Both the position numbers and the translations under genes were made by a program. Under the pieces are notes generated by a model. It had not been told where the DNA came from. It saw only the letters and a list, made by a program, of their open reading frames with translations, and searched no databases. Below are positions 1-64,000 of a stretch of 64,000 bases of DNA, piece by piece. Positions within the stretch are counted from its first letter, which is position 1. Each line of letters begins with the position of its first letter. The DNA lies in NCBI GenBank assembly GCA_049718765.1, contig JBNARI010000002.1, positions 10,052-74,051 of the forward strand, read 5' to 3'. Source of the stretch: Bacillota bacterium (GTDB taxonomy: Bacteria > Bacillota > Sulfobacillia > DUMF01).

Positions 1-357
1 AGGCCAATCTCCCTACCAAAAGCCCCGCCAGCTCCTGTGATAACTGCCACTTTACCTTGTAACCGCACAACAGTCACTCTCCTTCCAGCAGAGTCTCTTC
101 CAGTATCTCGATAACCCACCAAGCTACATCGGCACAAGATAAACTGCTCAACAGCCCCGCTACACCTGGGATTTCTCGAGTTTCCCCTGTAGGAATCAGA
201 AAAACACGTCCTCTGCAGCAACTGTCTAAGGCTGCCCTGTTCGGTCTTGGTTCCCAGAATTCCATGGTTATGCTCATCGGCCAGCAAAGCAGACTTTGCC
301 GCCAGGGATACCCAAATACCGGCCACTGACCCACCGTGTGGGGTCCTCTTCCGGAAG

Positions 358-1167
358 TCAGCTTTCGACCGCTTGCTGCTCCGTGAGTTCTTCCACACAT
401 CTTTCCCGGTAGCCGAGTCCGCGCGAGATTTCGGCCGCAGTGGAGGTTACCAGATCTGTAGCTCGACGGAGGTTGTCCCCCGATAGCCTCGCCACCGGTC
501 CAGAAACGGAAATGGCCGCGCACACCTTACCGGTGTGATCCCGAATGGGAGCAGCTACGCACCTCAAGCTATCCATTATTTCTTCGTTGTCAATGGCATA
601 CCCTTGAGCACGTACTTTGATTAACTCCTGTTCCAAGAGCTTGGGGTCGGTGATGGTGTTGCGCGTAAACCGGGGCAAGCCCTTGGACGAGATAATCCAC
701 TTTAGCTCTGCCGGACTCAGGTGGGCCAAGAGAACCTTCCCCACTCCAGTACAGTGCGCCGGCAGCCTCATGCCCACCTGGGAGACAATTCTCAAGGACT
801 GCCGGCTCTCCCGCTTGTCTATATACAGCACCTCACCCCTGTCCAATATCACGAGGTGGACAGTCTCTCCCAGTTCATCCACGAGTTGCTCAATGTAAGG
901 GGCCGCGACGGCACGGACATCCCAGCGGCGCGCCACGATGCTCCCCAACTCAAACAGCCTTAGCCCAAGCCTGTATCTCCCGGTAAACGCCGATTGCTCT
1001 ACATACCCTAACTCCCGTAACGTCGTCAGGATACCGTAGGCCGTACTCTTGGCTATGCCAAGCTTCCCAGCAACATCATGGAGGGCCAATTCGTCTTGAG
1101 CCTCGGCGAGCACATCCAAGATCTTCATGGCCTTTGCTACGGACTTTATCAGATGACTGGTTTCCAA
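358..1167 (-). CDS. IclR family transcriptional regulator
   Basis: N-terminal winged HTH ('AKAMKILDVLAEAQDELALHDVAGKLGIAKSTAYGILTTLRELGYV') followed by a roughly 170-aa effector-binding domain typical of IclR regulators. 269 aa, in the usual 250-280 aa size range. Confidence 0.85.
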   Translation of the reverse strand: METSHLIKSVAKAMKILDVLAEAQDELALHDVAGKLGIAKSTAYGILTTLRELGYVEQSAFTGRYRLGLRLFELGSIVARRWDVRAVAAPYIEQLVDELGETVHLVILDRGEVLYIDKRESRQSLRIVSQVGMRLPAHCTGVGKVLLAHLSPAELKWIISSKGLPRFTRNTITDPKLLEQELIKVRAQGYAIDNEEIMDSLRCVAAPIRDHTGKVCAAISVSGPVARLSGDNLRRATDLVTSTAAEISRGLGYRERCVEELTEQQAVES

Positions 1168-1382
1168 ACGGCTCTACCTCCTGACCCGGCTCACCTATGG
1201 GGCCGGTGGTATCAACCCGCAGCTAATCAATGAATTCGTGATAGCCAATGATCTTTCCTGCTGCACCTTTCGGGAACAGCTCTGCCCTCGTGCCTTGGCT
1301 GGCTCCCTCATTTCAGAGGCAAGCGGCATGGGCGGTCAACCACCACCCAGCCGCCATAGAAGAACAGGGTCGCCCGGGCCAC

Positions 1383-2573
1383 TTATTCCTTCAGCACCAT
1401 TTCCTTGGGCCAACGGGTAAGCAGTTGGTTACCTTCCTCACCTACGTAGATCACGTCGGTAACCCTCGGACCTCCTACCCCTGGCAGGTAGATAGTAGAC
1501 AGTAGCAAGTCCACCACCATGCCAGCTGCAATGGTTTCGGTTCTTCCCTTGCCGATGATAGGATAGAACTCCGACTGCCTGATCCCCACACCATAGCCCG
1601 TTACGTCCAAGAACCATTCACCGTAACCACAAGCCTCAACTACCTCCCTGGCAGCCCTGTCCACCTCGGAGACAGGCTGGCCTGGCTTCAGGGCTTCAAT
1701 GGCAGCTTCTTGTGCTTCTACAAGGACGCGATGGGTCTCCATTACTTGCCGAGGTATCTCACCTACGCCCACAGTGCGGCACATCTTACTACAATAGCCC
1801 CGGTACGTCGCGCCCAGGTGGATGACTACCACCTCGCCTGCTTGGATCCGTCGGTTTGAGGCACAAGGATGGGTAAGAAGCACGCGTTCCCCGGCTGTCA
1901 CCTGAGCCCTGAAGGGTGACCCTTCCGAGCCCGCCTTGAGCATTGCATACTCAGCCTCAGCCAGCACTTCCAGTTCCGTTACGCCGACCTTCACTGCCTC
2001 AACCGCCGCCTTCATGCCCGCCACTACCGCATGGGAGGCCTGCCGTATGCACTCTACCTCCTCGGGTTCCTTTATCGAGCGTAGCTGGTATATTACACCG
2101 GACGCATCCACCATGCGGGCGTGCGGCAGGGCTTCGCGGAGGTATTGGTAAACAGGGAAGGTGACAAAGTACCGCTCAAAACCGATGGTGTCAACAGGAT
2201 ACCTTTGTTGTCTTATGCATTCCACCATTTTGCCGGCCAGATGTTCCCGTGGGAACCGGTAGCCATAGGTAAGCAGCCCCGTCTCTCGGGCCACGTAGTC
2301 AGCATCGAGCCAAATCGTGACCGCACACGGCTCGCCTTCCGCCGGTACAAGGAGCGCCAGGCACTCAACCTGAGTCAGACCAGTGAAGTATATGATGTTT
2401 TCCCGGTTGTTGATAATGGCCAGGGGTATTCCCCCCTGGCCGAGCCTTTCCTGTAGCCGCAACAGACGTTTCCTAACCCAAGGATGCACAGACACCTGCC
2501 TCCTTTTTCGTACCCAATTCTCAGCGTCCGGGCTGTGCCTCAAAATCCTTGGGCTCCATAATGTACGAAACAA
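1383..2573 (-). CDS. M24 family metallopeptidase (Xaa-Pro aminopeptidase/creatinase-like)
   Basis: Creatinase-type N-domain ('LAIINNRENIIYFTGL') plus C-terminal pita-bread domain ('VVVIHLGATYRGYCSKMCRTVGVGEIP') with conserved metal-ligand spacing. The 5' end overlaps the neighbouring gene, so the true start is uncertain. Confidence 0.7.
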   Translation of the reverse strand: MFRTLWSPRILRHSPDAENWVRKRRQVSVHPWVRKRLLRLQERLGQGGIPLAIINNRENIIYFTGLTQVECLALLVPAEGEPCAVTIWLDADYVARETGLLTYGYRFPREHLAGKMVECIRQQRYPVDTIGFERYFVTFPVYQYLREALPHARMVDASGVIYQLRSIKEPEEVECIRQASHAVVAGMKAAVEAVKVGVTELEVLAEAEYAMLKAGSEGSPFRAQVTAGERVLLTHPCASNRRIQAGEVVVIHLGATYRGYCSKMCRTVGVGEIPRQVMETHRVLVEAQEAAIEALKPGQPVSEVDRAAREVVEACGYGEWFLDVTGYGVGIRQSEFYPIIGKGRTETIAAGMVVDLLLSTIYLPGVGGPRVTDVIYVGEEGNQLLTRWPKEMVLKE

Positions 2574-3792
2574 TTACTCCTACCACCAAGGACCAGAAAG
2601 GTGCGCCAATCTTCAATATCGTTATGCCCGACATCCCTACAACCAAAGCGAAGAAGGCCCCATACCTGAACTTTCTCGAGGCGAAGGCTAATTCAAACGC
2701 ACTAAGCAGTACCCCGATCATTGAAAGACCGGCCAAAACGTTCACCAAGTCTGCGGGCAGTGCCTTCACAAACGGAACGGCCACGCTGGCAAATAACCCG
2801 AAAGACCCAAATGTAAGGCCATTTATGAAGGTTGCAGCGTACCTCGCCGACTTATCGGGCCCTGCTTCGTCCGAAGAGCAGATCGCCGTCATCGGCCCAG
2901 CTATATTGGCGTTATGCCCTCCAAAGAATGAAGTTATTATTCCCCCAATTCCGCTGATCACAGTCATGGCGTTTATGGGCGCCTTGTAACCCTGTGCTGT
3001 AAGGACTCCATAGGCCTGAGCGTTTTCTGCCCCTATCACTAGAACAGCCAAAGGTATAGCGACAGCAAGCAGGGCACCAACCGAAAACGAAGGAACATAC
3101 AATTGAGGAGATACCCATCCAACCTTGACGCCCGACAACGTGGAACCTCCTGCGGACAGAGCCACAACCACTCCGACCACTAGGGACCACAATATTGGAG
3201 AGATCTTCTTGCTCACCCTTTGCCCCACAAAGTAGGCTATAATTGCTGACCCGGCTACAATTGGGGCTTTTTGGGTCGAAGTCACTATGCCGAGCCCAAA
3301 TCTAATCATTGCCCCAGCAATCATTCCCATTACTATAGGCAAGGGTATCCACCGCATAGCTTTGCCGATCAGACCGGAAACTCCAAGTAGCAAGACCAGT
3401 ACCCCTGCTACGAAATACGCGCCTACCACTTCCTTAAACGGGAATAACGGCAGCGCAGAAGCCATCATGACAGCTCCAGGGATGGACCAGGCGCCATTGA
3501 TTGGCATCTTATAGTACAATCCGAGGATTATGCTTATCAACCCGCCAAAGAAATAAACCGAAAACAGCCAGGATATGGTTTGAGCATCGGTAAGCTTGCC
3601 GTTCTGTGCTGAATTCATGATGATCAGCGCCGGGCCGGTGCATCCAAATATGGTGGCTACTATTCCTGCGGTAACGGTATTGGCGTTTAACTTCCCAGGC
3701 AAATCCCGCAGCCCTTCTGAAAAGCCAGGGCCTTTCTCCCATATTGCCTTTTCTCCTCCGTTGACAGCAAGATTGGACCCTACTGTGGACAT
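2521..3792 (-). CDS. BenE-like polytopic membrane transporter (benzoate:H+ symporter family)
   Basis: 423 aa, about 12 predicted TM helices. N-terminal region ('ANTVTAGIVATIFGCTGPALII') resembles the BenE family. The assignment is by family resemblance only. Confidence 0.55.
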   Translation of the reverse strand: MSTVGSNLAVNGGEKAIWEKGPGFSEGLRDLPGKLNANTVTAGIVATIFGCTGPALIIMNSAQNGKLTDAQTISWLFSVYFFGGLISIILGLYYKMPINGAWSIPGAVMMASALPLFPFKEVVGAYFVAGVLVLLLGVSGLIGKAMRWIPLPIVMGMIAGAMIRFGLGIVTSTQKAPIVAGSAIIAYFVGQRVSKKISPILWSLVVGVVVALSAGGSTLSGVKVGWVSPQLYVPSFSVGALLAVAIPLAVLVIGAENAQAYGVLTAQGYKAPINAMTVISGIGGIITSFFGGHNANIAGPMTAICSSDEAGPDKSARYAATFINGLTFGSFGLFASVAVPFVKALPADLVNVLAGLSMIGVLLSAFELAFASRKFRYGAFFALVVGMSGITILKIGAPFWSLVVGVIVSYIMEPKDFEAQPGR

Positions 3793-3944
3793 TGAACCTT
3801 TCCCCCCTTAGTAAGAGTACATGCTCTACGTACGTGCGTTCTGCTGCCGAAAAGGCTCCACACCATGACTAGCTCACCTTACCTCCGGGGGCGGCCTCCA
3901 GCAATAACCAACCGCTGGGGCCAACCCCCATTATTCACACCTCC

Positions 3945-5375
3945 TCACTTGACCATAACCGCAATACCTCTCTGGCGCAGCCACTTGGGCAAGAGGTCGT
4001 TTTCTACCCGCTCGTTCACTTCAGGCGCTTTCTTGAGCAGATACTCGCCTAGAGGTTCACTCAGATTGATGCCGCCAATAGCCCCGTCAAAGATGAGCAC
4101 TTTCTTGGTGCCGGTTACCCTGTAGGCAAATTCCATGGCAGCTTCCAACGTCTCCGACACCACAGCATGCTTCATGTAACTGAGATTCTGAGGGTCCCTG
4201 TTGAACAGTTCAGCTTGCTCGTACCCTACTACTACCGTGGGTATGTGCTCGCTGAAGAAAGCGCTGGGATACCCCGTCCAGGCGTAGTTATGGACACACA
4301 TCTTTATGGCAGGGTTGAGGGGCGGTATCTCAGGAAGAAGTGGTTTGCCCGCTTTGCCATAGAATGCCTCGGTGTACCAGGTATAGCCAGGGAACGGGTT
4401 CTCCAGGTCGTAGAGGTCAGTATTGGCACCTGTAAAGTTCGCATAGATGACCCCAGCGGAAAAGACGTAGACAACCGGGCACGGGAAGTCAAGAGCGGCT
4501 ATGCATTCATCTATTTCGCCGAAGAGGGTCATCATCTTGCCGTAATAACGGCAACCGAGCACCGTTATTCGGTCGTTGAGCGCATACAGGTCGTTATCCG
4601 CGTCGACGCCCATTATGCCGTTAGGTACTACGGTCAAGAAGCAGGCAAAGGCAAACTTCTTCTGTACGAATTCGGAATCAAAGATAGCCCTAGCTGTAAA
4701 GTTTGCCGCCCTGGGTCCGAGGTTCTGGTGATAGGTGGAACGGGTCTCAATGCGGGCATACGACATCCCGAAAGGCTTAACCGCCCTGTCCACCTGACGA
4801 TGGAAGTGGACTTCTCTTACATCGGAGTTATGAGCGTGAACGATCCAGTCGGCGTCGTAGACCTTCTTTATACCGTAAAGCGTGCCAATCTCAGTCTCGA
4901 TAGGTATACCTTCATCAATTGGCGCCACACCTATGGCCTTGCCGTTGAAGTATTGATCCAGCCCATACCGTTTTATATACTCCTCGGTTTCGCGGAAGCG
5001 AAGGCCTACCCCCGCCCTAAGCCTGATGTTCCTGCATCCCGTCCTAGCTTCGATGACGTCCTTGATAGTCTTCAGCATCTCAGCGTAGGGCTCTCCGCCC
5101 AGAAGGGTAAACCCATGGTGGGAGGCCAGTATATTCACCGAGTGCTCAGGCTTTATCATACTCATATCCACTTTTTCCAGCGCTGCAACGGTCGCCTGCC
5201 TCACCGCGGCCAGGCCTGTCGCTCCTGGGTACACCACATCAGGCAGGTCGGGAAAGAGCTCCTTGAGAGCGACTGATACCATTCCTGGAAGCTCGCAAAC
5301 CCTCTTCTTGACCAGGGCCGGGTCTATGCCATACTGCGACTTCCGCGGGGGAGTCGGCACGATAGGCGGTCTCAC
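3945..5375 (-). CDS. Conserved hypothetical enzyme (476 aa), function unknown
   Basis: Long, well-formed ORF with globular composition, co-directional and tightly packed with the ferredoxin and dmpG/dmpF/mhpD genes. I could not assign a family from the sequence. A LarA-like assignment was considered and rejected. Confidence 0.4.
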   Translation of the reverse strand: MRPPIVPTPPRKSQYGIDPALVKKRVCELPGMVSVALKELFPDLPDVVYPGATGLAAVRQATVAALEKVDMSMIKPEHSVNILASHHGFTLLGGEPYAEMLKTIKDVIEARTGCRNIRLRAGVGLRFRETEEYIKRYGLDQYFNGKAIGVAPIDEGIPIETEIGTLYGIKKVYDADWIVHAHNSDVREVHFHRQVDRAVKPFGMSYARIETRSTYHQNLGPRAANFTARAIFDSEFVQKKFAFACFLTVVPNGIMGVDADNDLYALNDRITVLGCRYYGKMMTLFGEIDECIAALDFPCPVVYVFSAGVIYANFTGANTDLYDLENPFPGYTWYTEAFYGKAGKPLLPEIPPLNPAIKMCVHNYAWTGYPSAFFSEHIPTVVVGYEQAELFNRDPQNLSYMKHAVVSETLEAAMEFAYRVTGTKKVLIFDGAIGGINLSEPLGEYLLKKAPEVNERVENDLLPKWLRQRGIAVMVK

Positions 5376-5996
5376 CTATACCTCCTCCTTTCCCTGCAAC
5401 GGTGCCGCCGCTACGCGGTCCAGAAGCTGTTCGTCCTCGTCAAAGTAGAACCCACGGCTGGCATACTTTTGCTTGACTTGCGCCGGAATATCCCACACCG
5501 TAGGGGTGCGACCGTACCACTGCCAGCCACCCTTGGGGGGCTCCGGTTTAATGCCCGCTGCTTCCAGAAGCCTCAACACGGGTTGTATGCACTCTACCTT
5601 GCAGCCGGTGCGCACGCCGGTCATGAATGAGACATCCTCAGGGGTGCGAGCGCCTTGCATGATGGCTGCCGCAACTTCCTCTGCCCGAGTACCCGAGCAG
5701 TAGCATACCACCTGCTCCGGATGCAGACGTGCCTTGCGGCAAAGCTCCTCGATGCGTCCGTATTCGGCCAAAGGAACCTCCACCTTAACCACCACGGGTT
5801 CGCTGCGCTTGGTCATAGCTATGGCATGTTCAGGACACCTCTGCTCGCAGGCAGCACAACCCCTACATCTGTTTGGGTCTACCACAGCCTTCTTGTTTTC
5901 CATCCTTATGGCGAGAACCGGACAAACGCGCTCGCATGTCCTACAGCCACGGCACTTCTCCGGGTCTACCCCTGCCAGTAGGTTGACTACCTTCAC
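5376..5996 (-). CDS. Ferredoxin with 2x[4Fe-4S] motifs plus BFD-like [2Fe-2S] domain
   Basis: Two CxxCxxCxxxCP motifs ('CRGCRTCERVCP', 'CRGCAACEQRCP'), then a BFD-like Cys cluster ('VCYCSGTRAEEVAAAI...GCKVEC'). Confidence 0.7.
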   Translation of the reverse strand: MKVVNLLAGVDPEKCRGCRTCERVCPVLAIRMENKKAVVDPNRCRGCAACEQRCPEHAIAMTKRSEPVVVKVEVPLAEYGRIEELCRKARLHPEQVVCYCSGTRAEEVAAAIMQGARTPEDVSFMTGVRTGCKVECIQPVLRLLEAAGIKPEPPKGGWQWYGRTPTVWDIPAQVKQKYASRGFYFDEDEQLLDRVAAAPLQGKEEV

Positions 5997-5999
5997 ACC

Positions 6000-7019
6000 T
6001 CATCTCCCCTTCTTCTCTTGCGCCAACTGATACGCTACATCGACGATCATGTCTTCCTGACCCCCTACCATCCTCCTCCTTCCCAACTCTACCAGGATGT
6101 CCCTCGGGTCAAGGCCAAACCTCTCTGCCGCGCGGTAGGTGTGCAAGAGAAAGCTCGAGTAAACCCCCGCGTAGCCCTGCATGAGAGGTGCGTTTCGCAC
6201 AACCTGAGGCCGGTGCATTACGGGCTCCACTAATTCCTCGGCTACATCCATGATCTTGTAAAAATTGACCCCAGTCTGATAGCCAGCTTTGTCGAGCACG
6301 CCCACCAAGGCCTCTGTTTGGGCGTTTCCGGCGCCCGCCCCCAGTCCACGGCAGGCACCGTCTAAGAAGGTCGCCCCAGCCTCTACAGCTGCCAGGCAGT
6401 TGGCGGTAGCCAGAGTTAGGTTGTTATGGGCATGAAAGCCTACGGGAACGTTAACTGCTTCCACGACGGCCGCCACCTTAGCCCTCACCTCGTCGGGCAA
6501 CATGGCACCAGCCGAGTCGGCAACATAGATATAGTCAGAGCCGTAACCCTCAAACAGTTTGGCCTGCTCCACGATCTTTTCCGGAGGGGCCATATGACAC
6601 ATCATCAGAAAACCGAATGCTTCCATACCCATTTTCTTGGCCATGCCTATATGCTGTTCGCCTATGTCAGCCTCCGTCACGTGCGTGGCAACCCTCACCG
6701 CCCGGGCGCCACAATCTATGGCCATCTTAAGGTCTTCCTGCGTACCTATACCGGGAAGAAGCAGTACCGTCAGTTTCGCCCTCTTTATGACGGGGGCCGC
6801 CGCCCGTAGCATCTCTTCATCGCTGAGAAGAGACCAGCCGTAGTTATACGAAGAGCCAGCCAATCCGTCGCCGTGTGATACTTCCACGTATTCAATTCCA
6901 GCTTCGTCCAGACCGCCCGCGATGGAGCGTATCTGTTCCTCAGTAAACTGATGAGATACGGCGTGACTTCCATCCCTAAGGGTGGTGTCTACAAGGTGAA
7001 TGTGCTTCGAGCCCTTCAT
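6000..7019 (-). CDS. dmpG: 4-hydroxy-2-oxovalerate aldolase
   Basis: Diagnostic N-terminus '[19 protein letters not shown]' (DRE-TIM aldolase). 339 aa. The stop overlaps the downstream dmpF-like start by 4 nt. Confidence 0.9.
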
Positions 7020-7960
7020 TCTGCCACCGCTTCCTTTCCAAGCATCTTCGCTGCCAGTCTTTCTGCCACCGCTACTGCTGCTGCAGTTATGATGTCCAGG
7101 TTACCGGAATACTTTGGAAGGAAATCTCCCGCGCCCTCGACCTCGATGATACTTGTTACCTTGTTGCCATCCAACAGCGGCGGAACCCTCAGGCGGTAAC
7201 CCGGGACATATGCCTGCACCTGGCTGACCATGTCTTCAACGGATCGGCGAATGGTTTCTTCATCGGGGCTCTCTACCTCGACGTATATGGTGTTGGTCAT
7301 GATTATGGGCGGCTCAGCCGGGTTCAAGATGATGATGGCCTTGCCCTTCCTGGCACCCCCGATAGTGCAGAGGGCTTTAGCGGTGGTCTGGGTGAACTCG
7401 TCTATATTCTGGCGTGTACCCGGGCCCGCGCTCTTGGAGGCTATAGCGGCCACGATCTCGGCATACCGTGCCCCCGCAACCCGGTTGATGGCATATACTA
7501 TGGGGATTGTAGCTTGACCCCCGCAGGTTACCATATTCAGATTAGGAACATCATAAAACTGGTTGAGATTCACAACAGGCACTACGTATGGCCCCACGGC
7601 AGCCGGGGTCAGGTCGATGGCTATCTTGCCAGCTTTTTCTAACATGGGCGCGTGTTCCAAATGATGCTTGGCGCCGGTAGCATCGAAAACGATCTTGATG
7701 CTCTCATCGTCCAGGATTGCTCCAATTCCTTCGGTCGAAGCCCGGATACCCATAGCCCTGGCCCGCTCAATACCAGGGGATTCCACTATCCCGCACATGA
7801 GCTCCATCTTAAGAAAACGACTCCGAAGCACCTTATACATTAAATCGGTACCGATGTTTCCCGGACCAATGACCGCTACCTTGATGCGCTGTTCCAACCG
7901 CTTTTCCCCCTTTTGCACCGCCAACTTCCGCGAACGTACATCCGATGCCTGACTTCTCAA
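7016..7960 (-). CDS. dmpF: Acetaldehyde dehydrogenase (acetylating)
   Basis: N-terminal Rossmann motif '[21 protein letters not shown]' and a catalytic Cys region typical of DmpF/MhpF/BphJ. 314 aa. Confidence 0.9.
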
Positions 7961-8730
7961 ACGAACTTAAGGCTAACGGAACCCAGCTCGCAGAAGGAGA
8001 CAGTAAAAACGTCGTTGGCGCGGGCGTCAACAGCGCCTGTTACGGCACCCGACAGTATGATCTCGCCGGCCTCCAACGCAATCCCAAAGGCCGCCAGCTT
8101 GTTGGCCAGCCATGCGACTGCTGCGGCTGGGTGTCCCCACACCGCTGCGCCAGCCCCAGTGTTTACTACCTCACCGTTTCTTTCTAAGACCATCCCCACA
8201 AGCCTCAAGTCGAGATCGTTTGCAGGTATCATCTTGCTCCCGAGGACCACGCGCGCTGCTGAAGCGTTGTCGGCCACGGTGTCCGGTAACTTTATCTTCC
8301 AGTCACGTATCCGGCTGTCCACCACCTCGATGGCTGCCATCAGTCCTTCCGTAGCCCGCAGGACATCGGCAAAGGTAACACCGGGGCCTTGAAGCTTCTC
8401 CTTCAAAACGAAAGCAATCTCCCCTTCAACCTTGGGCGAAAGTACATGACTCCTAGCCAAAGGCTCACCGGGCTGCAAAAGCATGTCGTCAAGAAGGTGA
8501 CCGTAATCCGGCTCGTTAACGCCTAAAAGTTGCTGCATGGCCTTGCTTGTCAGCCCTATTTTCTTTCCTATGACTCTGCGCCCCTGAGCGGTTTTAACGC
8601 CTATGCCGTTCAATTGAATCCGGTAAGCTTCCTCCACTGTCAGTCCTGGAAACCTTGCCGTGAGCGGCTCCACGGGTACCCTAGTCCGCTCTGCTTCCAG
8701 AAGCTCCATGGATATGGCTTGAATGTCCAT
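7957..8730 (-). CDS. mhpD: 2-keto-4-pentenoate hydratase family protein (MhpD/HpcG-like)
   Basis: 257 aa, FAH-fold hydratase family signature ('[27 protein letters not shown]'). Overlaps the dmpF start by 4 nt. Confidence 0.75.
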
Positions 8731-9634
8731 CGATCACCCCTCCATTACGCATTTTCTCGTGCCAGTGTTCGCGTAGAACTGAAGCTATGCGCGCTGCAAG
8801 GCTCCGGTCATCCACGCCCTGGTTTATTCCTTCCAACAGCGCCCGGCTGGCAAGAACCACTTCATTGTGGGGACCTGGAAGGGCTACAATCCGCGTAGCA
8901 CCTACCCTCCCCACCGCAATCCGCACTCCCACCTTGTGATGCCGACGGTAATCGGGATCAAATTTGAGAATCCACGGGGTGTATGCGTTTTCATCAAGCC
9001 GCTTGATGGCCTCCACGTTCCAATCTTTATCCTCTGCGCCCACACCGCCCGTTATGACTATGAGGCCGTACCCTTGTGACAAAGCTCCTTCCAGGGTATT
9101 CAATACAGATTCCAGGTCATCATCCAGCACCCCGCCGAACTCCGCGACCATTCCTGCCGAGCCCAGGAGGTCGATAAGGAAAGGCGAGTTCGTATCCATT
9201 ATCTTTCCGTCCCTTACCTCGTTACCCGAAGCGAAGACAAGGGCTCGCCGGGAAATCATCCCTCTTATTTCATCCGCCATCTGCTCAGAGGCAGTTATGG
9301 CCCGTTTGGCTTCGTCCGGGTCCATGGCTATGAACCCCAGTACTCCTTCAGAATGAACGCTGGCCCCTGGCCCTAGCTTGACCCCTGGTACTTCCGAAAG
9401 CCGCTCCAGAAGTTCCCTGCCTTTGCCAGCCACTTTTTCGGCTTTTACCAGCCCCGCCAGTATATCAAATGCCACCACACCCGGGCGAACATCCACCACC
9501 ACAACTTCCCGGTCAGGCAAGCCGAGGACGCCCGCTGTCACCCTGGCCAGCTCTCCCAGGTCAACAGCCTCCAGTTCCATGCCTTCAATCCAAAAGGTAG
9601 TTTTGTTGAGCAGATTCCACTCCACGGCAATCAC
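8681..9634 (-). CDS. Molybdopterin-binding (MoaB/MogA/CinA-like) domain protein with N-terminal extension
   Basis: Central 'GYGLIVITGGVGAEDKD' and 'GPHNEVVLASRALLEG' segments resemble the MoCF-biosynthesis (MoaB/CinA) fold. The 3' end overlaps the mhpD start. Confidence 0.5.
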   Translation of the reverse strand: MIAVEWNLLNKTTFWIEGMELEAVDLGELARVTAGVLGLPDREVVVVDVRPGVVAFDILAGLVKAEKVAGKGRELLERLSEVPGVKLGPGASVHSEGVLGFIAMDPDEAKRAITASEQMADEIRGMISRRALVFASGNEVRDGKIMDTNSPFLIDLLGSAGMVAEFGGVLDDDLESVLNTLEGALSQGYGLIVITGGVGAEDKDWNVEAIKRLDENAYTPWILKFDPDYRRHHKVGVRIAVGRVGATRIVALPGPHNEVVLASRALLEGINQGVDDRSLAARIASVLREHWHEKMRNGGVIDGHSSHIHGASGSRAD

Positions 9635-10440
9635 TCCGGTAAACGTGCTATGACGTCAAGGCTGAAATCCAAAAGCGGCGCGTCAATGATGGCCCTACCT
9701 ACATCGATTATCTCGGCTCCAGCCTCAACTACCTCTCTTACCCTTACCCGGCTTACCGAACCTCCAAACGCTAACCGCACAGCATGCCTCAGCTCATTTG
9801 TCCTGAGGTAGTCCTCGGCAAGCACCAGATCTTGCACTTGGCCGGTATCAACCATGATTATCCCGGCCCCAGAGTAGGCTGCTTCCCGGACTTCCTCAGT
9901 AAGCGGCCCCGTTTCTCCCCTGATCTGAACTGCTATTACCCTGCCAGGGATCTGTCGGGCCGACAGTACAGCCTCTCGAATGCTCCCGAACATGCGAACG
10001 TAATTCTTGTCAAGGTAGATGAAGGGCTCATTGTCTAGAAGACGTATGCCCGCACCGCCAACCGCTATGGCCCGGCGGAGCAGCGGCCTTATGTCCCTCG
10101 GGACCTTCTTCCATGCGCCGCATACAATCCGTGCCCGTTCGCCTGCCAATGCTACCATTTCGGCAGCTTCGGTAGCCACTCCCGAAGGCTTACCAATAAT
10201 ACCCACCAGCTCCTCCTCAGCGCGAGCAACCTGCCAGGCTGAACCAACTCCCTCCAGGACTTTACTGCCAACCTCAAGGCGCGTACCTTCTCGTCCTATC
10301 CAGCGCAGCTCAATACCGAGTTCCTCGGCAGCTTTCCTCAGTTCTTCGATGCCGGCTAGGACGCCTTTTTCCCTGGCCTTGATCTCAAACAAGTATCTGT
10401 GACCTGAAAGAGGGGCAAAGAGTACATTCCGGACATCCAA
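9631..10440 (-). CDS. ModD / nicotinate-nucleotide pyrophosphorylase-like (QPRTase-fold) protein
   Basis: 269 aa. The C-terminal TIM-like half ('VIAVQIRGETGPLTEEVREAAYSGAGIIMVDTG') resembles the QPRTase/ModD family. Tentative. Confidence 0.45.
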   Translation of the reverse strand: MDVRNVLFAPLSGHRYLFEIKAREKGVLAGIEELRKAAEELGIELRWIGREGTRLEVGSKVLEGVGSAWQVARAEEELVGIIGKPSGVATEAAEMVALAGERARIVCGAWKKVPRDIRPLLRRAIAVGGAGIRLLDNEPFIYLDKNYVRMFGSIREAVLSARQIPGRVIAVQIRGETGPLTEEVREAAYSGAGIIMVDTGQVQDLVLAEDYLRTNELRHAVRLAFGGSVSRVRVREVVEAGAEIIDVGRAIIDAPLLDFSLDVIARLPE

Positions 10441-10814
10441 TGGCAGGCACTCACCCTTTCAGCACATCCCGAGTGATTGATTTCTTTGGTAGTTCGGTAT
10501 TGCGTCATGGTTCTCCTGCTGAAGGCAGCCATTGGGCATTCGGTATTATCGAAAGTTGTCTGGTGTTATCGAACAGGTTGTCCCGCACACCACCCCCTTC
10601 ATCATGGTACTGCCGGACTTGTCACTTCTCTGGCTACTGCGCTAAGCTTATGCCCGACTCGTTCGGCCCCATTCTCTATGGCCCTCCTGCTGCTCCTTGC
10701 ACTCCAAGTGAATCTCACACAATATCCAGCGCTGTTGACTTTCACCGCGAATCGTATTAACCTAAGAGTCAAGAAACCGACGTTGAAAGCTATGACTGGG
10801 AACAGTAACTGAGT

Positions 10815-11075
10815 GGACGTACCCAGAGAGCCGGGGGCAGGTGAAAGCCCGGTTGCGTTTCACCAGTGAAACCCGCCCGCGAGCTGCAGGCGATGAGCCG
10901 TGCCGGGTGCTCCCGTTACAGGGCTAGGCATAGCTCCTTCAGCAGTTTGTTTGCTGCGGGAGAGTGCCGAACCAACGAGATGGACCTTAGAAGTCCAACC
11001 AAGGTGGTACCGCGGAGGTTAGCCCCTTCGCCCTTGCCTGACGCAGGGCGGAGGGGCTTCGAACTTTTTAGGGGG
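10815..11075 (+). promoter_or_regulatory. T-box riboswitch leader (probably proline-specific) with intrinsic terminator
   Basis: AG-box 'AGAGAG' (10825-10830). Conserved T-box sequence 'AACCAAGGTGGTACCGCGG' (10998-11016). Terminator hairpin GCCCCTTCGCCC/GGGCGGAGGGGC followed by 'ACTTTTTA' (11020-11070). Lies immediately 5' of proC. Confidence 0.7.
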
Positions 11076-11082
11076 GTCTAGC

Positions 11083-11910
11083 ATGTACACAGTTGGGTTT
11101 GTTGGAGCAGGCGCCATGGCCCAATCGTTGATTTCCGGTGTCATAAGTGCCGGTTTTTGCAAGCCGGAGCAAATATGGGTTACGAACCGCAGCAATGCAG
11201 AACGCCTCAGGCAGCTGAAGGAGAAATGGGGAGTAAACACGGTGTTCGGCAAGGCAGAACTCATGGCCAATTCGGACATCGTGGTAGTGGCAGTCAAGCC
11301 CAAGGATATGGCCGTTGCCTTACAGGAAATGCGCCCGCACGTCCGCAGCAATGGAAGTGCTGACCAGCTGGTGATATCGGTTGCTGCGGGCATACCCATT
11401 TCTTCCGTTGAACGCGCTTTGCCCGGCGGCATTCCTGTGGTGCGAGCCATGCCCAATACCTCTTGCAAGGTGCTCGAGTCAGCCACTGCAATCGCCAGGG
11501 GCACTTACACGCAGGACCGCCACGCCGAGCAAGCGCGGCAGCTTTTTGCTTGCGTGGGCAAAGTGGTGGAAGTGGACGAAACCCTCATTGACGCGGTAAC
11601 CGGCCTGAGCGGAAGTGGCCCTGCCTACGTCTACCTCCTGGCAGAAGCACTGATCGAAGCCGGCCTCAAGCTCGGCCTGCCACAAGACGTTACGCTTACG
11701 CTGGCTTCCCAGACCCTTTACGGCGCTGCAAAGATGCTCAGGGAAACGGGTGAAAACCCATCGGTGCTGCGGAGGCAGGTTACATCGCCCAACGGCACCA
11801 CCATGGCAGCCCTCAAGGCACTGGAGGAGGCAGGCTTCACTTCAGCGCTGGTGAACGCCGTGCAGAAGGCCAGCGCCAGGGCCCGGGAGCTGGCACAGCA
11901 ATTCGCGTGA
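11083..11910 (+). CDS. proC: Pyrroline-5-carboxylate reductase
   Basis: N-terminal NADP Rossmann 'VGFVGAGAMAQSLISGV' and C-terminal ProC dimerisation domain ('LSGSGPAYVYLLAEALIEAGLKLGL'). 275 aa. Confidence 0.9.
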   Translation: MYTVGFVGAGAMAQSLISGVISAGFCKPEQIWVTNRSNAERLRQLKEKWGVNTVFGKAELMANSDIVVVAVKPKDMAVALQEMRPHVRSNGSADQLVISVAAGIPISSVERALPGGIPVVRAMPNTSCKVLESATAIARGTYTQDRHAEQARQLFACVGKVVEVDETLIDAVTGLSGSGPAYVYLLAEALIEAGLKLGLPQDVTLTLASQTLYGAAKMLRETGENPSVLRRQVTSPNGTTMAALKALEEAGFTSALVNAVQKASARARELAQQFA

Positions 11911-11919
11911 GGAATGGGG

Positions 11920-13104
11920 TCACGCCCGGCACTTGGCCTGCCGCGCTTCTGGCAAGAGCAAAGCGAACGCCCAGGCGAGCACCTGCAGCGACAGTGCCAG
12001 GTAGAAAGCCGCCGTGAAATTGCCGAACAGGTCTGCCATGCGACCGGTTATGGCAGGGGAGGCCACGGTACCCAGCGCGCTGGCGAAGTTCAGCATTCCG
12101 AAAGCAGTGGCGTACCGGGACTTGGGCACAGCGTCGGCCATGTAGGCCACAATCAGCGGGTCCACCACCAGTTTTCCGGTTATTCCGTAGAGCACCAAAC
12201 CCGCGATCAACAAGGCGTTTTGAGGCAGGGATATGAGCAGGAAGCAAAGGGCAGAAACGGGCAGCAGCACGATCAGTATCCTCCGCCTGCTCCCAATCCT
12301 GTCGGAAAGCAAGCCCCCGTAAACAGAAAAGGGGATCGAAAGCAGCGGGGCAATCGAACAAATCAGGGACCCGTAAGTAGGGCTAAAGCCCCTCGCCTCT
12401 TGAAGGTAAAACGGCAACCAGGTGAGCAACAGGTAGAAGCCGTACATCGAAATGAATGCCAGGCCGTAGCAGGCAATACTGCCGCGCAGGTCCAACCCAC
12501 TCTCGCCGTGACCGCCCGCACCTCCCTCTTCCAGCTGCCCAGCCGGTTTGGGTGAGTGCTGCGCCGCGTCCCCCTGGATGACCATCAGCATCAAGACGGC
12601 AAGCCCCAGGGTGGCCACGCCAAGCACCACGAAAGGAACCCGCCACGACATCCCGTCGCGCGTGCTCCCGAAGCCGCCCGCAAGCAATCCGAGGATTATG
12701 CCCGCGGACATTCCCGAGTTGATCACAGCCATTCCAGCGGCTCTGTACTCATCGGGTATTTCTGCCCCAGCAATGGCGTACTCGTTCGAGTAATAAGTCC
12801 CCTGCCCAAGGCCCGTGAGCGCACGCACCGCCACGAATAGCTGCGGGTTGGTTACGCAGCCGCTCAGGATAGCACCGATTGCGTGCACGAAGTAGCCTGC
12901 AGCAAGCACCAGCTTCCGCGAGAAGCGGTCTCCGAGGAAACCAGCTGGCACCTGCATGGCGCCGTAGGTCACGAAGAACGCCGAAGTTATCAGGCCGAGG
13001 GCCGTCCTGGAAAGGTGCCATTCTTCCTGAATGGCTTTCATCGACGCAGACAACACGAGCCGGTTGGCGTAAATCAGCAACCAGCCTGTGAAGAACAATC
13101 CCAC
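11920..13104 (-). CDS. MFS transporter
   Basis: 394 aa, 12 TM helices, MFS signature 'GFLGDRFSRKLVL' between TM2 and TM3. Confidence 0.8.
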   Translation of the reverse strand: MGLFFTGWLLIYANRLVLSASMKAIQEEWHLSRTALGLITSAFFVTYGAMQVPAGFLGDRFSRKLVLAAGYFVHAIGAILSGCVTNPQLFVAVRALTGLGQGTYYSNEYAIAGAEIPDEYRAAGMAVINSGMSAGIILGLLAGGFGSTRDGMSWRVPFVVLGVATLGLAVLMLMVIQGDAAQHSPKPAGQLEEGGAGGHGESGLDLRGSIACYGLAFISMYGFYLLLTWLPFYLQEARGFSPTYGSLICSIAPLLSIPFSVYGGLLSDRIGSRRRILIVLLPVSALCFLLISLPQNALLIAGLVLYGITGKLVVDPLIVAYMADAVPKSRYATAFGMLNFASALGTVASPAITGRMADLFGNFTAAFYLALSLQVLAWAFALLLPEARQAKCRA

Positions 13105-13158
13105 CAGTCGCTGCCAGTATGACCTAGGTTGCAGTTGGCTCCCACTCCCTTCACGTGC

Positions 13159-14169
13159 TCAGGCTCCCGCGCGGCAAAGCGTGCCGCCGTAGCTTCGTAG
13201 CAGCTCCTCTGCAGCAGCGTATGTGTCCATCTCCCTGCCAAGGACCTTTTCCGCAAGCTCCTTGAGGAACCCCGACCTGCGTGCCGGATCAATCACCATG
13301 GAATCCAGCATGTGCTCCAACACCGCCTCTATTTCTGCCGCGCTCGCCTCGAGCCTGCGCCTTTTGTACTCACCCGTCCTGTGCAAATATTCCCCGTGCT
13401 CTTCCACCGCCTTCCACAGTTCTCCGACGCCCTTGCCCTCCGTGGCAACGGTGCGAACGACTGGAGGCCGCCATCCACCGTTCTGTTTCATGTCAAGCAC
13501 CATTTCTATCTCCGCCACCGTCCGGTCGGCACCCTCGCGGTCCGCCTTGTTCACGGCAAACACGTCCCCTATTTCCAGAATCCCCGCCTTTATGGCCTGC
13601 ACGTCATCCCCAAGACCGGGAACCACCACCACAACCACAGTGTGTGCGAAACGCATTATGTCTACCTCAGACTGCCCGGCACCAACTGTTTCCACAATGA
13701 TCACGTCGTACCCGGCAGCATCGAGGAGGGCAATCACGTCCCCTGTGGCTGCAGACAGTCCCCCGAGGCTGCCCCTCGTTGCCAGGCTGCGGATGAATAC
13801 CCCTTCGTCCAGGAAATGCGACTCCATCCTGATCCTATCCCCCAGGATTGCCCCGCCGCTGAACGGGCTGCTGGGGTCGACCGCCACCACGCCCACGGTG
13901 TTTCCCCTCTTCCTGTACTCACCGATGAGCCCGTCGACCAACGTGCTCTTGCCCGCGCCTGCTGGCCCGGTTACACCAACTACCCTTGCTCTCCCAGCAA
14001 GGGGATGGGCTGCCCTCAGGAGCTCGCAGTAGCCTTCTTCCCTGTCCTCAACCAAGCTAAGCGCTCTTGCAAGTGCTCTCCTGTTCCCACCGCGGATTTC
14101 CTCCAGAACCTTCTGGCTGTGATTTGCTGGCGTCCTGCCCACTTTGATCAACTCCCCCATAAGTTCCTC
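13159..14169 (-). CDS. meaB: Methylmalonyl-CoA mutase-associated GTPase MeaB/ArgK
   Basis: P-loop 'VGVTGPAGAGKSTLVD', 'DPSSPFSGGAILGDRIRM', and a G4 motif 'NKAD' ('FAVNKADREGADRT'), all typical of MeaB. The annotated start is trimmed to an internal Met to avoid overlap with the upstream gene. Confidence 0.8.
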   Translation of the reverse strand, partial: EELMGELIKVGRTPANHSQKVLEEIRGGNRRALARALSLVEDREEGYCELLRAAHPLAGRARVVGVTGPAGAGKSTLVDGLIGEYRKRGNTVGVVAVDPSSPFSGGAILGDRIRMESHFLDEGVFIRSLATRGSLGGLSAATGDVIALLDAAGYDVIIVETVGAGQSEVDIMRFAHTVVVVVVPGLGDDVQAIKAGILEIGDVFAVNKADREGADRTVAEIEMVLDMKQNGGWRPPVVRTVATEGKGVGELWKAVEEHGEYLHRTGEYKRRRLEASAAEIEAVLEHMLDSMVIDPARRSGFLKELAEKVLGREMDTYAAAEELLRSYGGTLCRAGA

Positions 14170-14945
14170 CATCTGTTCTTGCCTACAGTCCATCTCCGGA
14201 TCTGGATTGCTTCCTTGGGGCAAACGTTCACACACCTCAAGCATGTCTCGCAACCTGTCTCAAACCGCACGGTTCCACCTGTTAGGGTTATGTTCCCATT
14301 GGGACAGCGCTGCGCGCAAATCCCACACAAGTCGCAGCTGGAGTCCACCCAGAACCCCCGCCTCAACACGAGTTCAAGCACAAGCCGCCCAACTGCGTTC
14401 AAGGCACCTGTCAAGAGCTCCTCGGCTGCGGATGCAAGCTTGACTTCGGGTCCCGGCCGTTCCCGACCAATCAGCTCTTCCACCACCTGGGCCGCGAGCA
14501 TTTCAACCTGCTGCTCCGGGTTACGCTGCGCCAGCGCGGAGCCCTTCCTTGCCATCACAACTGCTATTGTATCAGGCATGCGGATCGAGTTCGTTCCTCG
14601 GACATTGTAGCCCCGCCTGGCAAACCGCCTGGCCATCACCGCAACTGCCGCGAATGGCGCGCCCCCGTGGGTGCAAAACAGGAATGCGGGTTTGCCCCGG
14701 CCGTCAGGCAGTTTCTCCACAAACTGCCTGAATACCAGCGGCGCGTGGAAGGCGTAAACCGGGAAGCCCGCGACTATTGCATCGACCAACCCCAGCACCC
14801 TGGGGTCAAGTTCCTCGATGCTCATGCAAGTTGTGGCGGCTACCTGCTCCCGCTGTGCCGCCTGCCTTCGGATGGCCCTCGCTAGCTCCTCGGCCACCAG
14901 CCTCGTGTTACCTGATCCGCTGAAATATGCCACTGCAACTTCCAT
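14148..14945 (-). CDS. Flavodoxin-like domain protein fused to 2x[4Fe-4S] ferredoxin domain
   Basis: Flavodoxin motif 'VAVAYFSGSGNTRLVAEEL' at the chosen start. C-terminal 'CDLCGICAQRCP' and 'CETCLRCVNVCP' ferredoxin motifs. Confidence 0.6.
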   Translation of the reverse strand: MEVAVAYFSGSGNTRLVAEELARAIRRQAAQREQVAATTCMSIEELDPRVLGLVDAIVAGFPVYAFHAPLVFRQFVEKLPDGRGKPAFLFCTHGGAPFAAVAVMARRFARRGYNVRGTNSIRMPDTIAVVMARKGSALAQRNPEQQVEMLAAQVVEELIGRERPGPEVKLASAAEELLTGALNAVGRLVLELVLRRGFWVDSSCDLCGICAQRCPNGNITLTGGTVRFETGCETCLRCVNVCPKEAIQIRRWTVGKNRWRNLWGS

Positions 14946-14950
14946 TGCTT

Positions 14951-15682
14951 TCACTCCAAAACCACCCACCTGATGAACCTTGCCGCCTCTTCGAAACGGC
15001 GCACCCTGTGCAGTCTGGGGCTGCACAGCCTCCTTTCGAGCTGCACGTCTCCCCTGAGCGGCGGCCGCTGCAATGAAGCGCTGCCCGGGTTTTCAGGTTC
15101 CACCAGCACTGTAATCATGCCCGCATCCACTGCACCGGAGTCTGTGTAGGGGTTGTCTCCCACGAACACGCTCTTTCGAGGATCCAGTCCCAGTTTATCA
15201 CAGGCGTGCGTGAAAATGCCCGGCCAAGGCTTGGGTTGCAGCCGGTCGCCAGGAGTGAATACGTTTCCCCTGGTGAACCACGCGCCAAGGCCCAGCCGCT
15301 CGATCTTGGCCATTTGAAACACCAACGGACCGTTGGTCACGATACCCACCGGGACACATCGGGAGGCCAGCTCACGGAGGAATTCCAGCACCCCCTGGTG
15401 AGGCGCTACCCTGGAAAGGAAGAGCTCCATTAGCTGCGCACCCTTTTCTCTCCACCCCGGAATCCCCACTGCCGCTTCCAGGAGCACCCCCACGAATTGG
15501 TCCACGTCTTCCGGTTGGGAGTTCTCCCGGGAAAAGTAGCAGCTCCAGAACTTGCCTTCGATCACATCGCACATGCCCGGGGGAGCAATTTGCTGCAGCG
15601 CCAGCCGCATCGGCTGCGCCAGGTCGTACAAAGTGCCGTCCAAGTCAAACAGGGCTCCCGTCCTCCGCTCGACCACGCCCAT
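14951..15682 (-). CDS. HAD-superfamily hydrolase (possible CobC-type phosphatase, by context)
   Basis: HAD motif I 'LFDLDGTLYD', motif III region 'VGIVTNGP', motif IV 'VFVGDNPYTDSGAVDAGM'. The ATG overlaps the stop of the cobS remnant in a TGATG arrangement. This is the C-terminal part of the 641-aa ORF in the track. Confidence 0.7.
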   Translation of the reverse strand: MGVVERRTGALFDLDGTLYDLAQPMRLALQQIAPPGMCDVIEGKFWSCYFSRENSQPEDVDQFVGVLLEAAVGIPGWREKGAQLMELFLSRVAPHQGVLEFLRELASRCVPVGIVTNGPLVFQMAKIERLGLGAWFTRGNVFTPGDRLQPKPWPGIFTHACDKLGLDPRKSVFVGDNPYTDSGAVDAGMITVLVEPENPGSASLQRPPLRGDVQLERRLCSPRLHRVRRFEEAARFIRWVVLE

Positions 15683-15960
15683 CAGGCCCTTCCCAGCAGC
15701 CAGGCAACCGCAATGCCGGCCACCAAAGCTCCGCCCGACCCTATCTCGATCAGCGCCCCGTATACGTCTCCCGTCATGCCTCCAAGCCTGCGGGCTACCA
15801 GACTCGCGAACCACAACCCACACCCCGCGCCCGCGGCAACCCCGCCGAGGCACGATGCCCACAGGCTCCAGGCCGCCGCGTGCAGGTGTGGCGGCATCAG
15901 CAGCGCGCTTGCCAGGCCCCAGGTACCCACGTACGCTGCCCCCAGCAGCGCACACCACGC
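15682..15960 (-). pseudogene. cobS: 5'-truncated remnant of cobS (adenosylcobinamide-GDP ribazoletransferase), C-terminal about 95 aa only
   Basis: The frame contains the CobS C-terminal signature 'GGMTGDVYGALIEIGSGGALVAGIAVAWLLG'. The upstream 19 codons are nonsense, and the expected roughly 155-aa N-terminal part is absent because the SLH gene occupies that DNA. Confidence 0.5.
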
Positions 15961-16876
15961 CCTTCTTCTCGGGCTCCGCCGAGCGCGCAGACACCACCAC
16001 CGCAGTGCCTTCCGCATTCAGCACCAGGCAGGCCCTGAAGCCGGGCTTCACGTCCGCCAGGAAAGCTTCCCTTGCCTCAACCAGCACTAGGGCGTCAGGG
16101 GACACCGGGTAGCGCCGCAGGTCTTTGCGAAGCTCGTCCACGTGCAGCGCTATTTCCCGCTTTTCCCCGTTCACCACCTCTGCCACCGTGCCCCGGACCT
16201 CGTACTTCCCGAGCTGCTTCCTGTGCAGGGCCGACCGCTCGAGCAGCGCTGCGAGCTGGGCGCGCGTCAGCTTCTCCTTCGGCCGGAACGTCCCGTCCGG
16301 AAAGCCCTGCAACAGGCCGCGCTCAACGGCAACCGCCAGGTACCCCAGCTTCTCGGGAGGGACGTCGTCCACGTCGCTGAAGCCAACACCCTCGCCGGCG
16401 CGCAGTTCCGCCTCATTCTGCAGCCCCAGGGCCCTCACCAGGAGCTCCGCAGCCCACAGCCGGTCCGCGGCTTCGCCGGGCAGGAACTGATCCCCTTCTT
16501 CCGGCAGCATGCCGGCATCATGAGCAGCGGCAAAGTACCCGCGCGCCCAGGCAGCCTTCCCCAGCACCTGCACTGAGTCGCGGAACGGCAGGGCCGCCTG
16601 CGTCACCGACCCGGCGGCTTCTTCCAAGCTCACAAACCTCACCAGCGCCGCGACAAGTTCCTCGCGCTTGAGCGGGTCGTTGGGCCGGAACCGCCCGTCG
16701 GGATCACCTTTCAGCAGGCCTCTCAGACTCGCCGCAGCAAGGTACGCCTTCGCCCAGGAGGCCTGGTCCTCGTCGCGGAAGAACTTCTTCCCGCCGGCCA
16801 GAGCAGAGCCCGATGCCCCAACCAGGAACACCAGCACCAAGGCCAACACCGCGACTGTTTTCAGCAGCCTTTTCAT
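15961..16876 (-). CDS. SLH-domain surface protein, 3'-truncated and read through into the cobS remnant
   Basis: Signal peptide 'MKRLLKTVAVLALVLVFLVGASGSALA'. Two SLH motifs ('FRPNDPLKREELVAALVRF', 'FPDGTFRPKEKLTRAQLAALLERS'). Protein-like sequence ends near residue 305, after which the frame decays into an Arg/Gly-rich read-through. Confidence 0.55.
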
Positions 16877-17032
16877 CGGTCAACCCCTCCTTTACGGCTT
16901 GCAAGCTCTCATCAGAGTTATTCGCAGGAAATGCCGCACTTTTGCGCCCGGGGAAACTCGGGGCCGAAACAACAGCAGCTTGACAGCTTTCAGGCTCGGT
17001 GATACATTGTGCGTACAAAGGAGGGACGAACA

Positions 17033-17260
17033 ATGATAAAGCACCTGACCCCGCACGGAAACAGCGCGGCTCTCATAATCGATAAGCCCGTCATGGAACT
17101 CCTTGGGATCACGATGGACACGCCGCTCAAGATAACCACCGATGGCAGGAACCTCATCATCTCGCCCATGACCGACCCCGAACGGGAAGCGCGGTTCAGG
17201 CAGGCCCTGAAGCGGGTGAACGAAAAGCACGGCGAGACCTTGAGGCGCCTTGCCGAGTGA
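17033..17260 (+). CDS. Phd/AbrB-type antitoxin
   Basis: 75-aa protein ('MIKHLTPHGNSAALIIDKPVMELLGI') with a SpoVT/AbrB-like swapped-hairpin fold, immediately upstream of and overlapping the doc gene. Confidence 0.55.
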   Translation: MIKHLTPHGNSAALIIDKPVMELLGITMDTPLKITTDGRNLIISPMTDPEREARFRQALKRVNEKHGETLRRLAE

Positions 17261-17690
17261 CCCGGGGGATGGCACAACGGTGGAAGAACTGCAGTTCCTT
17301 ACTCTCGCGGACGTCGTGGAGATTCACCGGGACCAGATCGCACGCTACGGGGGCAGGAGCGGCATTCGCGACCTGCAAACGTTGCTTTCGGCCCTGGCTG
17401 TCCCGCAGGCGACCTTCGACGGAAACTACCTGCACGCTGACCTGTTCGAGATGGCAGCCGCCTACGGATTTCACCTATGCCAGAACCACCCCTTCGTCGA
17501 CGGGAACAAACGCACGGCACTTGCCTGTGCCCTTGTGTTTCTGGAAATGAACGGCATATCCGTGGACGACCCCCGTGCTGCACTCTACGGCGCCATGCTC
17601 AGCATCGCAACCGGCACGCTCGGAAAAGGGGAGCTCGCCCGGCTTCTCCGTCAGTTGAGCCAGCAGAACCCTCGCGAAGGGCGACCCTGA
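17250..17690 (+). CDS. doc: Doc toxin (Fic family)
   Basis: Fic/Doc active-site motif 'HPFVDGNKRTA'. 146 aa. Overlaps the antitoxin stop. Confidence 0.8.
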   Translation: MPSDPGDGTTVEELQFLTLADVVEIHRDQIARYGGRSGIRDLQTLLSALAVPQATFDGNYLHADLFEMAAAYGFHLCQNHPFVDGNKRTALACALVFLEMNGISVDDPRAALYGAMLSIATGTLGKGELARLLRQLSQQNPREGRP

Positions 17691-17855
17691 TGGCACGCAT
17701 CTTGAACCCACGCAGCCTGTGTGCTGCCCGCGGGCGTCACCAAGGTCTGCCACGCGCCGACAGGTTTCTGGAAGACAAGAAGCCCGGATATGGCAATGGC
17801 AGCCGGCGGAAAGCAGTGACTTCCTTATCCCTGAAGGGCTAGGGGGGGACTCACA

Positions 17856-18539
17856 CTACATACAGGCTTGATCACGCGTACCTTCTCTCTCCCCAGGCAG
17901 CTGCTGCACCTTCTGCAGCTCCGGAAAGAGCTCGCCAACGCGCCTGCACGCCTCCAGGTAGTCGCCAAACCGGATACCCTGCTTCTGCCCTCGGCCCCAC
18001 GCCTTCCTGTAGCTCAGGACAAAGTAGCTGCTCCGCCACTTCACGTCTCCCGTGTTGCACTCGCACGGGTAGGTCCGAATGCTAACTCCTACGTTGGGAA
18101 GGCACCTCTTTTCCAGCAATGGCCGGTAGGAAAGATAAAATACTCTGACCATTCCGCGAGCTCCGCTCACAGGAACCGCATCGGGCTCCGCAAACGGCCA
18201 CGGCCAATCCCACGGTTCCACCCCGCAAAGCGCAGGCAGCAAAAGCGATGCCGAGTTGCCGCCACACGTCGGACACCCCCACCTGACCTTATATGCCATC
18301 AGCCCAACCACGGCAAGCTTCGGCTCGAAATCTATTACCTGCCCAATCGGCCTGCTCGCTCCAGGCCACGCCTTTCCGGGTGCCAGATTTGCCGCAGCTT
18401 TCAGCGCCGCTGGGTAAATGCGGCTTTTCAGAACGTAAAATGCTGGCGAAAAGGAATCGACCATTATTTCGCCCGGCCCGGACCAGGCACCCACCTCCTT
18501 CTCTTTTTTCATAAACAGAACTGGCAGCCAAATCCCCAA
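17856..18539 (-). CDS. Hypothetical Cys-rich protein (possible zinc ribbon)
   Basis: 227 aa, with 'CPTCGG' and 'CECNTGD' Cys pairs. No family recognised. Confidence 0.35.
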   Translation of the reverse strand: MGIWLPVLFMKKEKEVGAWSGPGEIMVDSFSPAFYVLKSRIYPAALKAAANLAPGKAWPGASRPIGQVIDFEPKLAVVGLMAYKVRWGCPTCGGNSASLLLPALCGVEPWDWPWPFAEPDAVPVSGARGMVRVFYLSYRPLLEKRCLPNVGVSIRTYPCECNTGDVKWRSSYFVLSYRKAWGRGQKQGIRFGDYLEACRRVGELFPELQKVQQLPGEREGTRDQACM

Positions 18540-19429
18540 GGCCTCATGCAGTCTTCTTCGCCTCGCTTCGCTCCGCTACAGCCCACACACGCCCCGGCGC
18601 CCCAACGAACAGCCAGAGCAACGGCTGTTTGCCTCCGATCGTCCACGTACCCCCGCGCGTCACCTCCACCATGACCCGCAGCCCGGTCCCCTTCGCCCGC
18701 CTCGCCACAACGGGATCATCCGTTACAAGCGCCGCCTTGCTACCAAAGGGCTTAACGTCAACCATCCATGCTCCCCTCCTTTACTTGTTTGCCGCGCTAC
18801 ACGCAGATACCAGCCGCAGAGCCTCCTCTTCTACTTCTGCCATTTAGCATTTTGTTCATGAAGTAATCAGTACCTCAACGCAAGACTCCATCCCTCTCGC
18901 CTAGAGACCGCGTTTGTCCAGCGGGGTTTTGCGGATTTCGAACGAGAAGAGCAGGGAACCAGCAGCCACGGTGCCGGCGACGACAAAAAGTTCCGCTCCA
19001 CGCCTACATGGATCGGAAACGGGAAGCAGGGAAGGCACCACACAAAGAAGAACCGATCCAACAAGGAGCGCGAAGAACCCCAGCGGAGTGCAATTGCTGC
19101 CTTGTTCGCTGGCAACGGTCTGAAGAAAAGGACGAACGTACGTCCGACAAAAACACACGTGCACGAACGGGTATCCGGCAAGGATACACTTTGAATTCCT
19201 GCTTTTTGCCAAAAGCGGGGCCGGGGACAAACTCCCGCGCCCCGCACCCATCCCTGCCGCCAGCGCAAGGTAGTGCGCATTGCCCAGTACCCAGTACGCA
19301 CGTGCGCATTGCCCAGTGCACCTTGACGGAAGTAGGGCTTCTGCCAAACGCTACTGGATACTAGATCCCCCGAGAACAAGGCCCCCGGGAGAAGGCCGCG
19401 CCCTCAGCAGCAGGGAACCGGGTTCACAA

Positions 19430-19900
19430 CTACAGCTCCGCCTCCCAGTTCGCAGCCTGGATCTCGGCGTCGAGCTCCCGGCAGGCCTTCGCCACCTCGT
19501 CGGCACGCTTCCTTAACGCCGCGACATCCACCGTCGGCACGTACTTGATCTCTTGACGGCCCAGCCCGAACCGGTCCCGGGAGGGAACGGCGGCCTCCGC
19601 CACCGCCGCCAGGAGCTCGTGCCACAACCTGAGCACGTCCCTCTCGGCTATGGCCTCCGTCAGCGTGCGGCCATCAGGCAGGCACGCCCGGGAATTGGCC
19701 CGGTTGATGGCCACCACCATGCCCTTCAGGCGCTGGCACAAACCCTCGGCCTCGGAAAGGAGCTCCTCTGGGTCCCCGGCAGGCTGGTCGCCTTCCTGAA
19801 CCTTGGCGTCGGCCACCAGGCGCTCCCGCAAAACTTCCAACCGTTTCAAGAGGTCCTTGCGCTCGAGAAGAGCTTCAGCCAGCTTCATCCCCACACCCAT
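19430..19900 (-). CDS. DIP1984-family-like helical protein
   Basis: 156 aa. N-terminal 'KLAEALLERKDLLKRLEVLRERL' and internal 'INRANSRACLPDGRTLTEAI' resemble the DIP1984 (septicolysin-like) family. Tentative. Confidence 0.4.
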   Translation of the reverse strand: MGVGMKLAEALLERKDLLKRLEVLRERLVADAKVQEGDQPAGDPEELLSEAEGLCQRLKGMVVAINRANSRACLPDGRTLTEAIAERDVLRLWHELLAAVAEAAVPSRDRFGLGRQEIKYVPTVDVAALRKRADEVAKACRELDAEIQAANWEAEL

Positions 19901-20032
19901 AAACCTCCAGTGCTTCTATCTTAGACGACGCGGCAAAACCCGGCGCACCAAGCAGAATCCTCAAGCGCTCCTCAACCGCAGGCGGTTCGCCAGCAGGCGC
20001 GGGCACCGTCACCATCCCGTTTACAAGTTCCT

Positions 20033-20794
20033 TCACAAACCGGTATACGCTGCGGCAGCGCCAGCAGCGGAGCCGGCGGAGCGCAATGCTGCACCGAAGT
20101 ACCCCGCCGCCTCATCGTCCCGCGCAAAGCCCAGGCTCGTGTACCTGAACAGCGCAAAACCGTCCTTCAGCTCCGCATCCCACGTGTACCGCGCCGTCAC
20201 GCCCCTCGCCGCACAGGTCTGCGCCGCCTCCATAGCCCCGGTCTCCGACGGCGCAACCACAATAACCCGCGCCTCCGGGTCAAGACCGCTCACCGCCCAG
20301 TCCAGCCACACGTCCTCCTCAGGCCACAGCCTCGGCGCCAGCACCAGGTACGTCCTCTCACCCGCACCCAGAACCGCAGTCGGCCAGTCCTCACCCGTGG
20401 CCTCATACTCCACCGCCCCGCCCAGCACCGCGTACAGCTGGTTCGCAGCCACAGTCCTCAGGATGTGCGGCATCCGGCACCCGCGCGCTTCCACACCGAG
20501 CACCTCCAAAACCCCGGGGCCCGGCATGTACACCGGCGGCGTCCTGCCGGTCTCAAGCACGTCCAGGTACCCCGCCCCGTGCAGCACCCTCAGGTGCTTC
20601 CCGGCACACGGCCCCAAAACCCGCACCGCCTGGCGCCGCGTGAAAAACTTCAGCTTCCCCGCAAGCTCCAACAGATGCGCCTGCGCCTCCGCCCTCACAA
20701 CAAAGCAAGGGTCGGGCGGCCGGGACATGCGCCGGAACGCAAGAACCCCGTCCCGGCTGCCGCAGAAAGGCCCGTACACCTCCCGCAGACCCAT
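20033..20794 (-). CDS. Replication-relaxation-family-like protein
   Basis: Start set at the internal Met 'MGLREVYGP' to avoid overlap. The winged-helix-like 'FFTRRQAVRVLGPCAGKHLRVLHGAGYLDV' resembles PF13814 proteins of Firmicute mobile elements. Tentative. Confidence 0.35.
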   Translation of the reverse strand: MGLREVYGPFCGSRDGVLAFRRMSRPPDPCFVVRAEAQAHLLELAGKLKFFTRRQAVRVLGPCAGKHLRVLHGAGYLDVLETGRTPPVYMPGPGVLEVLGVEARGCRMPHILRTVAANQLYAVLGGAVEYEATGEDWPTAVLGAGERTYLVLAPRLWPEEDVWLDWAVSGLDPEARVIVVAPSETGAMEAAQTCAARGVTARYTWDAELKDGFALFRYTSLGFARDDEAAGYFGAALRSAGSAAGAAAAYTGL

Positions 20795-20811
20795 GCAGAT
20801 CACCCGCCCGA

Positions 20812-21792
20812 TCACACCACCCGGCGCAGGGACAGGAGCCTCACGAACCTGCACATCATCGCCCTGTCCTCGACATCCACGCCCGTCACAACCACCAGGC
20901 ACTTCGCGCCAACTGCCAGCTTCGAGTACGCGAACTTGCGCAAAAACCCCACTACGCCCGGCTCAAACTCCACCATGAAGCTCCCCGGAAACTCCCTCTT
21001 CACCACAGCCTCGTAAATGCCGCCCTTCACGTACCGCACCGGCACCGTCTCCCACGGGTCGGGCAGGTTCGCCTTCACCGAAGCCCTCAGCACGCCCTCC
21101 TCCTCGTCCGCAGCGACTACCCTCAGCCTGAACACCTGCCCCGGCACCACCACGCGCCTCGCGTCCGTGACTTCCCCGTAGGACAGCTGACCCGCAGGCA
21201 CCACCGCGGGCACGCCTCCCGCGTCGCAGAACACAACCCTGGGCAGCACCCACCGCACAACACCCGGGCGGTTGTAGTTCAGTGACATGCCCTCCTCGCG
21301 CAGCGCCGCCGCCCGGGCCGCAAGCTCCTTCTGCTTCTCCGGGTCGGCGCTCCCCCTGATCTCCTCCTGCAGGGCCGCCAGCTCCTTCCCTATCTCCAGC
21401 AGGCGCGGCGCCCTCGCCCTCACGTCCGCCCACGTCTGCTCCCTCAGCTCCTTCACAGCCGACGCGCGGTCGAAGTACATCACGCCCGCCTCGCGGTCGC
21501 ACCGCTTCACCTTCACCACCACGTCCAGCCCCACAAGGTTGACGGGCGTCCCCCGGAACACCTCACCCACCTCTTGGGGCAGCACCACCCCCTTCACCTT
21601 CGGGTCGCCCAGGTCCAGGATCAGAGCCTGCCCCCCGTCCACGGACTCAACACCGGCAACCCTGAACTGCAGGACCCTCCCGGCAACTTCTGCCTCCTGC
21701 AGCTCGTCCCACACGTCCTTCCCGCCCTGCACGGGCTCCCTGTAGCCTTCAGCCGGCAACCTCGCCATCACCGTTTGCCTCCCTCCCTGCAT
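20812..21792 (-). CDS. S1-like OB-fold repeat protein (three S1-like segments)
   Basis: 326 aa. Repeated 'KG..V.G.V......G.FV.L..G..G.L' patterns, for example 'VKGVVLPQEVGEVFRGTPVNLVGLDVVVKV' and 'VKGGIYEAVVKREFPGSFMVEFEPGVVGFL'. Confidence 0.4.
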   Translation of the reverse strand: MQGGRQTVMARLPAEGYREPVQGGKDVWDELQEAEVAGRVLQFRVAGVESVDGGQALILDLGDPKVKGVVLPQEVGEVFRGTPVNLVGLDVVVKVKRCDREAGVMYFDRASAVKELREQTWADVRARAPRLLEIGKELAALQEEIRGSADPEKQKELAARAAALREEGMSLNYNRPGVVRWVLPRVVFCDAGGVPAVVPAGQLSYGEVTDARRVVVPGQVFRLRVVAADEEEGVLRASVKANLPDPWETVPVRYVKGGIYEAVVKREFPGSFMVEFEPGVVGFLRKFAYSKLAVGAKCLVVVTGVDVEDRAMMCRFVRLLSLRRVV

Positions 21793-22057
21793 CAGAATCT
21801 TCGACGCATCTCACAAGGTCCAGAGATATCAGCTCTTCCATCCACTTCCTGACCTGCTGCTTCGTGACCCCGAGGTCCGCAGCCAGCTCCCCTTCGCCCG
21901 GGTACACACCCCACATCGCGGCGTAGTGCCTCAGCAGGATGTACACGGCCTTCGCCCCCACAGACGTCCGTGGGTCCTTCATCACAACCGCAGGCACAAC
22001 GCAGTAGCCTTCTGCCTCGATCGGGTCGGCAAAAGTCAGCGCCTTTTTCAGATACAA
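21749..22057 (-). CDS. Small HTH-domain protein (mobile-element regulator-like)
   Basis: C-terminal 'GELAADLGVTKQQVRKWMEELISLDLV' is HTH-like. The TTG start has a very short RBS spacer, so the start is uncertain. Confidence 0.35.
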   Translation of the reverse strand: MYLKKALTFADPIEAEGYCVVPAVVMKDPRTSVGAKAVYILLRHYAAMWGVYPGEGELAADLGVTKQQVRKWMEELISLDLVRCVEDSDAGREANGDGEVAG

Positions 22058-22082
22058 TCACCTCCCTCGTGAGACAAAAAAC

Positions 22083-22114
22083 TAGCGGCCGCCTCCTTGT
22101 AGCGGCAGCCGCTG
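22083..22114 (-). terminator. Putative intrinsic terminator downstream of the DUF3368 gene
   Basis: On the minus strand, AGCGGCTGCCGC...GCGGCCGCT forms a stem-loop followed by TTTTTTG (plus-strand A-run 22075-22081). Confidence 0.35.
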
Positions 22115-22307
22115 CCTGGACCAGCTAACTCATTTGATGTCTCGCACTGTATCGGGCGAGCCTGTGGTTGTTTCCACTTGTAGGAGTTCCACCGCCTGCG
22201 AGTCGGAAACCATCGCCGTGTCGGCGGGGAACCCATTGCTCGGGTCGTACGTGCACGTCGCAGTCCCGGTGACCGTGTACCATGCTCGCACCGGGTGGAT
22301 TTTGACG

Positions 22308-22799
22308 TCAGCCCTCCCGGATCAACTCGACGGCTTTCCTCACCACTGCTTTGGATACGCGAAAGTTTGTCCTGGTGAGATTCTCGATGGCGGCAAGGGC
22401 CTCTTCCTTTGCTAAAATCCCCTCCCTGACAGCTTGAACCAGCAGGCCCAAGGTACCTACTGCTGCAATACCGCTGGCCTCCACTGTCTTTCTAGCCTTT
22501 TTGTCGTCGGTAAGCACTGCCCTAGCGCCTATCTGTCGTGCGAGGACGATGCACTCGCATTCGCCCCTGCCCCTAAGGCCCGCCTGCAGAAGGGCGATCA
22601 TTTTTTGGTCTTCGACCCTCTCGACCCGGAGCCAGCCTGCTTCGACCGCCTCGGCCAGTTCTTCGCTCTCCGGGAAGTCCCCCATCACTTCCCGGTAAAC
22701 GCCTTCCGGTACCGCGACAGTGCCCCACAGCCTTTCCAGAAGCCAGAGCAACCCTATCCGGCTGAGGCCGATAAGAACGGTGGCGTCACTTACCACCAT
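22308..22799 (-). CDS. DUF3368 PIN-like domain protein (toxin-like partner of UPF0175)
   Basis: 163 aa. 'VVSDATVLIGLSRIGLLWLLERL' and 'CECIVLARQIGARAVLTDDKKARK' are typical of DUF3368. The stop overlaps the upstream UPF0175 gene. Confidence 0.55.
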   Translation of the reverse strand: MVVSDATVLIGLSRIGLLWLLERLWGTVAVPEGVYREVMGDFPESEELAEAVEAGWLRVERVEDQKMIALLQAGLRGRGECECIVLARQIGARAVLTDDKKARKTVEASGIAAVGTLGLLVQAVREGILAKEEALAAIENLTRTNFRVSKAVVRKAVELIREG

Positions 22800-23058
22800 C
22801 CGATCTCAACCTCTCCAGGACTTCCAGATCACTCACCAGATCTTTCTCGTCGTAGTCCAGGTCAACCCCGAAGTCGGCAAGGGCCTCCAAAAAGGAGGAG
22901 TAGCTGGTACCCGAAAGCTCCACCGCTTTGCCCAGGGATATCTTCCTCTCGGCATAGAGGGAAACGGCAAGCCTCTTCATTATTTCCCTGGCTGGGTCGC
23001 GACGGAGCCCCAAGGTCTCTCGGATTTCGTCTGGTATGCGCAGGATCACTTCCGTCAC
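22786..23058 (-). CDS. UPF0175 family antitoxin-like protein
   Basis: 90 aa. 'LAVSLYAERKISLGKAVELSGTSYSSFLEAL' matches the UPF0175 pattern. Genetically coupled to DUF3368. Confidence 0.55.
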   Translation of the reverse strand: MTEVILRIPDEIRETLGLRRDPAREIMKRLAVSLYAERKISLGKAVELSGTSYSSFLEALADFGVDLDYDEKDLVSDLEVLERLRSDGGK

Positions 23059-23826
23059 TCAGACCACCCCGCAACCAAAAGCATTACGTCCAAACATTCC
23101 ATCGCTTTCCGGTCAAGCTGCGACATGGTACGTTACTTTGCAAGGACTACCACTTTGGTAGCGCCCCTTCACATCCGCGCCGCCGCGCATAAACTTCAGC
23201 CACAAAGCCATCGGCGTCAAAGTCAGCCCAGGAACCGGCCGCCTTCTCAAATCTCCTGGCATCTTCCTCTTTCACCCTTTCGCGCTCTAAAGCGTTCAAC
23301 AGTATATTCTCTCCCTCTCTGCTGAGGCGTCTGATTTCGTTAAGTTTCCTCTCTATCGCAGCCAAAACCATTCCTCCCTGCAATCATTATATCTCGCAAG
23401 CACCCCATCTCTCCCAGCGTTTTGAAAAGACGATTATGTTACCCCTGCCCGCCCGGCGGAGCAGACGCGGTGCTCCCGTCTGCCACCGAGTACCGCCCAC
23501 CGCGTTCCAGTAGCCGTATGAGATCGATCTCTGCAAACGGCATGTACCCTCGCCGGAAAGCATTCCAGAACGCCCGGCACCGGCTGTCCCTCAAGCAGAC
23601 CTCCAGCCACCGGAGCTCTTCCGGGCTCCGCATAAGGGCATTCAGGAGTTCCTCCTCGGTATTCAGCTACACACTGAGCCCGAGTTCACAAAGGCACACC
23701 CGGAACCCAACCTGGTGGGGAGTTCCACATGTCTGCCGCTTTCACCATACGCCGTTTCGAACCGCCCGCCGTGCGCAGTCGTGCGGGGTGTCCAAGCCCC
23801 GCCGCCAGGACGCGGAGCAGCACACC

Positions 23827-25110
23827 TCAACGGATCAGCCTCACCTTGGGCGGCAGGCTGTAGCGGCCGATCTGGAGCAGCGTCACGCGGTCGATGGACG
23901 GGGTGACCGCAGGGTCCGGGCTGGAAAGAAGCGCACGGTAGCCCAGCGACGGACCGGACGGCACTTCCTGCACCTCGGACGGCACCGCGTCCGTCCAGGT
24001 GAAACCCCCGTCCGTGCTGACCTGGAAGACCAGGCCGCACCCCGACGGCACCTGGTACTCAGCCTCCAGGTACACCAGCTCCACCGGGACCTCGGACGCC
24101 ACCACCACCGACCGGTACTCCGCAGAGGGCCGGTACCCTCCCCAGACCTCACCGGAGAGCGACCGCGCGGGGTCGAAACACCACCCCGAACCAGACCAGG
24201 CCAGATACCGCGCACCCCAGTCCGTCACAACGACGAAGTCCAGGTCGCCCCACAGCGACACGGCGCCACCGAAACAGGCTTCAGGAAGCACGACGTCAAG
24301 CGACGGCACCCTCACCACGCCCTCGGGCCCAAAGCCGTAGCACAGCACCCGGTCCCCGACCACCACCCCGTAGCCTATGCCGTGCTGCACCACACCCGAA
24401 GCGCCCTCAGCAGGCACACCGAAAGCAGGCACCTCCCGGAAGGTTGCGCCGTCAAAGCCGAAGCAGCGCACCCGCCCCGCGTCCAGCACGGCAAGAAGCC
24501 CGCGCGGGGCATACCACGAACCGGACACCGCCCCGGACAGCAGCAGCCTGAAAGCCCCCACCTCGCGCCACGAGGAGCCGTCAAAGCCCAGGTACCGGGC
24601 CCAGGTGGAGCCCACCACCCAGAAGTCCGCACCGAACGCGGGCTCCAGGGCCACTGCCCCTGCAAACCCGCTCAGGGACGCCACCTGCCGCAGCACGCCC
24701 TCCGGGTCCCGGCCCCACACCCGCACTTCCCCCGAAGAGGAAACAGCCGCCAGAAAGCGGCCGTCCGAAGAAAACGCCGCGGCGAATACACCGGGAAAGG
24801 ACGCGTCCAGCCTTGAGTCGCGCACCAGCCGGGAGCCGTCAAACCCGTACCCGCGCAGCCCGTCCGGAGCAGCCGCCACCAGGCTCATCTCCGAGGGGTG
24901 CAGCGCAACCCGGCCCCACTCCCGCGGCAGAACCACCAGGCCGGGCGGAACAGTGTCCACCACGGCCGTCGTGCGCAAAGAATCGGTCTTCGAGAAGTCC
25001 AAATAGTCATCCTCCACCCATATCAGGGGCGGCAGCCCCTGCGCCCGCACGAAGGAAGGGGCCGCCGCCAGGACCAGAGCCGCAAGCAGAAACGTGAGCG
25101 CCCGGCGCAC
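23827..25110 (-). CDS. Secreted repeat protein (beta-propeller-like)
   Basis: Signal peptide 'MRRALTFLLAALVLAAAPSFVRAQG'. Recurrent 'GFDGS.../CFGFDGATFREV/ GYGFDGSRLV' blades. Confidence 0.55.
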   Translation of the reverse strand: MRRALTFLLAALVLAAAPSFVRAQGLPPLIWVEDDYLDFSKTDSLRTTAVVDTVPPGLVVLPREWGRVALHPSEMSLVAAAPDGLRGYGFDGSRLVRDSRLDASFPGVFAAAFSSDGRFLAAVSSSGEVRVWGRDPEGVLRQVASLSGFAGAVALEPAFGADFWVVGSTWARYLGFDGSSWREVGAFRLLLSGAVSGSWYAPRGLLAVLDAGRVRCFGFDGATFREVPAFGVPAEGASGVVQHGIGYGVVVGDRVLCYGFGPEGVVRVPSLDVVLPEACFGGAVSLWGDLDFVVVTDWGARYLAWSGSGWCFDPARSLSGEVWGGYRPSAEYRSVVVASEVPVELVYLEAEYQVPSGCGLVFQVSTDGGFTWTDAVPSEVQEVPSGPSLGYRALLSSPDPAVTPSIDRVTLLQIGRYSLPPKVRLIR

Positions 25111-25148
25111 AGCCCTCCCCCCTTCCTCGCAACTCTACTGGAGCTCCC

Positions 25149-28019
25149 TCAAGGCACGAATATGCCCAGCGTCCTCTGCACCGCGTTCCCGGCCTGGTCC
25201 TTCACAACCAGCAGGACAGTGCGGTAGCCCGAACCGCCGCCGAGCGTCACGGGGATCTGCGCCGCATACGAGCGCCACGTGGCGCCGCCGTCCACGCTCA
25301 CCTGCAGGTCCTCCCGCCGCGTGAAGTTGTCCCGAGCGTCCAGCACCAGCGTGGCCCGGCCACCCGGAGCAACAGTCGCGCCGCCAAGCCAGCCCGCCTG
25401 CACGTCGGGAGGAGTCCTGTCCAAGACGAAGTGCACCACGTACACGCTCCCGTCCGGAAGCCTCGCGTACACCGTCTTGTGACCCTCCCAGTCGGGCAGG
25501 GTGAAGGTCTTCTGCGGCAGTACGGGCTCGGCAGCAAGCCACTTCATCCCGTCCAGGCTGTACTGCACGTAAGAGGCACCCGGCGCGTTGAGGCGCAGCC
25601 CCACCTGCGCCCCCGTCACGAACCGCACCTGGTACGCCTGCCCGGTGAAGTACGCCGCCCCGCCGTAACCGGAGTCGGACCAGAACACTCCCGGCGCGGA
25701 CTGCACCCCGCCGCCGGACGTCTTCAGCGCGATCCGCGCGTACGCCGTCCCGATGTTTCCGGACTGGTCCTTCACCTGAACGTACACCGTCTTGGTCCCG
25801 TCACCGGAAGGCAGAGCCCAGCTCCTGTAAGGCTGATACGGCCCCCAGTCCGTCCAGCTGGAAAAATCGTTCGAGAACCGAGCCTGGAGACCCGTGGCAG
25901 GAGTCAGGTCGTCCTGCGCCTTCACCTCGAGTTGCACCTGCGGGCTCGACGTGGCGTCGGCCCCGCCGTTGATCACCAGGCTCACCTGCGGGGCCTGGGC
26001 GTCAACCAGGTAGTAGAAGATCTCGTCGGAGAACGTCGCGCTCACGTTCCCCGCCGCGTCCTTCACCTGGCCGTACACCGTCTTCTTGCCGAACGTCGAG
26101 GTGTCAAGCTTCCACTGGTACGTCTCCTGGTAGGGCACCCAGTCCTGCCAGTTCGTACCGTCGTTCGAGAACCGCATCCAGGCCACGCCAGATGCGTCAT
26201 CCGACGGGTCGGAAGTGTGGTTTGGCTGCGCGGGGTCGGAAGCGGTGATCCTCAGCGTCACCGACGCCCCGCCCGCCACCATCTGGTCCTCGTTTACCAC
26301 CACACTGCCCGCCGGGGCCTGGGTGTCCGTGCGGTTCGGCAGCGTGGGCTGGTAGAGGTTCGCATCCCGGCTGCTCTCACCCGAAGCGTTGTACGCAGTC
26401 ACCCGGAACCAGTAGTTGTTGGCCGAGTCGTAAGCAGTGCCCACTGTCTTCCGGTACAGCTTGTTCGGCGTGTCCCGCAGATCCAAACCGGACTTGTCGT
26501 GCCGGAAGAGGTCCGAAGACACCGCGTTGTCGGAGTAGGAGTCGAGCACCGACTCCGGCGGGTAGATCTTTTCCTCGCGCGAGTCCCAGTAAGTCCGGCT
26601 GCCAACGTCAAACGCCCGGTAGGCGTTGCCGTCGAACACGTAGACCTTGTACCCGGTCGCACCCTGCACCGGCTGCCAGGTCAGCTTCACCCAGCCCCTG
26701 CCGGCGGAGTTCGACCAGTCGAGCGCACTGCACTCGCCAGAAAGCGTAGTGACGTCCGGCGGGGCCGTGTACCGCTCGCCCAGGTAGGTCCAGGCAGTCT
26801 CCACGCCAGCCGCGTTCTTCGCCTTCACGTAGACCCGGTACGGCGTGCCCGGGGACAACCCGGAGAAGGTGTAGCTGAGGGCGGTCGTCCATCCCGACGA
26901 CGCGAGCACGGAGCCGCCCTGGTTCCGCAGCTCCGCAAAGTACTGCACGCCCGACGGGTTCCCGTTGGCCGTCCAGGAAGCCGTCAGTGAAGTCTGTGTC
27001 GCAGAGAGCGACCCGGCCCCGGGAGCGTAGGCCAGAGGAGTGGCGAACACCTCATCGGATTGCCACTCGTTGCCGCCCTCAGAAAGCACCGCAGAAAGCG
27101 CCACGCCGTACCTGACCAGCGGGCTCAAGCCCGAGATGGTGTAGGACAGCGCCGTGGTGGTCGCGCTCTGCCAGGACCCGCCTTCGGGACGCCACCACAC
27201 CCGGTAGGTCAGGCCGTCCCTGACCTTCGGCCAGGAAACCGTGATGCTGCCGGCACCGGGCGTCGCCGACGAGATGCCGGGGGCCGTCCAGTACGAGGTC
27301 TCCGGCGAGAAGTTCGACCACATGCCGTCGTAGTACGCGCGCACCCGGTACAGGTAGTATTTGCCCGAAGCCTGGTCGGTTGTGGTGAATTCCGTGGCAG
27401 TACCACTGTAAATGGCTTTGTCTTCGGCCACGCTGCCGTCGGGGTTTACGGTTTTCCGCCAGAGCTCGTACTGTGTCCCCGAAGGGTTGCTGTTGGCAGA
27501 CCAGCTCACCCGCACGTTCCACTGCGACGGAGAACCGCCGCCGAGTACCGGCTTGCCCGGATCAAAAGGGGGTCTACGCAACAGCACCTCGGGCACATCC
27601 GCCCAGGCAGTGCCACCCGCGTGGCTGTGGCCGCTAGAGATCGCAACCTTCAGCGCGATGACATCATAACCGGAAGCCGCAAAGTCAACCCAGAAGTCCC
27701 CGTTCAGGTAGTTCCAGCTACCCCAGTAGCTCCAGGACGACGTGCCGCGCCGCATGTAGTAGAGATAGCCGTAATCATACGTGTACGAGTACCCCGCGTA
27801 GTGCGGCCGCCCTTGCATCTTGAAATGCGCTTTCAAGATTTGCCAGCCGTTGGGGCTGTACCACGTCTTCTCAACCCAGGTGTAGTCTGCACTGGTCGAC
27901 GCGTACAGCGCACCGCCCGTACTCGTCACCGCATCCACCGCACGGACGGGCCTGACGGGCACGAGCGCCAGAAGCAGCACAGCAATTGCCAGGGACGTCA
28001 CGACTCGTCTGTACCACAC
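25149..28019 (-). CDS. Large secreted surface protein with multiple fibronectin-III-like/Ig-like repeats
   Basis: 956 aa. Signal peptide 'MWYRRVVTSLAIAVLLLALVPVRPVRA'. Repeated roughly 90-aa modules ending in '...YRVYVKAKNAAGV/ YRVRAYY...' typical of Fn3. Confidence 0.65.
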   Translation of the reverse strand: MWYRRVVTSLAIAVLLLALVPVRPVRAVDAVTSTGGALYASTSADYTWVEKTWYSPNGWQILKAHFKMQGRPHYAGYSYTYDYGYLYYMRRGTSSWSYWGSWNYLNGDFWVDFAASGYDVIALKVAISSGHSHAGGTAWADVPEVLLRRPPFDPGKPVLGGGSPSQWNVRVSWSANSNPSGTQYELWRKTVNPDGSVAEDKAIYSGTATEFTTTDQASGKYYLYRVRAYYDGMWSNFSPETSYWTAPGISSATPGAGSITVSWPKVRDGLTYRVWWRPEGGSWQSATTTALSYTISGLSPLVRYGVALSAVLSEGGNEWQSDEVFATPLAYAPGAGSLSATQTSLTASWTANGNPSGVQYFAELRNQGGSVLASSGWTTALSYTFSGLSPGTPYRVYVKAKNAAGVETAWTYLGERYTAPPDVTTLSGECSALDWSNSAGRGWVKLTWQPVQGATGYKVYVFDGNAYRAFDVGSRTYWDSREEKIYPPESVLDSYSDNAVSSDLFRHDKSGLDLRDTPNKLYRKTVGTAYDSANNYWFRVTAYNASGESSRDANLYQPTLPNRTDTQAPAGSVVVNEDQMVAGGASVTLRITASDPAQPNHTSDPSDDASGVAWMRFSNDGTNWQDWVPYQETYQWKLDTSTFGKKTVYGQVKDAAGNVSATFSDEIFYYLVDAQAPQVSLVINGGADATSSPQVQLEVKAQDDLTPATGLQARFSNDFSSWTDWGPYQPYRSWALPSGDGTKTVYVQVKDQSGNIGTAYARIALKTSGGGVQSAPGVFWSDSGYGGAAYFTGQAYQVRFVTGAQVGLRLNAPGASYVQYSLDGMKWLAAEPVLPQKTFTLPDWEGHKTVYARLPDGSVYVVHFVLDRTPPDVQAGWLGGATVAPGGRATLVLDARDNFTRREDLQVSVDGGATWRSYAAQIPVTLGGGSGYRTVLLVVKDQAGNAVQRTLGIFVP

Positions 28020-28110
28020 ATTGGATCACCACCCCTTCGCTAGCAGAATAGACAGATAGACAGACTGGGCGGGGCCGGACGTCAACCCGCCCCGCCCCTG
28101 CTGCCGGCGA

Positions 28111-29333
28111 TCAGCGACCCTGGTACTGCGGCGGAGTCCACCAGTCGGGCTCCTCGTCCGCAGCAGGAGGCACCGGCGTGGTATCCCCGCCGCCCTGCGC
28201 CTGCACCGTCAGCACCGTGGACACCGTGAACCGCCGGTCGGCGTACCCGGCCTGGCCTATGACCGCCTCGAACACAAGCGGGTACACGCCCGGCCGCACG
28301 TTCACCGGCACCTGCAGCACACCGCGCAGCTTCCCGTCAGCGCCGGGCACGAGCACCGCAGAGCCGCCCCAGCCCGCAAAAGCGTTCACCTGCCGGCAGG
28401 TCCCCGTCACAGCAGCCACCAGCGGCACCATCGTCCCCACCTTCGCCACCGGAAGCTCGGGGTACGCCATCAGCGCCCTGACGTCAGGAGGCACGTACGA
28501 GCTGCCACCGCCGGACGAGGACTGCTGAGGCTGCGGCTGAGAAGATGGCATGGACGGCAGCACCACCGTCAGCGAGCCGCCCACCTCCTCCCAGCCCGCC
28601 GGCGGGTTCGGGTTGTACGAACCATACCCTACCAGGTACTGGTTCGGCCCCACCGTCGTCCCGGGCGTCCAGCTGGTCTGCACGGTGGCCGGCGTGTTGA
28701 TGTCCGTCAGGACCCAGCCGTCCTTCACCTGGAACCCGGCCTGCGCGAGCAGCTGGCCGATCTGCGACTCCGCCGGGACCGCACCGTACCCGGGAGAACG
28801 CGGGTCATCCGGACCGTACGCACGCTCCTGCACGTACACGTTCATGCCGCCCACAACCGTTGTGCCGTCCGGAAGCACCACGCTTATCTCCTGCACGCCC
28901 GAGTACACCGTGTTCTCAAGACCGGCAATGCTGGAGTAGGGATTGGTGGTGCCCGCACCCTGATAGGCCGACACGGACGAGCCGCCGGAAGAGCCGCCGG
29001 ACAGGCTGCTCGGCTTGGTGACGCCGCCCAAACCCAGGGTCGTGGCCGGGTGGCTGTCCAGCCAGTCCTCGGTCACCTGCTGGCCCACCTGGGTGGGGCT
29101 GCTTGCGTACTGGTTCTGGTTGTACGTCCCGTCCCACGCAAGGCGCTCGCCGACCTGCTGCCCGGAACCGGAGTACACCAGGTTCCCCGAAGAGTCGAAC
29201 ACCTTAATGTTGTCCCCACCCGCCCAGGTCACAGTGTGACCGTCCGCAGTCGTGTAGTCGGCAAGCGCGGGCTGCACCTGCGCCAGGACCAGGCAGAGAG
29301 CCAGAGCAAGCGCCAGAGCGCACCTCTTCACAG
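28111..29333 (-). CDS. Secreted Ser/Gly/Thr-rich hypothetical protein
   Basis: Start reassigned to GTG at 29333, with RBS GGAGGTG 8 nt upstream. Signal peptide '(M)KRCALALALALCLVLAQVQPALA'. The annotated 5' extension to 29529 is rejected. Confidence 0.55.
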
Positions 29334-29462
29334 ACTTCACCTCCTTTCCACGAGCAAACTGCAAAGCCGGCACACGTCTCACACCAGCTTCACCTCCTTC
29401 CCAAAATAACGGGACAAAAAAGAAAAGGGCCGCCCGCCGAAGGCGGCCCGTCCGAAAACACG

Positions 29463-30683
29463 CTACTCCTTGTGCAGGTTGAACCCCTTCGCCAGCACGC
29501 GGCCCTCTACCAGGTCGCACAACTTCCACCTGCCGCCGTCAAGCCGCAGGCAGAAGACAGTCTCATACCGCACCTGGCCGTGAGGAGCACCGTCGTACGT
29601 GTGAGGCTCGTGCACCCACACCACCTTCACCATGGCCCACCGGTCGCAAAGCCAGACGGGCTCGACCGACTCAACCCAGTTGGTGCCGTACCAGAACCTG
29701 GGGTCGTCGATCCGGAGGTTGATGAAGCCGCTGACTATACCCTCGCCTCCGCCAAGGAAGTTGCCGAGGCCCCGCCCAACCTGCTTGTTCATCTCGGGGT
29801 AAACGTACCAATCCAGGTTCGGAGCCGTGTACCACTGGCCCAGCTCCCGCCTGAACGTCGCAGGGGCGTCCTCCGGAAAGCCCCTGTACTTCTTCAGGAA
29901 CGCAGTCATCGCGTCGAACGCTTCCTGGACAGCCGGCTTCAGGTCCTCGACCTTCGGCGGGTTCTTGTCCAGCTTCCTCACCAGCCGCATCATCATCGCC
30001 GCAGCCTCGGCGCGGCTCGCCTTCTCGTCCGGCTTGAACGTCGAGTCCGGGTACCCCCGCACGATCCCAAGCCCCGCAGCCACGCTGATCTCCCGGAAGT
30101 ACCGGTAGTCCGGAGACACGTCCAGGAACGCAGCCTGCGTGCCGGGGTCCTTCACGCCCTCCGCCAGCGCCGCACGCCCAACCCACGCCGCAATCTCAGC
30201 CCGCGTGATGGGAGCACCCGGCACCAGCTCCCCGCCGTACTCCGACGGCACCACGACCCGCCGAAAGACCAGAGCACCCACGTAGGGCGCGAACCAGTCC
30301 TCCGCCCTCACGTCAGAAAACCCCTCAACAGGCCCACTCCAGCCCTCGTGCCTCAGCACCCGCGCAAGAGCAGTGGCGAACTCCGCCCGCGTGATCTCGC
30401 CGCTCGGGCGGAACTCGGGACCCGTGGGCCGCGTCCACTGCCTGCCCAGCCACTCGAAACTGTGCGTCCCCGTGGGATACCCCAGGAACACCTCGAACGA
30501 AATGGCGTCGTTTATGTCCTGCGCAGCCCAGCGGTACGCACCGCCCTCCTTCTGCCACAGGTCACAGTCGACCATCGCTTCCGGGTTGAACGCGAGCGCA
30601 GAACCCGGAAGCACCCCCAAAACAACCAGCACCGCCGCGCACAGCACGGCAACTCTCTTGGCCAACTTCACCAAGACCAACAC
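29463..30683 (-). CDS. SLH-domain protein
   Basis: Signal peptide, then three SLH motifs ('FRPSGEITRAEFATALARVL', 'GAPITRAEIAAWVGRA', 'YPDSTFKPDEKASRAEAAAMMMRLV'). Confidence 0.7.
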   Translation of the reverse strand: MLVLVKLAKRVAVLCAAVLVVLGVLPGSALAFNPEAMVDCDLWQKEGGAYRWAAQDINDAISFEVFLGYPTGTHSFEWLGRQWTRPTGPEFRPSGEITRAEFATALARVLRHEGWSGPVEGFSDVRAEDWFAPYVGALVFRRVVVPSEYGGELVPGAPITRAEIAAWVGRAALAEGVKDPGTQAAFLDVSPDYRYFREISVAAGLGIVRGYPDSTFKPDEKASRAEAAAMMMRLVRKLDKNPPKVEDLKPAVQEAFDAMTAFLKKYRGFPEDAPATFRRELGQWYTAPNLDWYVYPEMNKQVGRGLGNFLGGGEGIVSGFINLRIDDPRFWYGTNWVESVEPVWLCDRWAMVKVVWVHEPHTYDGAPHGQVRYETVFCLRLDGGRWKLCDLVEGRVLAKGFNLHKE

Positions 30684-31601
30684 CCCCTGTCCAGAGTTTT
30701 CTCAGGCGTTACCGCTAGAGATCCAACACAACACCCGTTGCAGTCCTGCGCCTCACGCCACCAACCGTGACGGCACCTCCGGCCAGCAGCACCAGACTGC
30801 AGCCCCCATGAACGCCGCTTCGCTGAGACGCCACGGCGTGTTGCACTTGCACCACCCATCAGCCACTTGGTGTGGCAGTCCGGCACCTGCCGCCATCGCG
30901 GATTCCGGCCACCACCCGTGGGCGCTTCGCTCCCGTCAGCAACAGAGCGTGGCAGTCCAATGCATGTCGCCATGCCGCAGCACCACCGCCAGCGGCAGCA
31001 GCACCACCTGGCAGCACCGTGCCGCTCCGCCAGCCTGGACAGCAGCCACGCCTAGCAGGCAGCCGCCCACGGTGCCATCAGGACCTCGCCCCAAACGCGC
31101 CGCAGCTTCCGCAGCCAGTACACCTCCCTGACAACCTCCAACTGCCCCGATCGCTTCCGACACAAGCCGCCCTGTAGTGCCTGTCTCCCCGCCCCGGAAA
31201 ACAACCTTTGCAGCCCCGTCAATAAGCGCGAAAAATATAACGTCCGCCCCATCGGTGGCAGCCCAAAGGTCCAACGGGTTGTGGACACTCCAAGCACTGC
31301 AACCCGCATTTTCCTTCCCATCAGCCTCGTCCCGGCCGTGACCGACACAGCCTCGGCTCACAGGCCCGGTCACCCCCTTTTTTACACATAAGTGGTCCGG
31401 TTGGCATGCGGATCGTGCCTGCACGCCAAAAGCGTCGTTCGCCTCTTGCTGAGGCTAGAGCAGGGACACCATCACTGCTCCCGCAGCGTACCACCGCAGG
31501 CAGTGACTCCCCGCCCAGGTCGGCAGAACGCTCGCAAAGCAGCCCAAATGAGTCTGGTACCCGGTTCTTCCCTCAGGTAAGAGCCTGGCAAGCTGACATC
31601 G

Positions 31602-32948
31602 TTAGAACGGATCTACTTCGAACTGCTCGCTCTCAGATGCCGACCGCGCCGCAACCGTCACCTCCGCAGCCACCGACGTCCCCGTGTGCTCGAACACGCC
31701 GTGATACACAAGATGCGCCTTTGCTACGCAGCCCCGCACCGGGTCGTACTCCGCCGTAACCGCGAAGTCACCCCAGGCGTGCCGCCCATCGCTGTACCTG
31801 GCCTCCCAGGAGCACGACACTTCCTTGCACAGACACCACCCGCCTTCCCGCACACACCAGTACGGCCCTTTCTGGCTGCCCTTTTCTTCGCCCTCAATCT
31901 TGAGACCAATCAGCGGGAAACCCTGTACAGAGTGCTGGTTTATCGGGCGCTCATAAGGATCTCCCAAAAGCCTGCCTCGCAGAGGCAGCGCGCACAGCAG
32001 CGCCAGGATCCCCGCGCGGTCGGGGCTGAACTCTATCGCGTACTCCTCTGCCCGCCCAGAATACTCACCAGGCCACTGGTACCAGATTCCATCCATGTCC
32101 CGGTACTCAACGTCCCCACACTTCATCCTCAGCAGGGGCGAGCCGCAGTAAAACCCCAGTTTCTGCTCAATCGCCTCCCGCTTCAATCCCCCGTCCTTCG
32201 CACGGGTCTCCATTGTGCCGCTGACGTCGTACCACACCTTCAGAAATTTGCCGACCCGCTCCACGCTGGCCGCCGGCTTCGTGTTCTGCACCTTGAGCGC
32301 CCTCAGCACCATCGCGACCGCTTCGGCGCGCGTCAGAGCCCGGTTGCACCGCACGGTGCCGTCCCCATAGCCCTTCAAGACCCCGAGCTGCGAACACAGC
32401 GCCACTTCGTCTTGCCAGGTGTCTCTCACCGTGCCCATGTCCCGGAACGGCGCGGCCGCCGGCCCGGACACGCCCAGCGCCCGCACGGTGTATGCTGCAG
32501 CTTCGTCCCGCGTGATGAAGCCGTCCGGGTAGTACCGCGGCCCGGCCTCGCCCGCCACAAAATCGTCCGTGCGTGGTCCCGGGTCGGACACATACTCGGA
32601 AGGCCTCACCACTTTGGCCTCCAGAGCAGCGTCCAGGTACCGGGCACACCAGTGCTGCGCCACGTCGGCAAACGGCCACAGCGAGCGCCCGTACGGCTCA
32701 AAACCGAACGCCGCAACAACCATCTTCAAGAACTCCGCCCGCGTCACCTTGGCGTCCGGCCACATTTTCCCGTCCGGGTAGCCCTCTACAAACCCCAACG
32801 CCGAGGCTTCTTCTATCTCGGCCTCGCACCAGTGCCCCGCCACATCGGGAAAACGCCGCGCCCCGGCAGCCCCAGGCGCACGGCACGAGACAGAGACGAG
32901 CACCGCAACCAAAAGCAACACCGCAGACTTTTTATGCCTCAGCCCCAA
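31602..32948 (-). CDS. SLH-domain protein
   Basis: Signal peptide 'MGLRHKKSAVLLLVAVLVSVSC'. SLH motifs ('YPDGKMWPDAKVTRAEFLKMVVAAF', 'YPDGFITRDEAAAYTVRAL', 'GDGTVRCNRALTRAEAVAMVLRAL'). Confidence 0.7.
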   Translation of the reverse strand: MGLRHKKSAVLLLVAVLVSVSCRAPGAAGARRFPDVAGHWCEAEIEEASALGFVEGYPDGKMWPDAKVTRAEFLKMVVAAFGFEPYGRSLWPFADVAQHWCARYLDAALEAKVVRPSEYVSDPGPRTDDFVAGEAGPRYYPDGFITRDEAAAYTVRALGVSGPAAAPFRDMGTVRDTWQDEVALCSQLGVLKGYGDGTVRCNRALTRAEAVAMVLRALKVQNTKPAASVERVGKFLKVWYDVSGTMETRAKDGGLKREAIEQKLGFYCGSPLLRMKCGDVEYRDMDGIWYQWPGEYSGRAEEYAIEFSPDRAGILALLCALPLRGRLLGDPYERPINQHSVQGFPLIGLKIEGEEKGSQKGPYWCVREGGWCLCKEVSCSWEARYSDGRHAWGDFAVTAEYDPVRGCVAKAHLVYHGVFEHTGTSVAAEVTVAARSASESEQFEVDPF

Positions 32949-32971
32949 GGCTCCACCCTCCTTGCACCAGC

Positions 32972-33427
32972 TTATCTGATCTCCGCAACCGCAGTGGCCT
33001 CCCTTCTTACCTCCAGCCTCTGCCTGCCCACAAGCCCCGCGAAGTACGCAGGGATCTGCACTCTAGCAATGACTTCCACGGTACGCAGCCCGGGGTTGGC
33101 CTCTATGTGCTCCTCTACCAGCTGCGCCCCGGGTATCTTCTGCACGTTCGCCACAAGACACTCGTACGCTGCCTGCTCCGCAGTGGCCTTGTCCATCTCC
33201 AGGTACCTTCTGTACACGCGCCCAAATGCGTCGTGCAGCACCACCTCCCGCGCCGTCAACGCACCGGCAAGGCTTGCAGCGTCCACCGCGGTCTGCAGTT
33301 GCACACGCGCAAGCTGCTGTCTGCCTGCGTCCAGCGCAAAGCCCAAGAAAGCCACCGCCACCGGCAGCAGCACCGCAAGAAATATCACCACCTGCCCGCT
33401 CTCGGAGCGCCAGCGCGCTGAGAACAA
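32972..33427 (-). CDS. TadE/TadG-like pseudopilin
   Basis: Start reassigned to TTG at 33427 with RBS GGGAGGGGGG. The N-terminus '(M)FSARWRSESGQVVIFLAVLLPVAVAFLGFALDAG' is a classic TadE-like hydrophobic segment. The upstream 116 codons of the track ORF are rejected. Confidence 0.5.
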   Translation of the reverse strand: MFSARWRSESGQVVIFLAVLLPVAVAFLGFALDAGRQQLARVQLQTAVDAASLAGALTAREVVLHDAFGRVYRRYLEMDKATAEQAAYECLVANVQKIPGAQLVEEHIEANPGLRTVEVIARVQIPAYFAGLVGRQRLEVRREATAVAEIR

Positions 33428-33477
33428 ATGTTCATCCCCCCTCCCTAAACGGCTCTCCCGAAACCGCCGGCTAGCGG

Positions 33478-33987
33478 CTAGTAAACCCCGGCAACCCTGA
33501 GCGCGGCCCATGTCAAAGCAATAAAAACAGGCACCTCCACCACCGGATCCCCGGTCACGACCGGCCCCCGCGGATGGCGCAGCCGATCCAGCCAGGGAGG
33601 CAGTGCTTTCAAAGGCACAAATGGCTCTACTCCAGTCCTGGTCAGCGCATCCAGGAACAGGTGCGAAAGAAGGCCCAGAAGCGCACACGCCCCCACAGTC
33701 CACCAGAGCGGCCGCGCCAGCCGGGCAAAAGCTGCCCCCAAGGCGGCCAGGACCGACCCTGCCAAGCAAAACCACACGGTATGCGTAATCGTCCGGTGCC
33801 CCGCCAGAGTTTCCAAGAGCGCCGATACCGGCCTCACCCGCCGCCCGACCAAGCTCCCCGGATGGTCCACATCGGGCAGCAAGGCGGCCAGAGCACCTAC
33901 TACCATCCCCGCCACGGGCTCCCCTGCCAGCCGGCCCGCCAAAGCACCGACGAGGGCGCCCGCCGCAGCGTGTGTTCTCCCTGTCAT
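33478..33987 (-). CDS. Membrane-bound metal-dependent hydrolase (DUF457/YdjM-like)
   Basis: 169 aa, multi-TM. 'LLPDVDHPGS' and 'SHLFLDALT' His/Asp motifs are typical of DUF457. Confidence 0.45.
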   Translation of the reverse strand: MTGRTHAAAGALVGALAGRLAGEPVAGMVVGALAALLPDVDHPGSLVGRRVRPVSALLETLAGHRTITHTVWFCLAGSVLAALGAAFARLARPLWWTVGACALLGLLSHLFLDALTRTGVEPFVPLKALPPWLDRLRHPRGPVVTGDPVVEVPVFIALTWAALRVAGVY

Positions 33988-34014
33988 CCTATCCCCCCCT
34001 GCCGGATGAACGTG

Positions 34015-35874
34015 CTAGAAGTAAAACCCGTCGGACGCGTTCTGCCTGACCTTCACCCGCAGACCCGACTGCTGCCCGGAAACTCCCTTGACCTCGAGTC
34101 TGCCCGCACCCGCCGGACCGTGCCTTGCCGCGCGCTTTCTGTCCCACTCGCACAGCTCCAGCCTCACCTTCAGAGGCGGAAGGGGCTCACCGTCCCTCAC
34201 CACCCGCACCACCGCACAAAACTTCGGCAGCTCCATCAACTCGGTGTACGGGTACCTCGCCTCCCTCTTCTCGGCCTCACGGTAGCCCTCCGCATACCAC
34301 GGGAAAATGAACGTCCCCTGCCTGGTGTAGCTCTTCTGCTTCTCCACCCTCTCATACTCACCCAGCTGCGCCGCAAGGTACTTCGCCTCTTCCGCAGTCC
34401 CAGGGTTCAAAATGATCTTGTTCCGCGTGTTCTCCACCATCACCTCCCGGAACGTCCGCTTCTCATCCAGCACCACCTGCGCCGTCGTCTGCAGAGCAAG
34501 CACAGCCGCACACCTGTACGACCGCCCAATCGCCAGCAGCCTCTCAAAGTCCGCGTTCACATACCGCGGAAACTCGTCCACGTACAAAACATGCGGCGTC
34601 CGCGTCCGCTCAGTCCCCTGCCTCCGGAACACAGCCTGCTGAAAGTGCAGAATGAAAAACTGCCCGAACGCGTCGCCCAGCCTCCCAAGAGGCCCCATCG
34701 CCGTGTTCACCACCAGCACGCCACCCTGCTCCAGGTGCCTGTCCAGGTCCACGTCGCTCTTCGCACACAGCACCCGCCTCAGCATCGAGTTCCCAGTCAG
34801 GTCCTCCAGCGTCAGGCGAAGGCCCATCAAGAACTGCCGCGACTTCTCGTTCTCCAAAACCTCCACCCTGAAGTAGTCAGCTACACCCTTCTTGCTCCGC
34901 TCCGCAGGACCCGCCTCCAGCCGCTTCATATACGCCTCAAGCTTCCGGTAGTCCCGCAAAGCGTCTATCAGGTCCTGCACCGTCACGTCGTCACCCTTCA
35001 CGTACTTCAAAAGCAGCACGATGTTTCTCGCCGCAAGCTCGTAGTTCGCACGGAAAAACGCCTCCTGGCGACCGAACAAATGCACCAGCACCGTCCTCAT
35101 GATCTCAGCCGCCGTCTCGGCGTCGCCCTCAAGCGGGTTGAAAGTGGCCGTCCCAGGCCACTCCGGATTGACAAACGTGCACGGTATCTCCAGATCCCTG
35201 CACATCTCGTACACGTCCTGCGCAAGATCCCCCTTCGGCTCCACAACAGTTACCCCAAGCCTGCAGCCGCGCTTCAGAGCCTGCAGGTCCTGCCATATCA
35301 TCGGCTTCAGCACCCTGCTCGTCTTCCCCGTCCCCGTCGTCCCCGTCACAAGCGTGTGCAGGTACCGGTCGTCCCTCTTTATCACCACCGGGCCGTTCGC
35401 ATACCCGATCACCACGTCCATTTCGTCCGTCCTCTGTCTCGCAGGCCCTCTGCCGGGCCGCAAGCCCAACAGAACCAGCAGGCCCACCGCGTACGGCGCA
35501 AGCAGCGCCCCCTGCCGCACAGCAGCCGCGTCCGAAACAGTCAGGTACGGCACCCGCCCCAGAGAAGCCATCCAGCGGACCGCCAAGCCCTCGAGTACCA
35601 CCGCACACAGCGACGCCACGCAAACGTACACAGCCCCTATCCCGGCCCACAGCGGCACGTCCCCCAGCTGCCCGCTCAGCACCACCAGCGCAGCGGACGC
35701 ACAGCACGACACGCACAGCAGGGCAACACTGCGCACCCACACGCCCACAACCGCGCACGCCACGCACACTCCCAACACCACACGCAAAACTCGCCTCACA
35801 GCGCCGCCTCCTTCCTGTCCGCAGCCCGGTGCAAGATCACCTGACCGGACTGAAGCCTGTAAAGACCGCTCCAA
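34015..35874 (-). CDS. Type IV coupling protein (VirD4/TraG/TraD family)
   Basis: N-terminal TM helices. Walker A 'VTGTTGTGKTSRVL', Walker B 'VLYVDEFPRY'. 619 aa. Confidence 0.8.
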   Translation of the reverse strand: MERSLQASVRSGDLAPGCGQEGGGAVRRVLRVVLGVCVACAVVGVWVRSVALLCVSCCASAALVVLSGQLGDVPLWAGIGAVYVCVASLCAVVLEGLAVRWMASLGRVPYLTVSDAAAVRQGALLAPYAVGLLVLLGLRPGRGPARQRTDEMDVVIGYANGPVVIKRDDRYLHTLVTGTTGTGKTSRVLKPMIWQDLQALKRGCRLGVTVVEPKGDLAQDVYEMCRDLEIPCTFVNPEWPGTATFNPLEGDAETAAEIMRTVLVHLFGRQEAFFRANYELAARNIVLLLKYVKGDDVTVQDLIDALRDYRKLEAYMKRLEAGPAERSKKGVADYFRVEVLENEKSRQFLMGLRLTLEDLTGNSMLRRVLCAKSDVDLDRHLEQGGVLVVNTAMGPLGRLGDAFGQFFILHFQQAVFRRQGTERTRTPHVLYVDEFPRYVNADFERLLAIGRSYRCAAVLALQTTAQVVLDEKRTFREVMVENTRNKIILNPGTAEEAKYLAAQLGEYERVEKQKSYTRQGTFIFPWYAEGYREAEKREARYPYTELMELPKFCAVVRVVRDGEPLPPLKVRLELCEWDRKRAARHGPAGAGRLEVKGVSGQQSGLRVKVRQNASDGFYF

Positions 35875-36878
35875 CCGTGCGGCTCACACACCAGAAACCA
35901 CAGACCTTCAAGACCTGCCAGGTGGCGCGCCCACCGCCTCGCCTGGGCCTCGCTCGCCACAAACACCGTCACCGGCCTCCTCCGCACGTCGTGCCCTATC
36001 AGCCCATTCACCACCTGCAGGTCACCCAACCGCAGGTCCGCAAGCAGCATCTGGCCGCGGCGGGGGTGACTCCAGGCAAACGCTGCCAGCCACCCCGCTT
36101 CCACCCCCACCAGCCGCCCGCCAGGAGCATACGCCCACATGAGCCGCTCCGCCACGCACCCAAAACTCTCCCTGACACCCCATGCGAAAACCCCAACCTC
36201 GTCCAGGGTGATCACCTTGAGCGGAGGCACAGGCGCTTCCCTCAACAGCGCCCTCACACTCGACCGCAGCTCTTTCTCGGTGCGCAGCACAAGTGTGTGC
36301 CCGCTCGCATACTGCCCGCAGCGCCTCACCGAATCACACAGCTGCCCCCTCGTGAGCTGCTCCTTCTTCACGTACACGAAGTGCAGCCCGCCTTCATGCC
36401 TCACCCCCCACGACACTGCGCACCACCTGCTCGGCGCCCGCCCCGTCGCTCTCAGCGCCTCACGCCTCGAAAGGATGTCGCCCGGGGGGATGCCGGCGAC
36501 AACCGCCCGCACATAAAACTCGTTGTCCCCAACCGCTGCAACGTACTCGCCATCTTCCAGCCTAGCCAACCCCTCGCTCAACCCAACTGCCCGCGCCCCA
36601 CGCGCCGTCAGCACCACCACGCGCTTCCGCTTGTCCCAGGGATCGGGCTTCTGCCGGAGCAACCCTGCTTTCACAAGCGCTCCCAACACGTAGTAAGCCC
36701 TCTCCAAATCACCCCCAAACAGCAGAACAGCCACCTGACTGCAGCTCAGCGCCTTCAGGTAGCCCACCCACCTCAAGACCTCCAAATCATGCTCGCCCAC
36801 ACCTGCATCCAACCCGATCACCTCCGCAACACACGCACGCTTGCAGAGGACGGGCACCATCCCCACCAGCAGGCCCAC
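35796..36878 (-). CDS. Hypothetical winged-helix protein (relaxase-accessory or replication-relaxation-like)
   Basis: 360 aa. N-terminal 'LSCSQVAVLLFGGDLERAYYVLGALVKAGLL' is wHTH-like. First gene of the operon with the coupling protein. Confidence 0.3.
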   Translation of the reverse strand: MGLLVGMVPVLCKRACVAEVIGLDAGVGEHDLEVLRWVGYLKALSCSQVAVLLFGGDLERAYYVLGALVKAGLLRQKPDPWDKRKRVVVLTARGARAVGLSEGLARLEDGEYVAAVGDNEFYVRAVVAGIPPGDILSRREALRATGRAPSRWCAVSWGVRHEGGLHFVYVKKEQLTRGQLCDSVRRCGQYASGHTLVLRTEKELRSSVRALLREAPVPPLKVITLDEVGVFAWGVRESFGCVAERLMWAYAPGGRLVGVEAGWLAAFAWSHPRRGQMLLADLRLGDLQVVNGLIGHDVRRRPVTVFVASEAQARRWARHLAGLEGLWFLVCEPHGWSGLYRLQSGQVILHRAADRKEAAL

Positions 36879-37143
36879 CTAAACCCCAAGTCCACTGCGC
36901 CCACAAAGGCCTGCCCAGAGGCAGCCCAATTTCCAGCTCACCTTCGACTCCGCCTCCCGCATTATGCGCAATGCCTCTGCAGAAGTACCCTCTCTGGCAA
37001 TTTGTCGAGCGCCCTAAGGCCGCACAAACCGGCACTGAGCTGGGCACACACGCCAGCATGCGCCCATTTTTTGCAGAAGTATTTTTGCCGAAGGCCATTT
37101 TGCGGTCTCTAGCTGCGTAAACGGTGCGATTTTTGGGGGGTAA

Positions 37144-37848
37144 TTAGTCGAGCAATTTTTGAGGGGATAAATCGGGCTCTTCCGCATAAAAATCGTCGCC
37201 CATGCTCCCAGTTTTGGTATCGTCTGGCATCAGGGGATCAAAGCCACTCAGGCGGGCCATCTGCCTCCGCAGGGCCAGGGCCCACCGGAACAGGTGCCTG
37301 GGTTGCTCGGTGACCAGCACATCGGCTCCCGGCGTTCCGCTCAGCCTCATCTGCAGGAGCCACTTAACCTCTCCATCTGTGCGCACCACCCCTGCATCCT
37401 CCAGTGCGTCCAGAAGGGACTTCGCCCCGTAGTTGTCCAGGTCACGGCTCTTGGGCCCCAGTACGGCCACAACAACACCTGGCCTCTCCAGAGGCGCGTA
37501 CCCGAACCTCCTGCCGCCGAAGGCCTTTGCAACTGCAGTGTGCCACCAGCCTTTCATCAACCGCCAGATTTCGCGGTCCACGGAGCTGTCAAACTTCAGG
37601 TACGCATTGAGCGAAGGTGGGAGATCTCCCCGTATGCAGAGCAGTACAGCTCTCGGCGGCTGAGACCGGTACCAGGCTTGCACCCGTATGTCCACCTCCC
37701 AGTCGTCCACAGCAGGCACGCCACGCATGAGCCGCCTCATGCTCTGCGTCACTGCCAGGTAGCACTTGAGATGCATCCGCCGCATCTCTTCCAGGTCGCT
37801 CAGGCAGCTCATTTTCTCCCAAAGGCAAGCTTCCTGCCCAGGTCCCAT
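37144..37848 (-). CDS. RusA-like Holliday junction resolvase with N-terminal extension
   Basis: Start set at 'MGPGQEA' because the upstream part of the track ORF is an Arg/Trp read-through. The RusA-like core is 'VVAVLGPKSRDLDNYGAKSLLDALEDAGVVRTDGEV'. Confidence 0.45.
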   Translation of the reverse strand: MGPGQEACLWEKMSCLSDLEEMRRMHLKCYLAVTQSMRRLMRGVPAVDDWEVDIRVQAWYRSQPPRAVLLCIRGDLPPSLNAYLKFDSSVDREIWRLMKGWWHTAVAKAFGGRRFGYAPLERPGVVVAVLGPKSRDLDNYGAKSLLDALEDAGVVRTDGEVKWLLQMRLSGTPGADVLVTEQPRHLFRWALALRRQMARLSGFDPLMPDDTKTGSMGDDFYAEEPDLSPQKLLD

Positions 37849-37879
37849 CTCACCACCCCTTCCAGCACTGTCTCTCTTC

Positions 37880-38206
37880 TCATTCCCCAAGCATCCTGTC
37901 CAGTAGAGCGTCGAGCTTCGCCTCCACCTCCTTGTCCAGCTCAGGAGAGGCCCGCACCTGCGCGGCAGCGGCCGTGCCCAGCCTCTCCTCCAGCGCCGCC
38001 AGCCTCTGCTCGATCCTCTCCAGCAGCGCCAGCCTCTCTTCGATCCCACGCAGCAGCGCCCGGGTCCCGAAGTACTGCTCCACCGCAGCGCGCACGAAGG
38101 CGGCCTTGTCGCGGACCTCATCGAACTTTTGTTCGATGGCCCCGTCCAGCTTGAACGACACCCTGTACCTCTTCACCCCGCCGCTCCTCCCCTGTGGCAC
38201 AGACAA
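37880..38206 (-). CDS. ParR-like small DNA-binding protein (RHH plus coiled coil)
   Basis: 108 aa. N-terminal 'KRYRVSFKLDGAIEQKFDEV' is beta-strand/RHH-like. Lies downstream of the ParM-like gene and is flanked by TGTGGCACA repeats. Confidence 0.35.
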   Translation of the reverse strand: MSVPQGRSGGVKRYRVSFKLDGAIEQKFDEVRDKAAFVRAAVEQYFGTRALLRGIEERLALLERIEQRLAALEERLGTAAAAQVRASPELDKEVEAKLDALLDRMLGE

Positions 38207-38430
38207 ATCGGGCGCCTAGCTGGGCCAAGTCTTCAAAAACACGCATTTTGTGGCACAAGCCCCAGGGCCTGCTCTCCCCAGTGTGCCACAAGTACCACGA
38301 AGACCGCGGCATCTGCCCAGCACAGCGCCGCAAAACGGGCGCGCCACACAGTGCAGAGGGGTCTGTGCCACAACTGCACCTAAAAATGCACCATCCGCCC
38401 AGCGTGAGAGGCAAAAACTGCTGTGCCACA
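38193..38430. repeat. Centromere-like or operator repeat cluster (TGTGGCACA / TGTGCCACA)
   Basis: Copies at 38193, 38248 (TGTGGCACA) and 38282, 38364, 38422 (TGTGCCACA). These form an inverted arrangement about roughly 38270, between the parM-like and parR-like genes. Confidence 0.5.
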
Positions 38431-38443
38431 GCGCGCTGTGCGG

Positions 38444-39481
38444 CTACGCGGTGGCAGTGGCCTGCGCGGCCGCCTCCCGCCTCGCTGCGAGGTTCAGGAA
38501 CCCTCTGGCGTTCGCGAACTGCGCGTCCGGCAAAAGCTGCACCGGGAACTGCCGCCTGCTGAGAGCCCCCTCCAAGACCTTCGCTCCTCCTCCTGCCAGA
38601 AACAGCACCCTCAGGTACTTGCCCCTGTCCTTCCACGTCATCCTGAGCCTCTCAGCGACTGCCTCTGCCAGCACCTCGGCGCTCTCTTCGCAGAGCTCAC
38701 CGAGCCTATATTCCCTGCCGCGGAACCACAGCTTCCCGCGCTCCATCGCCTGCTCCACCTGCAGCACGTCCACCACGTCACCCACGATCTCCTGGACCCT
38801 GTGCTGCACCGCACTGACCACGTCGCTCATCGCCATGTTCACCGTGCCGCACCCCGACTCGATTATGTCGAGGCTGCCCAAGTCCACGAGCAGGAAGTCC
38901 GTGGTCTTGTACCCGCAGTCCACCACCGCCGCAAGTCCTCCCTCCCGCAGCAGGGACTGGCCCAGGTCGCTTGCACGCCCCCGCTCGTCGAGCACTGCGC
39001 TGTAGAACGCGCCCACAGCCTGCGGCACCACCGTCACCCTGTCGAAATACACCTTCCGCCTTCCTGCGCCGCACACCTCCACGTCCGCCCTCATGGTGCT
39101 GAGCATCTGCAACAGCTCGCCCTTCTGGGTCTTGTACAGCTCGAACGGCAGCCCAGCGGCCACGTGCAGGGCACCCGGCCGGTCGTGTGCGAGCAGGACC
39201 GTAGCAGCCCCGTAAAGCACAGCGGTGAAGTGGTGACAGACCCTGCTCTCGTCGAACGCCCTGGTGGCGTTCCAGGACTCCGCCACCGCCAGCTTCCCCA
39301 CGAAGTACCTCCTGCCGTCCACCACGACCTCGTACTCCCTACGTCCCTGGCTTATGCCGAACGTATCAACAACCCGGTGCTCATACCCGTCACCTACCAC
39401 GGAGGGCATGAGCAATGTCCTTCCGGTGTCGCTCAGTCCCTTAACGTAACCGTGCCCCAGGTCAATCGCTATCCTCACCAC
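38444..39481 (-). CDS. ParM/StbA-like actin-family plasmid segregation ATPase
   Basis: N-terminal phosphate-1 motif 'IAIDLGHGYVKG', adenosine motif 'LAAVVDCGYKTTDF', C-terminal 'VLFLAGGGAK'. 345 aa. Confidence 0.6.
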   Translation of the reverse strand: MVRIAIDLGHGYVKGLSDTGRTLLMPSVVGDGYEHRVVDTFGISQGRREYEVVVDGRRYFVGKLAVAESWNATRAFDESRVCHHFTAVLYGAATVLLAHDRPGALHVAAGLPFELYKTQKGELLQMLSTMRADVEVCGAGRRKVYFDRVTVVPQAVGAFYSAVLDERGRASDLGQSLLREGGLAAVVDCGYKTTDFLLVDLGSLDIIESGCGTVNMAMSDVVSAVQHRVQEIVGDVVDVLQVEQAMERGKLWFRGREYRLGELCEESAEVLAEAVAERLRMTWKDRGKYLRVLFLAGGGAKVLEGALSRRQFPVQLLPDAQFANARGFLNLAARREAAAQATATA

Positions 39482-39764
39482 TCAGCAATCCCTCCTTCAA
39501 TTCAAGCACCGAACATGCACCTCTGACCGCAAGCACCCTGTTCGGAGGAACACTCCGAAACACCTTCACAACCTCACCTTTTCCGTCGAAGAACACCACG
39601 TCCAGCGGAGCCGGCATGAAGAAAGTGTGCACCGCGCCGCAGTGCGGGAAGTACATCCCGCACAGGTCACTTCTCCAGATGAGCCCCGTCAGCCGCTGCC
39701 AGAAGGTCCGTGCCACCGGAACCCCCAGCTTTTGGCTGAAGAGCCGCACTTCTGCTTCTTCCAC
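39462..39764 (-). CDS. DUF192 domain protein
   Basis: 'MYFPHCGAVHTFFMPAPLDVVFFDGKGEVV' matches the DUF192 (COG1430) core. Confidence 0.55.
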   Translation of the reverse strand: MEEAEVRLFSQKLGVPVARTFWQRLTGLIWRSDLCGMYFPHCGAVHTFFMPAPLDVVFFDGKGEVVKVFRSVPPNRVLAVRGACSVLELKEGLLSGEDSD

Positions 39765-40491
39765 TCAGCCTGCCCTCCTCCCGCAGTACCAGCCGGATCT
39801 TCAAGAGTTCGTGCGCCATTTCAAGAGAGTGGTGCAGCAGCCTCACAGAGCTGCCGCCAGAATGCGCCCAGCTCACGGCTACCTCCACAACCCTGTAGCC
39901 GTTCAGGAGAGCGCGGGCCAAAACCTCTGCGTCAATTGCAAAGCCGTCCGAAACGCACTGGCCAAACAGGCGCCTGGCAGCTTCCCCGCGGAACAGCTTG
40001 AACCCGCACTGCGTGTCCAACAGTTTCACTCCAAGGAGGCTCCTCACCAGCATGTTGAAAGCACGCCCCGCAACCCTCCGGGCAAACGGCTGCTGCCGCG
40101 TGATCACCGCCCCAGGGGCCCGGCGGGAGCCGACTGCAACATCTGCGCCTGCAGACAGGTACCGCTCAAGGACGCTCACCCACTCCAGGGGCACCGGCAG
40201 GTCTGCGTCTGTGGCGAGCACCAGCTCCCCTGAAGAAGCCAGCACGCCCCGCCTCAAAGCTGCCCCTTTGCCCTGGTTTGCTGGATTCCTCAGCACGGTT
40301 ATTCTGCATGGCAACTGCACCCCAAGTGCAATCCTGGCCGTCCCGTCGGTGCTTCCGTCGTCTACCACGATCACCTCTGCGCTGCGCCCGCAGCTCCGCA
40401 ACCAGCTGCCAACCCGCTCAAGTGCCGCCCCGAGCCTGCGCTCTTCGTTGTACGCGGGGATCACCACCGACAGCACCCCCTTCACCTCCAT
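39667..40491 (-). CDS. Family 2 glycosyltransferase (polyprenyl-phosphate sugar transferase-like)
   Basis: 'LSVVIPAYNEERRL', 'VVDDGSTDGTA', and a DxD region 'ATDADL'. 274 aa. Confidence 0.8.
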   Translation of the reverse strand: MEVKGVLSVVIPAYNEERRLGAALERVGSWLRSCGRSAEVIVVDDGSTDGTARIALGVQLPCRITVLRNPANQGKGAALRRGVLASSGELVLATDADLPVPLEWVSVLERYLSAGADVAVGSRRAPGAVITRQQPFARRVAGRAFNMLVRSLLGVKLLDTQCGFKLFRGEAARRLFGQCVSDGFAIDAEVLARALLNGYRVVEVAVSWAHSGGSSVRLLHHSLEMAHELLKIRLVLREEGRLSGRSRSAALQPKAGGSGGTDLLAAADGAHLEK

Positions 40492-41898
40492 CTATCGCCG
40501 CCCAAACACCACTACCGCACCGTCACAGAAAACGGGCTCCCACGAGGGGCTGTCCAAAAGCCACGTCGCCGCAGGTACTCCGCGCGGTACCAGCACACAC
40601 TGCACGCCGTATTCCTCGAGCAAGCGCCTAGGGCTGTCCCGGAGCGTGAAAAAGCGGTATGCCCTCTCGAACAGGGGAGTCTGGAGATAGATGTCCGCCC
40701 GCCCGTCGATGAAAGGCGGCACCCCTGCCCAGATCAGGTAGCCGCCCCAATCGTAGTAGTTCAACACCCTGGACAGCCCGTGCTCCTTGATGTACTCGAC
40801 AGCTCTCACAGGAAAAGCCTCCTGGTTCACCGTCGGAGTAAACGCCACTGCGGTGACCAGCACTGCGGCCACGCATGCCGCCACAACCATAGTGCACCCC
40901 CTGCCAGGCCTGGCGCTTACAAGCTTCTCCGGCAGCACTGACGAAATGAGCCTGTACACCACCGGTGACGCACATACCACAAAGTACGGCGCATGCCTGA
41001 TGCTCTGCAGTGCCATGAGCCCGAACACGGCCCCCAGGAGTACCTCACGCGCAGGCGGCAACGCCTTCCTCAGCCCGGCACAGAACAGCACAAGCCACAT
41101 AGCCAGCAGCAGGCCTTCCGGCGACTTGAAGTCCGGAGAGTGCCACTCAACGATGGCTGACCTCATCAGGCCGCTGCTGCTGACCCAGAACGGGTAGTGC
41201 ACTATCGAGTAGCCCCACGAGTTTGCACCGCAGGCCAGCAGGTCCAACGCCAGCACCATCATCAAACGCTTCGCGGCAGCCCTGTCGGAGCGTGCAGCCA
41301 GTTCCCAGGCCAAGAAGTACGCGGCCAAGACAATCCCAAGGACAAAGGAACCGTGCGAGTTTACCCACAGCACCTGGAGTGCGGGCAGAACCCACAGAGT
41401 CCGCTCGCAGTAAGTTTCGAGTAAAACCAGACAAACGGCAAACAAGAGGTAGCTCAACACCTGCGGCCTTGCTGAGCCCAGGTAAGGAACAAGCGCCGGC
41501 ACGACCAGCAGTGCGAGGCACTCGAACGCCGTTTTTTCCCTGGCGCCGCCCGGCCGGCACAGGCTGTGCAGTGCCCACAAGAGCCCCGACATCCCCAGCA
41601 AGACCACCGCTGGCACCACCCGCCACCCGAGCACGGCATACACTGCGTACAGAAACACCTGCCACAGCCACTCGTGATCCGTCCAGGGCGTACCTCTCAC
41701 CGTCCAGGAAAAAGGGTCCGCACGCGGCACCGCCCTTGCCGCCCAGATGTATTCGCCTGTCTTAATGTGCCAGAAAATGTCGTTGTCCCAGACCCCTCCC
41801 TGCCTGCTGCAGGCCACATACAGCGAAGCAGCGCACACAGCGCACAACATGAATACGGGATCAGCGACCACTCTTTTGACCCTGCTGTCGAAACGCAT
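40492..41898 (-). CDS. Polytopic membrane protein, putative GT-C-type glycosyltransferase
   Basis: 468 aa, at least 10 TM helices and a periplasmic-loop-like N-terminal region. Immediately upstream of, and coupled to, the GT2 gene. Confidence 0.4.
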   Translation of the reverse strand: MRFDSRVKRVVADPVFMLCAVCAASLYVACSRQGGVWDNDIFWHIKTGEYIWAARAVPRADPFSWTVRGTPWTDHEWLWQVFLYAVYAVLGWRVVPAVVLLGMSGLLWALHSLCRPGGAREKTAFECLALLVVPALVPYLGSARPQVLSYLLFAVCLVLLETYCERTLWVLPALQVLWVNSHGSFVLGIVLAAYFLAWELAARSDRAAAKRLMMVLALDLLACGANSWGYSIVHYPFWVSSSGLMRSAIVEWHSPDFKSPEGLLLAMWLVLFCAGLRKALPPAREVLLGAVFGLMALQSIRHAPYFVVCASPVVYRLISSVLPEKLVSARPGRGCTMVVAACVAAVLVTAVAFTPTVNQEAFPVRAVEYIKEHGLSRVLNYYDWGGYLIWAGVPPFIDGRADIYLQTPLFERAYRFFTLRDSPRRLLEEYGVQCVLVPRGVPAATWLLDSPSWEPVFCDGAVVVFGRR

Positions 41899-41924
41899 CG
41901 CCCCCCTCCAGAACCCTGAAATCG

Positions 41925-42413
41925 TTACTGCTCCAGCCGGAAAGTCGCAGCTGAAGAAAGAGCCAGCCTTCCAGAAGCATCGCCCAGCCTGCTCCCACGC
42001 AGCACGGTAAGAAGTCCAGGCACGTACACTGGCTGGTGGTATGTGACTGTCACGGTAACGTACCCACCGGAAACCTCGACGGATACGTCCCTGTTGGGGT
42101 CGAAGCTCTGCCAGAACTCCGCATCGGACACCGGCAGGGCCGCCCGCAGCAGGGATCGCGCTCGATCTACTGCGTCCGACACGCTCTTGTTCACGGCGTA
42201 GTCTCTCGCCGCTTCACGCGCAGCTGTGGCAGTGGCTATCTTGGTGTTCACCGCAATCCCAAAGGTCATCACTCCAAACAGCAGCACAAGCACAATCGGC
42301 AGGACCAGTGCCAATTCCACCATCGCTTGCCCCCGCTGGCTTCCGCCCCTCCATCGCCACACTTTCAGCACACACCTCCCAGCAGTGCCAGCACGGCGCC
42401 GGCTGTGAGCCAC
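41925..42413 (-). CDS. TadE/TadG-like pseudopilin
   Basis: 'RGQAMVELALVLPIVLVLLFGVMTFG' N-terminal TadE signature. Confidence 0.55.
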   Translation of the reverse strand: MAHSRRRAGTAGRCVLKVWRWRGGSQRGQAMVELALVLPIVLVLLFGVMTFGIAVNTKIATATAAREAARDYAVNKSVSDAVDRARSLLRAALPVSDAEFWQSFDPNRDVSVEVSGGYVTVTVTYHQPVYVPGLLTVLRGSRLGDASGRLALSSAATFRLEQ

Positions 42414-42862
42414 GGTGCGTGCGGGATCGCCCCGTACGACGGCAGGCGCACGTCAGCACCCAGAAGCCTCAGCACGGACCACCGCGCCACCGCAGCCAGA
42501 CACTCCGCCAGCCTGCCGCGCCTGGCAAGAACGACCAACGAGACTGCGCCCTCTATCAGTGCCGTATAGAGCACGCAGCGCAGGATGAACTGCGTGCCCC
42601 CTATGGCACCAAAAGCCGCGGTCATCTTAACGTCGCCTCCGCCGTAGCCCCCCAGAAGCGCTACCGCGAGCGACAGACCAAAGCCGAGCGCGAGGCCCCC
42701 GAGGCCGTCCAAAAACCCCGGCCACCCCTTCGAGAGTCCATTGAGCAGCAGCCCCGCCGCCAAAGCCGGCAACGTCACCCTGTCGTATATCAGCCCAAAC
42801 CTCAGGTCCGTGTACGAACAGACCGTCCCGACCACTCCAAGGCACACGAGCTTTGCAAGCAC
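42365..42862 (-). CDS. cpaA: Prepilin peptidase CpaA/TadV (A24 family)
   Basis: 165 aa, multi-TM, with a catalytic Asp region 'GGGDVKM'. Confidence 0.7.
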   Translation of the reverse strand: MLAKLVCLGVVGTVCSYTDLRFGLIYDRVTLPALAAGLLLNGLSKGWPGFLDGLGGLALGFGLSLAVALLGGYGGGDVKMTAAFGAIGGTQFILRCVLYTALIEGAVSLVVLARRGRLAECLAAVARWSVLRLLGADVRLPSYGAIPHAPWLTAGAVLALLGGVC

Positions 42863-42925
42863 GACCCCTCCCTCCCAAGAAAAAGTAGCCCCCGGCTGCG
42901 TGGTCGGGGGCTACGAAGTGCGGGC

Positions 42926-43090
42926 TTATGGGCCAAAGCCGTTGAGCACGTTCTGCAGCTTTGCAGTGAGGTTTGTGCCGAGAGCCTGCAGCACTGCAAC
43001 AGCAACCAGGGCAATTAGCATCAGCACGAACGTGTACTCAACAAGCCCCTGGCCCGCCTGGCTTCTCAAAGTATGCACAACACCTCCCAT
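42926..43090 (-). CDS. flp: Flp-family type IVb pilin (second copy; not in the supplied ORF track)
   Basis: 54-aa ORF 'MGGVVHTLRSQAGQGLVEYTFVLMLIALVAVAVLQALGTNLTAKLQNVLNGFGP'. Flp processing motif G/QGLVEY followed by a hydrophobic helix. ATG at 43090, TAA at 42926-42928. Paralogous to the adjacent pilin. Confidence 0.65.
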   Translation of the reverse strand: MGGVVHTLRSQAGQGLVEYTFVLMLIALVAVAVLQALGTNLTAKLQNVLNGFGP

Positions 43091-43105
43091 GCGGTCCACA
43101 CATCC

Positions 43106-43270
43106 TCACTGCAGCGCGTTGGACACGTTGGTGAGCTTCTGCACTATCTTCTGGCCGACTCCCGTGAGTACGGATATGGCCACTACCGCGATCAAGGCCA
43201 GAATGAGCGCGTACTCCGTCAGGCTCTGGCCCTCCTGACCCCTCAGCAACCTCTTCACCATCCGCAGCAT
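43106..43270 (-). CDS. flp: Flp-family type IVb pilin
   Basis: 'MLRMVKRLLRGQEGQSLTEYALILALIAVVAISVLTGVGQKIVQKLTNVSNALQ', with G/QSLTEY motif. Start chosen at the ATG at 43270 with RBS AAGGAGGG 8 nt upstream. Confidence 0.7.
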   Translation of the reverse strand: MLRMVKRLLRGQEGQSLTEYALILALIAVVAISVLTGVGQKIVQKLTNVSNALQ

Positions 43271-43296
43271 TACCAATTCCCTCCTTTGGCAGAGTT

Positions 43297-44184
43297 TCAA
43301 AAGCCGAGGTCCCGCAGCATGTTCATAAGAGCAGGCCCCATCATGATCACCAGCATCGGCACAAAGATCAGGAAAATCACCGGGAACAGCATCTTCACAG
43401 TTGCCTTCTGCACCACCTCCTGCGCCCTGTTCCGGCGCTTGTTTCTCATCTCCGCCGCGAACGACCGCAGCACCTTCGCGACCGGTGTCCCGTGTTCTTC
43501 CGCCTGCACCAGCGCCGTCACAAGCTCGCTCAGCTCCTGCACGCCGTTGCGCTCGCTCACCTCCTTCAGCGCTTCCTTGCGGGGTCTACCCAGCCCTGTT
43601 TCCCTGAAAGCACGCCCAAATTCAGATGCCAGCAGGGACGACTGGTAGGACGCCACCCTTTCAACCGCCTGCTGCAGTGACAGTCCCGCCTCGCACGCGA
43701 CTGCGAGCATGTCTGTGAAGTTCAGGAGCTCCTTCTCGATCTGTGCCTTCCGGCGCCTCGCCTTCTCGTTCAGCCAGACGTCCGGTGCGACGAACCCCAG
43801 CATGGCAAAAAGCGCTCCTATTACCACAGCCCTGGCCCCGGAGCCCACCATCCCGAGCAGGCTGAACACGCCGAACATGACGGCCCCGAACGCGATCTTT
43901 GCCGCGAAGAACTCCTCAGGAGTGTACTGCCCCGACATGCCCGCGTGTGCCAGCCTCTGCTTCAGCTCCTCCTCGGCCTGAACGGCCAGAAACCTGCGCG
44001 CAACCCGTACCAGAAACCGGGGCCGCTTTGTGTCCTTCAACTCGGATACTGCTGCCCGCACTCCCTCTTGGGCGCCGATCACCTCCCCGAGGCGGCCCCA
44101 CGCGGCTTCGGAACGCACTTGCCTCCACACCAGAAGCATGAGCACTGCACCGAACGCCAGAAACCCAACCCAAAGCAGCTCCAC
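43297..44184 (-). CDS. tadC: TadC-like (GspF-domain) pilus assembly membrane protein
   Basis: 295 aa. A GspF-like domain ('AGLSLQQAVERVASY...') is flanked by TM helices. Confidence 0.65.
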   Translation of the reverse strand: MELLWVGFLAFGAVLMLLVWRQVRSEAAWGRLGEVIGAQEGVRAAVSELKDTKRPRFLVRVARRFLAVQAEEELKQRLAHAGMSGQYTPEEFFAAKIAFGAVMFGVFSLLGMVGSGARAVVIGALFAMLGFVAPDVWLNEKARRRKAQIEKELLNFTDMLAVACEAGLSLQQAVERVASYQSSLLASEFGRAFRETGLGRPRKEALKEVSERNGVQELSELVTALVQAEEHGTPVAKVLRSFAAEMRNKRRNRAQEVVQKATVKMLFPVIFLIFVPMLVIMMGPALMNMLRDLGF

Positions 44185-44190
44185 TCTTCT

Positions 44191-44484
44191 TTACACCTCC
44201 TGCTGGGCCGCCCAGCCCTTACCGTCCACCCACACCCACACTTCGCGCGAGGTGCAGGGCGGGCACGGCACACGGCTCAAATTCCTCTTCCCCTCCTCCA
44301 GTGCGGGATGCACACCCCCGCGCTTTACCCGCTTCACCTGGATCAGCCGCACGCAACTCCTGCCCACCGCGACAACATCAAACGGCGAATGACTGCCCGC
44401 AGTCCTCGCGACAGTATATCCTTCCGCTTCGAGCAGCCTCACCGCCTTCAGTTCCCCGAGATACCCGCGCCGGTAATTCACCAT
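44191..44484 (-). CDS. Hjc-type (archaeal-type) Holliday junction resolvase-like PD-(D/E)xK nuclease
   Basis: 'YRRGYLGELKAVRLLEAEGYTVARTAGS...FDVVAV...RLIQVK' parallels the Hjc 'YRKG.. [21 protein letters not shown]...DLVA...IEVK' core. Confidence 0.55.
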   Translation of the reverse strand: MVNYRRGYLGELKAVRLLEAEGYTVARTAGSHSPFDVVAVGRSCVRLIQVKRVKRGGVHPALEEGKRNLSRVPCPPCTSREVWVWVDGKGWAAQQEV

Positions 44485-44762
44485 TTCTTCTCAGCCGCCA
44501 GCGCCGCAGCTTCTTTTTGCCCCACAAACCTTGCCACAAGCTCGTGCATGGCGGGCGGATGGCAGACCACGCAGAGCATGGCCCCGTACCGTGACACCCA
44601 CCAGTTCGACCCGCCACACACCCTGCACGTCCCCTGCGGCGTCAGCGACATCGGCAGTACAACGTCCACTTGATCCACGGTGCGGGATTCCAGCGGCTCC
44701 GCCTGGCAGGAAGAAAACCGGTCTGCGGCCCAGGCCTGCCTCACACTGTGCGTGCGCTTCAA
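44478..44762 (-). CDS. Small Cys-rich hypothetical protein (zinc ribbon-like)
   Basis: 'CRVCGGSNWWVSRYGAMLCVVCHPP' has a CxxC...CxxC pattern. Confidence 0.3.
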   Translation of the reverse strand: MKRTHSVRQAWAADRFSSCQAEPLESRTVDQVDVVLPMSLTPQGTCRVCGGSNWWVSRYGAMLCVVCHPPAMHELVARFVGQKEAAALAAEKKW

Positions 44763-44859
44763 TCACAACACCCTCCCCTTGAACCCTCCAACTCTTCTGC
44801 GTCCTCTACTGGTTGAGAAGACTGAGTGGGGGCAGAACCGCCCCCCCCTCGATCAGCCT

Positions 44860-45249
44860 TCAGATCGCCTCGAGCAGGTTGCGGACTGCTTGCTTCAGCT
44901 CGGCGCGCAGCTGCTCCGCGGACACAGGGTCGCCAAGCTCCCCGACACCTCTCGCGGTGTCTGCACCGCCCCGCAGGAACCCACATGCCATCCTTGTGAA
45001 ACGGCGGTTCGCCATTTTGAGCACTTCGATGTTGCCGAGGTAGTACATCCCGCCCTCGGCATACACCCTGTGGCCCAGGTGCCGCAGGCTCTTCGCGAGC
45101 CTCTGCACCTTGATCCTATTCTCAAGAGAGTCTGTCCCAAAGATTTCCTGTGCTATCTGGGCCGTCGGCACCCCTGCAGGATGAGCCTTCTCCAGTATGT
45201 CAAGCATCCGCTCGGCATCCGTGCCCCTTCCGTCCTTCAGCCGTTTCAC
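44860..45249 (-). CDS. Hypothetical protein
   Basis: 129-aa ORF with globular composition. No family recognised. Confidence 0.3.
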   Translation of the reverse strand: MKRLKDGRGTDAERMLDILEKAHPAGVPTAQIAQEIFGTDSLENRIKVQRLAKSLRHLGHRVYAEGGMYYLGNIEVLKMANRRFTRMACGFLRGGADTARGVGELGDPVSAEQLRAELKQAVRNLLEAI

Positions 45250-46766
45250 CTCTCATCACCCCCTTTATCAGGCCCACCTTTTACGAGCTGCAGGAACGGC
45301 TTCTTCGGTTCCAGCAATTCCCACGTCTTTACGATCCAGCTCCCGGCAGCGTCCAGGGCCGCCTTGAAGCTGTTGTAGGTGAGGGCGTCCTCGACAACTT
45401 CTGCCAGCTGTTCGATGTCGTCCCCCGGAGTGCCGCGCACCCGCGCCGCAGCCCTGAGCCGGTCCGCGTGCTTGGTCCCGATCTCCGTGAGCGCCGCCAC
45501 CAGCATGACCGCGCCGTCAGTCGCCTTCTCCAACAGCGCCCGGAACGCAGTGTGCTCTTTGGACCACTGGGGCGGCTTGGGCCGCAACTTCTCCTTCTCC
45601 AGCTCCCTGCTCGCCTGGTCGAGCATCCGCTGGAGCTGGCTCGCCTGCTCCTCCAGCATCTTGACTCTTGCTTCCTTCTGCGCCTTCTCTTCAGCCAGGG
45701 CCAGGAGCCGCGACTGCAGCAGCTCCTTGTCCCTCAGCAGCTCCGCAGCCTGCTTCCTCGCAGCCTCCAGCTCCGCTTCGACAGCGGGATCCGTCCTGTA
45801 CACGACCTTCTCCACCACTTTCTCGAATGGCCTCTGCTCGAGCTCCTTCAGCCTCACCCGGAGCTGTTCCACCTCTTCGGTCCGCTGCCTGAGCTTGGCC
45901 TGGAGGTCGCAAAGCGCTTCCTGGAGCCTCTCCTCATACTCCCGGCCCACCTTTTCCGCGACTTCCGCCTCCAGCGAGGACAGCGCGTCCCGCAGCCCGG
46001 CAAGCTCCCGGCAGAGGGAGTCCCTTTCTTCCTCGAGCCTCGCCAGCTGCTCAGACAGGGCTTCCTTCTCTGCCCGCGCAGACTCGAGCTCCCGCCTCAG
46101 CTCCTGCGCCTGCTTCACAGAAAGCCCGCAGACGCCGGACTCGCCCAACACTTCCAGCAGCCGCCTCTGCTCCTCGGGCGGCAGGAAGGCCAGGGAGTAG
46201 GCTGCGGTCTGGGAGAGCTTCCCCTGGGAGACAAGTTGCTGGAGCTCGGGGATGAGGTCGTTGAGCTTGAGGAGACGCAGAGTAGTCCTGTAGTCCTCCC
46301 CAATGGCCTCAGCTACATCGGCAAGGGTCTTGACCTGACGGACAAAATGTCCTTCAGGTGTGCCAGGTTTTGCTAAGCTACCTTCCCGCACTCCCCAGTA
46401 CCGCTTCAGAAACTCCGCCCTCTTCGCCTTCTTCATCGGGTCCCGGCAGAAGCGCCTCTCCTCGTTGTCCGCGATCAGCAGGTACTCCAGGTACTCCTCG
46501 TCGCCCTCGACGATCACCACGGGCACCTTCTCCAATCCCAGCTCCTTCGCAATTTCCAGCCGCACATGGCCCGCGATCACCCTGTAGTCCGGCGTGACCT
46601 TCAGCGGGTCCCGGATACCTTCAGCCGCAATGCTCCGCTTCAGCGCCTCCCTCTCTTCCGCAGTCGGCGGCGAAAAGTACTCCGTGTTTTTCGGATGCGG
46701 CTTCAGAAGCGAAACGGGCACCTCGTTGTACACAAACCAGCACCTCCCTATCAAGCCCGCTTGCAA
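45246..46766 (-). CDS. ParB/Srx-like nuclease-domain protein with long C-terminal coiled coil
   Basis: N-terminal ParB-like box ('KVTPDYRVIAGHVRLEIAKELGLEKVPVVIV') plus an HTH region, then about 250 aa of heptad-rich Glu/Leu/Arg/Ala coiled coil. Confidence 0.6.
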   Translation of the reverse strand: MQAGLIGRCWFVYNEVPVSLLKPHPKNTEYFSPPTAEEREALKRSIAAEGIRDPLKVTPDYRVIAGHVRLEIAKELGLEKVPVVIVEGDEEYLEYLLIADNEERRFCRDPMKKAKRAEFLKRYWGVREGSLAKPGTPEGHFVRQVKTLADVAEAIGEDYRTTLRLLKLNDLIPELQQLVSQGKLSQTAAYSLAFLPPEEQRRLLEVLGESGVCGLSVKQAQELRRELESARAEKEALSEQLARLEEERDSLCRELAGLRDALSSLEAEVAEKVGREYEERLQEALCDLQAKLRQRTEEVEQLRVRLKELEQRPFEKVVEKVVYRTDPAVEAELEAARKQAAELLRDKELLQSRLLALAEEKAQKEARVKMLEEQASQLQRMLDQASRELEKEKLRPKPPQWSKEHTAFRALLEKATDGAVMLVAALTEIGTKHADRLRAAARVRGTPGDDIEQLAEVVEDALTYNSFKAALDAAGSWIVKTWELLEPKKPFLQLVKGGPDKGGDER

Positions 46767-46878
46767 ACGCGGACAGTTGCTGCAGTAGCCATGCCGCCGC
46801 AGGGGTTCAAAAACGTCATCAGCCCGCAGCGCGACCGCGGGCTGAACCTGCCTGCTTCAACCTGCAAAACTTATCTGC

Positions 46879-47790
46879 CTAGTCGGCCAGAGCCTGTACC
46901 ATCCTCCTCATCACCCACCAGCCCAGGGCGATCGTCACGTAGCACCCGGCCAGCATGGCCCTGCCCGTTGCCGTCTGGGTCATCGGTCTGAAGTAGGCCG
47001 GGTTCTGGGCGTACAGGAAAAGCGTTACCACGATCGGAGCCGCAGACACGACTGCTGCAGACAGCCTCGCCTGGCTCGTGTGCGCGAGCAGTGCCCGCTT
47101 CAACGCCCTCCGTTCGGACACCATCTGCCCGATCAGGTCGTACACTTCCGCAATGTTTCCGCCCGTCCGGGACAGGACCTGGGTCGCCACAATGAACACG
47201 TCCACCTCGGGGCACTCGATGCGCTTCTTCAACTCCAGCACCGCGTCCTCGGGGGGCAGGCCGAACCTCATTGCCTGCACCACGCGGGCAAACTCTTCCG
47301 TTACAGGAGCGGGCGCGTCCGCGGCGGCCCTCTCCAGAGCCTGCCCCAGGCTCGCCCCCGCCCGCAGTGACGAGCTGAGCACGGAAAGCGCAGCGTCGAA
47401 CCGGGCCGCAAAAGCCTCCGCCCTCCGCTTTTTCAACGCGCGCACGTAGTACCGGGGCAGCACCGCACCGGCCACAAGGCCGGCCGCCGCAAACCACACG
47501 CTCCCGGTCACGGCCAGGAGTGCCGTGAACCCGGCCGCGCTCCCCAGCACCGCCACCAGCAGCAGCGTCCGCGCCGTGACCGAAAGCCCTGCCTTCGCTG
47601 CTTCTTCCTCCAGGCGCGAAAGCCAGGGTACTTTCTCTGCCCGGGTACCGGCTCCAAGCCCTGCTTCAGCCACCACGTCTTTCTCGGGCTCACCCCTGAT
47701 CACCTTCTCAACTGCAGGTGGCTGCTTCCTCCTCAGAGAAAGCACAAAAAACAGCACAGAGGCAAACGTGAACAGCGCTGCGCCGCTCAT
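46879..47790 (-). CDS. tadB: TadB-like (GspF-domain) pilus assembly membrane protein
   Basis: Start set at the ATG at 47790 (ATGA overlap with the cpaF stop). The 137 upstream codons of the track ORF are a Gly/Arg read-through. TM-GspF-TM architecture. Confidence 0.6.
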   Translation of the reverse strand: MSGAALFTFASVLFFVLSLRRKQPPAVEKVIRGEPEKDVVAEAGLGAGTRAEKVPWLSRLEEEAAKAGLSVTARTLLLVAVLGSAAGFTALLAVTGSVWFAAAGLVAGAVLPRYYVRALKKRRAEAFAARFDAALSVLSSSLRAGASLGQALERAAADAPAPVTEEFARVVQAMRFGLPPEDAVLELKKRIECPEVDVFIVATQVLSRTGGNIAEVYDLIGQMVSERRALKRALLAHTSQARLSAAVVSAAPIVVTLFLYAQNPAYFRPMTQTATGRAMLAGCYVTIALGWWVMRRMVQALAD

Positions 47791-49112
47791 CCGCTGCCAC
47801 CGCCCCTCTCTTTTGCCAGCACTCTTGGCACCGGCACCCCGTACCACTCGAACTTCCACATGAAGCGCGGCTCGTGCACGGACCACACCAGCCTTCCTTC
47901 CCTTACGTCGTACCTGGCAAGGTCCCTCACCACCACGCTCTCCCCATCCGTTTCCACTGGCTCCGAGACCGCCACCACCTTCCTGGACCCGTCCCTGAAC
48001 CTGGCCGCCTGCACGAAAAGCTCCACCGACGCCACAATCTGCTGCAGCACCGCCCTCCGGGGGAGGTTCCCTCCCGCCTGCAGCACCATCACCTCCAGCC
48101 GGCTTATCGCGTCCTGGGGCGAGTTGGCATGGATCGTGGTCAGCGACCCCTCGTGGCCGGTGTTCATCGCTTGCAGCATGTCCAGCGCTTCGCCGCCCCT
48201 GCACTCGCCGACCACAATCCGGTCCGGCCTCATCCGCAGCGCATTTCTCACCAGGTCCCGCATGGCTATTTCGCCCCTGCCCTCTATGTTGGGGGGTCTG
48301 GTCTCGAGCCTCACCACGTGCTCCTGCTGGAGCTGCAGCTCCACCGTGTCCTCTATCGTGACGACCCTCTCCCCCGCCGGTATGAACGACGACAGCACGT
48401 TCAGCAGCGTGGTCTTGCCGGAACCCGTACCTCCCAGCACGACCACGTTCACCTTCGCCTCCACGCAGCGCTGCAGGAACTCCAGAGTTGCCTCGTCAAG
48501 AGTGCCAAGCCGCAGCAGGTCCCCGGCGGTGAGCCTCTTACCGAACTTCCGTATCGTGATGCACGCCCCGTCAACGGCCACAGGCGGTACTGCGGCGTTC
48601 ACCCTGCTCCCGTCCGGGAGCCTGGCATCCACCATCGGGCTCGACTGGTCTATCCGCCGCCCCACAGGTCCCACTATCTTCTGGATCACCGTGCGCACGT
48701 GTTCCTCGTCCCGGAACACAATGTTTTCAGCCCTGTGGATCCTGCCGTTCTTCTCGTAGTACACCCTGTCGTACCGGTTCACCATCACTTCTGTGACCTC
48801 GGGATCGTCGATCAGGGGCTGTATGGGACCGTAGCCCAGCACGTCCTGAAGGATCCTTTCCACCACAGCCGCCCTCGCGTGGCGCTGGAGATCTGCCCCC
48901 TCCCGGTCCGCTATCGCGGCCACCAGCCTGCGAAGCTTCTCGTCGTCCTGCAGCACGCCCGAGTCCAGCCTGGCGTACAGCGCCCGCCTCACCCGCTCCT
49001 CGACTTCGGCCGCGCGCTCGCGCCCCACCGCAGCGGCAGCCTCCGCCCGCGCCCTCGGCGCGCTGGTAGCCTCCTTCTCTTCCATCCGCCTGCGAATCAG
49101 TGACACACCCAA
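47787..49112 (-). CDS. cpaF: CpaF/TadA pilus assembly ATPase
   Basis: Walker A 'VVLGGTGSGKTTLLNVL', Asp box 'VVTIEDTVELQL', His box 'GHEGSLTTIHAN'. Confidence 0.85.
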   Translation of the reverse strand: MGVSLIRRRMEEKEATSAPRARAEAAAAVGRERAAEVEERVRRALYARLDSGVLQDDEKLRRLVAAIADREGADLQRHARAAVVERILQDVLGYGPIQPLIDDPEVTEVMVNRYDRVYYEKNGRIHRAENIVFRDEEHVRTVIQKIVGPVGRRIDQSSPMVDARLPDGSRVNAAVPPVAVDGACITIRKFGKRLTAGDLLRLGTLDEATLEFLQRCVEAKVNVVVLGGTGSGKTTLLNVLSSFIPAGERVVTIEDTVELQLQQEHVVRLETRPPNIEGRGEIAMRDLVRNALRMRPDRIVVGECRGGEALDMLQAMNTGHEGSLTTIHANSPQDAISRLEVMVLQAGGNLPRRAVLQQIVASVELFVQAARFRDGSRKVVAVSEPVETDGESVVVRDLARYDVREGRLVWSVHEPRFMWKFEWYGVPVPRVLAKERGGGSG

Positions 49113-50327
49113 CTACAGACCCCTCCTCTTCCACCGGAAAAGCCTTGAGATCAGCCCGCCCCTGTGAGACGCGATCACGTCCCCGAGAGCAGGTGTCACC
49201 CTTGCAGCAAGCCCAAGCACGGCATTCGTGAACGGGCAGCTCCTTTCGAGCACCGGGAGCCGGCCCTGGTTCTGCAGTGCCGGCACGCTCTCGTCCTCAG
49301 GTATCTGCGCGACCAGCTCCCACGGCAGCCACTCCTTAACCTGCGCCACCGAGAACGGCGGCTTCCTTGGGACCCGGTTCAGCACCACCCGGATCTTCCT
49401 CTCGTCGGTGTGCGTGAGGGATATGTCCCTGGGCGCCCTGTACACGTCCCTCAGCGTCTGCACGTCCATCGTCGCCACCACAAGCACCGAGGTGGCGGAC
49501 TCCAGCCCCACCACTGTGGCGTCCTCGAAGTCGGGGCCGCAGTCCACCACCACCACGTCGGCGTTGCGTCTCATGTACTCGAGCACATCGGTCGCAAGCG
49601 CCTCGTCCAGCAAATCTTTGTTTATGGCCCTCCTTATGCCCGGCACCACGTGGATCGTGCCTTTCTTGCCCACGGGGTATGCTGCGACCCTGGACTCGAA
49701 GCGATCGTCCTTGGCCTCCGCCCAGGCCTCCACGGAAAGCGGAGTGCTGATCTGCAGCAGTGCGGTCACCCTGGCGTGGGGGTCGAAGTCCACAACCACC
49801 ACACGCAGATCGGGCATGTACTTTGCGTACACTGCAGCCAGGTTGCACACGAGAGTCGTCTTGCCCACGCCGCCCTTGGGGCTGTAAACGGTTATCACCT
49901 GCTGGCGCACCACCCTGCTGCGCGGCCCCGGGGGCTCCTCCTCACCGGGACCACTCCATGGCGGCTGTAGCTGCTCGTCGCCGCCAAGTTCATCGAGCAC
50001 TTCTTCCAGTTCCAGAGCGTCGAGGGGCCTGCGCACTACGCCCTTGAGCCCCTTCTTGGCGGCCCTCCTGTAAAGGTCAATCCCCGCGTCCCCTGATGCA
50101 AGCAGCACGGGCACCCCACCCAGCACGTGCACGGCCTCAGCACCCATGTCAAGGCTGTCCACCAGTACAGCGTCCGCACCACCGACCCTGCCCCTCAGCT
50201 GCGCGGGGCTGTCCGCCACCGCCAGGACACGCACACCCCGGCCCAGACTCTCTACTTCCCTGACCAGGTCCTCTGCGCCAATAACGCACAACCTCAACAC
50301 CTTACCGCCCTCCTCCCGGCTGGACAA
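49113..50327 (-). CDS. cpaE: CpaE/TadZ-like protein (receiver-like N-domain plus ParA/MinD ATPase)
   Basis: Deviant Walker A 'VYSPKGGVGKTTLVCNLA' and 'VVVVDCGPDF'. Confidence 0.75.
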   Translation of the reverse strand: MSSREEGGKVLRLCVIGAEDLVREVESLGRGVRVLAVADSPAQLRGRVGGADAVLVDSLDMGAEAVHVLGGVPVLLASGDAGIDLYRRAAKKGLKGVVRRPLDALELEEVLDELGGDEQLQPPWSGPGEEEPPGPRSRVVRQQVITVYSPKGGVGKTTLVCNLAAVYAKYMPDLRVVVVDFDPHARVTALLQISTPLSVEAWAEAKDDRFESRVAAYPVGKKGTIHVVPGIRRAINKDLLDEALATDVLEYMRRNADVVVVDCGPDFEDATVVGLESATSVLVVATMDVQTLRDVYRAPRDISLTHTDERKIRVVLNRVPRKPPFSVAQVKEWLPWELVAQIPEDESVPALQNQGRLPVLERSCPFTNAVLGLAARVTPALGDVIASHRGGLISRLFRWKRRGL

Positions 50328-51030
50328 AGCCGTACCTCTCCAGCCACTGCCGCCCGGTCACGCCCTGCGTCTGAGCCGCAGACTCGTCCGTGTTCAGCGG
50401 GTTCAGCGCGAACCGGATGGAACCCGACGTCAGCGCGAACGCTATGTCCTCTATCTGCTGCGGCGTCAGGGCAACTACCAGTACGCTCCCTTTGCCCAAC
50501 CTGAGCTCAGTGTTCTGCTTCACGTCCAGCACCAGCACGTTCCTCGCGACCACCTTCCCTACACCCATGCCGGTGCCCCCCGCTTCCACCTTCACGGATG
50601 CCACGATGTCCACCCTGTCACCTGGCTTGATGTCACCACCCACCCCGGTCTCGGCGTCGTACGACAGCGAAAACGCCCTCAGATCCGGCCTACCCAGAGC
50701 AGTCAACCTCGCAGTCATGACCGACTTGCCAGGCGTCACATCCGCCACACGGGCCATGCGGACCACTTCGCCTGCATACACCCTGTCCCGCAGGTACTGA
50801 CCCACGATGTCTTCCACCTTCCGCACCGCGTCCTGCGGCACGGAAATCACCGGGACTTCCTGCACCTTAACATCGTCTCTCGTCACCAGCTGGTACGCTT
50901 CGAGGTCCCGCACAGCAACCACCACCGGCTCCGTCTCGTTCACGCGCTTCAAAAACTGCACCACCAGCAGCGCAGCACACAGCGCCATCACGACCGCCAG
51001 GATAAGAAAAACCGTGCCCTGCTTCTTCAA
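50302..51030 (-). CDS. cpaB: CpaB/RcpC-like Flp pilus assembly protein
   Basis: N-terminal TM anchor, then SAF-like and beta domains ('VVAVRDLEAYQLVTRDDV', 'VLVLDV'). Confidence 0.65.
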   Translation of the reverse strand: MKKQGTVFLILAVVMALCAALLVVQFLKRVNETEPVVVAVRDLEAYQLVTRDDVKVQEVPVISVPQDAVRKVEDIVGQYLRDRVYAGEVVRMARVADVTPGKSVMTARLTALGRPDLRAFSLSYDAETGVGGDIKPGDRVDIVASVKVEAGGTGMGVGKVVARNVLVLDVKQNTELRLGKGSVLVVALTPQQIEDIAFALTSGSIRFALNPLNTDESAAQTQGVTGRQWLERYGFVQPGGGR

Positions 51031-51092
51031 CTATCTCGTCCCCCCCTCACGCAGATCAGAAAATCATCAGGGGCGGCACTCAATCGCCCCCC

Positions 51093-51506
51093 TCAGTCAA
51101 GATCCCCCGGTCCGTTGTGCACCTGTACACTGTAGACCTTCCAGCCGTCCTCAAACTTCATCAGGTCGAGCACGCACACGTGCTGACCGATGCACTTTGA
51201 CGGTGTTGCCTGCTCCTCCCAGGTCACCGCGCACACCACCGACCCCCTGGTGCCGTCCCTGTTGGTGCGCAGCATTTTCAGCCTGAGTTCATGCACCTCC
51301 CACTTCACGCCCCTGAGCACCGGCAGCTTCCTGCTGAGGTCGGCATGCGCGTCTCCAGATGTCAGGTTAAGCGCCCTCTCAAAGTCACCGGAATAGTACG
51401 CCTGCACGTACTCCCTTGCCACGTCGAGCATTTCGGTGGCCGCCTTCCCGGGACTGCACCCGGAAACCAGCACGCAAGCAACCACCGCCAGGCATATGAG
51501 CCGCAC
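51093..51506 (-). CDS. Lipoprotein (SnoaL/NTF2-like, DUF4878-like)
   Basis: Lipobox 'LVSGCS' after a GTG start at 51506. Paralogous to the next gene. Confidence 0.45.
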   Translation of the reverse strand: MRLICLAVVACVLVSGCSPGKAATEMLDVAREYVQAYYSGDFERALNLTSGDAHADLSRKLPVLRGVKWEVHELRLKMLRTNRDGTRGSVVCAVTWEEQATPSKCIGQHVCVLDLMKFEDGWKVYSVQVHNGPGDLD

Positions 51507-51552
51507 CTGCCTCTCACCCCTCTTTCCCCCTCCCTCTGAAAGGTCGACTGCT

Positions 51553-51984
51553 TCAGGACTTCTCGACCCTCCGCGCCGTGGCAAACGAATATATCTTCCA
51601 CTGCCCGGCAACCCTGGCGAACTTCAGTACAGCCACCATGTCCACAGTCGTGGTCCCCGCCCCGGGCACCGTCTGCTCAAACACGTAAGCTGCCACCACG
51701 TCCCCGCGTGTCCGGTCGCGGGAGACCCAGTCGCACTTCAGCTCCAGCCCGGAGACCTTATTCTGCACATTCATCGCCCTGAGAGCGGGCACCGCAGCCC
51801 TCATATCCGCAAGGGCCTGCCCCGTCAGAAAAGAGCACGCCGTGTCAAAGTCGCGGCTGTAGAAGGCGTTGAGGAACCGAGTCCCCAGATCCACCAGGTC
51901 CCGCTCGGTCGTGTAGCTCCTTGAGCACCCCGCAAGCGTCATTACGGTCATGAGGGCTAGAAGGAGCGCACCCTGCTTCCTCAT
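51553..51984 (-). CDS. Lipoprotein (SnoaL/NTF2-like, DUF4878-like)
   Basis: 'MRKQGALLLALMTVMTLAGCS' lipobox. 'FLNAFYSRDFDTACSFLTG' parallels 'YVQAYYSGDFERALNLTSG' in the paralogue. ATGA overlap with the upstream gene. Confidence 0.5.
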   Translation of the reverse strand: MRKQGALLLALMTVMTLAGCSRSYTTERDLVDLGTRFLNAFYSRDFDTACSFLTGQALADMRAAVPALRAMNVQNKVSGLELKCDWVSRDRTRGDVVAAYVFEQTVPGAGTTTVDMVAVLKFARVAGQWKIYSFATARRVEKS

Positions 51985-53279
51985 GTGCCGGCTGCGCGCC
52001 GCAGGCCGGCCCGGAGCCGGTCGACAAGTGCCCCTACGGCCTCCCGCCGCACCGACTCCCACGGGGACTCGAGCTCCGGCACCAAGCAGTCGGGTCTGCG
52101 GCCCAGGACTTCGGTTACCTCTTGCCTCGCCCGGTTTAACACCAAGAACTCGCACCCTACCTTCTTCACCTCCCTCTTCACGACCGCCAGGTGGGCGGGG
52201 TCCGGGTCCACTACGAGCACCCTGAGCCACGCCGCTGCCAGCAGTGCTGCAGCCCACTCATCTTCCGCCACACACGGCATGTCGCACACAAACACGTCGG
52301 CATTCACCTTCGGAGAATTCAGAAACCGTTCCAGCACCTGCCACTCGACCTCCAGCCGGCCGAGCGCCGGGTCCCTGCTGAACACGGTGACCCCTTCAGC
52401 CTGCAGCCCGAAGGGCCCGTCGGTGACCACCAGAGCAGGAGAAAGCACCTTCCCGAGCGTGTCCTCCCCTTCGGGCAGCCGCAGGTACGTGTGCAGCGCG
52501 TGCTTGTGCGTGTCCAAATCCACCAGCGCCACCCTGACCCCGCGCGCCGCAAGCGCGGCCGACAGGAAAGCGCTCACCAGCGTCTTCCCGCATGGAGCCG
52601 GGCTCCACACGGCCACAACGGGCATCCGGAGCCTCATCGGCCCAGCGGAACCGGCCTGCGGCCCGGTGGGCGAGACCTGTTGTCCGAGCGGGAAAGGATT
52701 GCCGGCGGCCTCTGTTTTACGCTTCGCTGCGGCACTTACGGCAGGCGCCTCCCGTGGCCCAGCCGGGGTCGCCGGTTCCACAGCCCCACGGACCCCTCCC
52801 TTCCCGGCCAGCGCACCGCCCAGCCGGTGGAACAGCTCCAGAAAGTCCCGCTTCGGCCTGGGCTTCGCAGCCGCGCAGCACACCTTCAGCGCCTCCGCGA
52901 ACGTCCTTGGCCTCTCGATGCAAGCATCTATGTCCTCCACCCGCACTGCGCGGTCCTCTCCGTAAAACAGGATGTCGTATACCCCCATAGCGATGAGGTC
53001 CTTGATAAGCTGCGACCCCCGGGGCATGTCGCCGGCAAGGAACACCACCCGCAGCCCGGCAAGCCTTGCCTCGAACACCACGTCGGCCATGTCCTTCGTG
53101 CCCTCGAGGTACGCGGATAAAAGCAGCACATCCGCCTCGGTGCGCTTCACTGCGTCGAGGACGGCCTCCCGGTAAAACACCCTTGCGCAGACCTCCACAC
53201 CGCCCCCCTCTGCCATCTCCTCGTAGTACCTGTCCAGCTCATCAACACCCGTGGCAAGGATCAGCCTACTGCGCGGCAC
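51981..53279 (-). CDS. CpaE/ParA-like protein with degenerate Walker A (possibly non-catalytic)
   Basis: Receiver-like N-domain. The P-loop position reads 'VAVWSPAPCGKTLVSAF' and lacks the KGG of deviant Walker A. 'VALVDLD' is conserved. Confidence 0.5.
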   Translation of the reverse strand: MPRSRLILATGVDELDRYYEEMAEGGGVEVCARVFYREAVLDAVKRTEADVLLLSAYLEGTKDMADVVFEARLAGLRVVFLAGDMPRGSQLIKDLIAMGVYDILFYGEDRAVRVEDIDACIERPRTFAEALKVCCAAAKPRPKRDFLELFHRLGGALAGKGGVRGAVEPATPAGPREAPAVSAAAKRKTEAAGNPFPLGQQVSPTGPQAGSAGPMRLRMPVVAVWSPAPCGKTLVSAFLSAALAARGVRVALVDLDTHKHALHTYLRLPEGEDTLGKVLSPALVVTDGPFGLQAEGVTVFSRDPALGRLEVEWQVLERFLNSPKVNADVFVCDMPCVAEDEWAAALLAAAWLRVLVVDPDPAHLAVVKREVKKVGCEFLVLNRARQEVTEVLGRRPDCLVPELESPWESVRREAVGALVDRLRAGLRRAAGT

Positions 53280-53661
53280 GTATCATCACCGCCACCAGCA
53301 CCGGCGCAAGCCTCACCAGCGTGAAGCCCACCGCCGTGCACACGGCGATGCCCACCGCGTTCCTCTTCACCGCCTCGTTGTGCCCCAGTGCGCCCGCCGC
53401 AAACATCCCGGCTGCCACTATCAGGAGCACCACTGCCACGGGTACCGACAGCACCTGCAGGAACCGGATGACCTTCAGGCACACCGCAATGGTCCCCGAA
53501 GTCAGGCTGTCCAGGTTTATGGTCTTCCCGCTGGCGCCAAGCCTGTCCAGTATCTCTTCCGCCGTGGGAACGTCCGTCCCGGCGAAGCACACCCCCGACC
53601 TGCCCCCAACAGCAAGTGCCAGCAGCACACCCGCCAACCTCACAGCACACCTCACCTCCAT
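53266..53661 (-). CDS. Small membrane protein, possibly TrbC/VirB2-like pilin
   Basis: Signal peptide plus two hydrophobic helices ('VAVVLLIVAAGMFAAGA', 'VGIAVCTAVGFTLVRLAPVLVAVMI'). Architecture only. Confidence 0.35.
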   Translation of the reverse strand: MEVRCAVRLAGVLLALAVGGRSGVCFAGTDVPTAEEILDRLGASGKTINLDSLTSGTIAVCLKVIRFLQVLSVPVAVVLLIVAAGMFAAGALGHNEAVKRNAVGIAVCTAVGFTLVRLAPVLVAVMIRAAQ

Positions 53662-54731
53662 CCTCCAGTGGTGCGCGGGTCAATGCACACCCCGTTCTTC
53701 CGCACCTCGAAGTGCAGGTGCGGCCCGGTTGAAACTCCTGTCGAACCTACCAGCGCTATGACCTGACCCTCTGCGACACGCACCCCCTCAGCCACAAGGA
53801 CTGCCGAGCAGTGGCCGTACAGCGTCTCAAGCCCGCCCCCGTGGTCGATGATCACGCACAGCCCGTAGCCGCCGTACTGCCCCGCAAAGCGAACCACCCC
53901 GCCGCGCAGCACCCGCACCGCAGCCCCCGGCGGTGCCCCGATGTCCACACCGGGGTGGAACTCCAGAGCGCCGGTGACGGGATGCACGCGCCACCCGTAG
54001 CCCGACGTCACCTCGCCCTCCACGGGCCAGTCCCCACTGTAGCTCAGCCGCTCCAGCGGCCCCACCAGCAGCACCGAAAGATTGGGCCTGCCGGACTCTA
54101 TGCTCCTGCCCAGCTCAGCTATCAGCTGGGCCGAAGCGTCGTCCGGCTCCTGCCCCGTCAGCGCGCGCACAGCGGCCTTCAGGCGCGAGTAGTCGGGCGT
54201 CCACTGGCAGCCCTCTCTCACGGGCACCACGTGCGTCCCCGACACTGCACACGAGTACCTGTAGGAGTACACCCCGTCGTACGCACGGGCGCACAACAGG
54301 ACTGTCACAGAAACATGGCGCTTGTTGCCGGTTTCCGGATCCTCCACCCAGACCCCCACGGAGCCGTACTCAAACTCAGGCCTGAGCAGGAATGCAGCAC
54401 TTTCCAGGTCTGTTTTCCCGCGGCTGCCGGTGAGCACGTCCAGCGCCAGCAGCAGCCCCGCAGTCACCTGGTGGGCCGCTTCTGCGCCGTCCGCAGACCT
54501 CACAGGCACCGCAAGCCGCGAAGCCAGCTCGCGGTACTCGCTCCACTGCGGCTCCGCCTGCGCCCCCACCGGCAGCCCCACGAACACCGACGCCAGACAC
54601 AGCACCGCTACGACCAGGCACAAAATAAGCAGGCCGCTCACTGCCAGCAGCCTGCGCCCGGAGGACAGGAAGCACAGCACCGCTTCCCTAGCGACCGCTA
54701 CCGCCGGATTTCTTCGCCGCACCGGTTTCAC
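53652..54731 (-). CDS. M23 family peptidase (cell-wall hydrolase of the transfer apparatus)
   Basis: 'HPGVDIGAPPGAAVRV' (HxxxD) and 'GSTGVSTGPHLHFEVRKNG' (HxH) LytM-type motifs. N-terminal TM anchor. Confidence 0.75.
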   Translation of the reverse strand: MKPVRRRNPAVAVAREAVLCFLSSGRRLLAVSGLLILCLVVAVLCLASVFVGLPVGAQAEPQWSEYRELASRLAVPVRSADGAEAAHQVTAGLLLALDVLTGSRGKTDLESAAFLLRPEFEYGSVGVWVEDPETGNKRHVSVTVLLCARAYDGVYSYRYSCAVSGTHVVPVREGCQWTPDYSRLKAAVRALTGQEPDDASAQLIAELGRSIESGRPNLSVLLVGPLERLSYSGDWPVEGEVTSGYGWRVHPVTGALEFHPGVDIGAPPGAAVRVLRGGVVRFAGQYGGYGLCVIIDHGGGLETLYGHCSAVLVAEGVRVAEGQVIALVGSTGVSTGPHLHFEVRKNGVCIDPRTTGGWR

Positions 54732-56601
54732 CGGCCTTTCCGTACATAACCTGCCGCCACGGTCTCGCCTCGTCCGCTGTCAACCGGCGCCTTGCAGGTG
54801 GGCGGACCATCCGCGCGCCAGCGTCATACAGCGCCTGCCCTGCCGCTCCGATTTCCCGGCCCACCGGGCCCCCTGCCAGTCCTACCAGGTGACCGCCGAT
54901 CCTCATCCCAATTCCGGTCCCGGCGAGCAGCACACCTCCGGCTGCACCCGCCACCCTGGCGGCCACAGCCGCGACACTCTGCCGCGTCTCACTCTTTTCT
55001 CCTCTTCTCTCTTCCGGTTCGGGCTCCGGCTCACCGCCGCCTGAGGCCGTGTTTGGGCTGCGCTCAGGTGCCCCGAAACCGAAGTCGAGGCAGTACGGCC
55101 CTCCGCCTTCGCCGGTTTCGAATACAGCTCCTATACCAGCCGAACCCCTTACTGCATTCCACGTTATCCCTACGGGCCCCTCATACGTTTCAGGCTCACC
55201 CTCGGGCCACATGTCCGGTTCGTCCACCACCCGAAATGGGAGCCCTCTTCCGCTGGGACGGTACGCCCCGGGCTCGTCAACCGCAAGCACTGGCATGTCG
55301 CCCTGGATGCGTGGTCCGGAAACCCGGGCTGCAGTCCCGGTGGCTCCCGCCGGCGCGGCACTTGCCGCCTGAACAGCCATCAGGGGTACCGCTGCACCGC
55401 CCCCGCCTCCATCGTTGGGGCCCTTGAACGGCGACAGCCCGGCAATCGCTACACCCGCAGCTCCGGAGCGCGCAAGCCCGCCGACCGCGCCGGCCATTAT
55501 GCTCCCCAGCGCAACAAGCGATGCCATGCCGCCCACGGCCCCTCCGGCCATGCCTTCCTCGTGCATCCCCAGCCAGTCCAAAAAGCCTATGAGCATTCTC
55601 CGCAGGAACGAAGACACCGGGATCACAAGCGTGAACCCCAGGAGTTTTGCCCAGGCCGTCCCCATGATCCCGCTTTCGCACACCGGGACACCCACACCAA
55701 ATGCCAGAACCCGTACCAGCCCGGTGGCCGAAGCAGCGCTCTCGCGCAGGCCAAGCATCGTGAGGAAAAATCCGTAGGTCAGCGCATGCGAAGCGGTCAT
55801 CATGCCGTTTGTCAGCAGCTCCGACAGCAGCAACATTGCCGTCCGGCGTGTGCGCCTGGACACCCACGACCAGGCCACAACTGGCGCCAGCACCAGCAGC
55901 ACGCCGAGCACGAACTTCCTGATGAGGTACAGCACGTTCATGTAGATCTTCAGACCCACGTCTGCAATCCTCACCAGGCTGTCAAGCAGCGCGCTGCCGG
56001 TCGCCCGCACTCCCCACTCGTGCGTGATGGGCACCGACATCTCCACCAGCCTCGCCTTCCCGAAGCTCACGACGGCCAGGTTGCAGTCCAGCACCAGCCT
56101 GAGAATGACCGGTGTCGCAAAAGCAAAGAGTGCCGCAAAGCCGGTGTCCCACAGCACCTCCTGCACTGTTGCGCGCTTCGAAGGGCTCAGGATCCAACCG
56201 TACGACTTCAGCAGCACCACCGTCTGGATCACAATCACAGATGTCGCAAACGCCAGCACGGCCTGGTACCAGGGCTTGACCAGCCCGTACCACTCCGCAG
56301 CTGTGAAGGCATCTGCCATCGGCGAGCCGTCGCCCGTGTTGAACACAAGCTCTTCCACCGGCTTCATCCCGGCCAGATCCGCAACAAGGTCCAGGGCCGA
56401 CGCGATGGCATTGAACGGGGTTGCCAGGATCTGGTCCAGTATGGAGTACGACCCCGTCAGTGCAGGCAATCCCCCCGGCCCTGTGGTACTCGCACCGTTC
56501 TGCGTCGGCAGACTCAGCTCGTCCAGCGTCTGCGCACGGGCAGGCCCCGGCACCGCAGCGACAAGGAGCATCACCACCAGAACACACACCCACCTGCGCA
56601 A
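54688..56601 (-). CDS. VirB6/TrbL-like polytopic T4SS membrane protein with Gly-rich tail
   Basis: 637 aa, signal peptide, about 6-8 TM helices in the central region, and a long low-complexity Gly/Ala tail. Its position between the hydrolase and VirB4 matches Gram-positive T4SS modules. Confidence 0.5.
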   Translation of the reverse strand: MRRWVCVLVVMLLVAAVPGPARAQTLDELSLPTQNGASTTGPGGLPALTGSYSILDQILATPFNAIASALDLVADLAGMKPVEELVFNTGDGSPMADAFTAAEWYGLVKPWYQAVLAFATSVIVIQTVVLLKSYGWILSPSKRATVQEVLWDTGFAALFAFATPVILRLVLDCNLAVVSFGKARLVEMSVPITHEWGVRATGSALLDSLVRIADVGLKIYMNVLYLIRKFVLGVLLVLAPVVAWSWVSRRTRRTAMLLLSELLTNGMMTASHALTYGFFLTMLGLRESAASATGLVRVLAFGVGVPVCESGIMGTAWAKLLGFTLVIPVSSFLRRMLIGFLDWLGMHEEGMAGGAVGGMASLVALGSIMAGAVGGLARSGAAGVAIAGLSPFKGPNDGGGGGAAVPLMAVQAASAAPAGATGTAARVSGPRIQGDMPVLAVDEPGAYRPSGRGLPFRVVDEPDMWPEGEPETYEGPVGITWNAVRGSAGIGAVFETGEGGGPYCLDFGFGAPERSPNTASGGGEPEPEPEERRGEKSETRQSVAAVAARVAGAAGGVLLAGTGIGMRIGGHLVGLAGGPVGREIGAAGQALYDAGARMVRPPARRRLTADEARPWRQVMYGKAGETGAAKKSGGSGR

Positions 56602-56629
56602 AGCCCATCACCCGCCTTTCCTTCTTCCT

Positions 56630-57946
56630 TCACGACAGGCCCTTAGGCAGCCAGCCCTCCTTGACGACTTCCTTCGCCTTTACGAGCAGGTCCTCCATGG
56701 TGATCCCGTCCACACCCGTCCTGGCTCCCCTCCGCACGGCCCTCTCCGCCGCACCCTTGCAGATGCCTACTATGACGGCAGGCGAGCAGCCGTCGGTGAT
56801 CCGTGCAAGAAAGTCCAGGTCGATCTCGCCCAGAACGGGCCTCTCCGCGAGCAGCTTCGAAAAAAGAGCTTTGCGCCCCTCGAAGTCCGGCAGACCCACC
56901 TGCACGTGCCTGTCGAACCGCCCCGGTCTCAGAAGCGCTTCGTCCAGCACGTCTATCCTGTTGGTCGCACCGATCACGAACACGTCGCCCCTTGCCGAAA
57001 CGCCGTCAAGCTCCACCAGCAGCTGGTTCAGCAGCACATCGCTCGCCCGGTTCATGTGCGCCCCGTCGCGTCGCCTGCCTATGGCGTCGAGCTCGTCTAT
57101 GAACACTATGGCAGGCTTCCCACACCTGCGGGCTGCATGCCTTGCCAGGGCAAACACCTGGCTCAGCTTCTTCTCCGACGCGCCCACCCACTTCTCCAGC
57201 ACCACACTCGGCCTCACTTCAATCAGCGGGCAGCCGAAGTACTCCGCTGTCGCCCTCGCAAGCGACGTTTTGCCTGTCCCAGGTGGGCCGTAAAGCAGGA
57301 CGCCACGCGCAGGGTCGATCTTGTAGAGTTTCGCCCGCTCCGGGTCCTTAAGCCAGACTTCCAGTGCCCCAAGCATTTCCTCCACTGCGCGCTCGACCCC
57401 CACTAGGCCGTCAAACGCTTGCGGGTTCGGCCCCTTCACGACCACCTCTATACCGTCCACCGAATCACCTCCCGTTCCGATGGGACTGGCCCACGCCTTC
57501 TGGGGCAGCTGCCTTCTCACAGCCTGCAGCCTCCTCACCTCACCAAACAGACGCATGTTCACGAAGTACCCGAGCACCAGCCCCAGCAGCTGCACCAGCT
57601 CTCGAGCGTTCCTGGAGGCCCCAGGCACGAAGAACCCGGCGAGAATCGCGTGCCCGGCTGCCCCTTTCGTCACGAAGCAGCACAGCACAGTGGCTACAAT
57701 GGTCGCATAAGATACCTCGTGAGGCAGCAGCCCCAGCCCCAGAAACAGGCTCCTCCACGTGTACGGCAGGGGACCGCCCCGGTACCAGCCGTAGCACGCA
57801 TACCCAACCGCCACCACCGAAGCCGCAAACAGTAGAGTGCAGAGCGCTCCCACAAGGCTCATCCGCACCCCTGTCCTCGCACCGTTCATCCGCATCCCTC
57901 CTCTTCTGGAGCCGCCACCCTGTGCAAACACAGTCCCGCCCTGCAC
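56630..57946 (-). CDS. Membrane-anchored AAA+ ATPase (classic FtsH/Cdc48 clade)
   Basis: N-terminal TM helices. Walker A 'LLYGPPGTGKTSLA', Walker B 'IVFIDELDAIG', SRH 'ATNRIDVLDEALLRPGRFDRHVQVGLPD'. Confidence 0.8.
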   Translation of the reverse strand: MQGGTVFAQGGGSRRGGMRMNGARTGVRMSLVGALCTLLFAASVVAVGYACYGWYRGGPLPYTWRSLFLGLGLLPHEVSYATIVATVLCCFVTKGAAGHAILAGFFVPGASRNARELVQLLGLVLGYFVNMRLFGEVRRLQAVRRQLPQKAWASPIGTGGDSVDGIEVVVKGPNPQAFDGLVGVERAVEEMLGALEVWLKDPERAKLYKIDPARGVLLYGPPGTGKTSLARATAEYFGCPLIEVRPSVVLEKWVGASEKKLSQVFALARHAARRCGKPAIVFIDELDAIGRRRDGAHMNRASDVLLNQLLVELDGVSARGDVFVIGATNRIDVLDEALLRPGRFDRHVQVGLPDFEGRKALFSKLLAERPVLGEIDLDFLARITDGCSPAVIVGICKGAAERAVRRGARTGVDGITMEDLLVKAKEVVKEGWLPKGLS

Positions 57947-58025
57947 AGGCCCGCCCCATGGCGGACCACAGCAGGGCTCTTACTGATGTTCTTGCAAACG
58001 GCCTAGGGAAGCCGGGCCTGCCAGC

Positions 58026-59909
58026 CTACTCTTCGTGCTCGCCTTCCCGCTTCTGTGTTAGGCCAAGCAGCTCCCACTCGTTCTCAGACACTGTCACACG
58101 CACCGCGGCGTACTGGCTCCTGTCGCTCCCGACCCGCAGAAGCCCCTGGCCGGTCCCGCACGTCCGCAGGAAGTCCCTCTGCCCCTCGGCCAGCTTGAAG
58201 AACTCGCACACGGCCTCAAACTCAGTCGCGTTCTGCTTCATCAGGAACACGCTGTCAAGGTTGCCCATCGTCGCCTGGCCCTTGGGGTTCTGGAACTCGC
58301 AGAAGTGCTGCGTGGCCACCACCAGAGAGCAGTTCCTCTTCCTGGCGCGCCGCGCCATCAGCTCCAGAAAGCTCGCCGTGTCCTCGTACTTCTCGAACAG
58401 CCAGCCCTCGTCCACCACAACCCTCAGCTTCTGCTTCGGCCCCTTCAGGGGGTTCTTCTTTACAAACGCCTCCCAGACCCACTCAAGGCAGACGTGCATG
58501 GCAAACGGCCTCGCTATGCTTTCTTCCAGCCTGGAAACGTCAAACGCCACGAGCAGCGCGTCCCCCAGGCGTATGCTTGACTGGCCGTCGAAGAACCCCA
58601 GGCTCCCTCCCCTGAGGCAGGGCTTCAGCACCGTCCTCAGCCTCTCGGCCCTTTCACCGTACTTGCCCAGCCTCTCGTACAGGGAGCTGAACGTGGGCAT
58701 CTCCTTCTTCACAGGCCCCACGTACACTCTGCCGCCTTCAATCCTGTCCCTCTTCTCGTACAGCGACTCCGGGGCCTGGGTTATCCCCCTCGCCCCGTAC
58801 TCCTCCCTGACCGCTTCCTCTAGAATGGCGCCCTCTTCCGGCGTGAGCCGCTCACCAGCGCTCTGCAGCAGCACCGCGACCAGCGACTTTACGTCGCTCA
58901 CCTTGTCCAGCACCGGCACCCTGTAGCTGCCGTCTTCCCCCTGCTCCGGCTCGAGGTCGAACGGGTTCACGTACACCTCGTCCGCATCCGGGGTCAGCCT
59001 CACGTAGACCCCGCCCATCGCCCGTACGAGGTCGCCGTACTCCCCTTCCGGGTCCAGGAAGACAGTCCTAACCCCAAGCACCGCAGACCTGGCTGCAAGC
59101 ACCTTCAGGAACGTCGTCTTGCCCGCACCGGAAGTCGCTACCACCCCCAGGTGCGGGTTCTGCAGCAGCGGCGGCCCTATGAACGAGTCGTAGAACACGG
59201 GCGCACCCGTGACGAGGTTCATCCCCAGCAGCACGCCCTCCGGGTGGACCACGTCCGCACCAGACCAGGGGAACAGCGCCGTCGCCGCGTACAGGTCGAA
59301 GTTCCGGTACACGTCCATCATCCGGTTGTCGCCGAGGGGCATCACAGTCCTCAGGGCATCAGCCTGCCTCAGAAAGGCCTGTCTCACGTGCACCGCACGC
59401 CCGCCCAGCTTCTCCTCCAGCACCTTGCACTGCCTGTCCAGCTCTTCAAGGCTCTTTGCGGCCACCGAAAAGTGCACCGCAACCGCAAACATGCGGTTCT
59501 GGTTCGTCTGTACCTGCTCCCGCAGCGCCCAGGCGTCCTGCTCCACCCTCCTGAGTACCGACAGGTTCCTGTAGTCACCGCGCTTCTCGTCCGCAATGAC
59601 CTGCGCCTGGATGTTGATGATCTGCTGCGTCAGGGAATCGATCACCTCCTTGTCCGGTATCGGGTACACGTACACCGACACATCCACGTCGCCTGCAGTG
59701 TAAAGGTCGTCCAGCCACCCTACGAACACCTGGCTCGGCACTTCTGACACGAAGTACTGCCTCACGTACCGCCCCGAGCCGATCTGCACGTGCGAGCGCT
59801 CCACGTATATCCCGTCAGGGGCAACCAGGTCGTGCAGCGTCGTCACACCGCCCTCAAAGCTCGGACCCCTGACCCGGAGCTGCTCACCTGCGCCCTTCTT
59901 TCGCCACAC
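58026..59909 (-). CDS. VirB4-family conjugation ATPase (Gram-positive TcpF/PrgJ-like)
   Basis: Walker A 'VVATSGAGKTTFLKVL', Walker B 'RVVVDEGWLF'. 627 aa. Confidence 0.85.
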   Translation of the reverse strand: MWRKKGAGEQLRVRGPSFEGGVTTLHDLVAPDGIYVERSHVQIGSGRYVRQYFVSEVPSQVFVGWLDDLYTAGDVDVSVYVYPIPDKEVIDSLTQQIINIQAQVIADEKRGDYRNLSVLRRVEQDAWALREQVQTNQNRMFAVAVHFSVAAKSLEELDRQCKVLEEKLGGRAVHVRQAFLRQADALRTVMPLGDNRMMDVYRNFDLYAATALFPWSGADVVHPEGVLLGMNLVTGAPVFYDSFIGPPLLQNPHLGVVATSGAGKTTFLKVLAARSAVLGVRTVFLDPEGEYGDLVRAMGGVYVRLTPDADEVYVNPFDLEPEQGEDGSYRVPVLDKVSDVKSLVAVLLQSAGERLTPEEGAILEEAVREEYGARGITQAPESLYEKRDRIEGGRVYVGPVKKEMPTFSSLYERLGKYGERAERLRTVLKPCLRGGSLGFFDGQSSIRLGDALLVAFDVSRLEESIARPFAMHVCLEWVWEAFVKKNPLKGPKQKLRVVVDEGWLFEKYEDTASFLELMARRARKRNCSLVVATQHFCEFQNPKGQATMGNLDSVFLMKQNATEFEAVCEFFKLAEGQRDFLRTCGTGQGLLRVGSDRSQYAAVRVTVSENEWELLGLTQKREGEHEE

Positions 59910-60642
59910 TGCCTGTCACCTCCGGCCTTCGGCCCGAGACGTACGGCTCAAAAAAGCCGTGGTCGACGGCGTCCCGCGCCCTCGCATACGCGCTGCGCTC
60001 CTTGTTCAGCACCGTGTACAGCAGCTCCACAACCTCGTCGGTCGTCAGCTTCCTCCACTTGAGCCACCTGGAAAGCTCTGAGCCGACCACCTCGGCCCTC
60101 CGCAGGAGCTCCTGCCTGGCAAGGCTGAACCTGTCTTCCCCCGGACCAGCGTCGTAGTGGATGACCACGTAGTTCTTCCGCACCAGCGGCGAGTACCGCG
60201 CCCACGCGGCCAAGTACTGGCTGAGCTCCCGCGCGTACCGCCTCAGCTCGGTCGGCAGCCCGGGCATCCGCTCTTCAATCCCCTGGATCTGTCTGCTGAG
60301 GTCAATCTGCCGGGTCTGCGTGTAAAACTGCACCGGGAACGTCAGCGACGCCACCAGAGTCCTGAATGACGCCTCGATGTTGTCCTGCTCTGTCTCGGAA
60401 AGCAGCGGGAAGTTCACTGTACCCACAACTTCCAGCACCAGCCTGTACCTGCCACCTGGCAGCACCACAATCCCGTCGCGTATGTCCTCGAAGCCGAGGA
60501 AGCGCTGGGCTGAGGCGCGCACCTCCAGCTGCGGTCCACTGTCCTCTGCTTGTTTGAGGTACCGCTTCCTGGCCCTTTGCAGAAAGAAAACTGCTGCAGC
60601 GCACACAGCCGCAGCGGGCACCAACGGCCAGAGTTGCGTCAA
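59884..60642 (-). CDS. Membrane-anchored protein paralogous to the VirB4 N-terminal domain
   Basis: 'FEDIRDGIVVLPGGRYRLVLEVVGTVNFPLLSETEQDNI...FPVQFY' parallels the VirB4 N-terminus 'VAPDGIYVERSHVQIGSGRYVRQYFVSEVPSQVFVGWLDDL...VSVYVYPI'. Confidence 0.35.
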   Translation of the reverse strand: MTQLWPLVPAAAVCAAAVFFLQRARKRYLKQAEDSGPQLEVRASAQRFLGFEDIRDGIVVLPGGRYRLVLEVVGTVNFPLLSETEQDNIEASFRTLVASLTFPVQFYTQTRQIDLSRQIQGIEERMPGLPTELRRYARELSQYLAAWARYSPLVRKNYVVIHYDAGPGEDRFSLARQELLRRAEVVGSELSRWLKWRKLTTDEVVELLYTVLNKERSAYARARDAVDHGFFEPYVSGRRPEVTGSVAKEGRR

Positions 60643-60965
60643 GGCACATCCCTCCGGTATGGGAACTCCCGTGGCCTAACGTAGAACAGCACCAGCGCCC
60701 AGAGGTAGCGGTCCAGCGGCATGTCCAGACCAGGCACCCTCACAAACGCCAGCGCTGCAGCAAAGGCCAGAATAGCACCTGCTCCCGCAAGACCCACCCC
60801 AGCCGAAAACGGCCTGAGGGCGCCATGCATCGCAAACGCACCCACAACCCCCGTGAGCACGTACATGGCCTGCCTGAGCGTTGCCTTCCCGCCGAATATC
60901 TTGGGCTCTTCGTCGAGCAGGATCGGAGTGCGGTACAGCCTCAACTCACTGCACCCCCTGCGCAA
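60639..60965 (-). CDS. PrgI/VirB3-like small membrane protein
   Basis: 108 aa. 'ATLRQAMYVLTGVVGAFAM' followed by a second TM helix. Immediately upstream of the VirB4 block. Confidence 0.4.
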   Translation of the reverse strand: MRRGCSELRLYRTPILLDEEPKIFGGKATLRQAMYVLTGVVGAFAMHGALRPFSAGVGLAGAGAILAFAAALAFVRVPGLDMPLDRYLWALVLFYVRPREFPYRRDVP

Positions 60966-61314
60966 AGCCCTTCAGCCAGCCGGCCAGCAGGTGGCTCGAG
61001 AACACGATCAGCGCGCCAATCGTAGTATGCACCAGCCCCTCCATAGCCTCGGCGCGCTTACGCGGGTCAGGCGATGCAGCGAGCTTGTACCCGTTTATGA
61101 TGTACCCCGCTATCACGATGATCGCTCCCAGCGAACGCAGCAGGTTCAGAATAGCAACTGCGAAGTTCACCAGGAAGTTAACGCTTGTCCCCGTGTTCAG
61201 CCCGTCGTCTCCGGTCGACGGATTGGGCACAGGTACACTCCCACTTGCCGCCTCAGCAACCGCCGGAAACAGTGCCACCAGCAGGGCCAAGATTGCACAG
61301 AACGCCCTCATCAT
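60946..61314 (-). CDS. TrbC/VirB2-like pilin-type protein
   Basis: Start reassigned to ATGATG at 61314 with RBS GGAGGGAGGGTG. Signal peptide 'MMRAFCAILALLVALFPAVAEA', then two hydrophobic helices ('LVNFAVAILNLL', 'GAIIVIAGYIINGY'). Confidence 0.5.
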   Translation of the reverse strand: MMRAFCAILALLVALFPAVAEAASGSVPVPNPSTGDDGLNTGTSVNFLVNFAVAILNLLRSLGAIIVIAGYIINGYKLAASPDPRKRAEAMEGLVHTTIGALIVFSSHLLAGWLKGFAQGVQ

Positions 61315-61420
61315 TTCACCCTCCCTCCACGAAAAGATGATCAGCTCACTCCATCCAGCAAGGCTCAGGAGAATCGGAACGCGCAAACTGTCTGCGGGAT
61401 TGTCCGGTGCGATACAAAAA

Positions 61421-62371
61421 CTATCCGTCTTCGAAAACCTGCCACGGGGGATCTGCAACAACGGGGCGCTTGCTCAAAAGCGACTCCCTCAGATTCTTGA
61501 TAATCGCGGACACTTCAGACATTCCATCGACGTTTGCGGAACCGTCATCCGGATAGCATTCCCCAGGACCGCAGGAGCAAGAGGACGCACACACAGAGCG
61601 GCCGCAGCCTTGGGAAAGCTTATCCGGTTCCGAGTTCCGAACGTTAACTGGTGGACATTCGGTTTTACAATTCTTTGTTGTAGTCTCTGTAATAATCTCT
61701 GATGTAATCTCTGATATTACACGTCCATTTTTTAACGCTCGAGCGTCCATTTTGGAACATCGAGCGTCCAAATTGGACGTTCGAACGTCCAAAATGGAAC
61801 ATCGAACGTCCACCGTGGACGTTCGGGCGTGAGCTGGGCTTTCTTTACCAGCAGCTTGATCCTGAAAACCTCCTGCTTCTGCTAGTTCGGGTACAAGCGA
61901 GTACCCGTCAAGGCAGTATCCCAGCTTAGTCAGTTCTTCCTGTATGCGCGCCAGGTTAACCCGGTACTGCATCGTCTTGCTCCACCGGTACCGCGGGTCA
62001 GTTCGCTCGCTCACGTAGCCCCTGTCGATGAGCTCCTGCAGGTGGCGCCTGATCGTCTGCCGCGACAGTCCCAGCATGGTCTCCTCATTTAGTTCCTCGG
62101 CCGATTTGTAAATCCAGCCGTGAGTCTCCTGCACCACACACTGGGGAACCTCTCCCCCGTGCTTGAGCTCTTCTTCCACCCGCTGCCTCTCTTCGCGGAT
62201 GTACGCATCGATGTCGGCAGCGCGCTCGGTCCAGTAAATTAGCTGGTTGAGCAACACCGCTTTTACAAAGTCGCCGGTAAGGGCGACAAGCTCTTCTTTG
62301 ATCACAGCCCTCTTAAGTTTGCGCGGATTGTCCACTGACTGCTGCACCCCCTGCCCCGTGCCCCGAGGCAC
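61421..62371 (-). CDS. RepA_N-family replication initiator (Firmicute plasmid/ICE type) with internal iterons
   Basis: N-terminal 'LLNQLIYWTERA...THGWIYKSAEELNEETMLGLSRQTIRRHLQELIDRGYVSER' fits the RepA_N pattern (NGW.Y.s.eeL.e.lg.S..Ti.r....L...GlI...R). The ORF reads through a 21-bp repeat array. The C-terminal extent is uncertain. Confidence 0.55.
   Translation of the reverse strand: MPRGTGQGVQQSVDNPRKLKRAVIKEELVALTGDFVKAVLLNQLIYWTERAADIDAYIREERQRVEEELKHGGEVPQCVVQETHGWIYKSAEELNEETMLGLSRQTIRRHLQELIDRGYVSERTDPRYRWSKTMQYRVNLARIQEELTKLGYCLDGYSLVPELAEAGGFQDQAAGKESPAHARTSTVDVRCSILDVRTSNLDARCSKMDARALKNGRVISEITSEIITETTTKNCKTECPPVNVRNSEPDKLSQGCGRSVCASSCSCGPGECYPDDGSANVDGMSEVSAIIKNLRESLLSKRPVVADPPWQVFEDG
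61719..61824. repeat. Iteron array: five tandem 21-bp units, each an internal palindrome (GAACGTCCA...TGGACGTTC)
   Basis: Units at 61741, 61762, 61783 and 61804 (GAGCGTCCATTTTGGAACATC / GAGCGTCCAAATTGGACGTTC / GAACGTCCAAAATGGAACATC / GAACGTCCACCGTGGACGTTC), plus a degenerate unit at 61719. Preceded by TAATCTCTGAT direct repeats (61693-61715) in a locally AT-rich patch. Confidence 0.7.
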
Positions 62372-62380
62372 GGCGAAACC

Positions 62381-63367
62381 CTATCTGATCAGTCGCACGC
62401 GCCGTCTGCCTTCCGACGGCAAGCCCTGCCCTCCTTCGGAAGGATAGCCGTCGCCCCGATTGGCGGGTACTGCACTTGCCGTCGCTGTGGCTTCCACGAC
62501 AGGCCGCCACACCCTGGTCGCGCCACCTCCGCCGCTCCTGCCGCCGCCGAAACCCTGCGGCCCTCTGCGCTGGGACACCGGACTTGGGTCGAGTCTGATC
62601 CCAGCGTCGTCCGCTATCAGGCTGGCCGCATGCAGCAGCCCCCGGTACAGCCCTTCGCCGTACTCTCCACGGGCAAAGTACGGCAACATCCCTTCGAGGC
62701 ACTGCCCGGCCCTGGTGTCCGTTATGACTGACTCCAGCCCGTACCCGACCTCCATGCGCACCCGCCCTTCCCTGAGCGAGACGACAACCAGCAGGCCGCG
62801 GTCTTCTCCCTTCCGGCCTATGCCCCACTTCTCGTACAGCCTGGCACTGTACATGGCTCCGCAGACGTCGTGAGTGTCTTCCAGCACCGCAACTGCCACG
62901 CTGACCCCTGTCCGCCTCAGTAGCACATCTGCCACACCGTTCAACCTTGCGGTGTCAGACGAGCTCAGCACGCCTGCGTAGTCGTTGACGTTCGCGTACG
63001 GCTTTGGGTAGAAAGGCTGCGAGTATGCCAGTCCGGGCGCAGCAGCTGCCGCGCCCCTGTATAGCGCTGCGGCACGGGCTGCGGGAAGCGAAGCCTGCTC
63101 TGCATAGCTGGCCTCGTACCCGTCCTCGTATCCGGCCGGACGGACCGGCCGCCTTTCTGCGAGAGCATTCGCCAGCTCCGCCAGGTAGTAGTCGTACTGC
63201 TGCTGAAAAGTCTCCAGGTCAGCTATTGTAGCCCCGAAAAACGAGTATTCCGACCCTCTGCCGAACAGTGCCGCGTCAAGCCACATTTCGTTGCTGCCCG
63301 CACGCGCTGGGCCCGGCAACCCCGTGAGCAGCACCAGAAGAACCCCAAGGGATACCTTTTTCCACAC
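62381..63367 (-). CDS. TPM-domain (TLP18.3/Psb32/MOLO-1-like) secreted protein with Gly-rich tail
   Basis: Signal peptide 'MWKKVSLGVLLVLLTGLPGPARA'. TPM core 'YAGVLSSSDTARLNGVADVLLRRTGVSVAVAVLED...GLLVVVSLREGRVRMEVGYGLE'. Confidence 0.55.
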   Translation of the reverse strand: MWKKVSLGVLLVLLTGLPGPARAGSNEMWLDAALFGRGSEYSFFGATIADLETFQQQYDYYLAELANALAERRPVRPAGYEDGYEASYAEQASLPAARAAALYRGAAAAAPGLAYSQPFYPKPYANVNDYAGVLSSSDTARLNGVADVLLRRTGVSVAVAVLEDTHDVCGAMYSARLYEKWGIGRKGEDRGLLVVVSLREGRVRMEVGYGLESVITDTRAGQCLEGMLPYFARGEYGEGLYRGLLHAASLIADDAGIRLDPSPVSQRRGPQGFGGGRSGGGGATRVWRPVVEATATASAVPANRGDGYPSEGGQGLPSEGRRRVRLIR

Positions 63368-63482
63368 TTATCCCCACCTCCCCGCGCCGCGGTTGAAAAG
63401 GCTACGGACAAAAAGAAAGGGCTCCCACCCCCTTTCCAAGCACCAGACACGTGAGAGTGGTCGCCACAAACACGCCGTGCGC

Positions 63483-63968
63483 TCAGCAGGTAGCCTTTGC
63501 TGCAGGTGAACGCTTGACCCTGCCGAGTTTGAGGAATAACTTCAGTATGCTGGCACGGTCCGTGAGCACGAGTTTTTTCGCGGGCCAGCCCCCAACTCCG
63601 AAGAGCGCAAGCGCCCGGAGTATTTCCTGGCCCTGCTGCGATTCCGGCGGTATGTTGCCGGCCACGAACGCCCTGTAGTACGCCTTGCAGGCCTCCTCGA
63701 AGGCCGCCCTGAACTCCTGACTCTCCTTCGGTTCGCTGCGCGGCGGGATAGTTCCAACGACCACGTACCTTTTGCCCTTGTTCTTGTAGATTATGTCTGC
63801 TACACACCGCGGCTCTAACCCGAGAGCCTGTGCTATGTGCTTGTTCTTAACCCCCATGGCGTGCATGAACAGCACGCACGCGGTTGGGTCGCAGAACCTG
63901 CGCCTGGCCTGTTCTGCGAGGGCAGCTGCCCATTGTTTCTGCAGGTAAGCTTCAAACTTGCGCCGCAC
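63483..63968 (-). CDS. Hypothetical protein with HTH-like segment
   Basis: 161 aa. 'MGVKNKHIAQALGLEPRCVADIIYKN' is HTH-like. The start lies close to the window end. Confidence 0.3.
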   Translation of the reverse strand: MRRKFEAYLQKQWAAALAEQARRRFCDPTACVLFMHAMGVKNKHIAQALGLEPRCVADIIYKNKGKRYVVVGTIPPRSEPKESQEFRAAFEEACKAYYRAFVAGNIPPESQQGQEILRALALFGVGGWPAKKLVLTDRASILKLFLKLGRVKRSPAAKATC

Positions 63969-64000
63969 CTTCGTGAGCTGCTGCCGGACGTTTGATTCGC

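Follow-up and report, generated by a model that had tools for sequence, protein, structure and literature searches.

A membrane-tethered classical AAA ATPase between VirB4 and the VirB6-position protein in one Gram-positive T4SS+Tad lineage, a candidate accessory motor

Pilins require extraction from the membrane, and unfolding and extraction in a type IV secretion system (T4SS) are usually ascribed to VirB4, VirD4 and VirB11. We know of no dedicated T4SS unfoldase. The locus described here lies in a 64,000-nucleotide stretch of DNA from a Bacillota bacterium (the window), and it raises the question of what a membrane-anchored ATPase of the classical AAA clade does in a T4SS operon. T4SS substrates have to be at least partly unfolded, according to the passage of PMC12857230 that cites Trokter and Waksman 2018. 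Surveys and reviews of T4SS list only VirB4, VirD4/TcpA and VirB11-type ATPases (PMC4027160, PMC12857230, PMC12102498), and no literature was found joining an FtsH-like AAA protein with conjugation and type IV secretion. No ortholog of the AAA gene was found among the PLSDB plasmids, where the best Gram-positive match, from Brevibacillus, lay amid housekeeping genes. An earlier note on this DNA had stated that canonical Gram-positive T4SS modules are not known to contain a classical-clade AAA protein, and the surveys and the PLSDB search agree.

The gene, its domains and its motifs were located as follows.

56630..57889, minus strand: T4SS-associated membrane-tethered AAA ATPase, 419 aa (longest open reading frame reaches 57946)
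57509..57889, minus strand: membrane anchor at the N-terminus (residues 1-127), roughly three hydrophobic helices, then a basic linker (hydropathy and AF2)
56894..57301, minus strand: AAA core PF00004 (Pfam match, motifs located)
57266-57289, minus strand: Walker A, GPPGTGKT (K207)
57173-57193, minus strand: pore loop 1, KWVGASE
57092-57109, minus strand: Walker B, IVFIDE (E266)
56960-56971, minus strand: sensor 1, GATN (N310)
56912-56929, minus strand: arginine fingers, RPGRFD (R321, R324)
56687..56824, minus strand: AAA_lid_3 helical lid (Pfam), with the C-terminus 18 residues further on

The open reading frame 56630..57946 (minus strand, 438 aa), which the earlier note had taken as the gene, is present in the window, but translation probably starts 57 nt inside it. 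The true product is probably the 419-aa protein encoded at 56630-57889, because a ribosome binding site, GGAGG (57901-57897), lies 7 nt 5′ of the ATG at 57889 and the same start was chosen by NCBI, with a product identical to MGB9866567.1.

The product of the open reading frame is a single-domain classical AAA ATPase. PF00004 matched residues 216-351 with an E value of 8e-40 (Pfam; 136.8 bits vs a cut-off of 21.2), and AAA_lid_3 matched residues 375-420 (32.6 bits vs a cut-off of 27.2). Walker A, Walker B, sensor 1, the arginine fingers and the WVG pore loop are all intact. When 10 family members were aligned, Walker A, Walker B, sensor 1 N310 and both R321 and R324 of the second region of homology (SRH) were invariant, as was the pore loop apart from its first residue. 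Together with the hydropathy, these matches and motifs bore out the initial description of a membrane-anchored classical-clade AAA protein with Walker A, Walker B and SRH. They also agreed with it on the protease: no M41 domain (PF01434) was matched with Pfam, and a protease domain is absent because the protein stops 18 residues past AAA_lid_3. Neither Pfam nor NCBIfam matched a Cdc48-N, CDC48_2 or FtsH_ext domain in the protein, and no recognisable substrate-binding N-domain was found in it. The NCBIfam matches to PAN (206 bits), CDC48 (198 bits) and FtsH (198 bits) were partial and far under the family cut-offs, and the EccA model matched weakly at 39 bits.

Hydropathy of the 419-aa form gave three hydrophobic helices at about residues 10-32, 56-86 and 93-116. 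AlphaFold (AF2) predicted helices at 2-36, 56-86 and 93-127 with pLDDT 55-73, followed by the basic linker 117-143 with pLDDT <50. At least one N-terminal hydrophobic helix was found in 20 of 20 family members, and the anchor sequence was not alignable between sub-branches. The linker from the membrane to the ring varies from 40 to 86 residues across the family, and this long linker and the branch-variable anchor contrast with FtsH or Msp1, where the membrane geometry is tight. The AAA core was modelled with pLDDT 83-94. Its best structural matches in Foldseek were FtsH, Rpt/PAN, p97, AFG3L2 and Ycf2-FtsHi, with E about 1e-22 and a TM of 0.89 to PAN (3h4m); the predicted core thus best matches substrate-threading machines. 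The pore-loop motif [W/Y]-[V/L]-G was found in 13 of the 19 scored members and its Gly is invariant. Across the 19 members the first pore-loop residue is W (8 members), Y (5), H (3), Q (3) or R (1); H, Q or R at this 'aromatic' position (7/19 members) is unusual for a general unfoldase.

The neighbouring genes were annotated on the same strand.

60946..61461, minus strand: T4SS pilin, VirB2-like (PF18895, 8e-09)
60639..60965, minus strand: PrgI / VirB3-like protein (PF12666, 1.9e-08)
59884..60642, minus strand: 252-aa open reading frame whose orthologs in related loci carry TraC-like PF26593
58026..59909, minus strand: VirB4-type conjugation ATPase, C-terminal two thirds (NF045971, 1.2e-63; DUF87, AAA_10, P-loop_TraG)
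54688..56601, minus strand: 637-aa polytopic membrane protein at the VirB6 position (position, many predicted helices)
53652..54731, minus strand: M23 peptidoglycan hydrolase, VirB1 role (PF01551, 2e-32)
53266..53661, minus strand: 131-aa membrane protein (weak T4SS_pilin match, E 0.014)
51981..53279, minus strand: ParA/CbiA-like ATPase, 432 aa, first gene of the Tad half (PF01656, PF10609)
47787..51030, minus strand: Tad pilus genes, whole block (CpaB, CpaE-like, CpaF/TadA)
50302-51030, minus strand: CpaB (RcpC/SAF)
49113-50327, minus strand: CpaE-like protein (CbiA/AAA_31)
47787-49112, minus strand: CpaF/TadA (T2SSE, 6e-65)
43297..48204, minus strand: TadB–TadC block (T2SSF matches)
46879-48204, minus strand: open reading frame containing TadB (T2SSF), its 5′ end overlapping CpaF
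45246-46766, minus strand: ParB-like gene separating TadB from TadC here (ParB_N/HTH_ParB)
43297-44184, minus strand: TadC (T2SSF)
34015..35874, minus strand: VirD4-type coupling protein (TrwB_AAD_bind, TraG-D_C, T4SS-DNA_transf)

The VirB4 reading frame aligns to positions 185-729 only of the 752-position NCBIfam model, and the 252-aa open reading frame 59884..60642 probably encodes, as a gene of its own, the N-terminal part of VirB4. The 131-aa membrane protein is kept at its position in every long locus and is possibly a second pilin-like subunit. No convincing terminator was found in the window between the AAA gene and its neighbours, and a tRNA scan found no tRNA genes as a possible integration site. 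The T4SS half of the operon has no VirB11, and the sole PF00437 protein found is CpaF, which belongs to the Tad half. The co-directional position between VirB4 and VirB6 that was claimed at the outset stood for the gene order and for VirB4 (NF045971), but the identity of VirB6 is positional only. The 637-aa protein matched no Pfam or NCBIfam family with the threshold relaxed to E<=5, and a search of 5.8 billion proteins gave only 5 homologs. It matched the same-position protein of the C. sporogenes pCLJ-type plasmid pNPD7 at 24.7% over 384 aa (E 2.6e-15). An identification by structure was abandoned, the AF2 model being unusable (pLDDT 38). The label 'VirB6' is used here because of the VirB3-VirB4-X-hydrolase order, the many predicted helices and the weak pNPD7 homology.

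A survey of related gene neighbourhoods, which had been proposed as a check, found the AAA ortholog between VirB4 and the large polytopic protein in all 12 loci in which the operon runs past VirB4 (the window, L001-L005, L087, L089, L091, L094, L095 and L097). The VirB4 identity among these loci is 50-85%, and the hosts include high-GC and low-GC organisms. Only L094 departs from this, with a RusA gene separating VirB4 from the AAA gene. The AAA coding region overlaps VirB4 by 20-26 nt in four loci and the next gene by 8-34 nt in seven, and the gene is always inside the T4SS core, 4-6 genes from the first Tad gene. Thus, the AAA gene is a conserved, lineage-specific component of this T4SS+Tad lineage. 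L085 and L086 were considered as AAA-less relatives and set aside, as the operon is broken just after VirB4 and the genes for the VirB6-position protein and the hydrolase are also missing; past VirB4 they carry RusA and a HerA-like gene split by IS21. When the full-length family profile was searched against 1.84 billion representative proteins, mostly multi-AAA proteins were returned and the only recognisable members were P0001 and P0208. A scan of genome contigs gave mostly Cdc48, FtsH and PAN loci, with L005 (Thermovenabulum) as the only true relative, and a metagenome scan with a VirB4 alignment gave four loci. Cultured carriers of the gene are Thermovenabulum and Fervidicola ferrireducens, the latter with two copies.

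The family was then compared with known ATPases. In a neighbour-joining tree the 20 members formed one clade in 100 of 100 bootstraps, apart from FtsH (references chosen by the HEXXH motif), PAN and Cdc48 D1/D2, so the phylogeny that had been suggested as a check returned a distinct group. The mean identity was 64.5% inside the family and 39-42% to FtsH, PAN and Cdc48. Signature motifs of the family in the AAA domain are YFGC, RDGxH[ML]NR and GxSPAxI. No bootstrap replicate joined the family with the FtsH set as a clade, and the tree resolved no sister group among FtsH, PAN and Cdc48 D1/D2. Judged from these sequences, the family has a single origin. Two of its members are annotated as FtsH in databases. 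Like FtsH, the protein places a single classical-clade AAA module with AAA_lid_3 behind an N-terminal membrane anchor, and the full-length E. coli FtsH model (PDB 9a2p) was its top structural match; it differs in having neither the M41 zinc protease (HEXXH) nor the FtsH periplasmic domain, and TIGR01241 scored 197.6 vs a cut-off of 600. Cdc48/p97 proteins carry an N domain and two tandem AAA modules, whereas the window protein has a single module and matched neither CDC48_N nor CDC48_2 (TIGR01243, 198 vs a cut-off of 803). PAN/Rpt proteins have an N-terminal coiled coil, an OB ring and HbYX, whereas the window protein has a membrane anchor and ends in LPKGLS, and the PAN models scored 206 vs a cut-off of 500.

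Msp1/ATAD1 and Bcs1, eukaryotic organelle proteins that extract or move proteins at the membrane, also combine a transmembrane anchor and one AAA ring with no protease. Msp1 is a member of the meiotic clade, for which CdvC/Vps4 was the only model compared and gave 145 bits vs about 200 for PAN, Cdc48 and FtsH. The Ycf2-FtsHi chloroplast import motor is likewise an FtsH-like, membrane-anchored AAA with no active protease; it sits next to a protein-conducting channel, and 8xku_E was among the best structural matches. However, that motor works in import, not export, is built as a hetero-oligomer and comes from a plastid lineage unrelated to T4SS. ClpV (T6SS) and EccA (T7SS) are AAA+ ATPases that were added to secretion machines and remodel their proteins. 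Unlike the window protein, they are Hsp100-type and CbbX-type, respectively, both soluble and neither linked to T4SS. With VirB4, VirD4 and VirB11 the AAA protein shares the operon of VirB4 and presumably a place at the cytoplasmic face of the channel. VirB4 and VirD4 are FtsK/HerA-like and VirB11 is PF00437, so none is a classical-clade AAA (PMC12857230), none has SRH arginine fingers plus AAA_lid_3 as the window AAA does, and PF00437 (T2SSE) was not matched in the AAA protein. Gram-positive systems have no VirB11-like accessory, and the AAA protein may take that role.

Among annotated elements, those closest to the complete T4SS+Tad operon, the C. botulinum plasmids pCLJ/pCLK and the Geobacillus plasmid pGspE55-1, have no AAA gene; their VirB4 proteins are 35-40% identical. 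As in the window, their order runs from a pilin-like protein through PrgI, TraC, VirB4, a large polytopic protein and a cell-wall hydrolase to CpaB, CpaE, CpaF, TadB, TadC, Flp, prepilin peptidase and ParM. In pGspE55-1, pNPD7 and pCLJ no AAA gene was present in the 12-16 kb flanking VirB4 on each side. At the junction of VirB4 and the polytopic protein pCLJ has a 133-aa membrane protein, pGspE55-1 has nothing and the window lineage has the AAA gene. A descent of the AAA anchor from an older small T4SS membrane protein was rejected, as it has no homology to the 133-aa protein of pCLJ or a 159-aa protein of L005. Conjugative transfer has been demonstrated for pCLJ and pBotCDC-A3, and pCLK was reported as mobilized (PMC2884020, PMC5814558). 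The transfer frequency of pCLJ-type elements is low (PMC5814558). Since pCLJ and pBotCDC-A3 conjugate as AAA-less relatives, the AAA protein is therefore dispensable for the basic mechanism. It is an accessory of one lineage and not a hidden universal component, given that the gene is missing from pCLJ/pCLK and pGspE55-1 and that transfer persists in pCLJ and pBotCDC-A3. The refuting case named in the earlier note, homologous elements that do without the gene, thus holds in part. The idea that thermophiles need an unfoldase for hyperstable substrates was weakened, because pGspE55-1 is a thermophile plasmid without the gene.

A lineage-specific extra gene suggests an added protein-pulling motor that is found in no described T4SS. 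Our preferred reading, held tentatively and at a little short of an even chance, is that an active, ring-forming, tethered AAA ATPase serves as an accessory third mating-pair-formation motor in one Gram-positive T4SS+Tad lineage. It would be produced alongside VirB4 and the VirB6-position protein. The poorly conserved N-terminal anchor and flexible linker would tether its ring, by inference a hexamer, to the membrane's cytoplasmic face. By analogy with other classical-clade AAA proteins, it would most likely grip a polypeptide by the central pore loops and pull, threading it, with a presumed effect on transfer. The client would be a T4SS protein, either a pilin or channel subunit embedded in the membrane, which the motor would extract or remodel as FtsH or Msp1 dislocate membrane proteins, or a transferred protein such as the relaxase, unfolded ahead of channel entry. 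We favour this motor because the catalytic motifs are intact and invariant, the best-matching folds are threading machines and the protein has a pore loop and a tether, and also because of the synteny in 12 of 12 loci with overlaps and no terminator, the single clade and the lack of any but generic defence matches. Against it stand the variable pore loop, the missing N-domain, the variable anchor, the long linker and the dispensability in relatives. The position of the gene fits a pilin or subunit client and a transferred-protein client alike, and a T4SS role and a Tad role alike.

The FtsH-like architecture, a membrane anchor and a classical AAA module, would also suit an envelope quality-control helper, a protease-less FtsH-like dislocase that protects the donor cell and is not part of transfer. 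Its task would be to remove membrane proteins that are misinserted or in excess once the element turns on about 20 genes for membrane proteins. The gene being accessory, as AAA-less relatives still transfer, is in line with this, and so is the variability of the anchor and the pore loop, which would suit a range of clients of loose specificity. We consider it unlikely, as extracted proteins need another fate without a protease, and the overlaps with VirB4 and the VirB6-position gene and the one position in 12 loci suggest a stoichiometric partner. Quite unlikely is a regulator or exclusion factor, in which the AAA protein remodels or removes a T4SS component and gates the channel, whether as a switch between pilus growth and DNA transfer, in post-mating disassembly or by blocking entry from cells with the same element. 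Recycling of complexes is common among AAA proteins (ClpV in T6SS, NSF for SNAREs), and the usual gating ATPase, VirB11, is absent from the T4SS half. However, pCLJ-type relatives gate without the AAA gene, and exclusion has no pointer in the sequence, exclusion proteins usually being small surface proteins.

Service to the Tad pilus half, in pilin or platform assembly, instead of the T4SS is very unlikely. The T4SS and Tad genes do form one co-directional operon in every long locus, but the AAA gene always keeps to the T4SS core at its 4-6 gene distance, the Tad-carrying outgroups lack it and no Tad system is known with a classical AAA (PMC6668835). A defence system of the IetAS kind was rejected: PADLOC gave only generic similarity to IetA (the best, 108 bits) and TRIP13, no partner protease (IetS) was found, and none of four scanned neighbouring proteins matched any PADLOC defence family. 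Weak IetA and TRIP13 matches, and the RusA cargo that can fill the same junction, hardly make a case for a passenger gene with no transfer role (a defence ATPase or a selfish insertion), which is highly improbable given that 108 bits is generic AAA similarity vs about 200 for PAN, Cdc48 and FtsH, and that the position is identical in 12 of 12 deeply diverged loci, the reading frames overlap those of neighbours and the catalytic motifs are invariant; the same strict synteny rejects the 'unrelated insertion' among the four options of the earlier note, of which 'unfoldase or assembly chaperone' is the best reading.

A stronger form of the accessory-motor reading is doubtful but a real possibility, namely that this is the first T4SS with a dedicated classical-clade AAA unfoldase or dislocase in its inner-membrane complex, a fourth kind of T4SS motor that pulls pilin or unfolds substrates. 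If true, the VirB2-like pilin would be pulled from the membrane onto the VirB6 platform, or the relaxase or other substrates would be unfolded for export, and the protein would offer a tractable handle on which motor does such work in conjugation. A separate protein-pulling AAA fixed between VirB4 and VirB6 would be a natural experiment on which step is worth an extra motor. The family is a new subfamily of classical AAA proteins, which now carries wrong annotations, either FtsH or proteasome subunit. It also connects elements of uncultured thermophiles with the conjugation region of the botulinum-toxin plasmids, itself poorly characterised.

The reading frame at 56630-57946 (-), described in an earlier note as a membrane-anchored classical AAA protein with intact motifs and N-terminal helices, was confirmed as real. 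The ATG at 57889 is preceded at a distance of 7 nt by a GGAGG (57901-57897), and NCBI places the start of MGB9866567.1, an identical MAG protein, at this same ATG; the product is thus most likely 419 aa long. Pfam found a single AAA module (PF00004, 8e-40) followed by an AAA_lid_3 lid, and the NCBIfam matches were partial and all below threshold (PAN 206 bits, CDC48 198, FtsH 198, CdvC 145, ARC 143). The catalytic motifs were complete, and each was mapped on the window. About three hydrophobic helices fall within the N-terminal 116 residues; AlphaFold modelled the hydrophobic stretches as long helices with moderate confidence; a disordered basic linker comes next, and then the AAA core, which was modelled with confidence (pLDDT 83-94). 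The Pfam match, the mapped motifs and the hydrophobic helices bear out the earlier description, whose caution was also well placed. Pfam, NCBIfam and the sequence showed no protease, Cdc48 N-domain, OB or coiled-coil domain and no HbYX tail, and the earlier remark that a protease domain was missing therefore held. Pore loop 1 reads W-V-G; across 19 family members its first residue is W (8), Y (5), H (3), Q (3) or R (1); the next residue is V or L, and the G after it is invariant.

The AAA domain was placed in a neighbour-joining tree of 79 domains (233 columns, 100 bootstraps), which took FtsH and Cdc48 from the comparison proposed earlier and added PAN (20 family members, 14 FtsH, 8 PAN, 14 Cdc48 D1, 14 Cdc48 D2 and 9 others). 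The family was monophyletic in 100/100 bootstraps, with no supported sister group among FtsH, PAN and Cdc48 D1/D2. Members shared a mean identity of 64.5% with one another and of 39-42% with each reference group. A Foldseek search of the PDB matched FtsH, Rpt/PAN, p97, AFG3L2 and Ycf2-FtsHi about equally, and Cdc48 D2 was the top single domain in a PDB sequence-profile search (239 bits). Three invariant signatures are specific to the family: YFGC follows the P-loop helix, RDGxH[ML]NR follows Walker B, and the lid carries GxSPAxI. Because the family forms its own clade without a supported sister group, and FtsH, Rpt/PAN and p97 are about equally close, it is a distinct, new subfamily of the classical clade. 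An assignment to FtsH was rejected, despite the FtsH naming of two members by NCBI and UniRef. Two Fervidicola ferrireducens proteins, P0208 and P0275 (KXG73818.1 / WP_066355594.1), are publicly annotated as 'ATP-dependent zinc metalloprotease FtsH' and carry no protease domain, and other members appear as '26S proteasome regulatory subunit' in JGI annotation; these names are misannotations by best AAA match.

All genes between ~61.5 kb and 43 kb are encoded on the minus strand. Genes of the window are as follows.

43297-61461 (-): T4SS genes and a complete Tad (Flp) pilus set in a single co-directional operon
First genes transcribed (-): T4SS pilin (PF18895), PrgI/VirB3, 252-aa ORF, VirB4, AAA
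After the AAA gene (-): 637-aa polytopic protein, M23 hydrolase, 131-aa membrane protein, ParA-like ATPase, two small proteins
Tad half (-): CpaB, CpaE-like, CpaF, TadB, ParB-like insert, TadC
34015-35874: VirD4 coupling protein
1-17000: left-end metabolic genes (IclR, M24 peptidase, BenE, DmpG/DmpF-like, MFS, MeaB)

The 637-aa protein had no family match in Pfam or NCBIfam, and its putative VirB6 label comes from its position and a weak homology to the same-position protein in a pCLJ-type plasmid. The 252-aa ORF (59884-60642, (-)), whose orthologs carry TraC-like PF26593, overlaps the start of the 627-aa VirB4 ATPase (58026-59909, (-)), whose match to the 752-position CD1110-family model is confined to positions 185-729; VirB4 thus appears, from sequence, to be split into two ORFs. 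Downstream of the M23 hydrolase, a conserved membrane protein of 131 aa (53266-53661, (-)) weakly resembles a T4SS pilin family (E 0.014) and may be a second pilin-like subunit. TadB and TadC are separated at 44860-46766 (-) by a ParB-like gene of 506 aa (ParB_N + HTH_ParB) and an ORF of 129 aa; L089, a related locus, has the two Tad genes side by side.

The first 17 kb of the window hold ordinary metabolic genes at 53-58% GC, compared to 62-69% in the element (17000-64000), which suggests an integrated element of foreign origin. The window further carries a TadE/G-like protein, an actin-like ParM relative and a Rep/DnaD-like gene. With its lower-GC metabolic left end and its T4SS, Tad, VirD4, ParM-like and Rep/DnaD-like genes, it has the appearance of an integrated conjugative element; its 64 kb yielded no tRNA gene, integrase or relaxase. 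Four genes in or beside the element (14951-16876, 25149-28019, 29463-30683, 31602-32948 (-)) encode three SLH-domain proteins and one fibronectin-III protein of 956 aa; these may be cell-surface or adhesion cargo, and they indicate that the host bears an S-layer.

Full-length homologs with the N-terminal anchor fell into a high-GC group (P0002, P0003, P0004, P0034, P0041, L089; 43-55% identity) and a low-GC group (Fervidicola ferrireducens with two copies, a Thermovenabulum MAG and several metagenome clusters, one with 64 member sequences). The co-directional position between VirB4 and the VirB6-position gene, claimed earlier for the window, was upheld there and in the neighbourhood survey that the earlier note had suggested: the order VirB4, AAA, large polytopic protein, hydrolase was found in 12/12 distinct loci continuing past VirB4, the only ones counted (the window, L001-L005, L087, L089, L091, L094, L095 and L097). 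The one break in this order is a RusA gene between VirB4 and AAA (L094, 4457-4843). As called, the AAA coding region shares 20-26 nt with VirB4 in four loci and 8-34 nt with the gene that follows in seven; the window has gaps of 136 nt and 28 nt, neither with a convincing terminator. Within the high-GC group, VirB4 is 77-85% identical, whereas the AAA is 43-55% identical; its divergence lies mostly in the anchor and linker, which could not be aligned between branches. In the metagenome loci L085 / L086 (11575-20107), VirB4 is the last gene of the operon; next come RusA, a HerA-like gene that an IS21 element splits, and a primase-like gene. Given these genes and the RusA of L094, the junction after VirB4 seems to accept insertions. 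An EAL-domain (c-di-GMP phosphodiesterase) gene lies inside the operon of L001 (15574-16332) and L002 (8594-9259), between the ParA-like gene and small lipoprotein-like genes; the window has none. In the Thermovenabulum locus L005 (9060-9539 and 9767-10759), a separate 159-aa membrane protein precedes a short, 330-aa AAA with one N-terminal helix. The membrane part may there be supplied in trans, and the 159-aa protein showed no detectable sequence homology to the other AAA anchors.

The nearest annotated VirB4 relatives (35-40% identity) are on Geobacillus subterraneus pGspE55-1 (40%), Clostridium sporogenes pNPD7 and C. botulinum pCLJ and pCLK (~36%). These plasmids share the composite T4SS+Tad layout, but no AAA gene was found within 12-16 kb either side of VirB4. 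At the junction between VirB4 and the polytopic protein, pCLJ has a 133-aa membrane protein and pGspE55-1 nothing, where the window has the AAA. The 'conjugation region' of the neurotoxin plasmids pCLJ/pCLK, which carries this same layout, is poorly characterised. Transfer of pCLJ and pBotCDC-A3 is contact-dependent and DNase-resistant, and pCLK was also reported to be mobilized (PMC2884020, PMC5814558); a recent preprint models a VirB2-VirB6 pilus-like complex of pCLJ (10.64898/2025.12.18.695078). The refuting case raised earlier, that homologous elements could lack the gene with no effect on transfer, was partly borne out by the transfer of pCLJ and pBotCDC-A3, but within its own lineage the AAA is kept in 12/12 loci. 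The AAA is therefore not universal and is dispensable in the wider T4SS+Tad class; it arose once, as an addition in one lineage, which has strictly retained it. The T4SS surveys and reviews consulted list no classical AAA as a component, in agreement with its being called non-canonical for Gram-positive systems. Literature searches found no publication matching combined AAA, conjugation and type IV secretion terms and no description of the T4SS+Tad class as such, and PLSDB held no ortholog.

The AAA would be an active ring ATPase held at the membrane and produced alongside VirB4 and the VirB6-position protein. By analogy to the well-studied classical-clade AAAs, which all behave so, it would most likely pull polypeptide through its central pore. 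Two kinds of client are plausible. Pilin extraction is normally ascribed to VirB4, and an FtsH- or Msp1-like dislocation of membrane-embedded pilin or channel subunits could help it. Transferred proteins such as relaxase need unfolding for export, and the AAA could unfold these. Three features argue against a general unfoldase: a third of the members have a pore residue that is not aromatic, no domain for substrate recognition is present, and the tether is long and floppy. Less weight is given to envelope quality control, to a gating or exclusion factor, or to service for the Tad half of the operon. The least tenable reading is a passenger gene, the 'unrelated insertion' of the earlier note, because synteny, overlapping reading frames and an invariant active site all count against it. 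An IetA-type defence gene was rejected, as PADLOC showed only generic similarity to IetA and the neighbourhood yielded no partner protease.

The AAA is a lineage-specific accessory of a T4SS+Tad conjugation operon, with a putative function in polypeptide threading. If it were shown to thread pilin or relaxase, its interest would rise substantially.

Follow-up and report, generated by a model that had tools for sequence, protein, structure and literature searches.

The gene considered here lies towards the right end of the window, that is, the whole 64-kb stretch of Bacillota DNA that was analysed. It specifies a protein identical to an NCBI entry annotated as a 'winged helix-turn-helix domain-containing protein' (MAG Bacillota bacterium), and is positioned directly upstream of T4SS genes for a pilin, PrgI and VirB4, overlapping the pilin gene by 41 nt. 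Between 25 and 64 kb the window encodes a conjugative T4SS (pilin, PrgI, a VirB4-like protein and a coupling protein), a Tad-type pilus set (CpaB, CpaE-like, CpaF, TadB/C and TadE), and two partition-type proteins, one ParB-like and the other an actin-like ParM/Alp. The ParM-like gene is about 22 kb from the putative initiator gene, and the partition genes are 15–23 kb from the repeat array described below. The window ends 1.6 kb beyond the putative initiator gene. Since the left 17 kb is occupied by ordinary metabolic genes, the element could be integrated; the ParM-like and ParB-like genes favour a plasmid-type lifestyle. No tRNA genes were found in the 64-kb window, and no integrase or relaxase was found among the window ORFs scanned with Pfam or NCBIfam. 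The features of the locus are collected in Table 1.

Table 1. Features of the putative initiator gene and the repeats within it (positions in the window).
Feature	Position	Strand	Basis or detail
Putative initiator gene, 316 aa, GTG start	61421–62371	-	ORF list
Conserved N-domain, aa 17–157: long helix and winged helix-turn-helix	61901–62323	-	
Iteron array	61721–61826	.	five to six units, 21-bp period
Family-conserved DNA block, coding strand GTAATATCAGAGATTACATCAGAGATTATTACAGAGACTAC	61680–61720	-	three 12-nt repeats of CAGAGAYTAY
Duplex of lowest stability anywhere in the 64 kb	61662–61722	.	nearest-neighbour free-energy scan
C-terminal tail, aa ~232–316, Cys-rich, mostly low-confidence	61421–61679	-	AF2

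Read along the coding strand, the gene consists of the N-domain, a short spacer, the iterons, the 12-mers and finally the Cys-rich tail. An AlphaFold2 model of the window protein, built on 79 homologues, has pLDDT values above 90 for aa 30–150, which form a 35-residue helix and then a winged helix-turn-helix, and the N-domain is presumed to be the part that binds the iterons. Values are below 50 for aa 167–280, and the repeats are therefore predicted to encode a disordered linker. The C-terminal tail was modelled with one short helix (aa 284–299), and it shows no Pfam domain and no recognisable domain for recruiting a helicase or primase.

Each iteron unit is an 18-bp palindrome or near-palindrome, TGGAcgTTCGArCGTCCA, plus a 3-nt A/T spacer, and the inverted half-sites CGTCCA and TGGACG converge on a short A-tract. 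On a direct reading, the 18-bp units start at 61710, 61732, 61753, 61774, 61795 and 61816. Tandem Repeats Finder gave period-21 arrays at 61722–61812 (4.3 copies, 80% matches) and 61739–61812, a period-42 array at 61735–61825 and a period-12 repeat at 61684–61715. The 11-mer TCGARCGTCCA, counted with at most one mismatch, occurs six times within 88 bp (61739–61826) and four times elsewhere in the 64 kb. Against 100 shuffles of the whole window, which gave an expectation of 2.3 copies, the observed total of 10 was never reached; the four copies outside the array are at the chance level, while the array itself is far beyond it. These results confirm the tandem array of 21-bp period that had been reported in the preliminary description, as well as its placing in a locally AT-rich patch (GC 0.38–0.42 at 61650–61799 versus ~0.62 nearby). 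The statement that every unit contains an inverted repeat was too strong. Just two units have it in full, one being the perfect 18-bp palindrome TGGACGTTCGAACGTCCA at 61774–61791 and the other having fully complementary 11-nt arms at 61803–61813 and 61815–61825, while in the others CGTCCA is preserved and the opposite arm is degenerate (TGGAACA or TTAACGC), as is the case in three of the five inverted repeats of the array. Direct repeats do occur beside the array, but because the ORF is on the minus strand they come after it on the coding strand and not, as had been described, before it. No DnaA boxes were found at the array, and a search with Rfam found no RNA family in 61300–62500.

A period of 21 nt is a whole number of codons, and so the array fits the reading frame. 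It occupies codons ~183–217 of 316 and encodes a heptad peptide repeat (TVDVRCS / ILDVRTS / NLDARCS / KMDARAL), so that the earlier placing of the repeats inside a rep-like ORF holds; the ORF had been considered as possibly ending ahead of them, and it runs intact across the array. The three 12-nt direct repeats (61680–61715) include two exact copies of TAATCTCTGAT, at 61693–61703 and 61705–61715, and a third, degenerate copy, and they translate as SEITSEIITETT. The GC3 of the gene drops from 0.75 in the N-domain to 0.19 in the block, and in the scan of the 64 kb the surrounding low-stability segment was ranked first whether windows of 40, 60 or 100 bp were used (z = 4.3–4.7).

The window protein has 526 homologues at E ≤ 1e-3, and related loci were found at 101 positions in species-representative genomes, mostly of Bacillota, and at 183 in IMG/VR viral contigs. 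Homologues are also present on 33 PLSDB plasmids, and none was detected by tblastn among the INPHARED phages. The family is carried by Bacillota phages, phage-plasmids and conjugative plasmids, and its members go under database names such as 'winged helix-turn-helix domain-containing protein', 'HTH transcriptional regulator', 'MarR-family regulator' and 'hypothetical protein'. Their alignment shows a common plan, with an N-domain ending in GYxLxGY, variable heptad repeats, a conserved NGRAIPEITTEITTE, and a C-domain that varies and may be DnaA_N, DnaB_2/DnaD-like, Phg_2220_C or unrecognised. The DNA has a matching layout, in which the N-domain is followed by an array of 21, 42 or 63 bp period, a conserved block, GCAATACCAGAGATTACTACAGAG, and the variable C-domain. 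In 57 of 137 distinct genes the best tandem repeat has one of these three periods and lies just past the N-domain. When homologues were grouped at 70% identity into 59 clusters, such an array directly followed the N-domain in 40, and it lay ahead of the conserved 10-mers in 36 of 37 clusters, separated from them by a median of 9 nt. In homologues the units follow the 18-bp palindromic pattern TG-NNN-(T)TCGA(A)-NNN-CA, with an A-tract between them (e.g., TGAGGAATCGAAACCTCA, TGAAGGATCGAAGCTTCA, TGCAAATTCGGATTTGCA and TGAGCAATGCATTGCTCA). Half-sites are lineage-specific while the CAAAATG and TCGA cores are constant. The half-site sequence may follow that of the recognition helix (aa 102–110 in the window protein), a link that is only suggestive because sequences sharing both are close relatives.

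Across 53 cluster representatives, aligned on the first 10-mer copy, the consensus aGCAATACCAGAGATTACTACAGAGAyTAC comes directly after the last iteron. Allowing at most one mismatch, the homologue genes contain 244 sense-strand copies of the 10-mer CAGAGATTAC downstream of the N-domain, none in the N-domains, and a single antisense copy. Neighbouring copies are 12–15 nt apart and occur in all three reading frames, the same stretch of at least 17 nt being read as AIPEIT in most genes, as QYQRL in five clusters and as RDY in five clusters. Where the frame is that of EIT, codon choice in the block is nearly uniform: GAG is used in 50 of 54 cases, against a 30% share in the N-domains of those genes (p ~1e-20), ATT in 53 of 54 compared with 42% (p ~4e-18), and ACT in 41 of 54 compared with 25%. 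A block that is read in three frames and has its synonymous sites fixed indicates that what is under selection, in the iterons as in the block, is the DNA and not the peptide. This bears on the possibility that the repeats do nothing as DNA and only encode a repetitive, low-complexity linker; the in-frame heptads and their predicted disorder could be cited for it. At the peptide level, however, palindromes are meaningless; the palindromic units and the block sit in different reading frames in different homologues, and synonymous positions are fixed. Such a reading is very improbable and is already strongly disfavoured.

The N-terminus of the protein had been described as matching the RepA_N family, and this was not upheld. 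The window protein has no Pfam match to RepA_N (PF06970) at E ≤ 0.01, none was obtained for 79 family members at E ≤ 0.1, and a family profile run against PDB sequences retrieved no RepA_N chain, nor anything else. The Pfam matches of the window protein are confined to sub-threshold HTH models (MarR_2, HTH_24, RP-C and HTH_36), of which HTH_36 also matches weakly in 49 of the 79 family members. Pfam further showed that neither a Rep_3 domain nor a DnaB_2/DnaD-like C-domain (PF07261) is present in the window protein, that the O-protein model (Phage_rep_O) is unmatched by it or by the 79 family members, and NCBIfam gave no match to it. Among PHROGs the best match is phrog_22444, of unknown function (3e-29), and matches to replication initiators are a DnaD-like loader (3e-12) and two 'replication initiation O-like' groups (5e-11 and 6e-8). 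Foldseek comparisons returned generic winged helices from the PDB and weak matches from BFVD that include a putative O protein (E 3e-3) and replication proteins. The fold of the N-domain matches the N-terminal domains of RepA_N and DnaD proteins no better than it matches generic winged-helix repressors. Judged by these searches, the protein is a member of a large family for which neither Pfam nor NCBIfam has a curated model.

Evidence for a role in replication comes mainly from the homologues. Some carry a DnaA_N C-domain (8e-17) and three of the 79 carry a DnaB_2/DnaD-like one (1e-17), and the genes found directly downstream of homologues specify DnaC/DnaI-type loader ATPases (at two loci), SSB, ParA and topoisomerase III (TopB). 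In pPlas3 of Paenibacillus peoriae, a complete, circular conjugative plasmid of 36.2 kb, the homologue is the sole candidate initiator and sits between the T4SS genes and parM, a gene set comparable to that of the window, where the putative initiator gene likewise adjoins T4SS genes and a ParM-like gene is also present. The homologue is again the sole candidate initiator in a complete, circular Bacillus phage-plasmid of 46.8 kb, and both genes have iterons in the linker. MOB-suite assigned no replicon type to two complete plasmids that carry a homologue. Minima of GC skew in two complete replicons lie only loosely near the homologue gene, at 1.3 kb and 5.4 kb from it, and are confounded by gene orientation. 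On balance it is probable that the array is the oriV, or vegetative origin, of the conjugative element, set within the stretch of its initiator gene that codes for the linker. Points that weigh against this are the degenerate iteron arms, the lack of DnaA boxes at the array, the loose GC-skew minima, the missing recruiting domain in the window protein, a fold match that is no more specific than to repressors, and the possible integration of the element. The proposal of an iteron origin inside its own initiator gene had already been made in the preliminary description, and comparison with relatives supports it strongly, through the layout in 40 of the 59 clusters, the conservation of the DNA, the replication-type C-domains and neighbours, and the two circular replicons with a homologue as sole candidate; the RepA_N label attached to it is not supported by the sequence. 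More widely, this winged-helix family looks like one of replication initiators. The kind of system is already known, and the initiator family lacks a Pfam or NCBIfam model.

Under this interpretation, dimers of the winged-helix N-domain would bind the 18-bp near-palindromes. Judging by the sequence and by knowledge of RepA_N systems, the 21-bp period would put consecutive dimers on the same side of the helix, with bending favoured by A/T spacers in phase. The resulting nucleoprotein complex could then melt the adjoining AT-rich block of three 12-nt repeats, where the low duplex stability is a calculated property of the DNA and the melting is inferred. As the C-domains and neighbours of the homologues suggest, the replicative helicase would be loaded there by the C-terminal region of the initiator itself or by factors of the DnaD/DnaB/DnaI type from the host. 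The array, being in frame, would yield a disordered linker in the protein, the residues of which would matter less than the DNA that encodes them.

Other functions can be considered for repeats of this type. They could be an operator or roadblock, the protein being a MarR/ArsR-like regulator that binds within its own gene and so throttles read-through into the downstream T4SS operon. The similarities seen with Pfam and Foldseek, which are just those of a generic winged-helix regulator, are in line with this, as are the position of the gene immediately before pilin, PrgI and VirB4, its overlap with the pilin gene, and the lack of a replication-type C-domain in the window protein. However, phages and phage-plasmids that have no T4SS after the gene show the array-in-gene layout too, the homologues include fusions to DnaA_N or DnaD-like domains and genes with a helicase loader or SSB next in line, and a simple roadblock would leave the invariant, AT-rich 12-mer block without a role. 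As the sole function of the array an operator is unlikely, and operator and origin functions could coexist. Less likely by some way is a partition centromere (parC/parS-like) serving one of the element's partition systems, ParM-like or ParB-like. Such sites are often arrays of short, phased repeats, and the element does encode an actin-like ParM/Alp and a ParB-like protein, but these genes are 15–23 kb away, and throughout the family the array is tied to the winged-helix gene, even in phages that do not have these partition genes.

If the array is indeed an origin, it might be one that has decayed and no longer functions, the element being an integrated ICE or degenerate replicon in which the array is left over from an ancestral plasmid or phage. 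In favour of this are the degeneracy of several iteron arms, a C-terminal tail that is modelled with low confidence and shows no recognisable domain, and the presence of chromosome-like metabolic genes on the same contig. On the other hand, the ORF is intact across the array, and the match level of the array in the window, 80–81%, is typical of the homologues. The block still agrees with the consensus at 15 of 17 positions and has its low GC3 in a genome of 62% GC, and this conservation and AT bias argue for ongoing selection. A decayed origin is, like the operator, an improbable explanation, and an origin in the linker-coding part of an intact initiator gene is preferred.

The closest known systems are the RepA_N theta replicons of Gram-positive plasmids (pSK41, pTZ2162, pAD1 and pLS32), together with the PLE RepA of Vibrio cholerae, which was assigned by structure. 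In RepA_N replicons, the N-terminal domain, a winged helix resembling the DnaD N-terminal domain, binds Rep boxes inside rep, the ori encodes a linker that is dispensable, the C-terminal domain is host-specific and makes contact with host primase or helicase machinery, and the iterons are inverted repeats converging on an A-tract. The window gene is similar in having iterons centrally within the rep coding sequence, as do 40 of the 59 clusters, and in the arrangement CGTCCA-AAA/AAT/TTT-TGGACG at a 21-bp period, and the predicted disorder of its linker and the variability of the C-domain across the family would fit the same scheme. It differs in that the family has no match to PF06970, the N-domain is longer (~140 aa with a 35-residue helix), and the iterons of the window family are followed by a conserved block of 12-mers, 25–30 nt long. 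No description of a comparable conserved block in RepA_N replicons was found in the literature searched, the main review excepted.

A second parallel is provided by phage lambda, in which ori-lambda is inside the O gene, between the parts coding for the DNA-binding N-domain and the C-domain, and has several dyad iterons of ~18–19 bp, each presumably dimer-bound, then an AT-rich unwinding region downstream. Intragenic, dyad-symmetric iterons followed by an AT-rich region are likewise seen in the window, but the family differs from lambda O in its Bacillota host range and in C-domains that are DnaA_N, DnaD-like or unrecognised and not P-binding. The system would work in the manner of both RepA_N and lambda O replicons, while by its sequence it is a member of neither. 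The staphylococcal conjugative plasmid pPR9 is similar in a further way. Its chimeric initiator, for which autonomous replication has been shown, has an HTH_36 N-domain of phage origin, and the gene carries inverted-repeat iterons followed by AT-rich direct repeats of 15 nt. It shares with the window a winged-helix/HTH N-domain that is not RepA_N, an ori inside the gene (a putative one in the window), a conjugative context, and the order of iterons then short AT-rich direct repeats. The repeat sequences differ, and a profile comparison detected no homology between the two initiators (hhalign probability 2.8%). The pBMB165 replicon was also considered for comparison and was set aside as belonging to the unrelated pAMbeta1 family.

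For the 12-mer block, the Rep_3 plasmids (RK2 TrfA, F RepE and pPS10 RepA) offer a model, since their iterons of ~20 bp adjoin a DUE composed of 13-mer direct repeats. Their iterons are direct, non-palindromic and intergenic, and are accompanied by DnaA boxes, in contrast to those of the window, which are palindromic and intragenic and have no DnaA box. Rep proteins of iteron plasmids bind the 13-mer DUE repeats strand-specifically as ssDNA (PMC4081077). Given the resemblance of the 12-mer block to such repeats, strand-specific binding of its single-stranded form is proposed here by analogy and with moderate confidence, and the block is put forward as a candidate DNA unwinding or loading element. 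The near-invariant, strand-specific block recurs in dozens of distantly related phages, phage-plasmids and conjugative plasmids of Bacillota, ranging from ~36% to 62% GC, and nothing relevant to the conserved motif or its peptide was found in the literature searched. A more speculative idea, and at present a rather doubtful one, is that the block is a dedicated, sequence-specific element for unwinding or helicase loading, read as ssDNA by a conserved face of the initiator or by host DnaD/DnaB/DnaI, so that it would be a shared 'loading code' of an initiator family distinct from RepA_N.

If the interpretation given here is correct, it would pin down both the origin and the initiator of a large conjugative element, equipped with a T4SS and a Tad pilus, in an uncultured, high-GC member of the Bacillota, and a widespread winged-helix family would be recognised as replication initiators with built-in origins. 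With the family recognised, the replicons of Gram-positive plasmids, phage-plasmids and ICEs could be typed better, and the 12-mer block would provide a concrete cis-element for understanding DNA melting and helicase recruitment by RepA_N-like initiators.

In the gene for the initiator of plasmid pPR9, which has been validated by experiment, inverted-repeat iterons, CCGTTTACTGAAAATCCGGATACGG, precede about four direct repeats that are AT-rich and 15 nt long, TAATAATACTAATAG (locus L163, 23954-24142). The elements come in the same order as in the window, iterons and then AT-rich direct repeats, but the two initiator proteins are not homologous. A homologue is found on the 91.7-kb Alicyclobacillus plasmid pAACI01 (locus L161, 2956-5197), typed MPF_T, where it lies downstream of a divergently transcribed gene for an S24 (LexA/CI-like) peptidase; for a plasmid, this is a phage-like way of arranging immunity and replication genes.

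Two further features lie within the initiator gene itself. The Cys-rich tail of the protein (aa 235-275, CKTEC...CGRSVCASSCSCGPGEC; 61421-61679, minus strand) is modelled with low confidence, and may be a metal-binding segment that replaces the DnaA_N or DnaD-like domains of homologues. Antisense to the gene, a sigma-70-like promoter match (TTAACT-16-TACAAT, 61644-61671, plus strand) sits in the AT-rich patch and is directed into the iteron array; with 0.4 such matches expected by chance, it could be fortuitous, or the source of an antisense or origin-activating transcript.

Because only 9 nt separate the TPM-domain gene from the initiator gene, and a terminator-like hairpin lies upstream of the former (see the table), the TPM, initiator, pilin and T4SS genes may form a single operon. 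Some 1 kb upstream of the initiator gene, where the TPM-domain gene starts, two DnaA-box-like 9-mers with one mismatch each, TTTTCCACA and TTATCCCCA, stand side by side with a spacing of 10 bp (63358-63376, plus strand). The window-wide total of such 9-mers is at chance level, and it is the closeness of this pair that is curious.

Further features of the window
Feature	Position	Strand	Remarks
TPM-domain protein gene	62381-63367	-	ends 9 nt ahead of initiator start codon
Terminator-like hairpin	63414-63437	-	just upstream of TPM gene
AAA ATPase, classic (Cdc48/FtsH-type)	56630-57946	-	AAA_lid_3 domain; immediately beside VirB4-like ATPase
CpaE/ParA-like	49113-50327, 51981-53279	-	Tad/Flp-type set
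CpaB	50302-51030	-	Tad/Flp-type set
CpaF	47787-49112	-	Tad/Flp-type set
TadB/C-like	43297-44184, 46879-48204	-	Tad/Flp-type set
TadE	41925-42413	-	Tad/Flp-type set
ParB-like protein, 506 aa	45246-46766	-	includes SMC-like coiled-coil stretch
ParM/Alp protein, actin-like	38444-39481	-	ALP_N and MreB-like_C; NCBIfam ParM and PRTRC_D matches weak
Second winged-helix protein, 360 aa	35796-36878	-	HTH_27; directly adjoins coupling protein
T4SS coupling protein	34015-35874		
Large ORFs, no family match	40492-41898, 54688-56601, 28111-29529		

The ParM/Alp and ParB-like genes are plasmid-type segregation genes, carried by the same element as the initiator gene. In the whole window no gene was recognised as coding for a relaxase, and so DNA processing may fall to the HTH_27 protein or to the product of one of the large ORFs that lack a family match. 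Flanking the transfer region are several SLH-domain proteins and a fibronectin-type-III protein of 956 aa (14951-16876 and 25149-32948, minus strand), which may serve the element at the cell surface or in adhesion. In the middle of the cluster for the Gram-positive-type conjugative T4SS is a Tad/Flp-type pilus gene set (41925-53279, minus strand). The pairing of the two systems in one cluster looks unusual, and the combination may serve in mating-pair formation.
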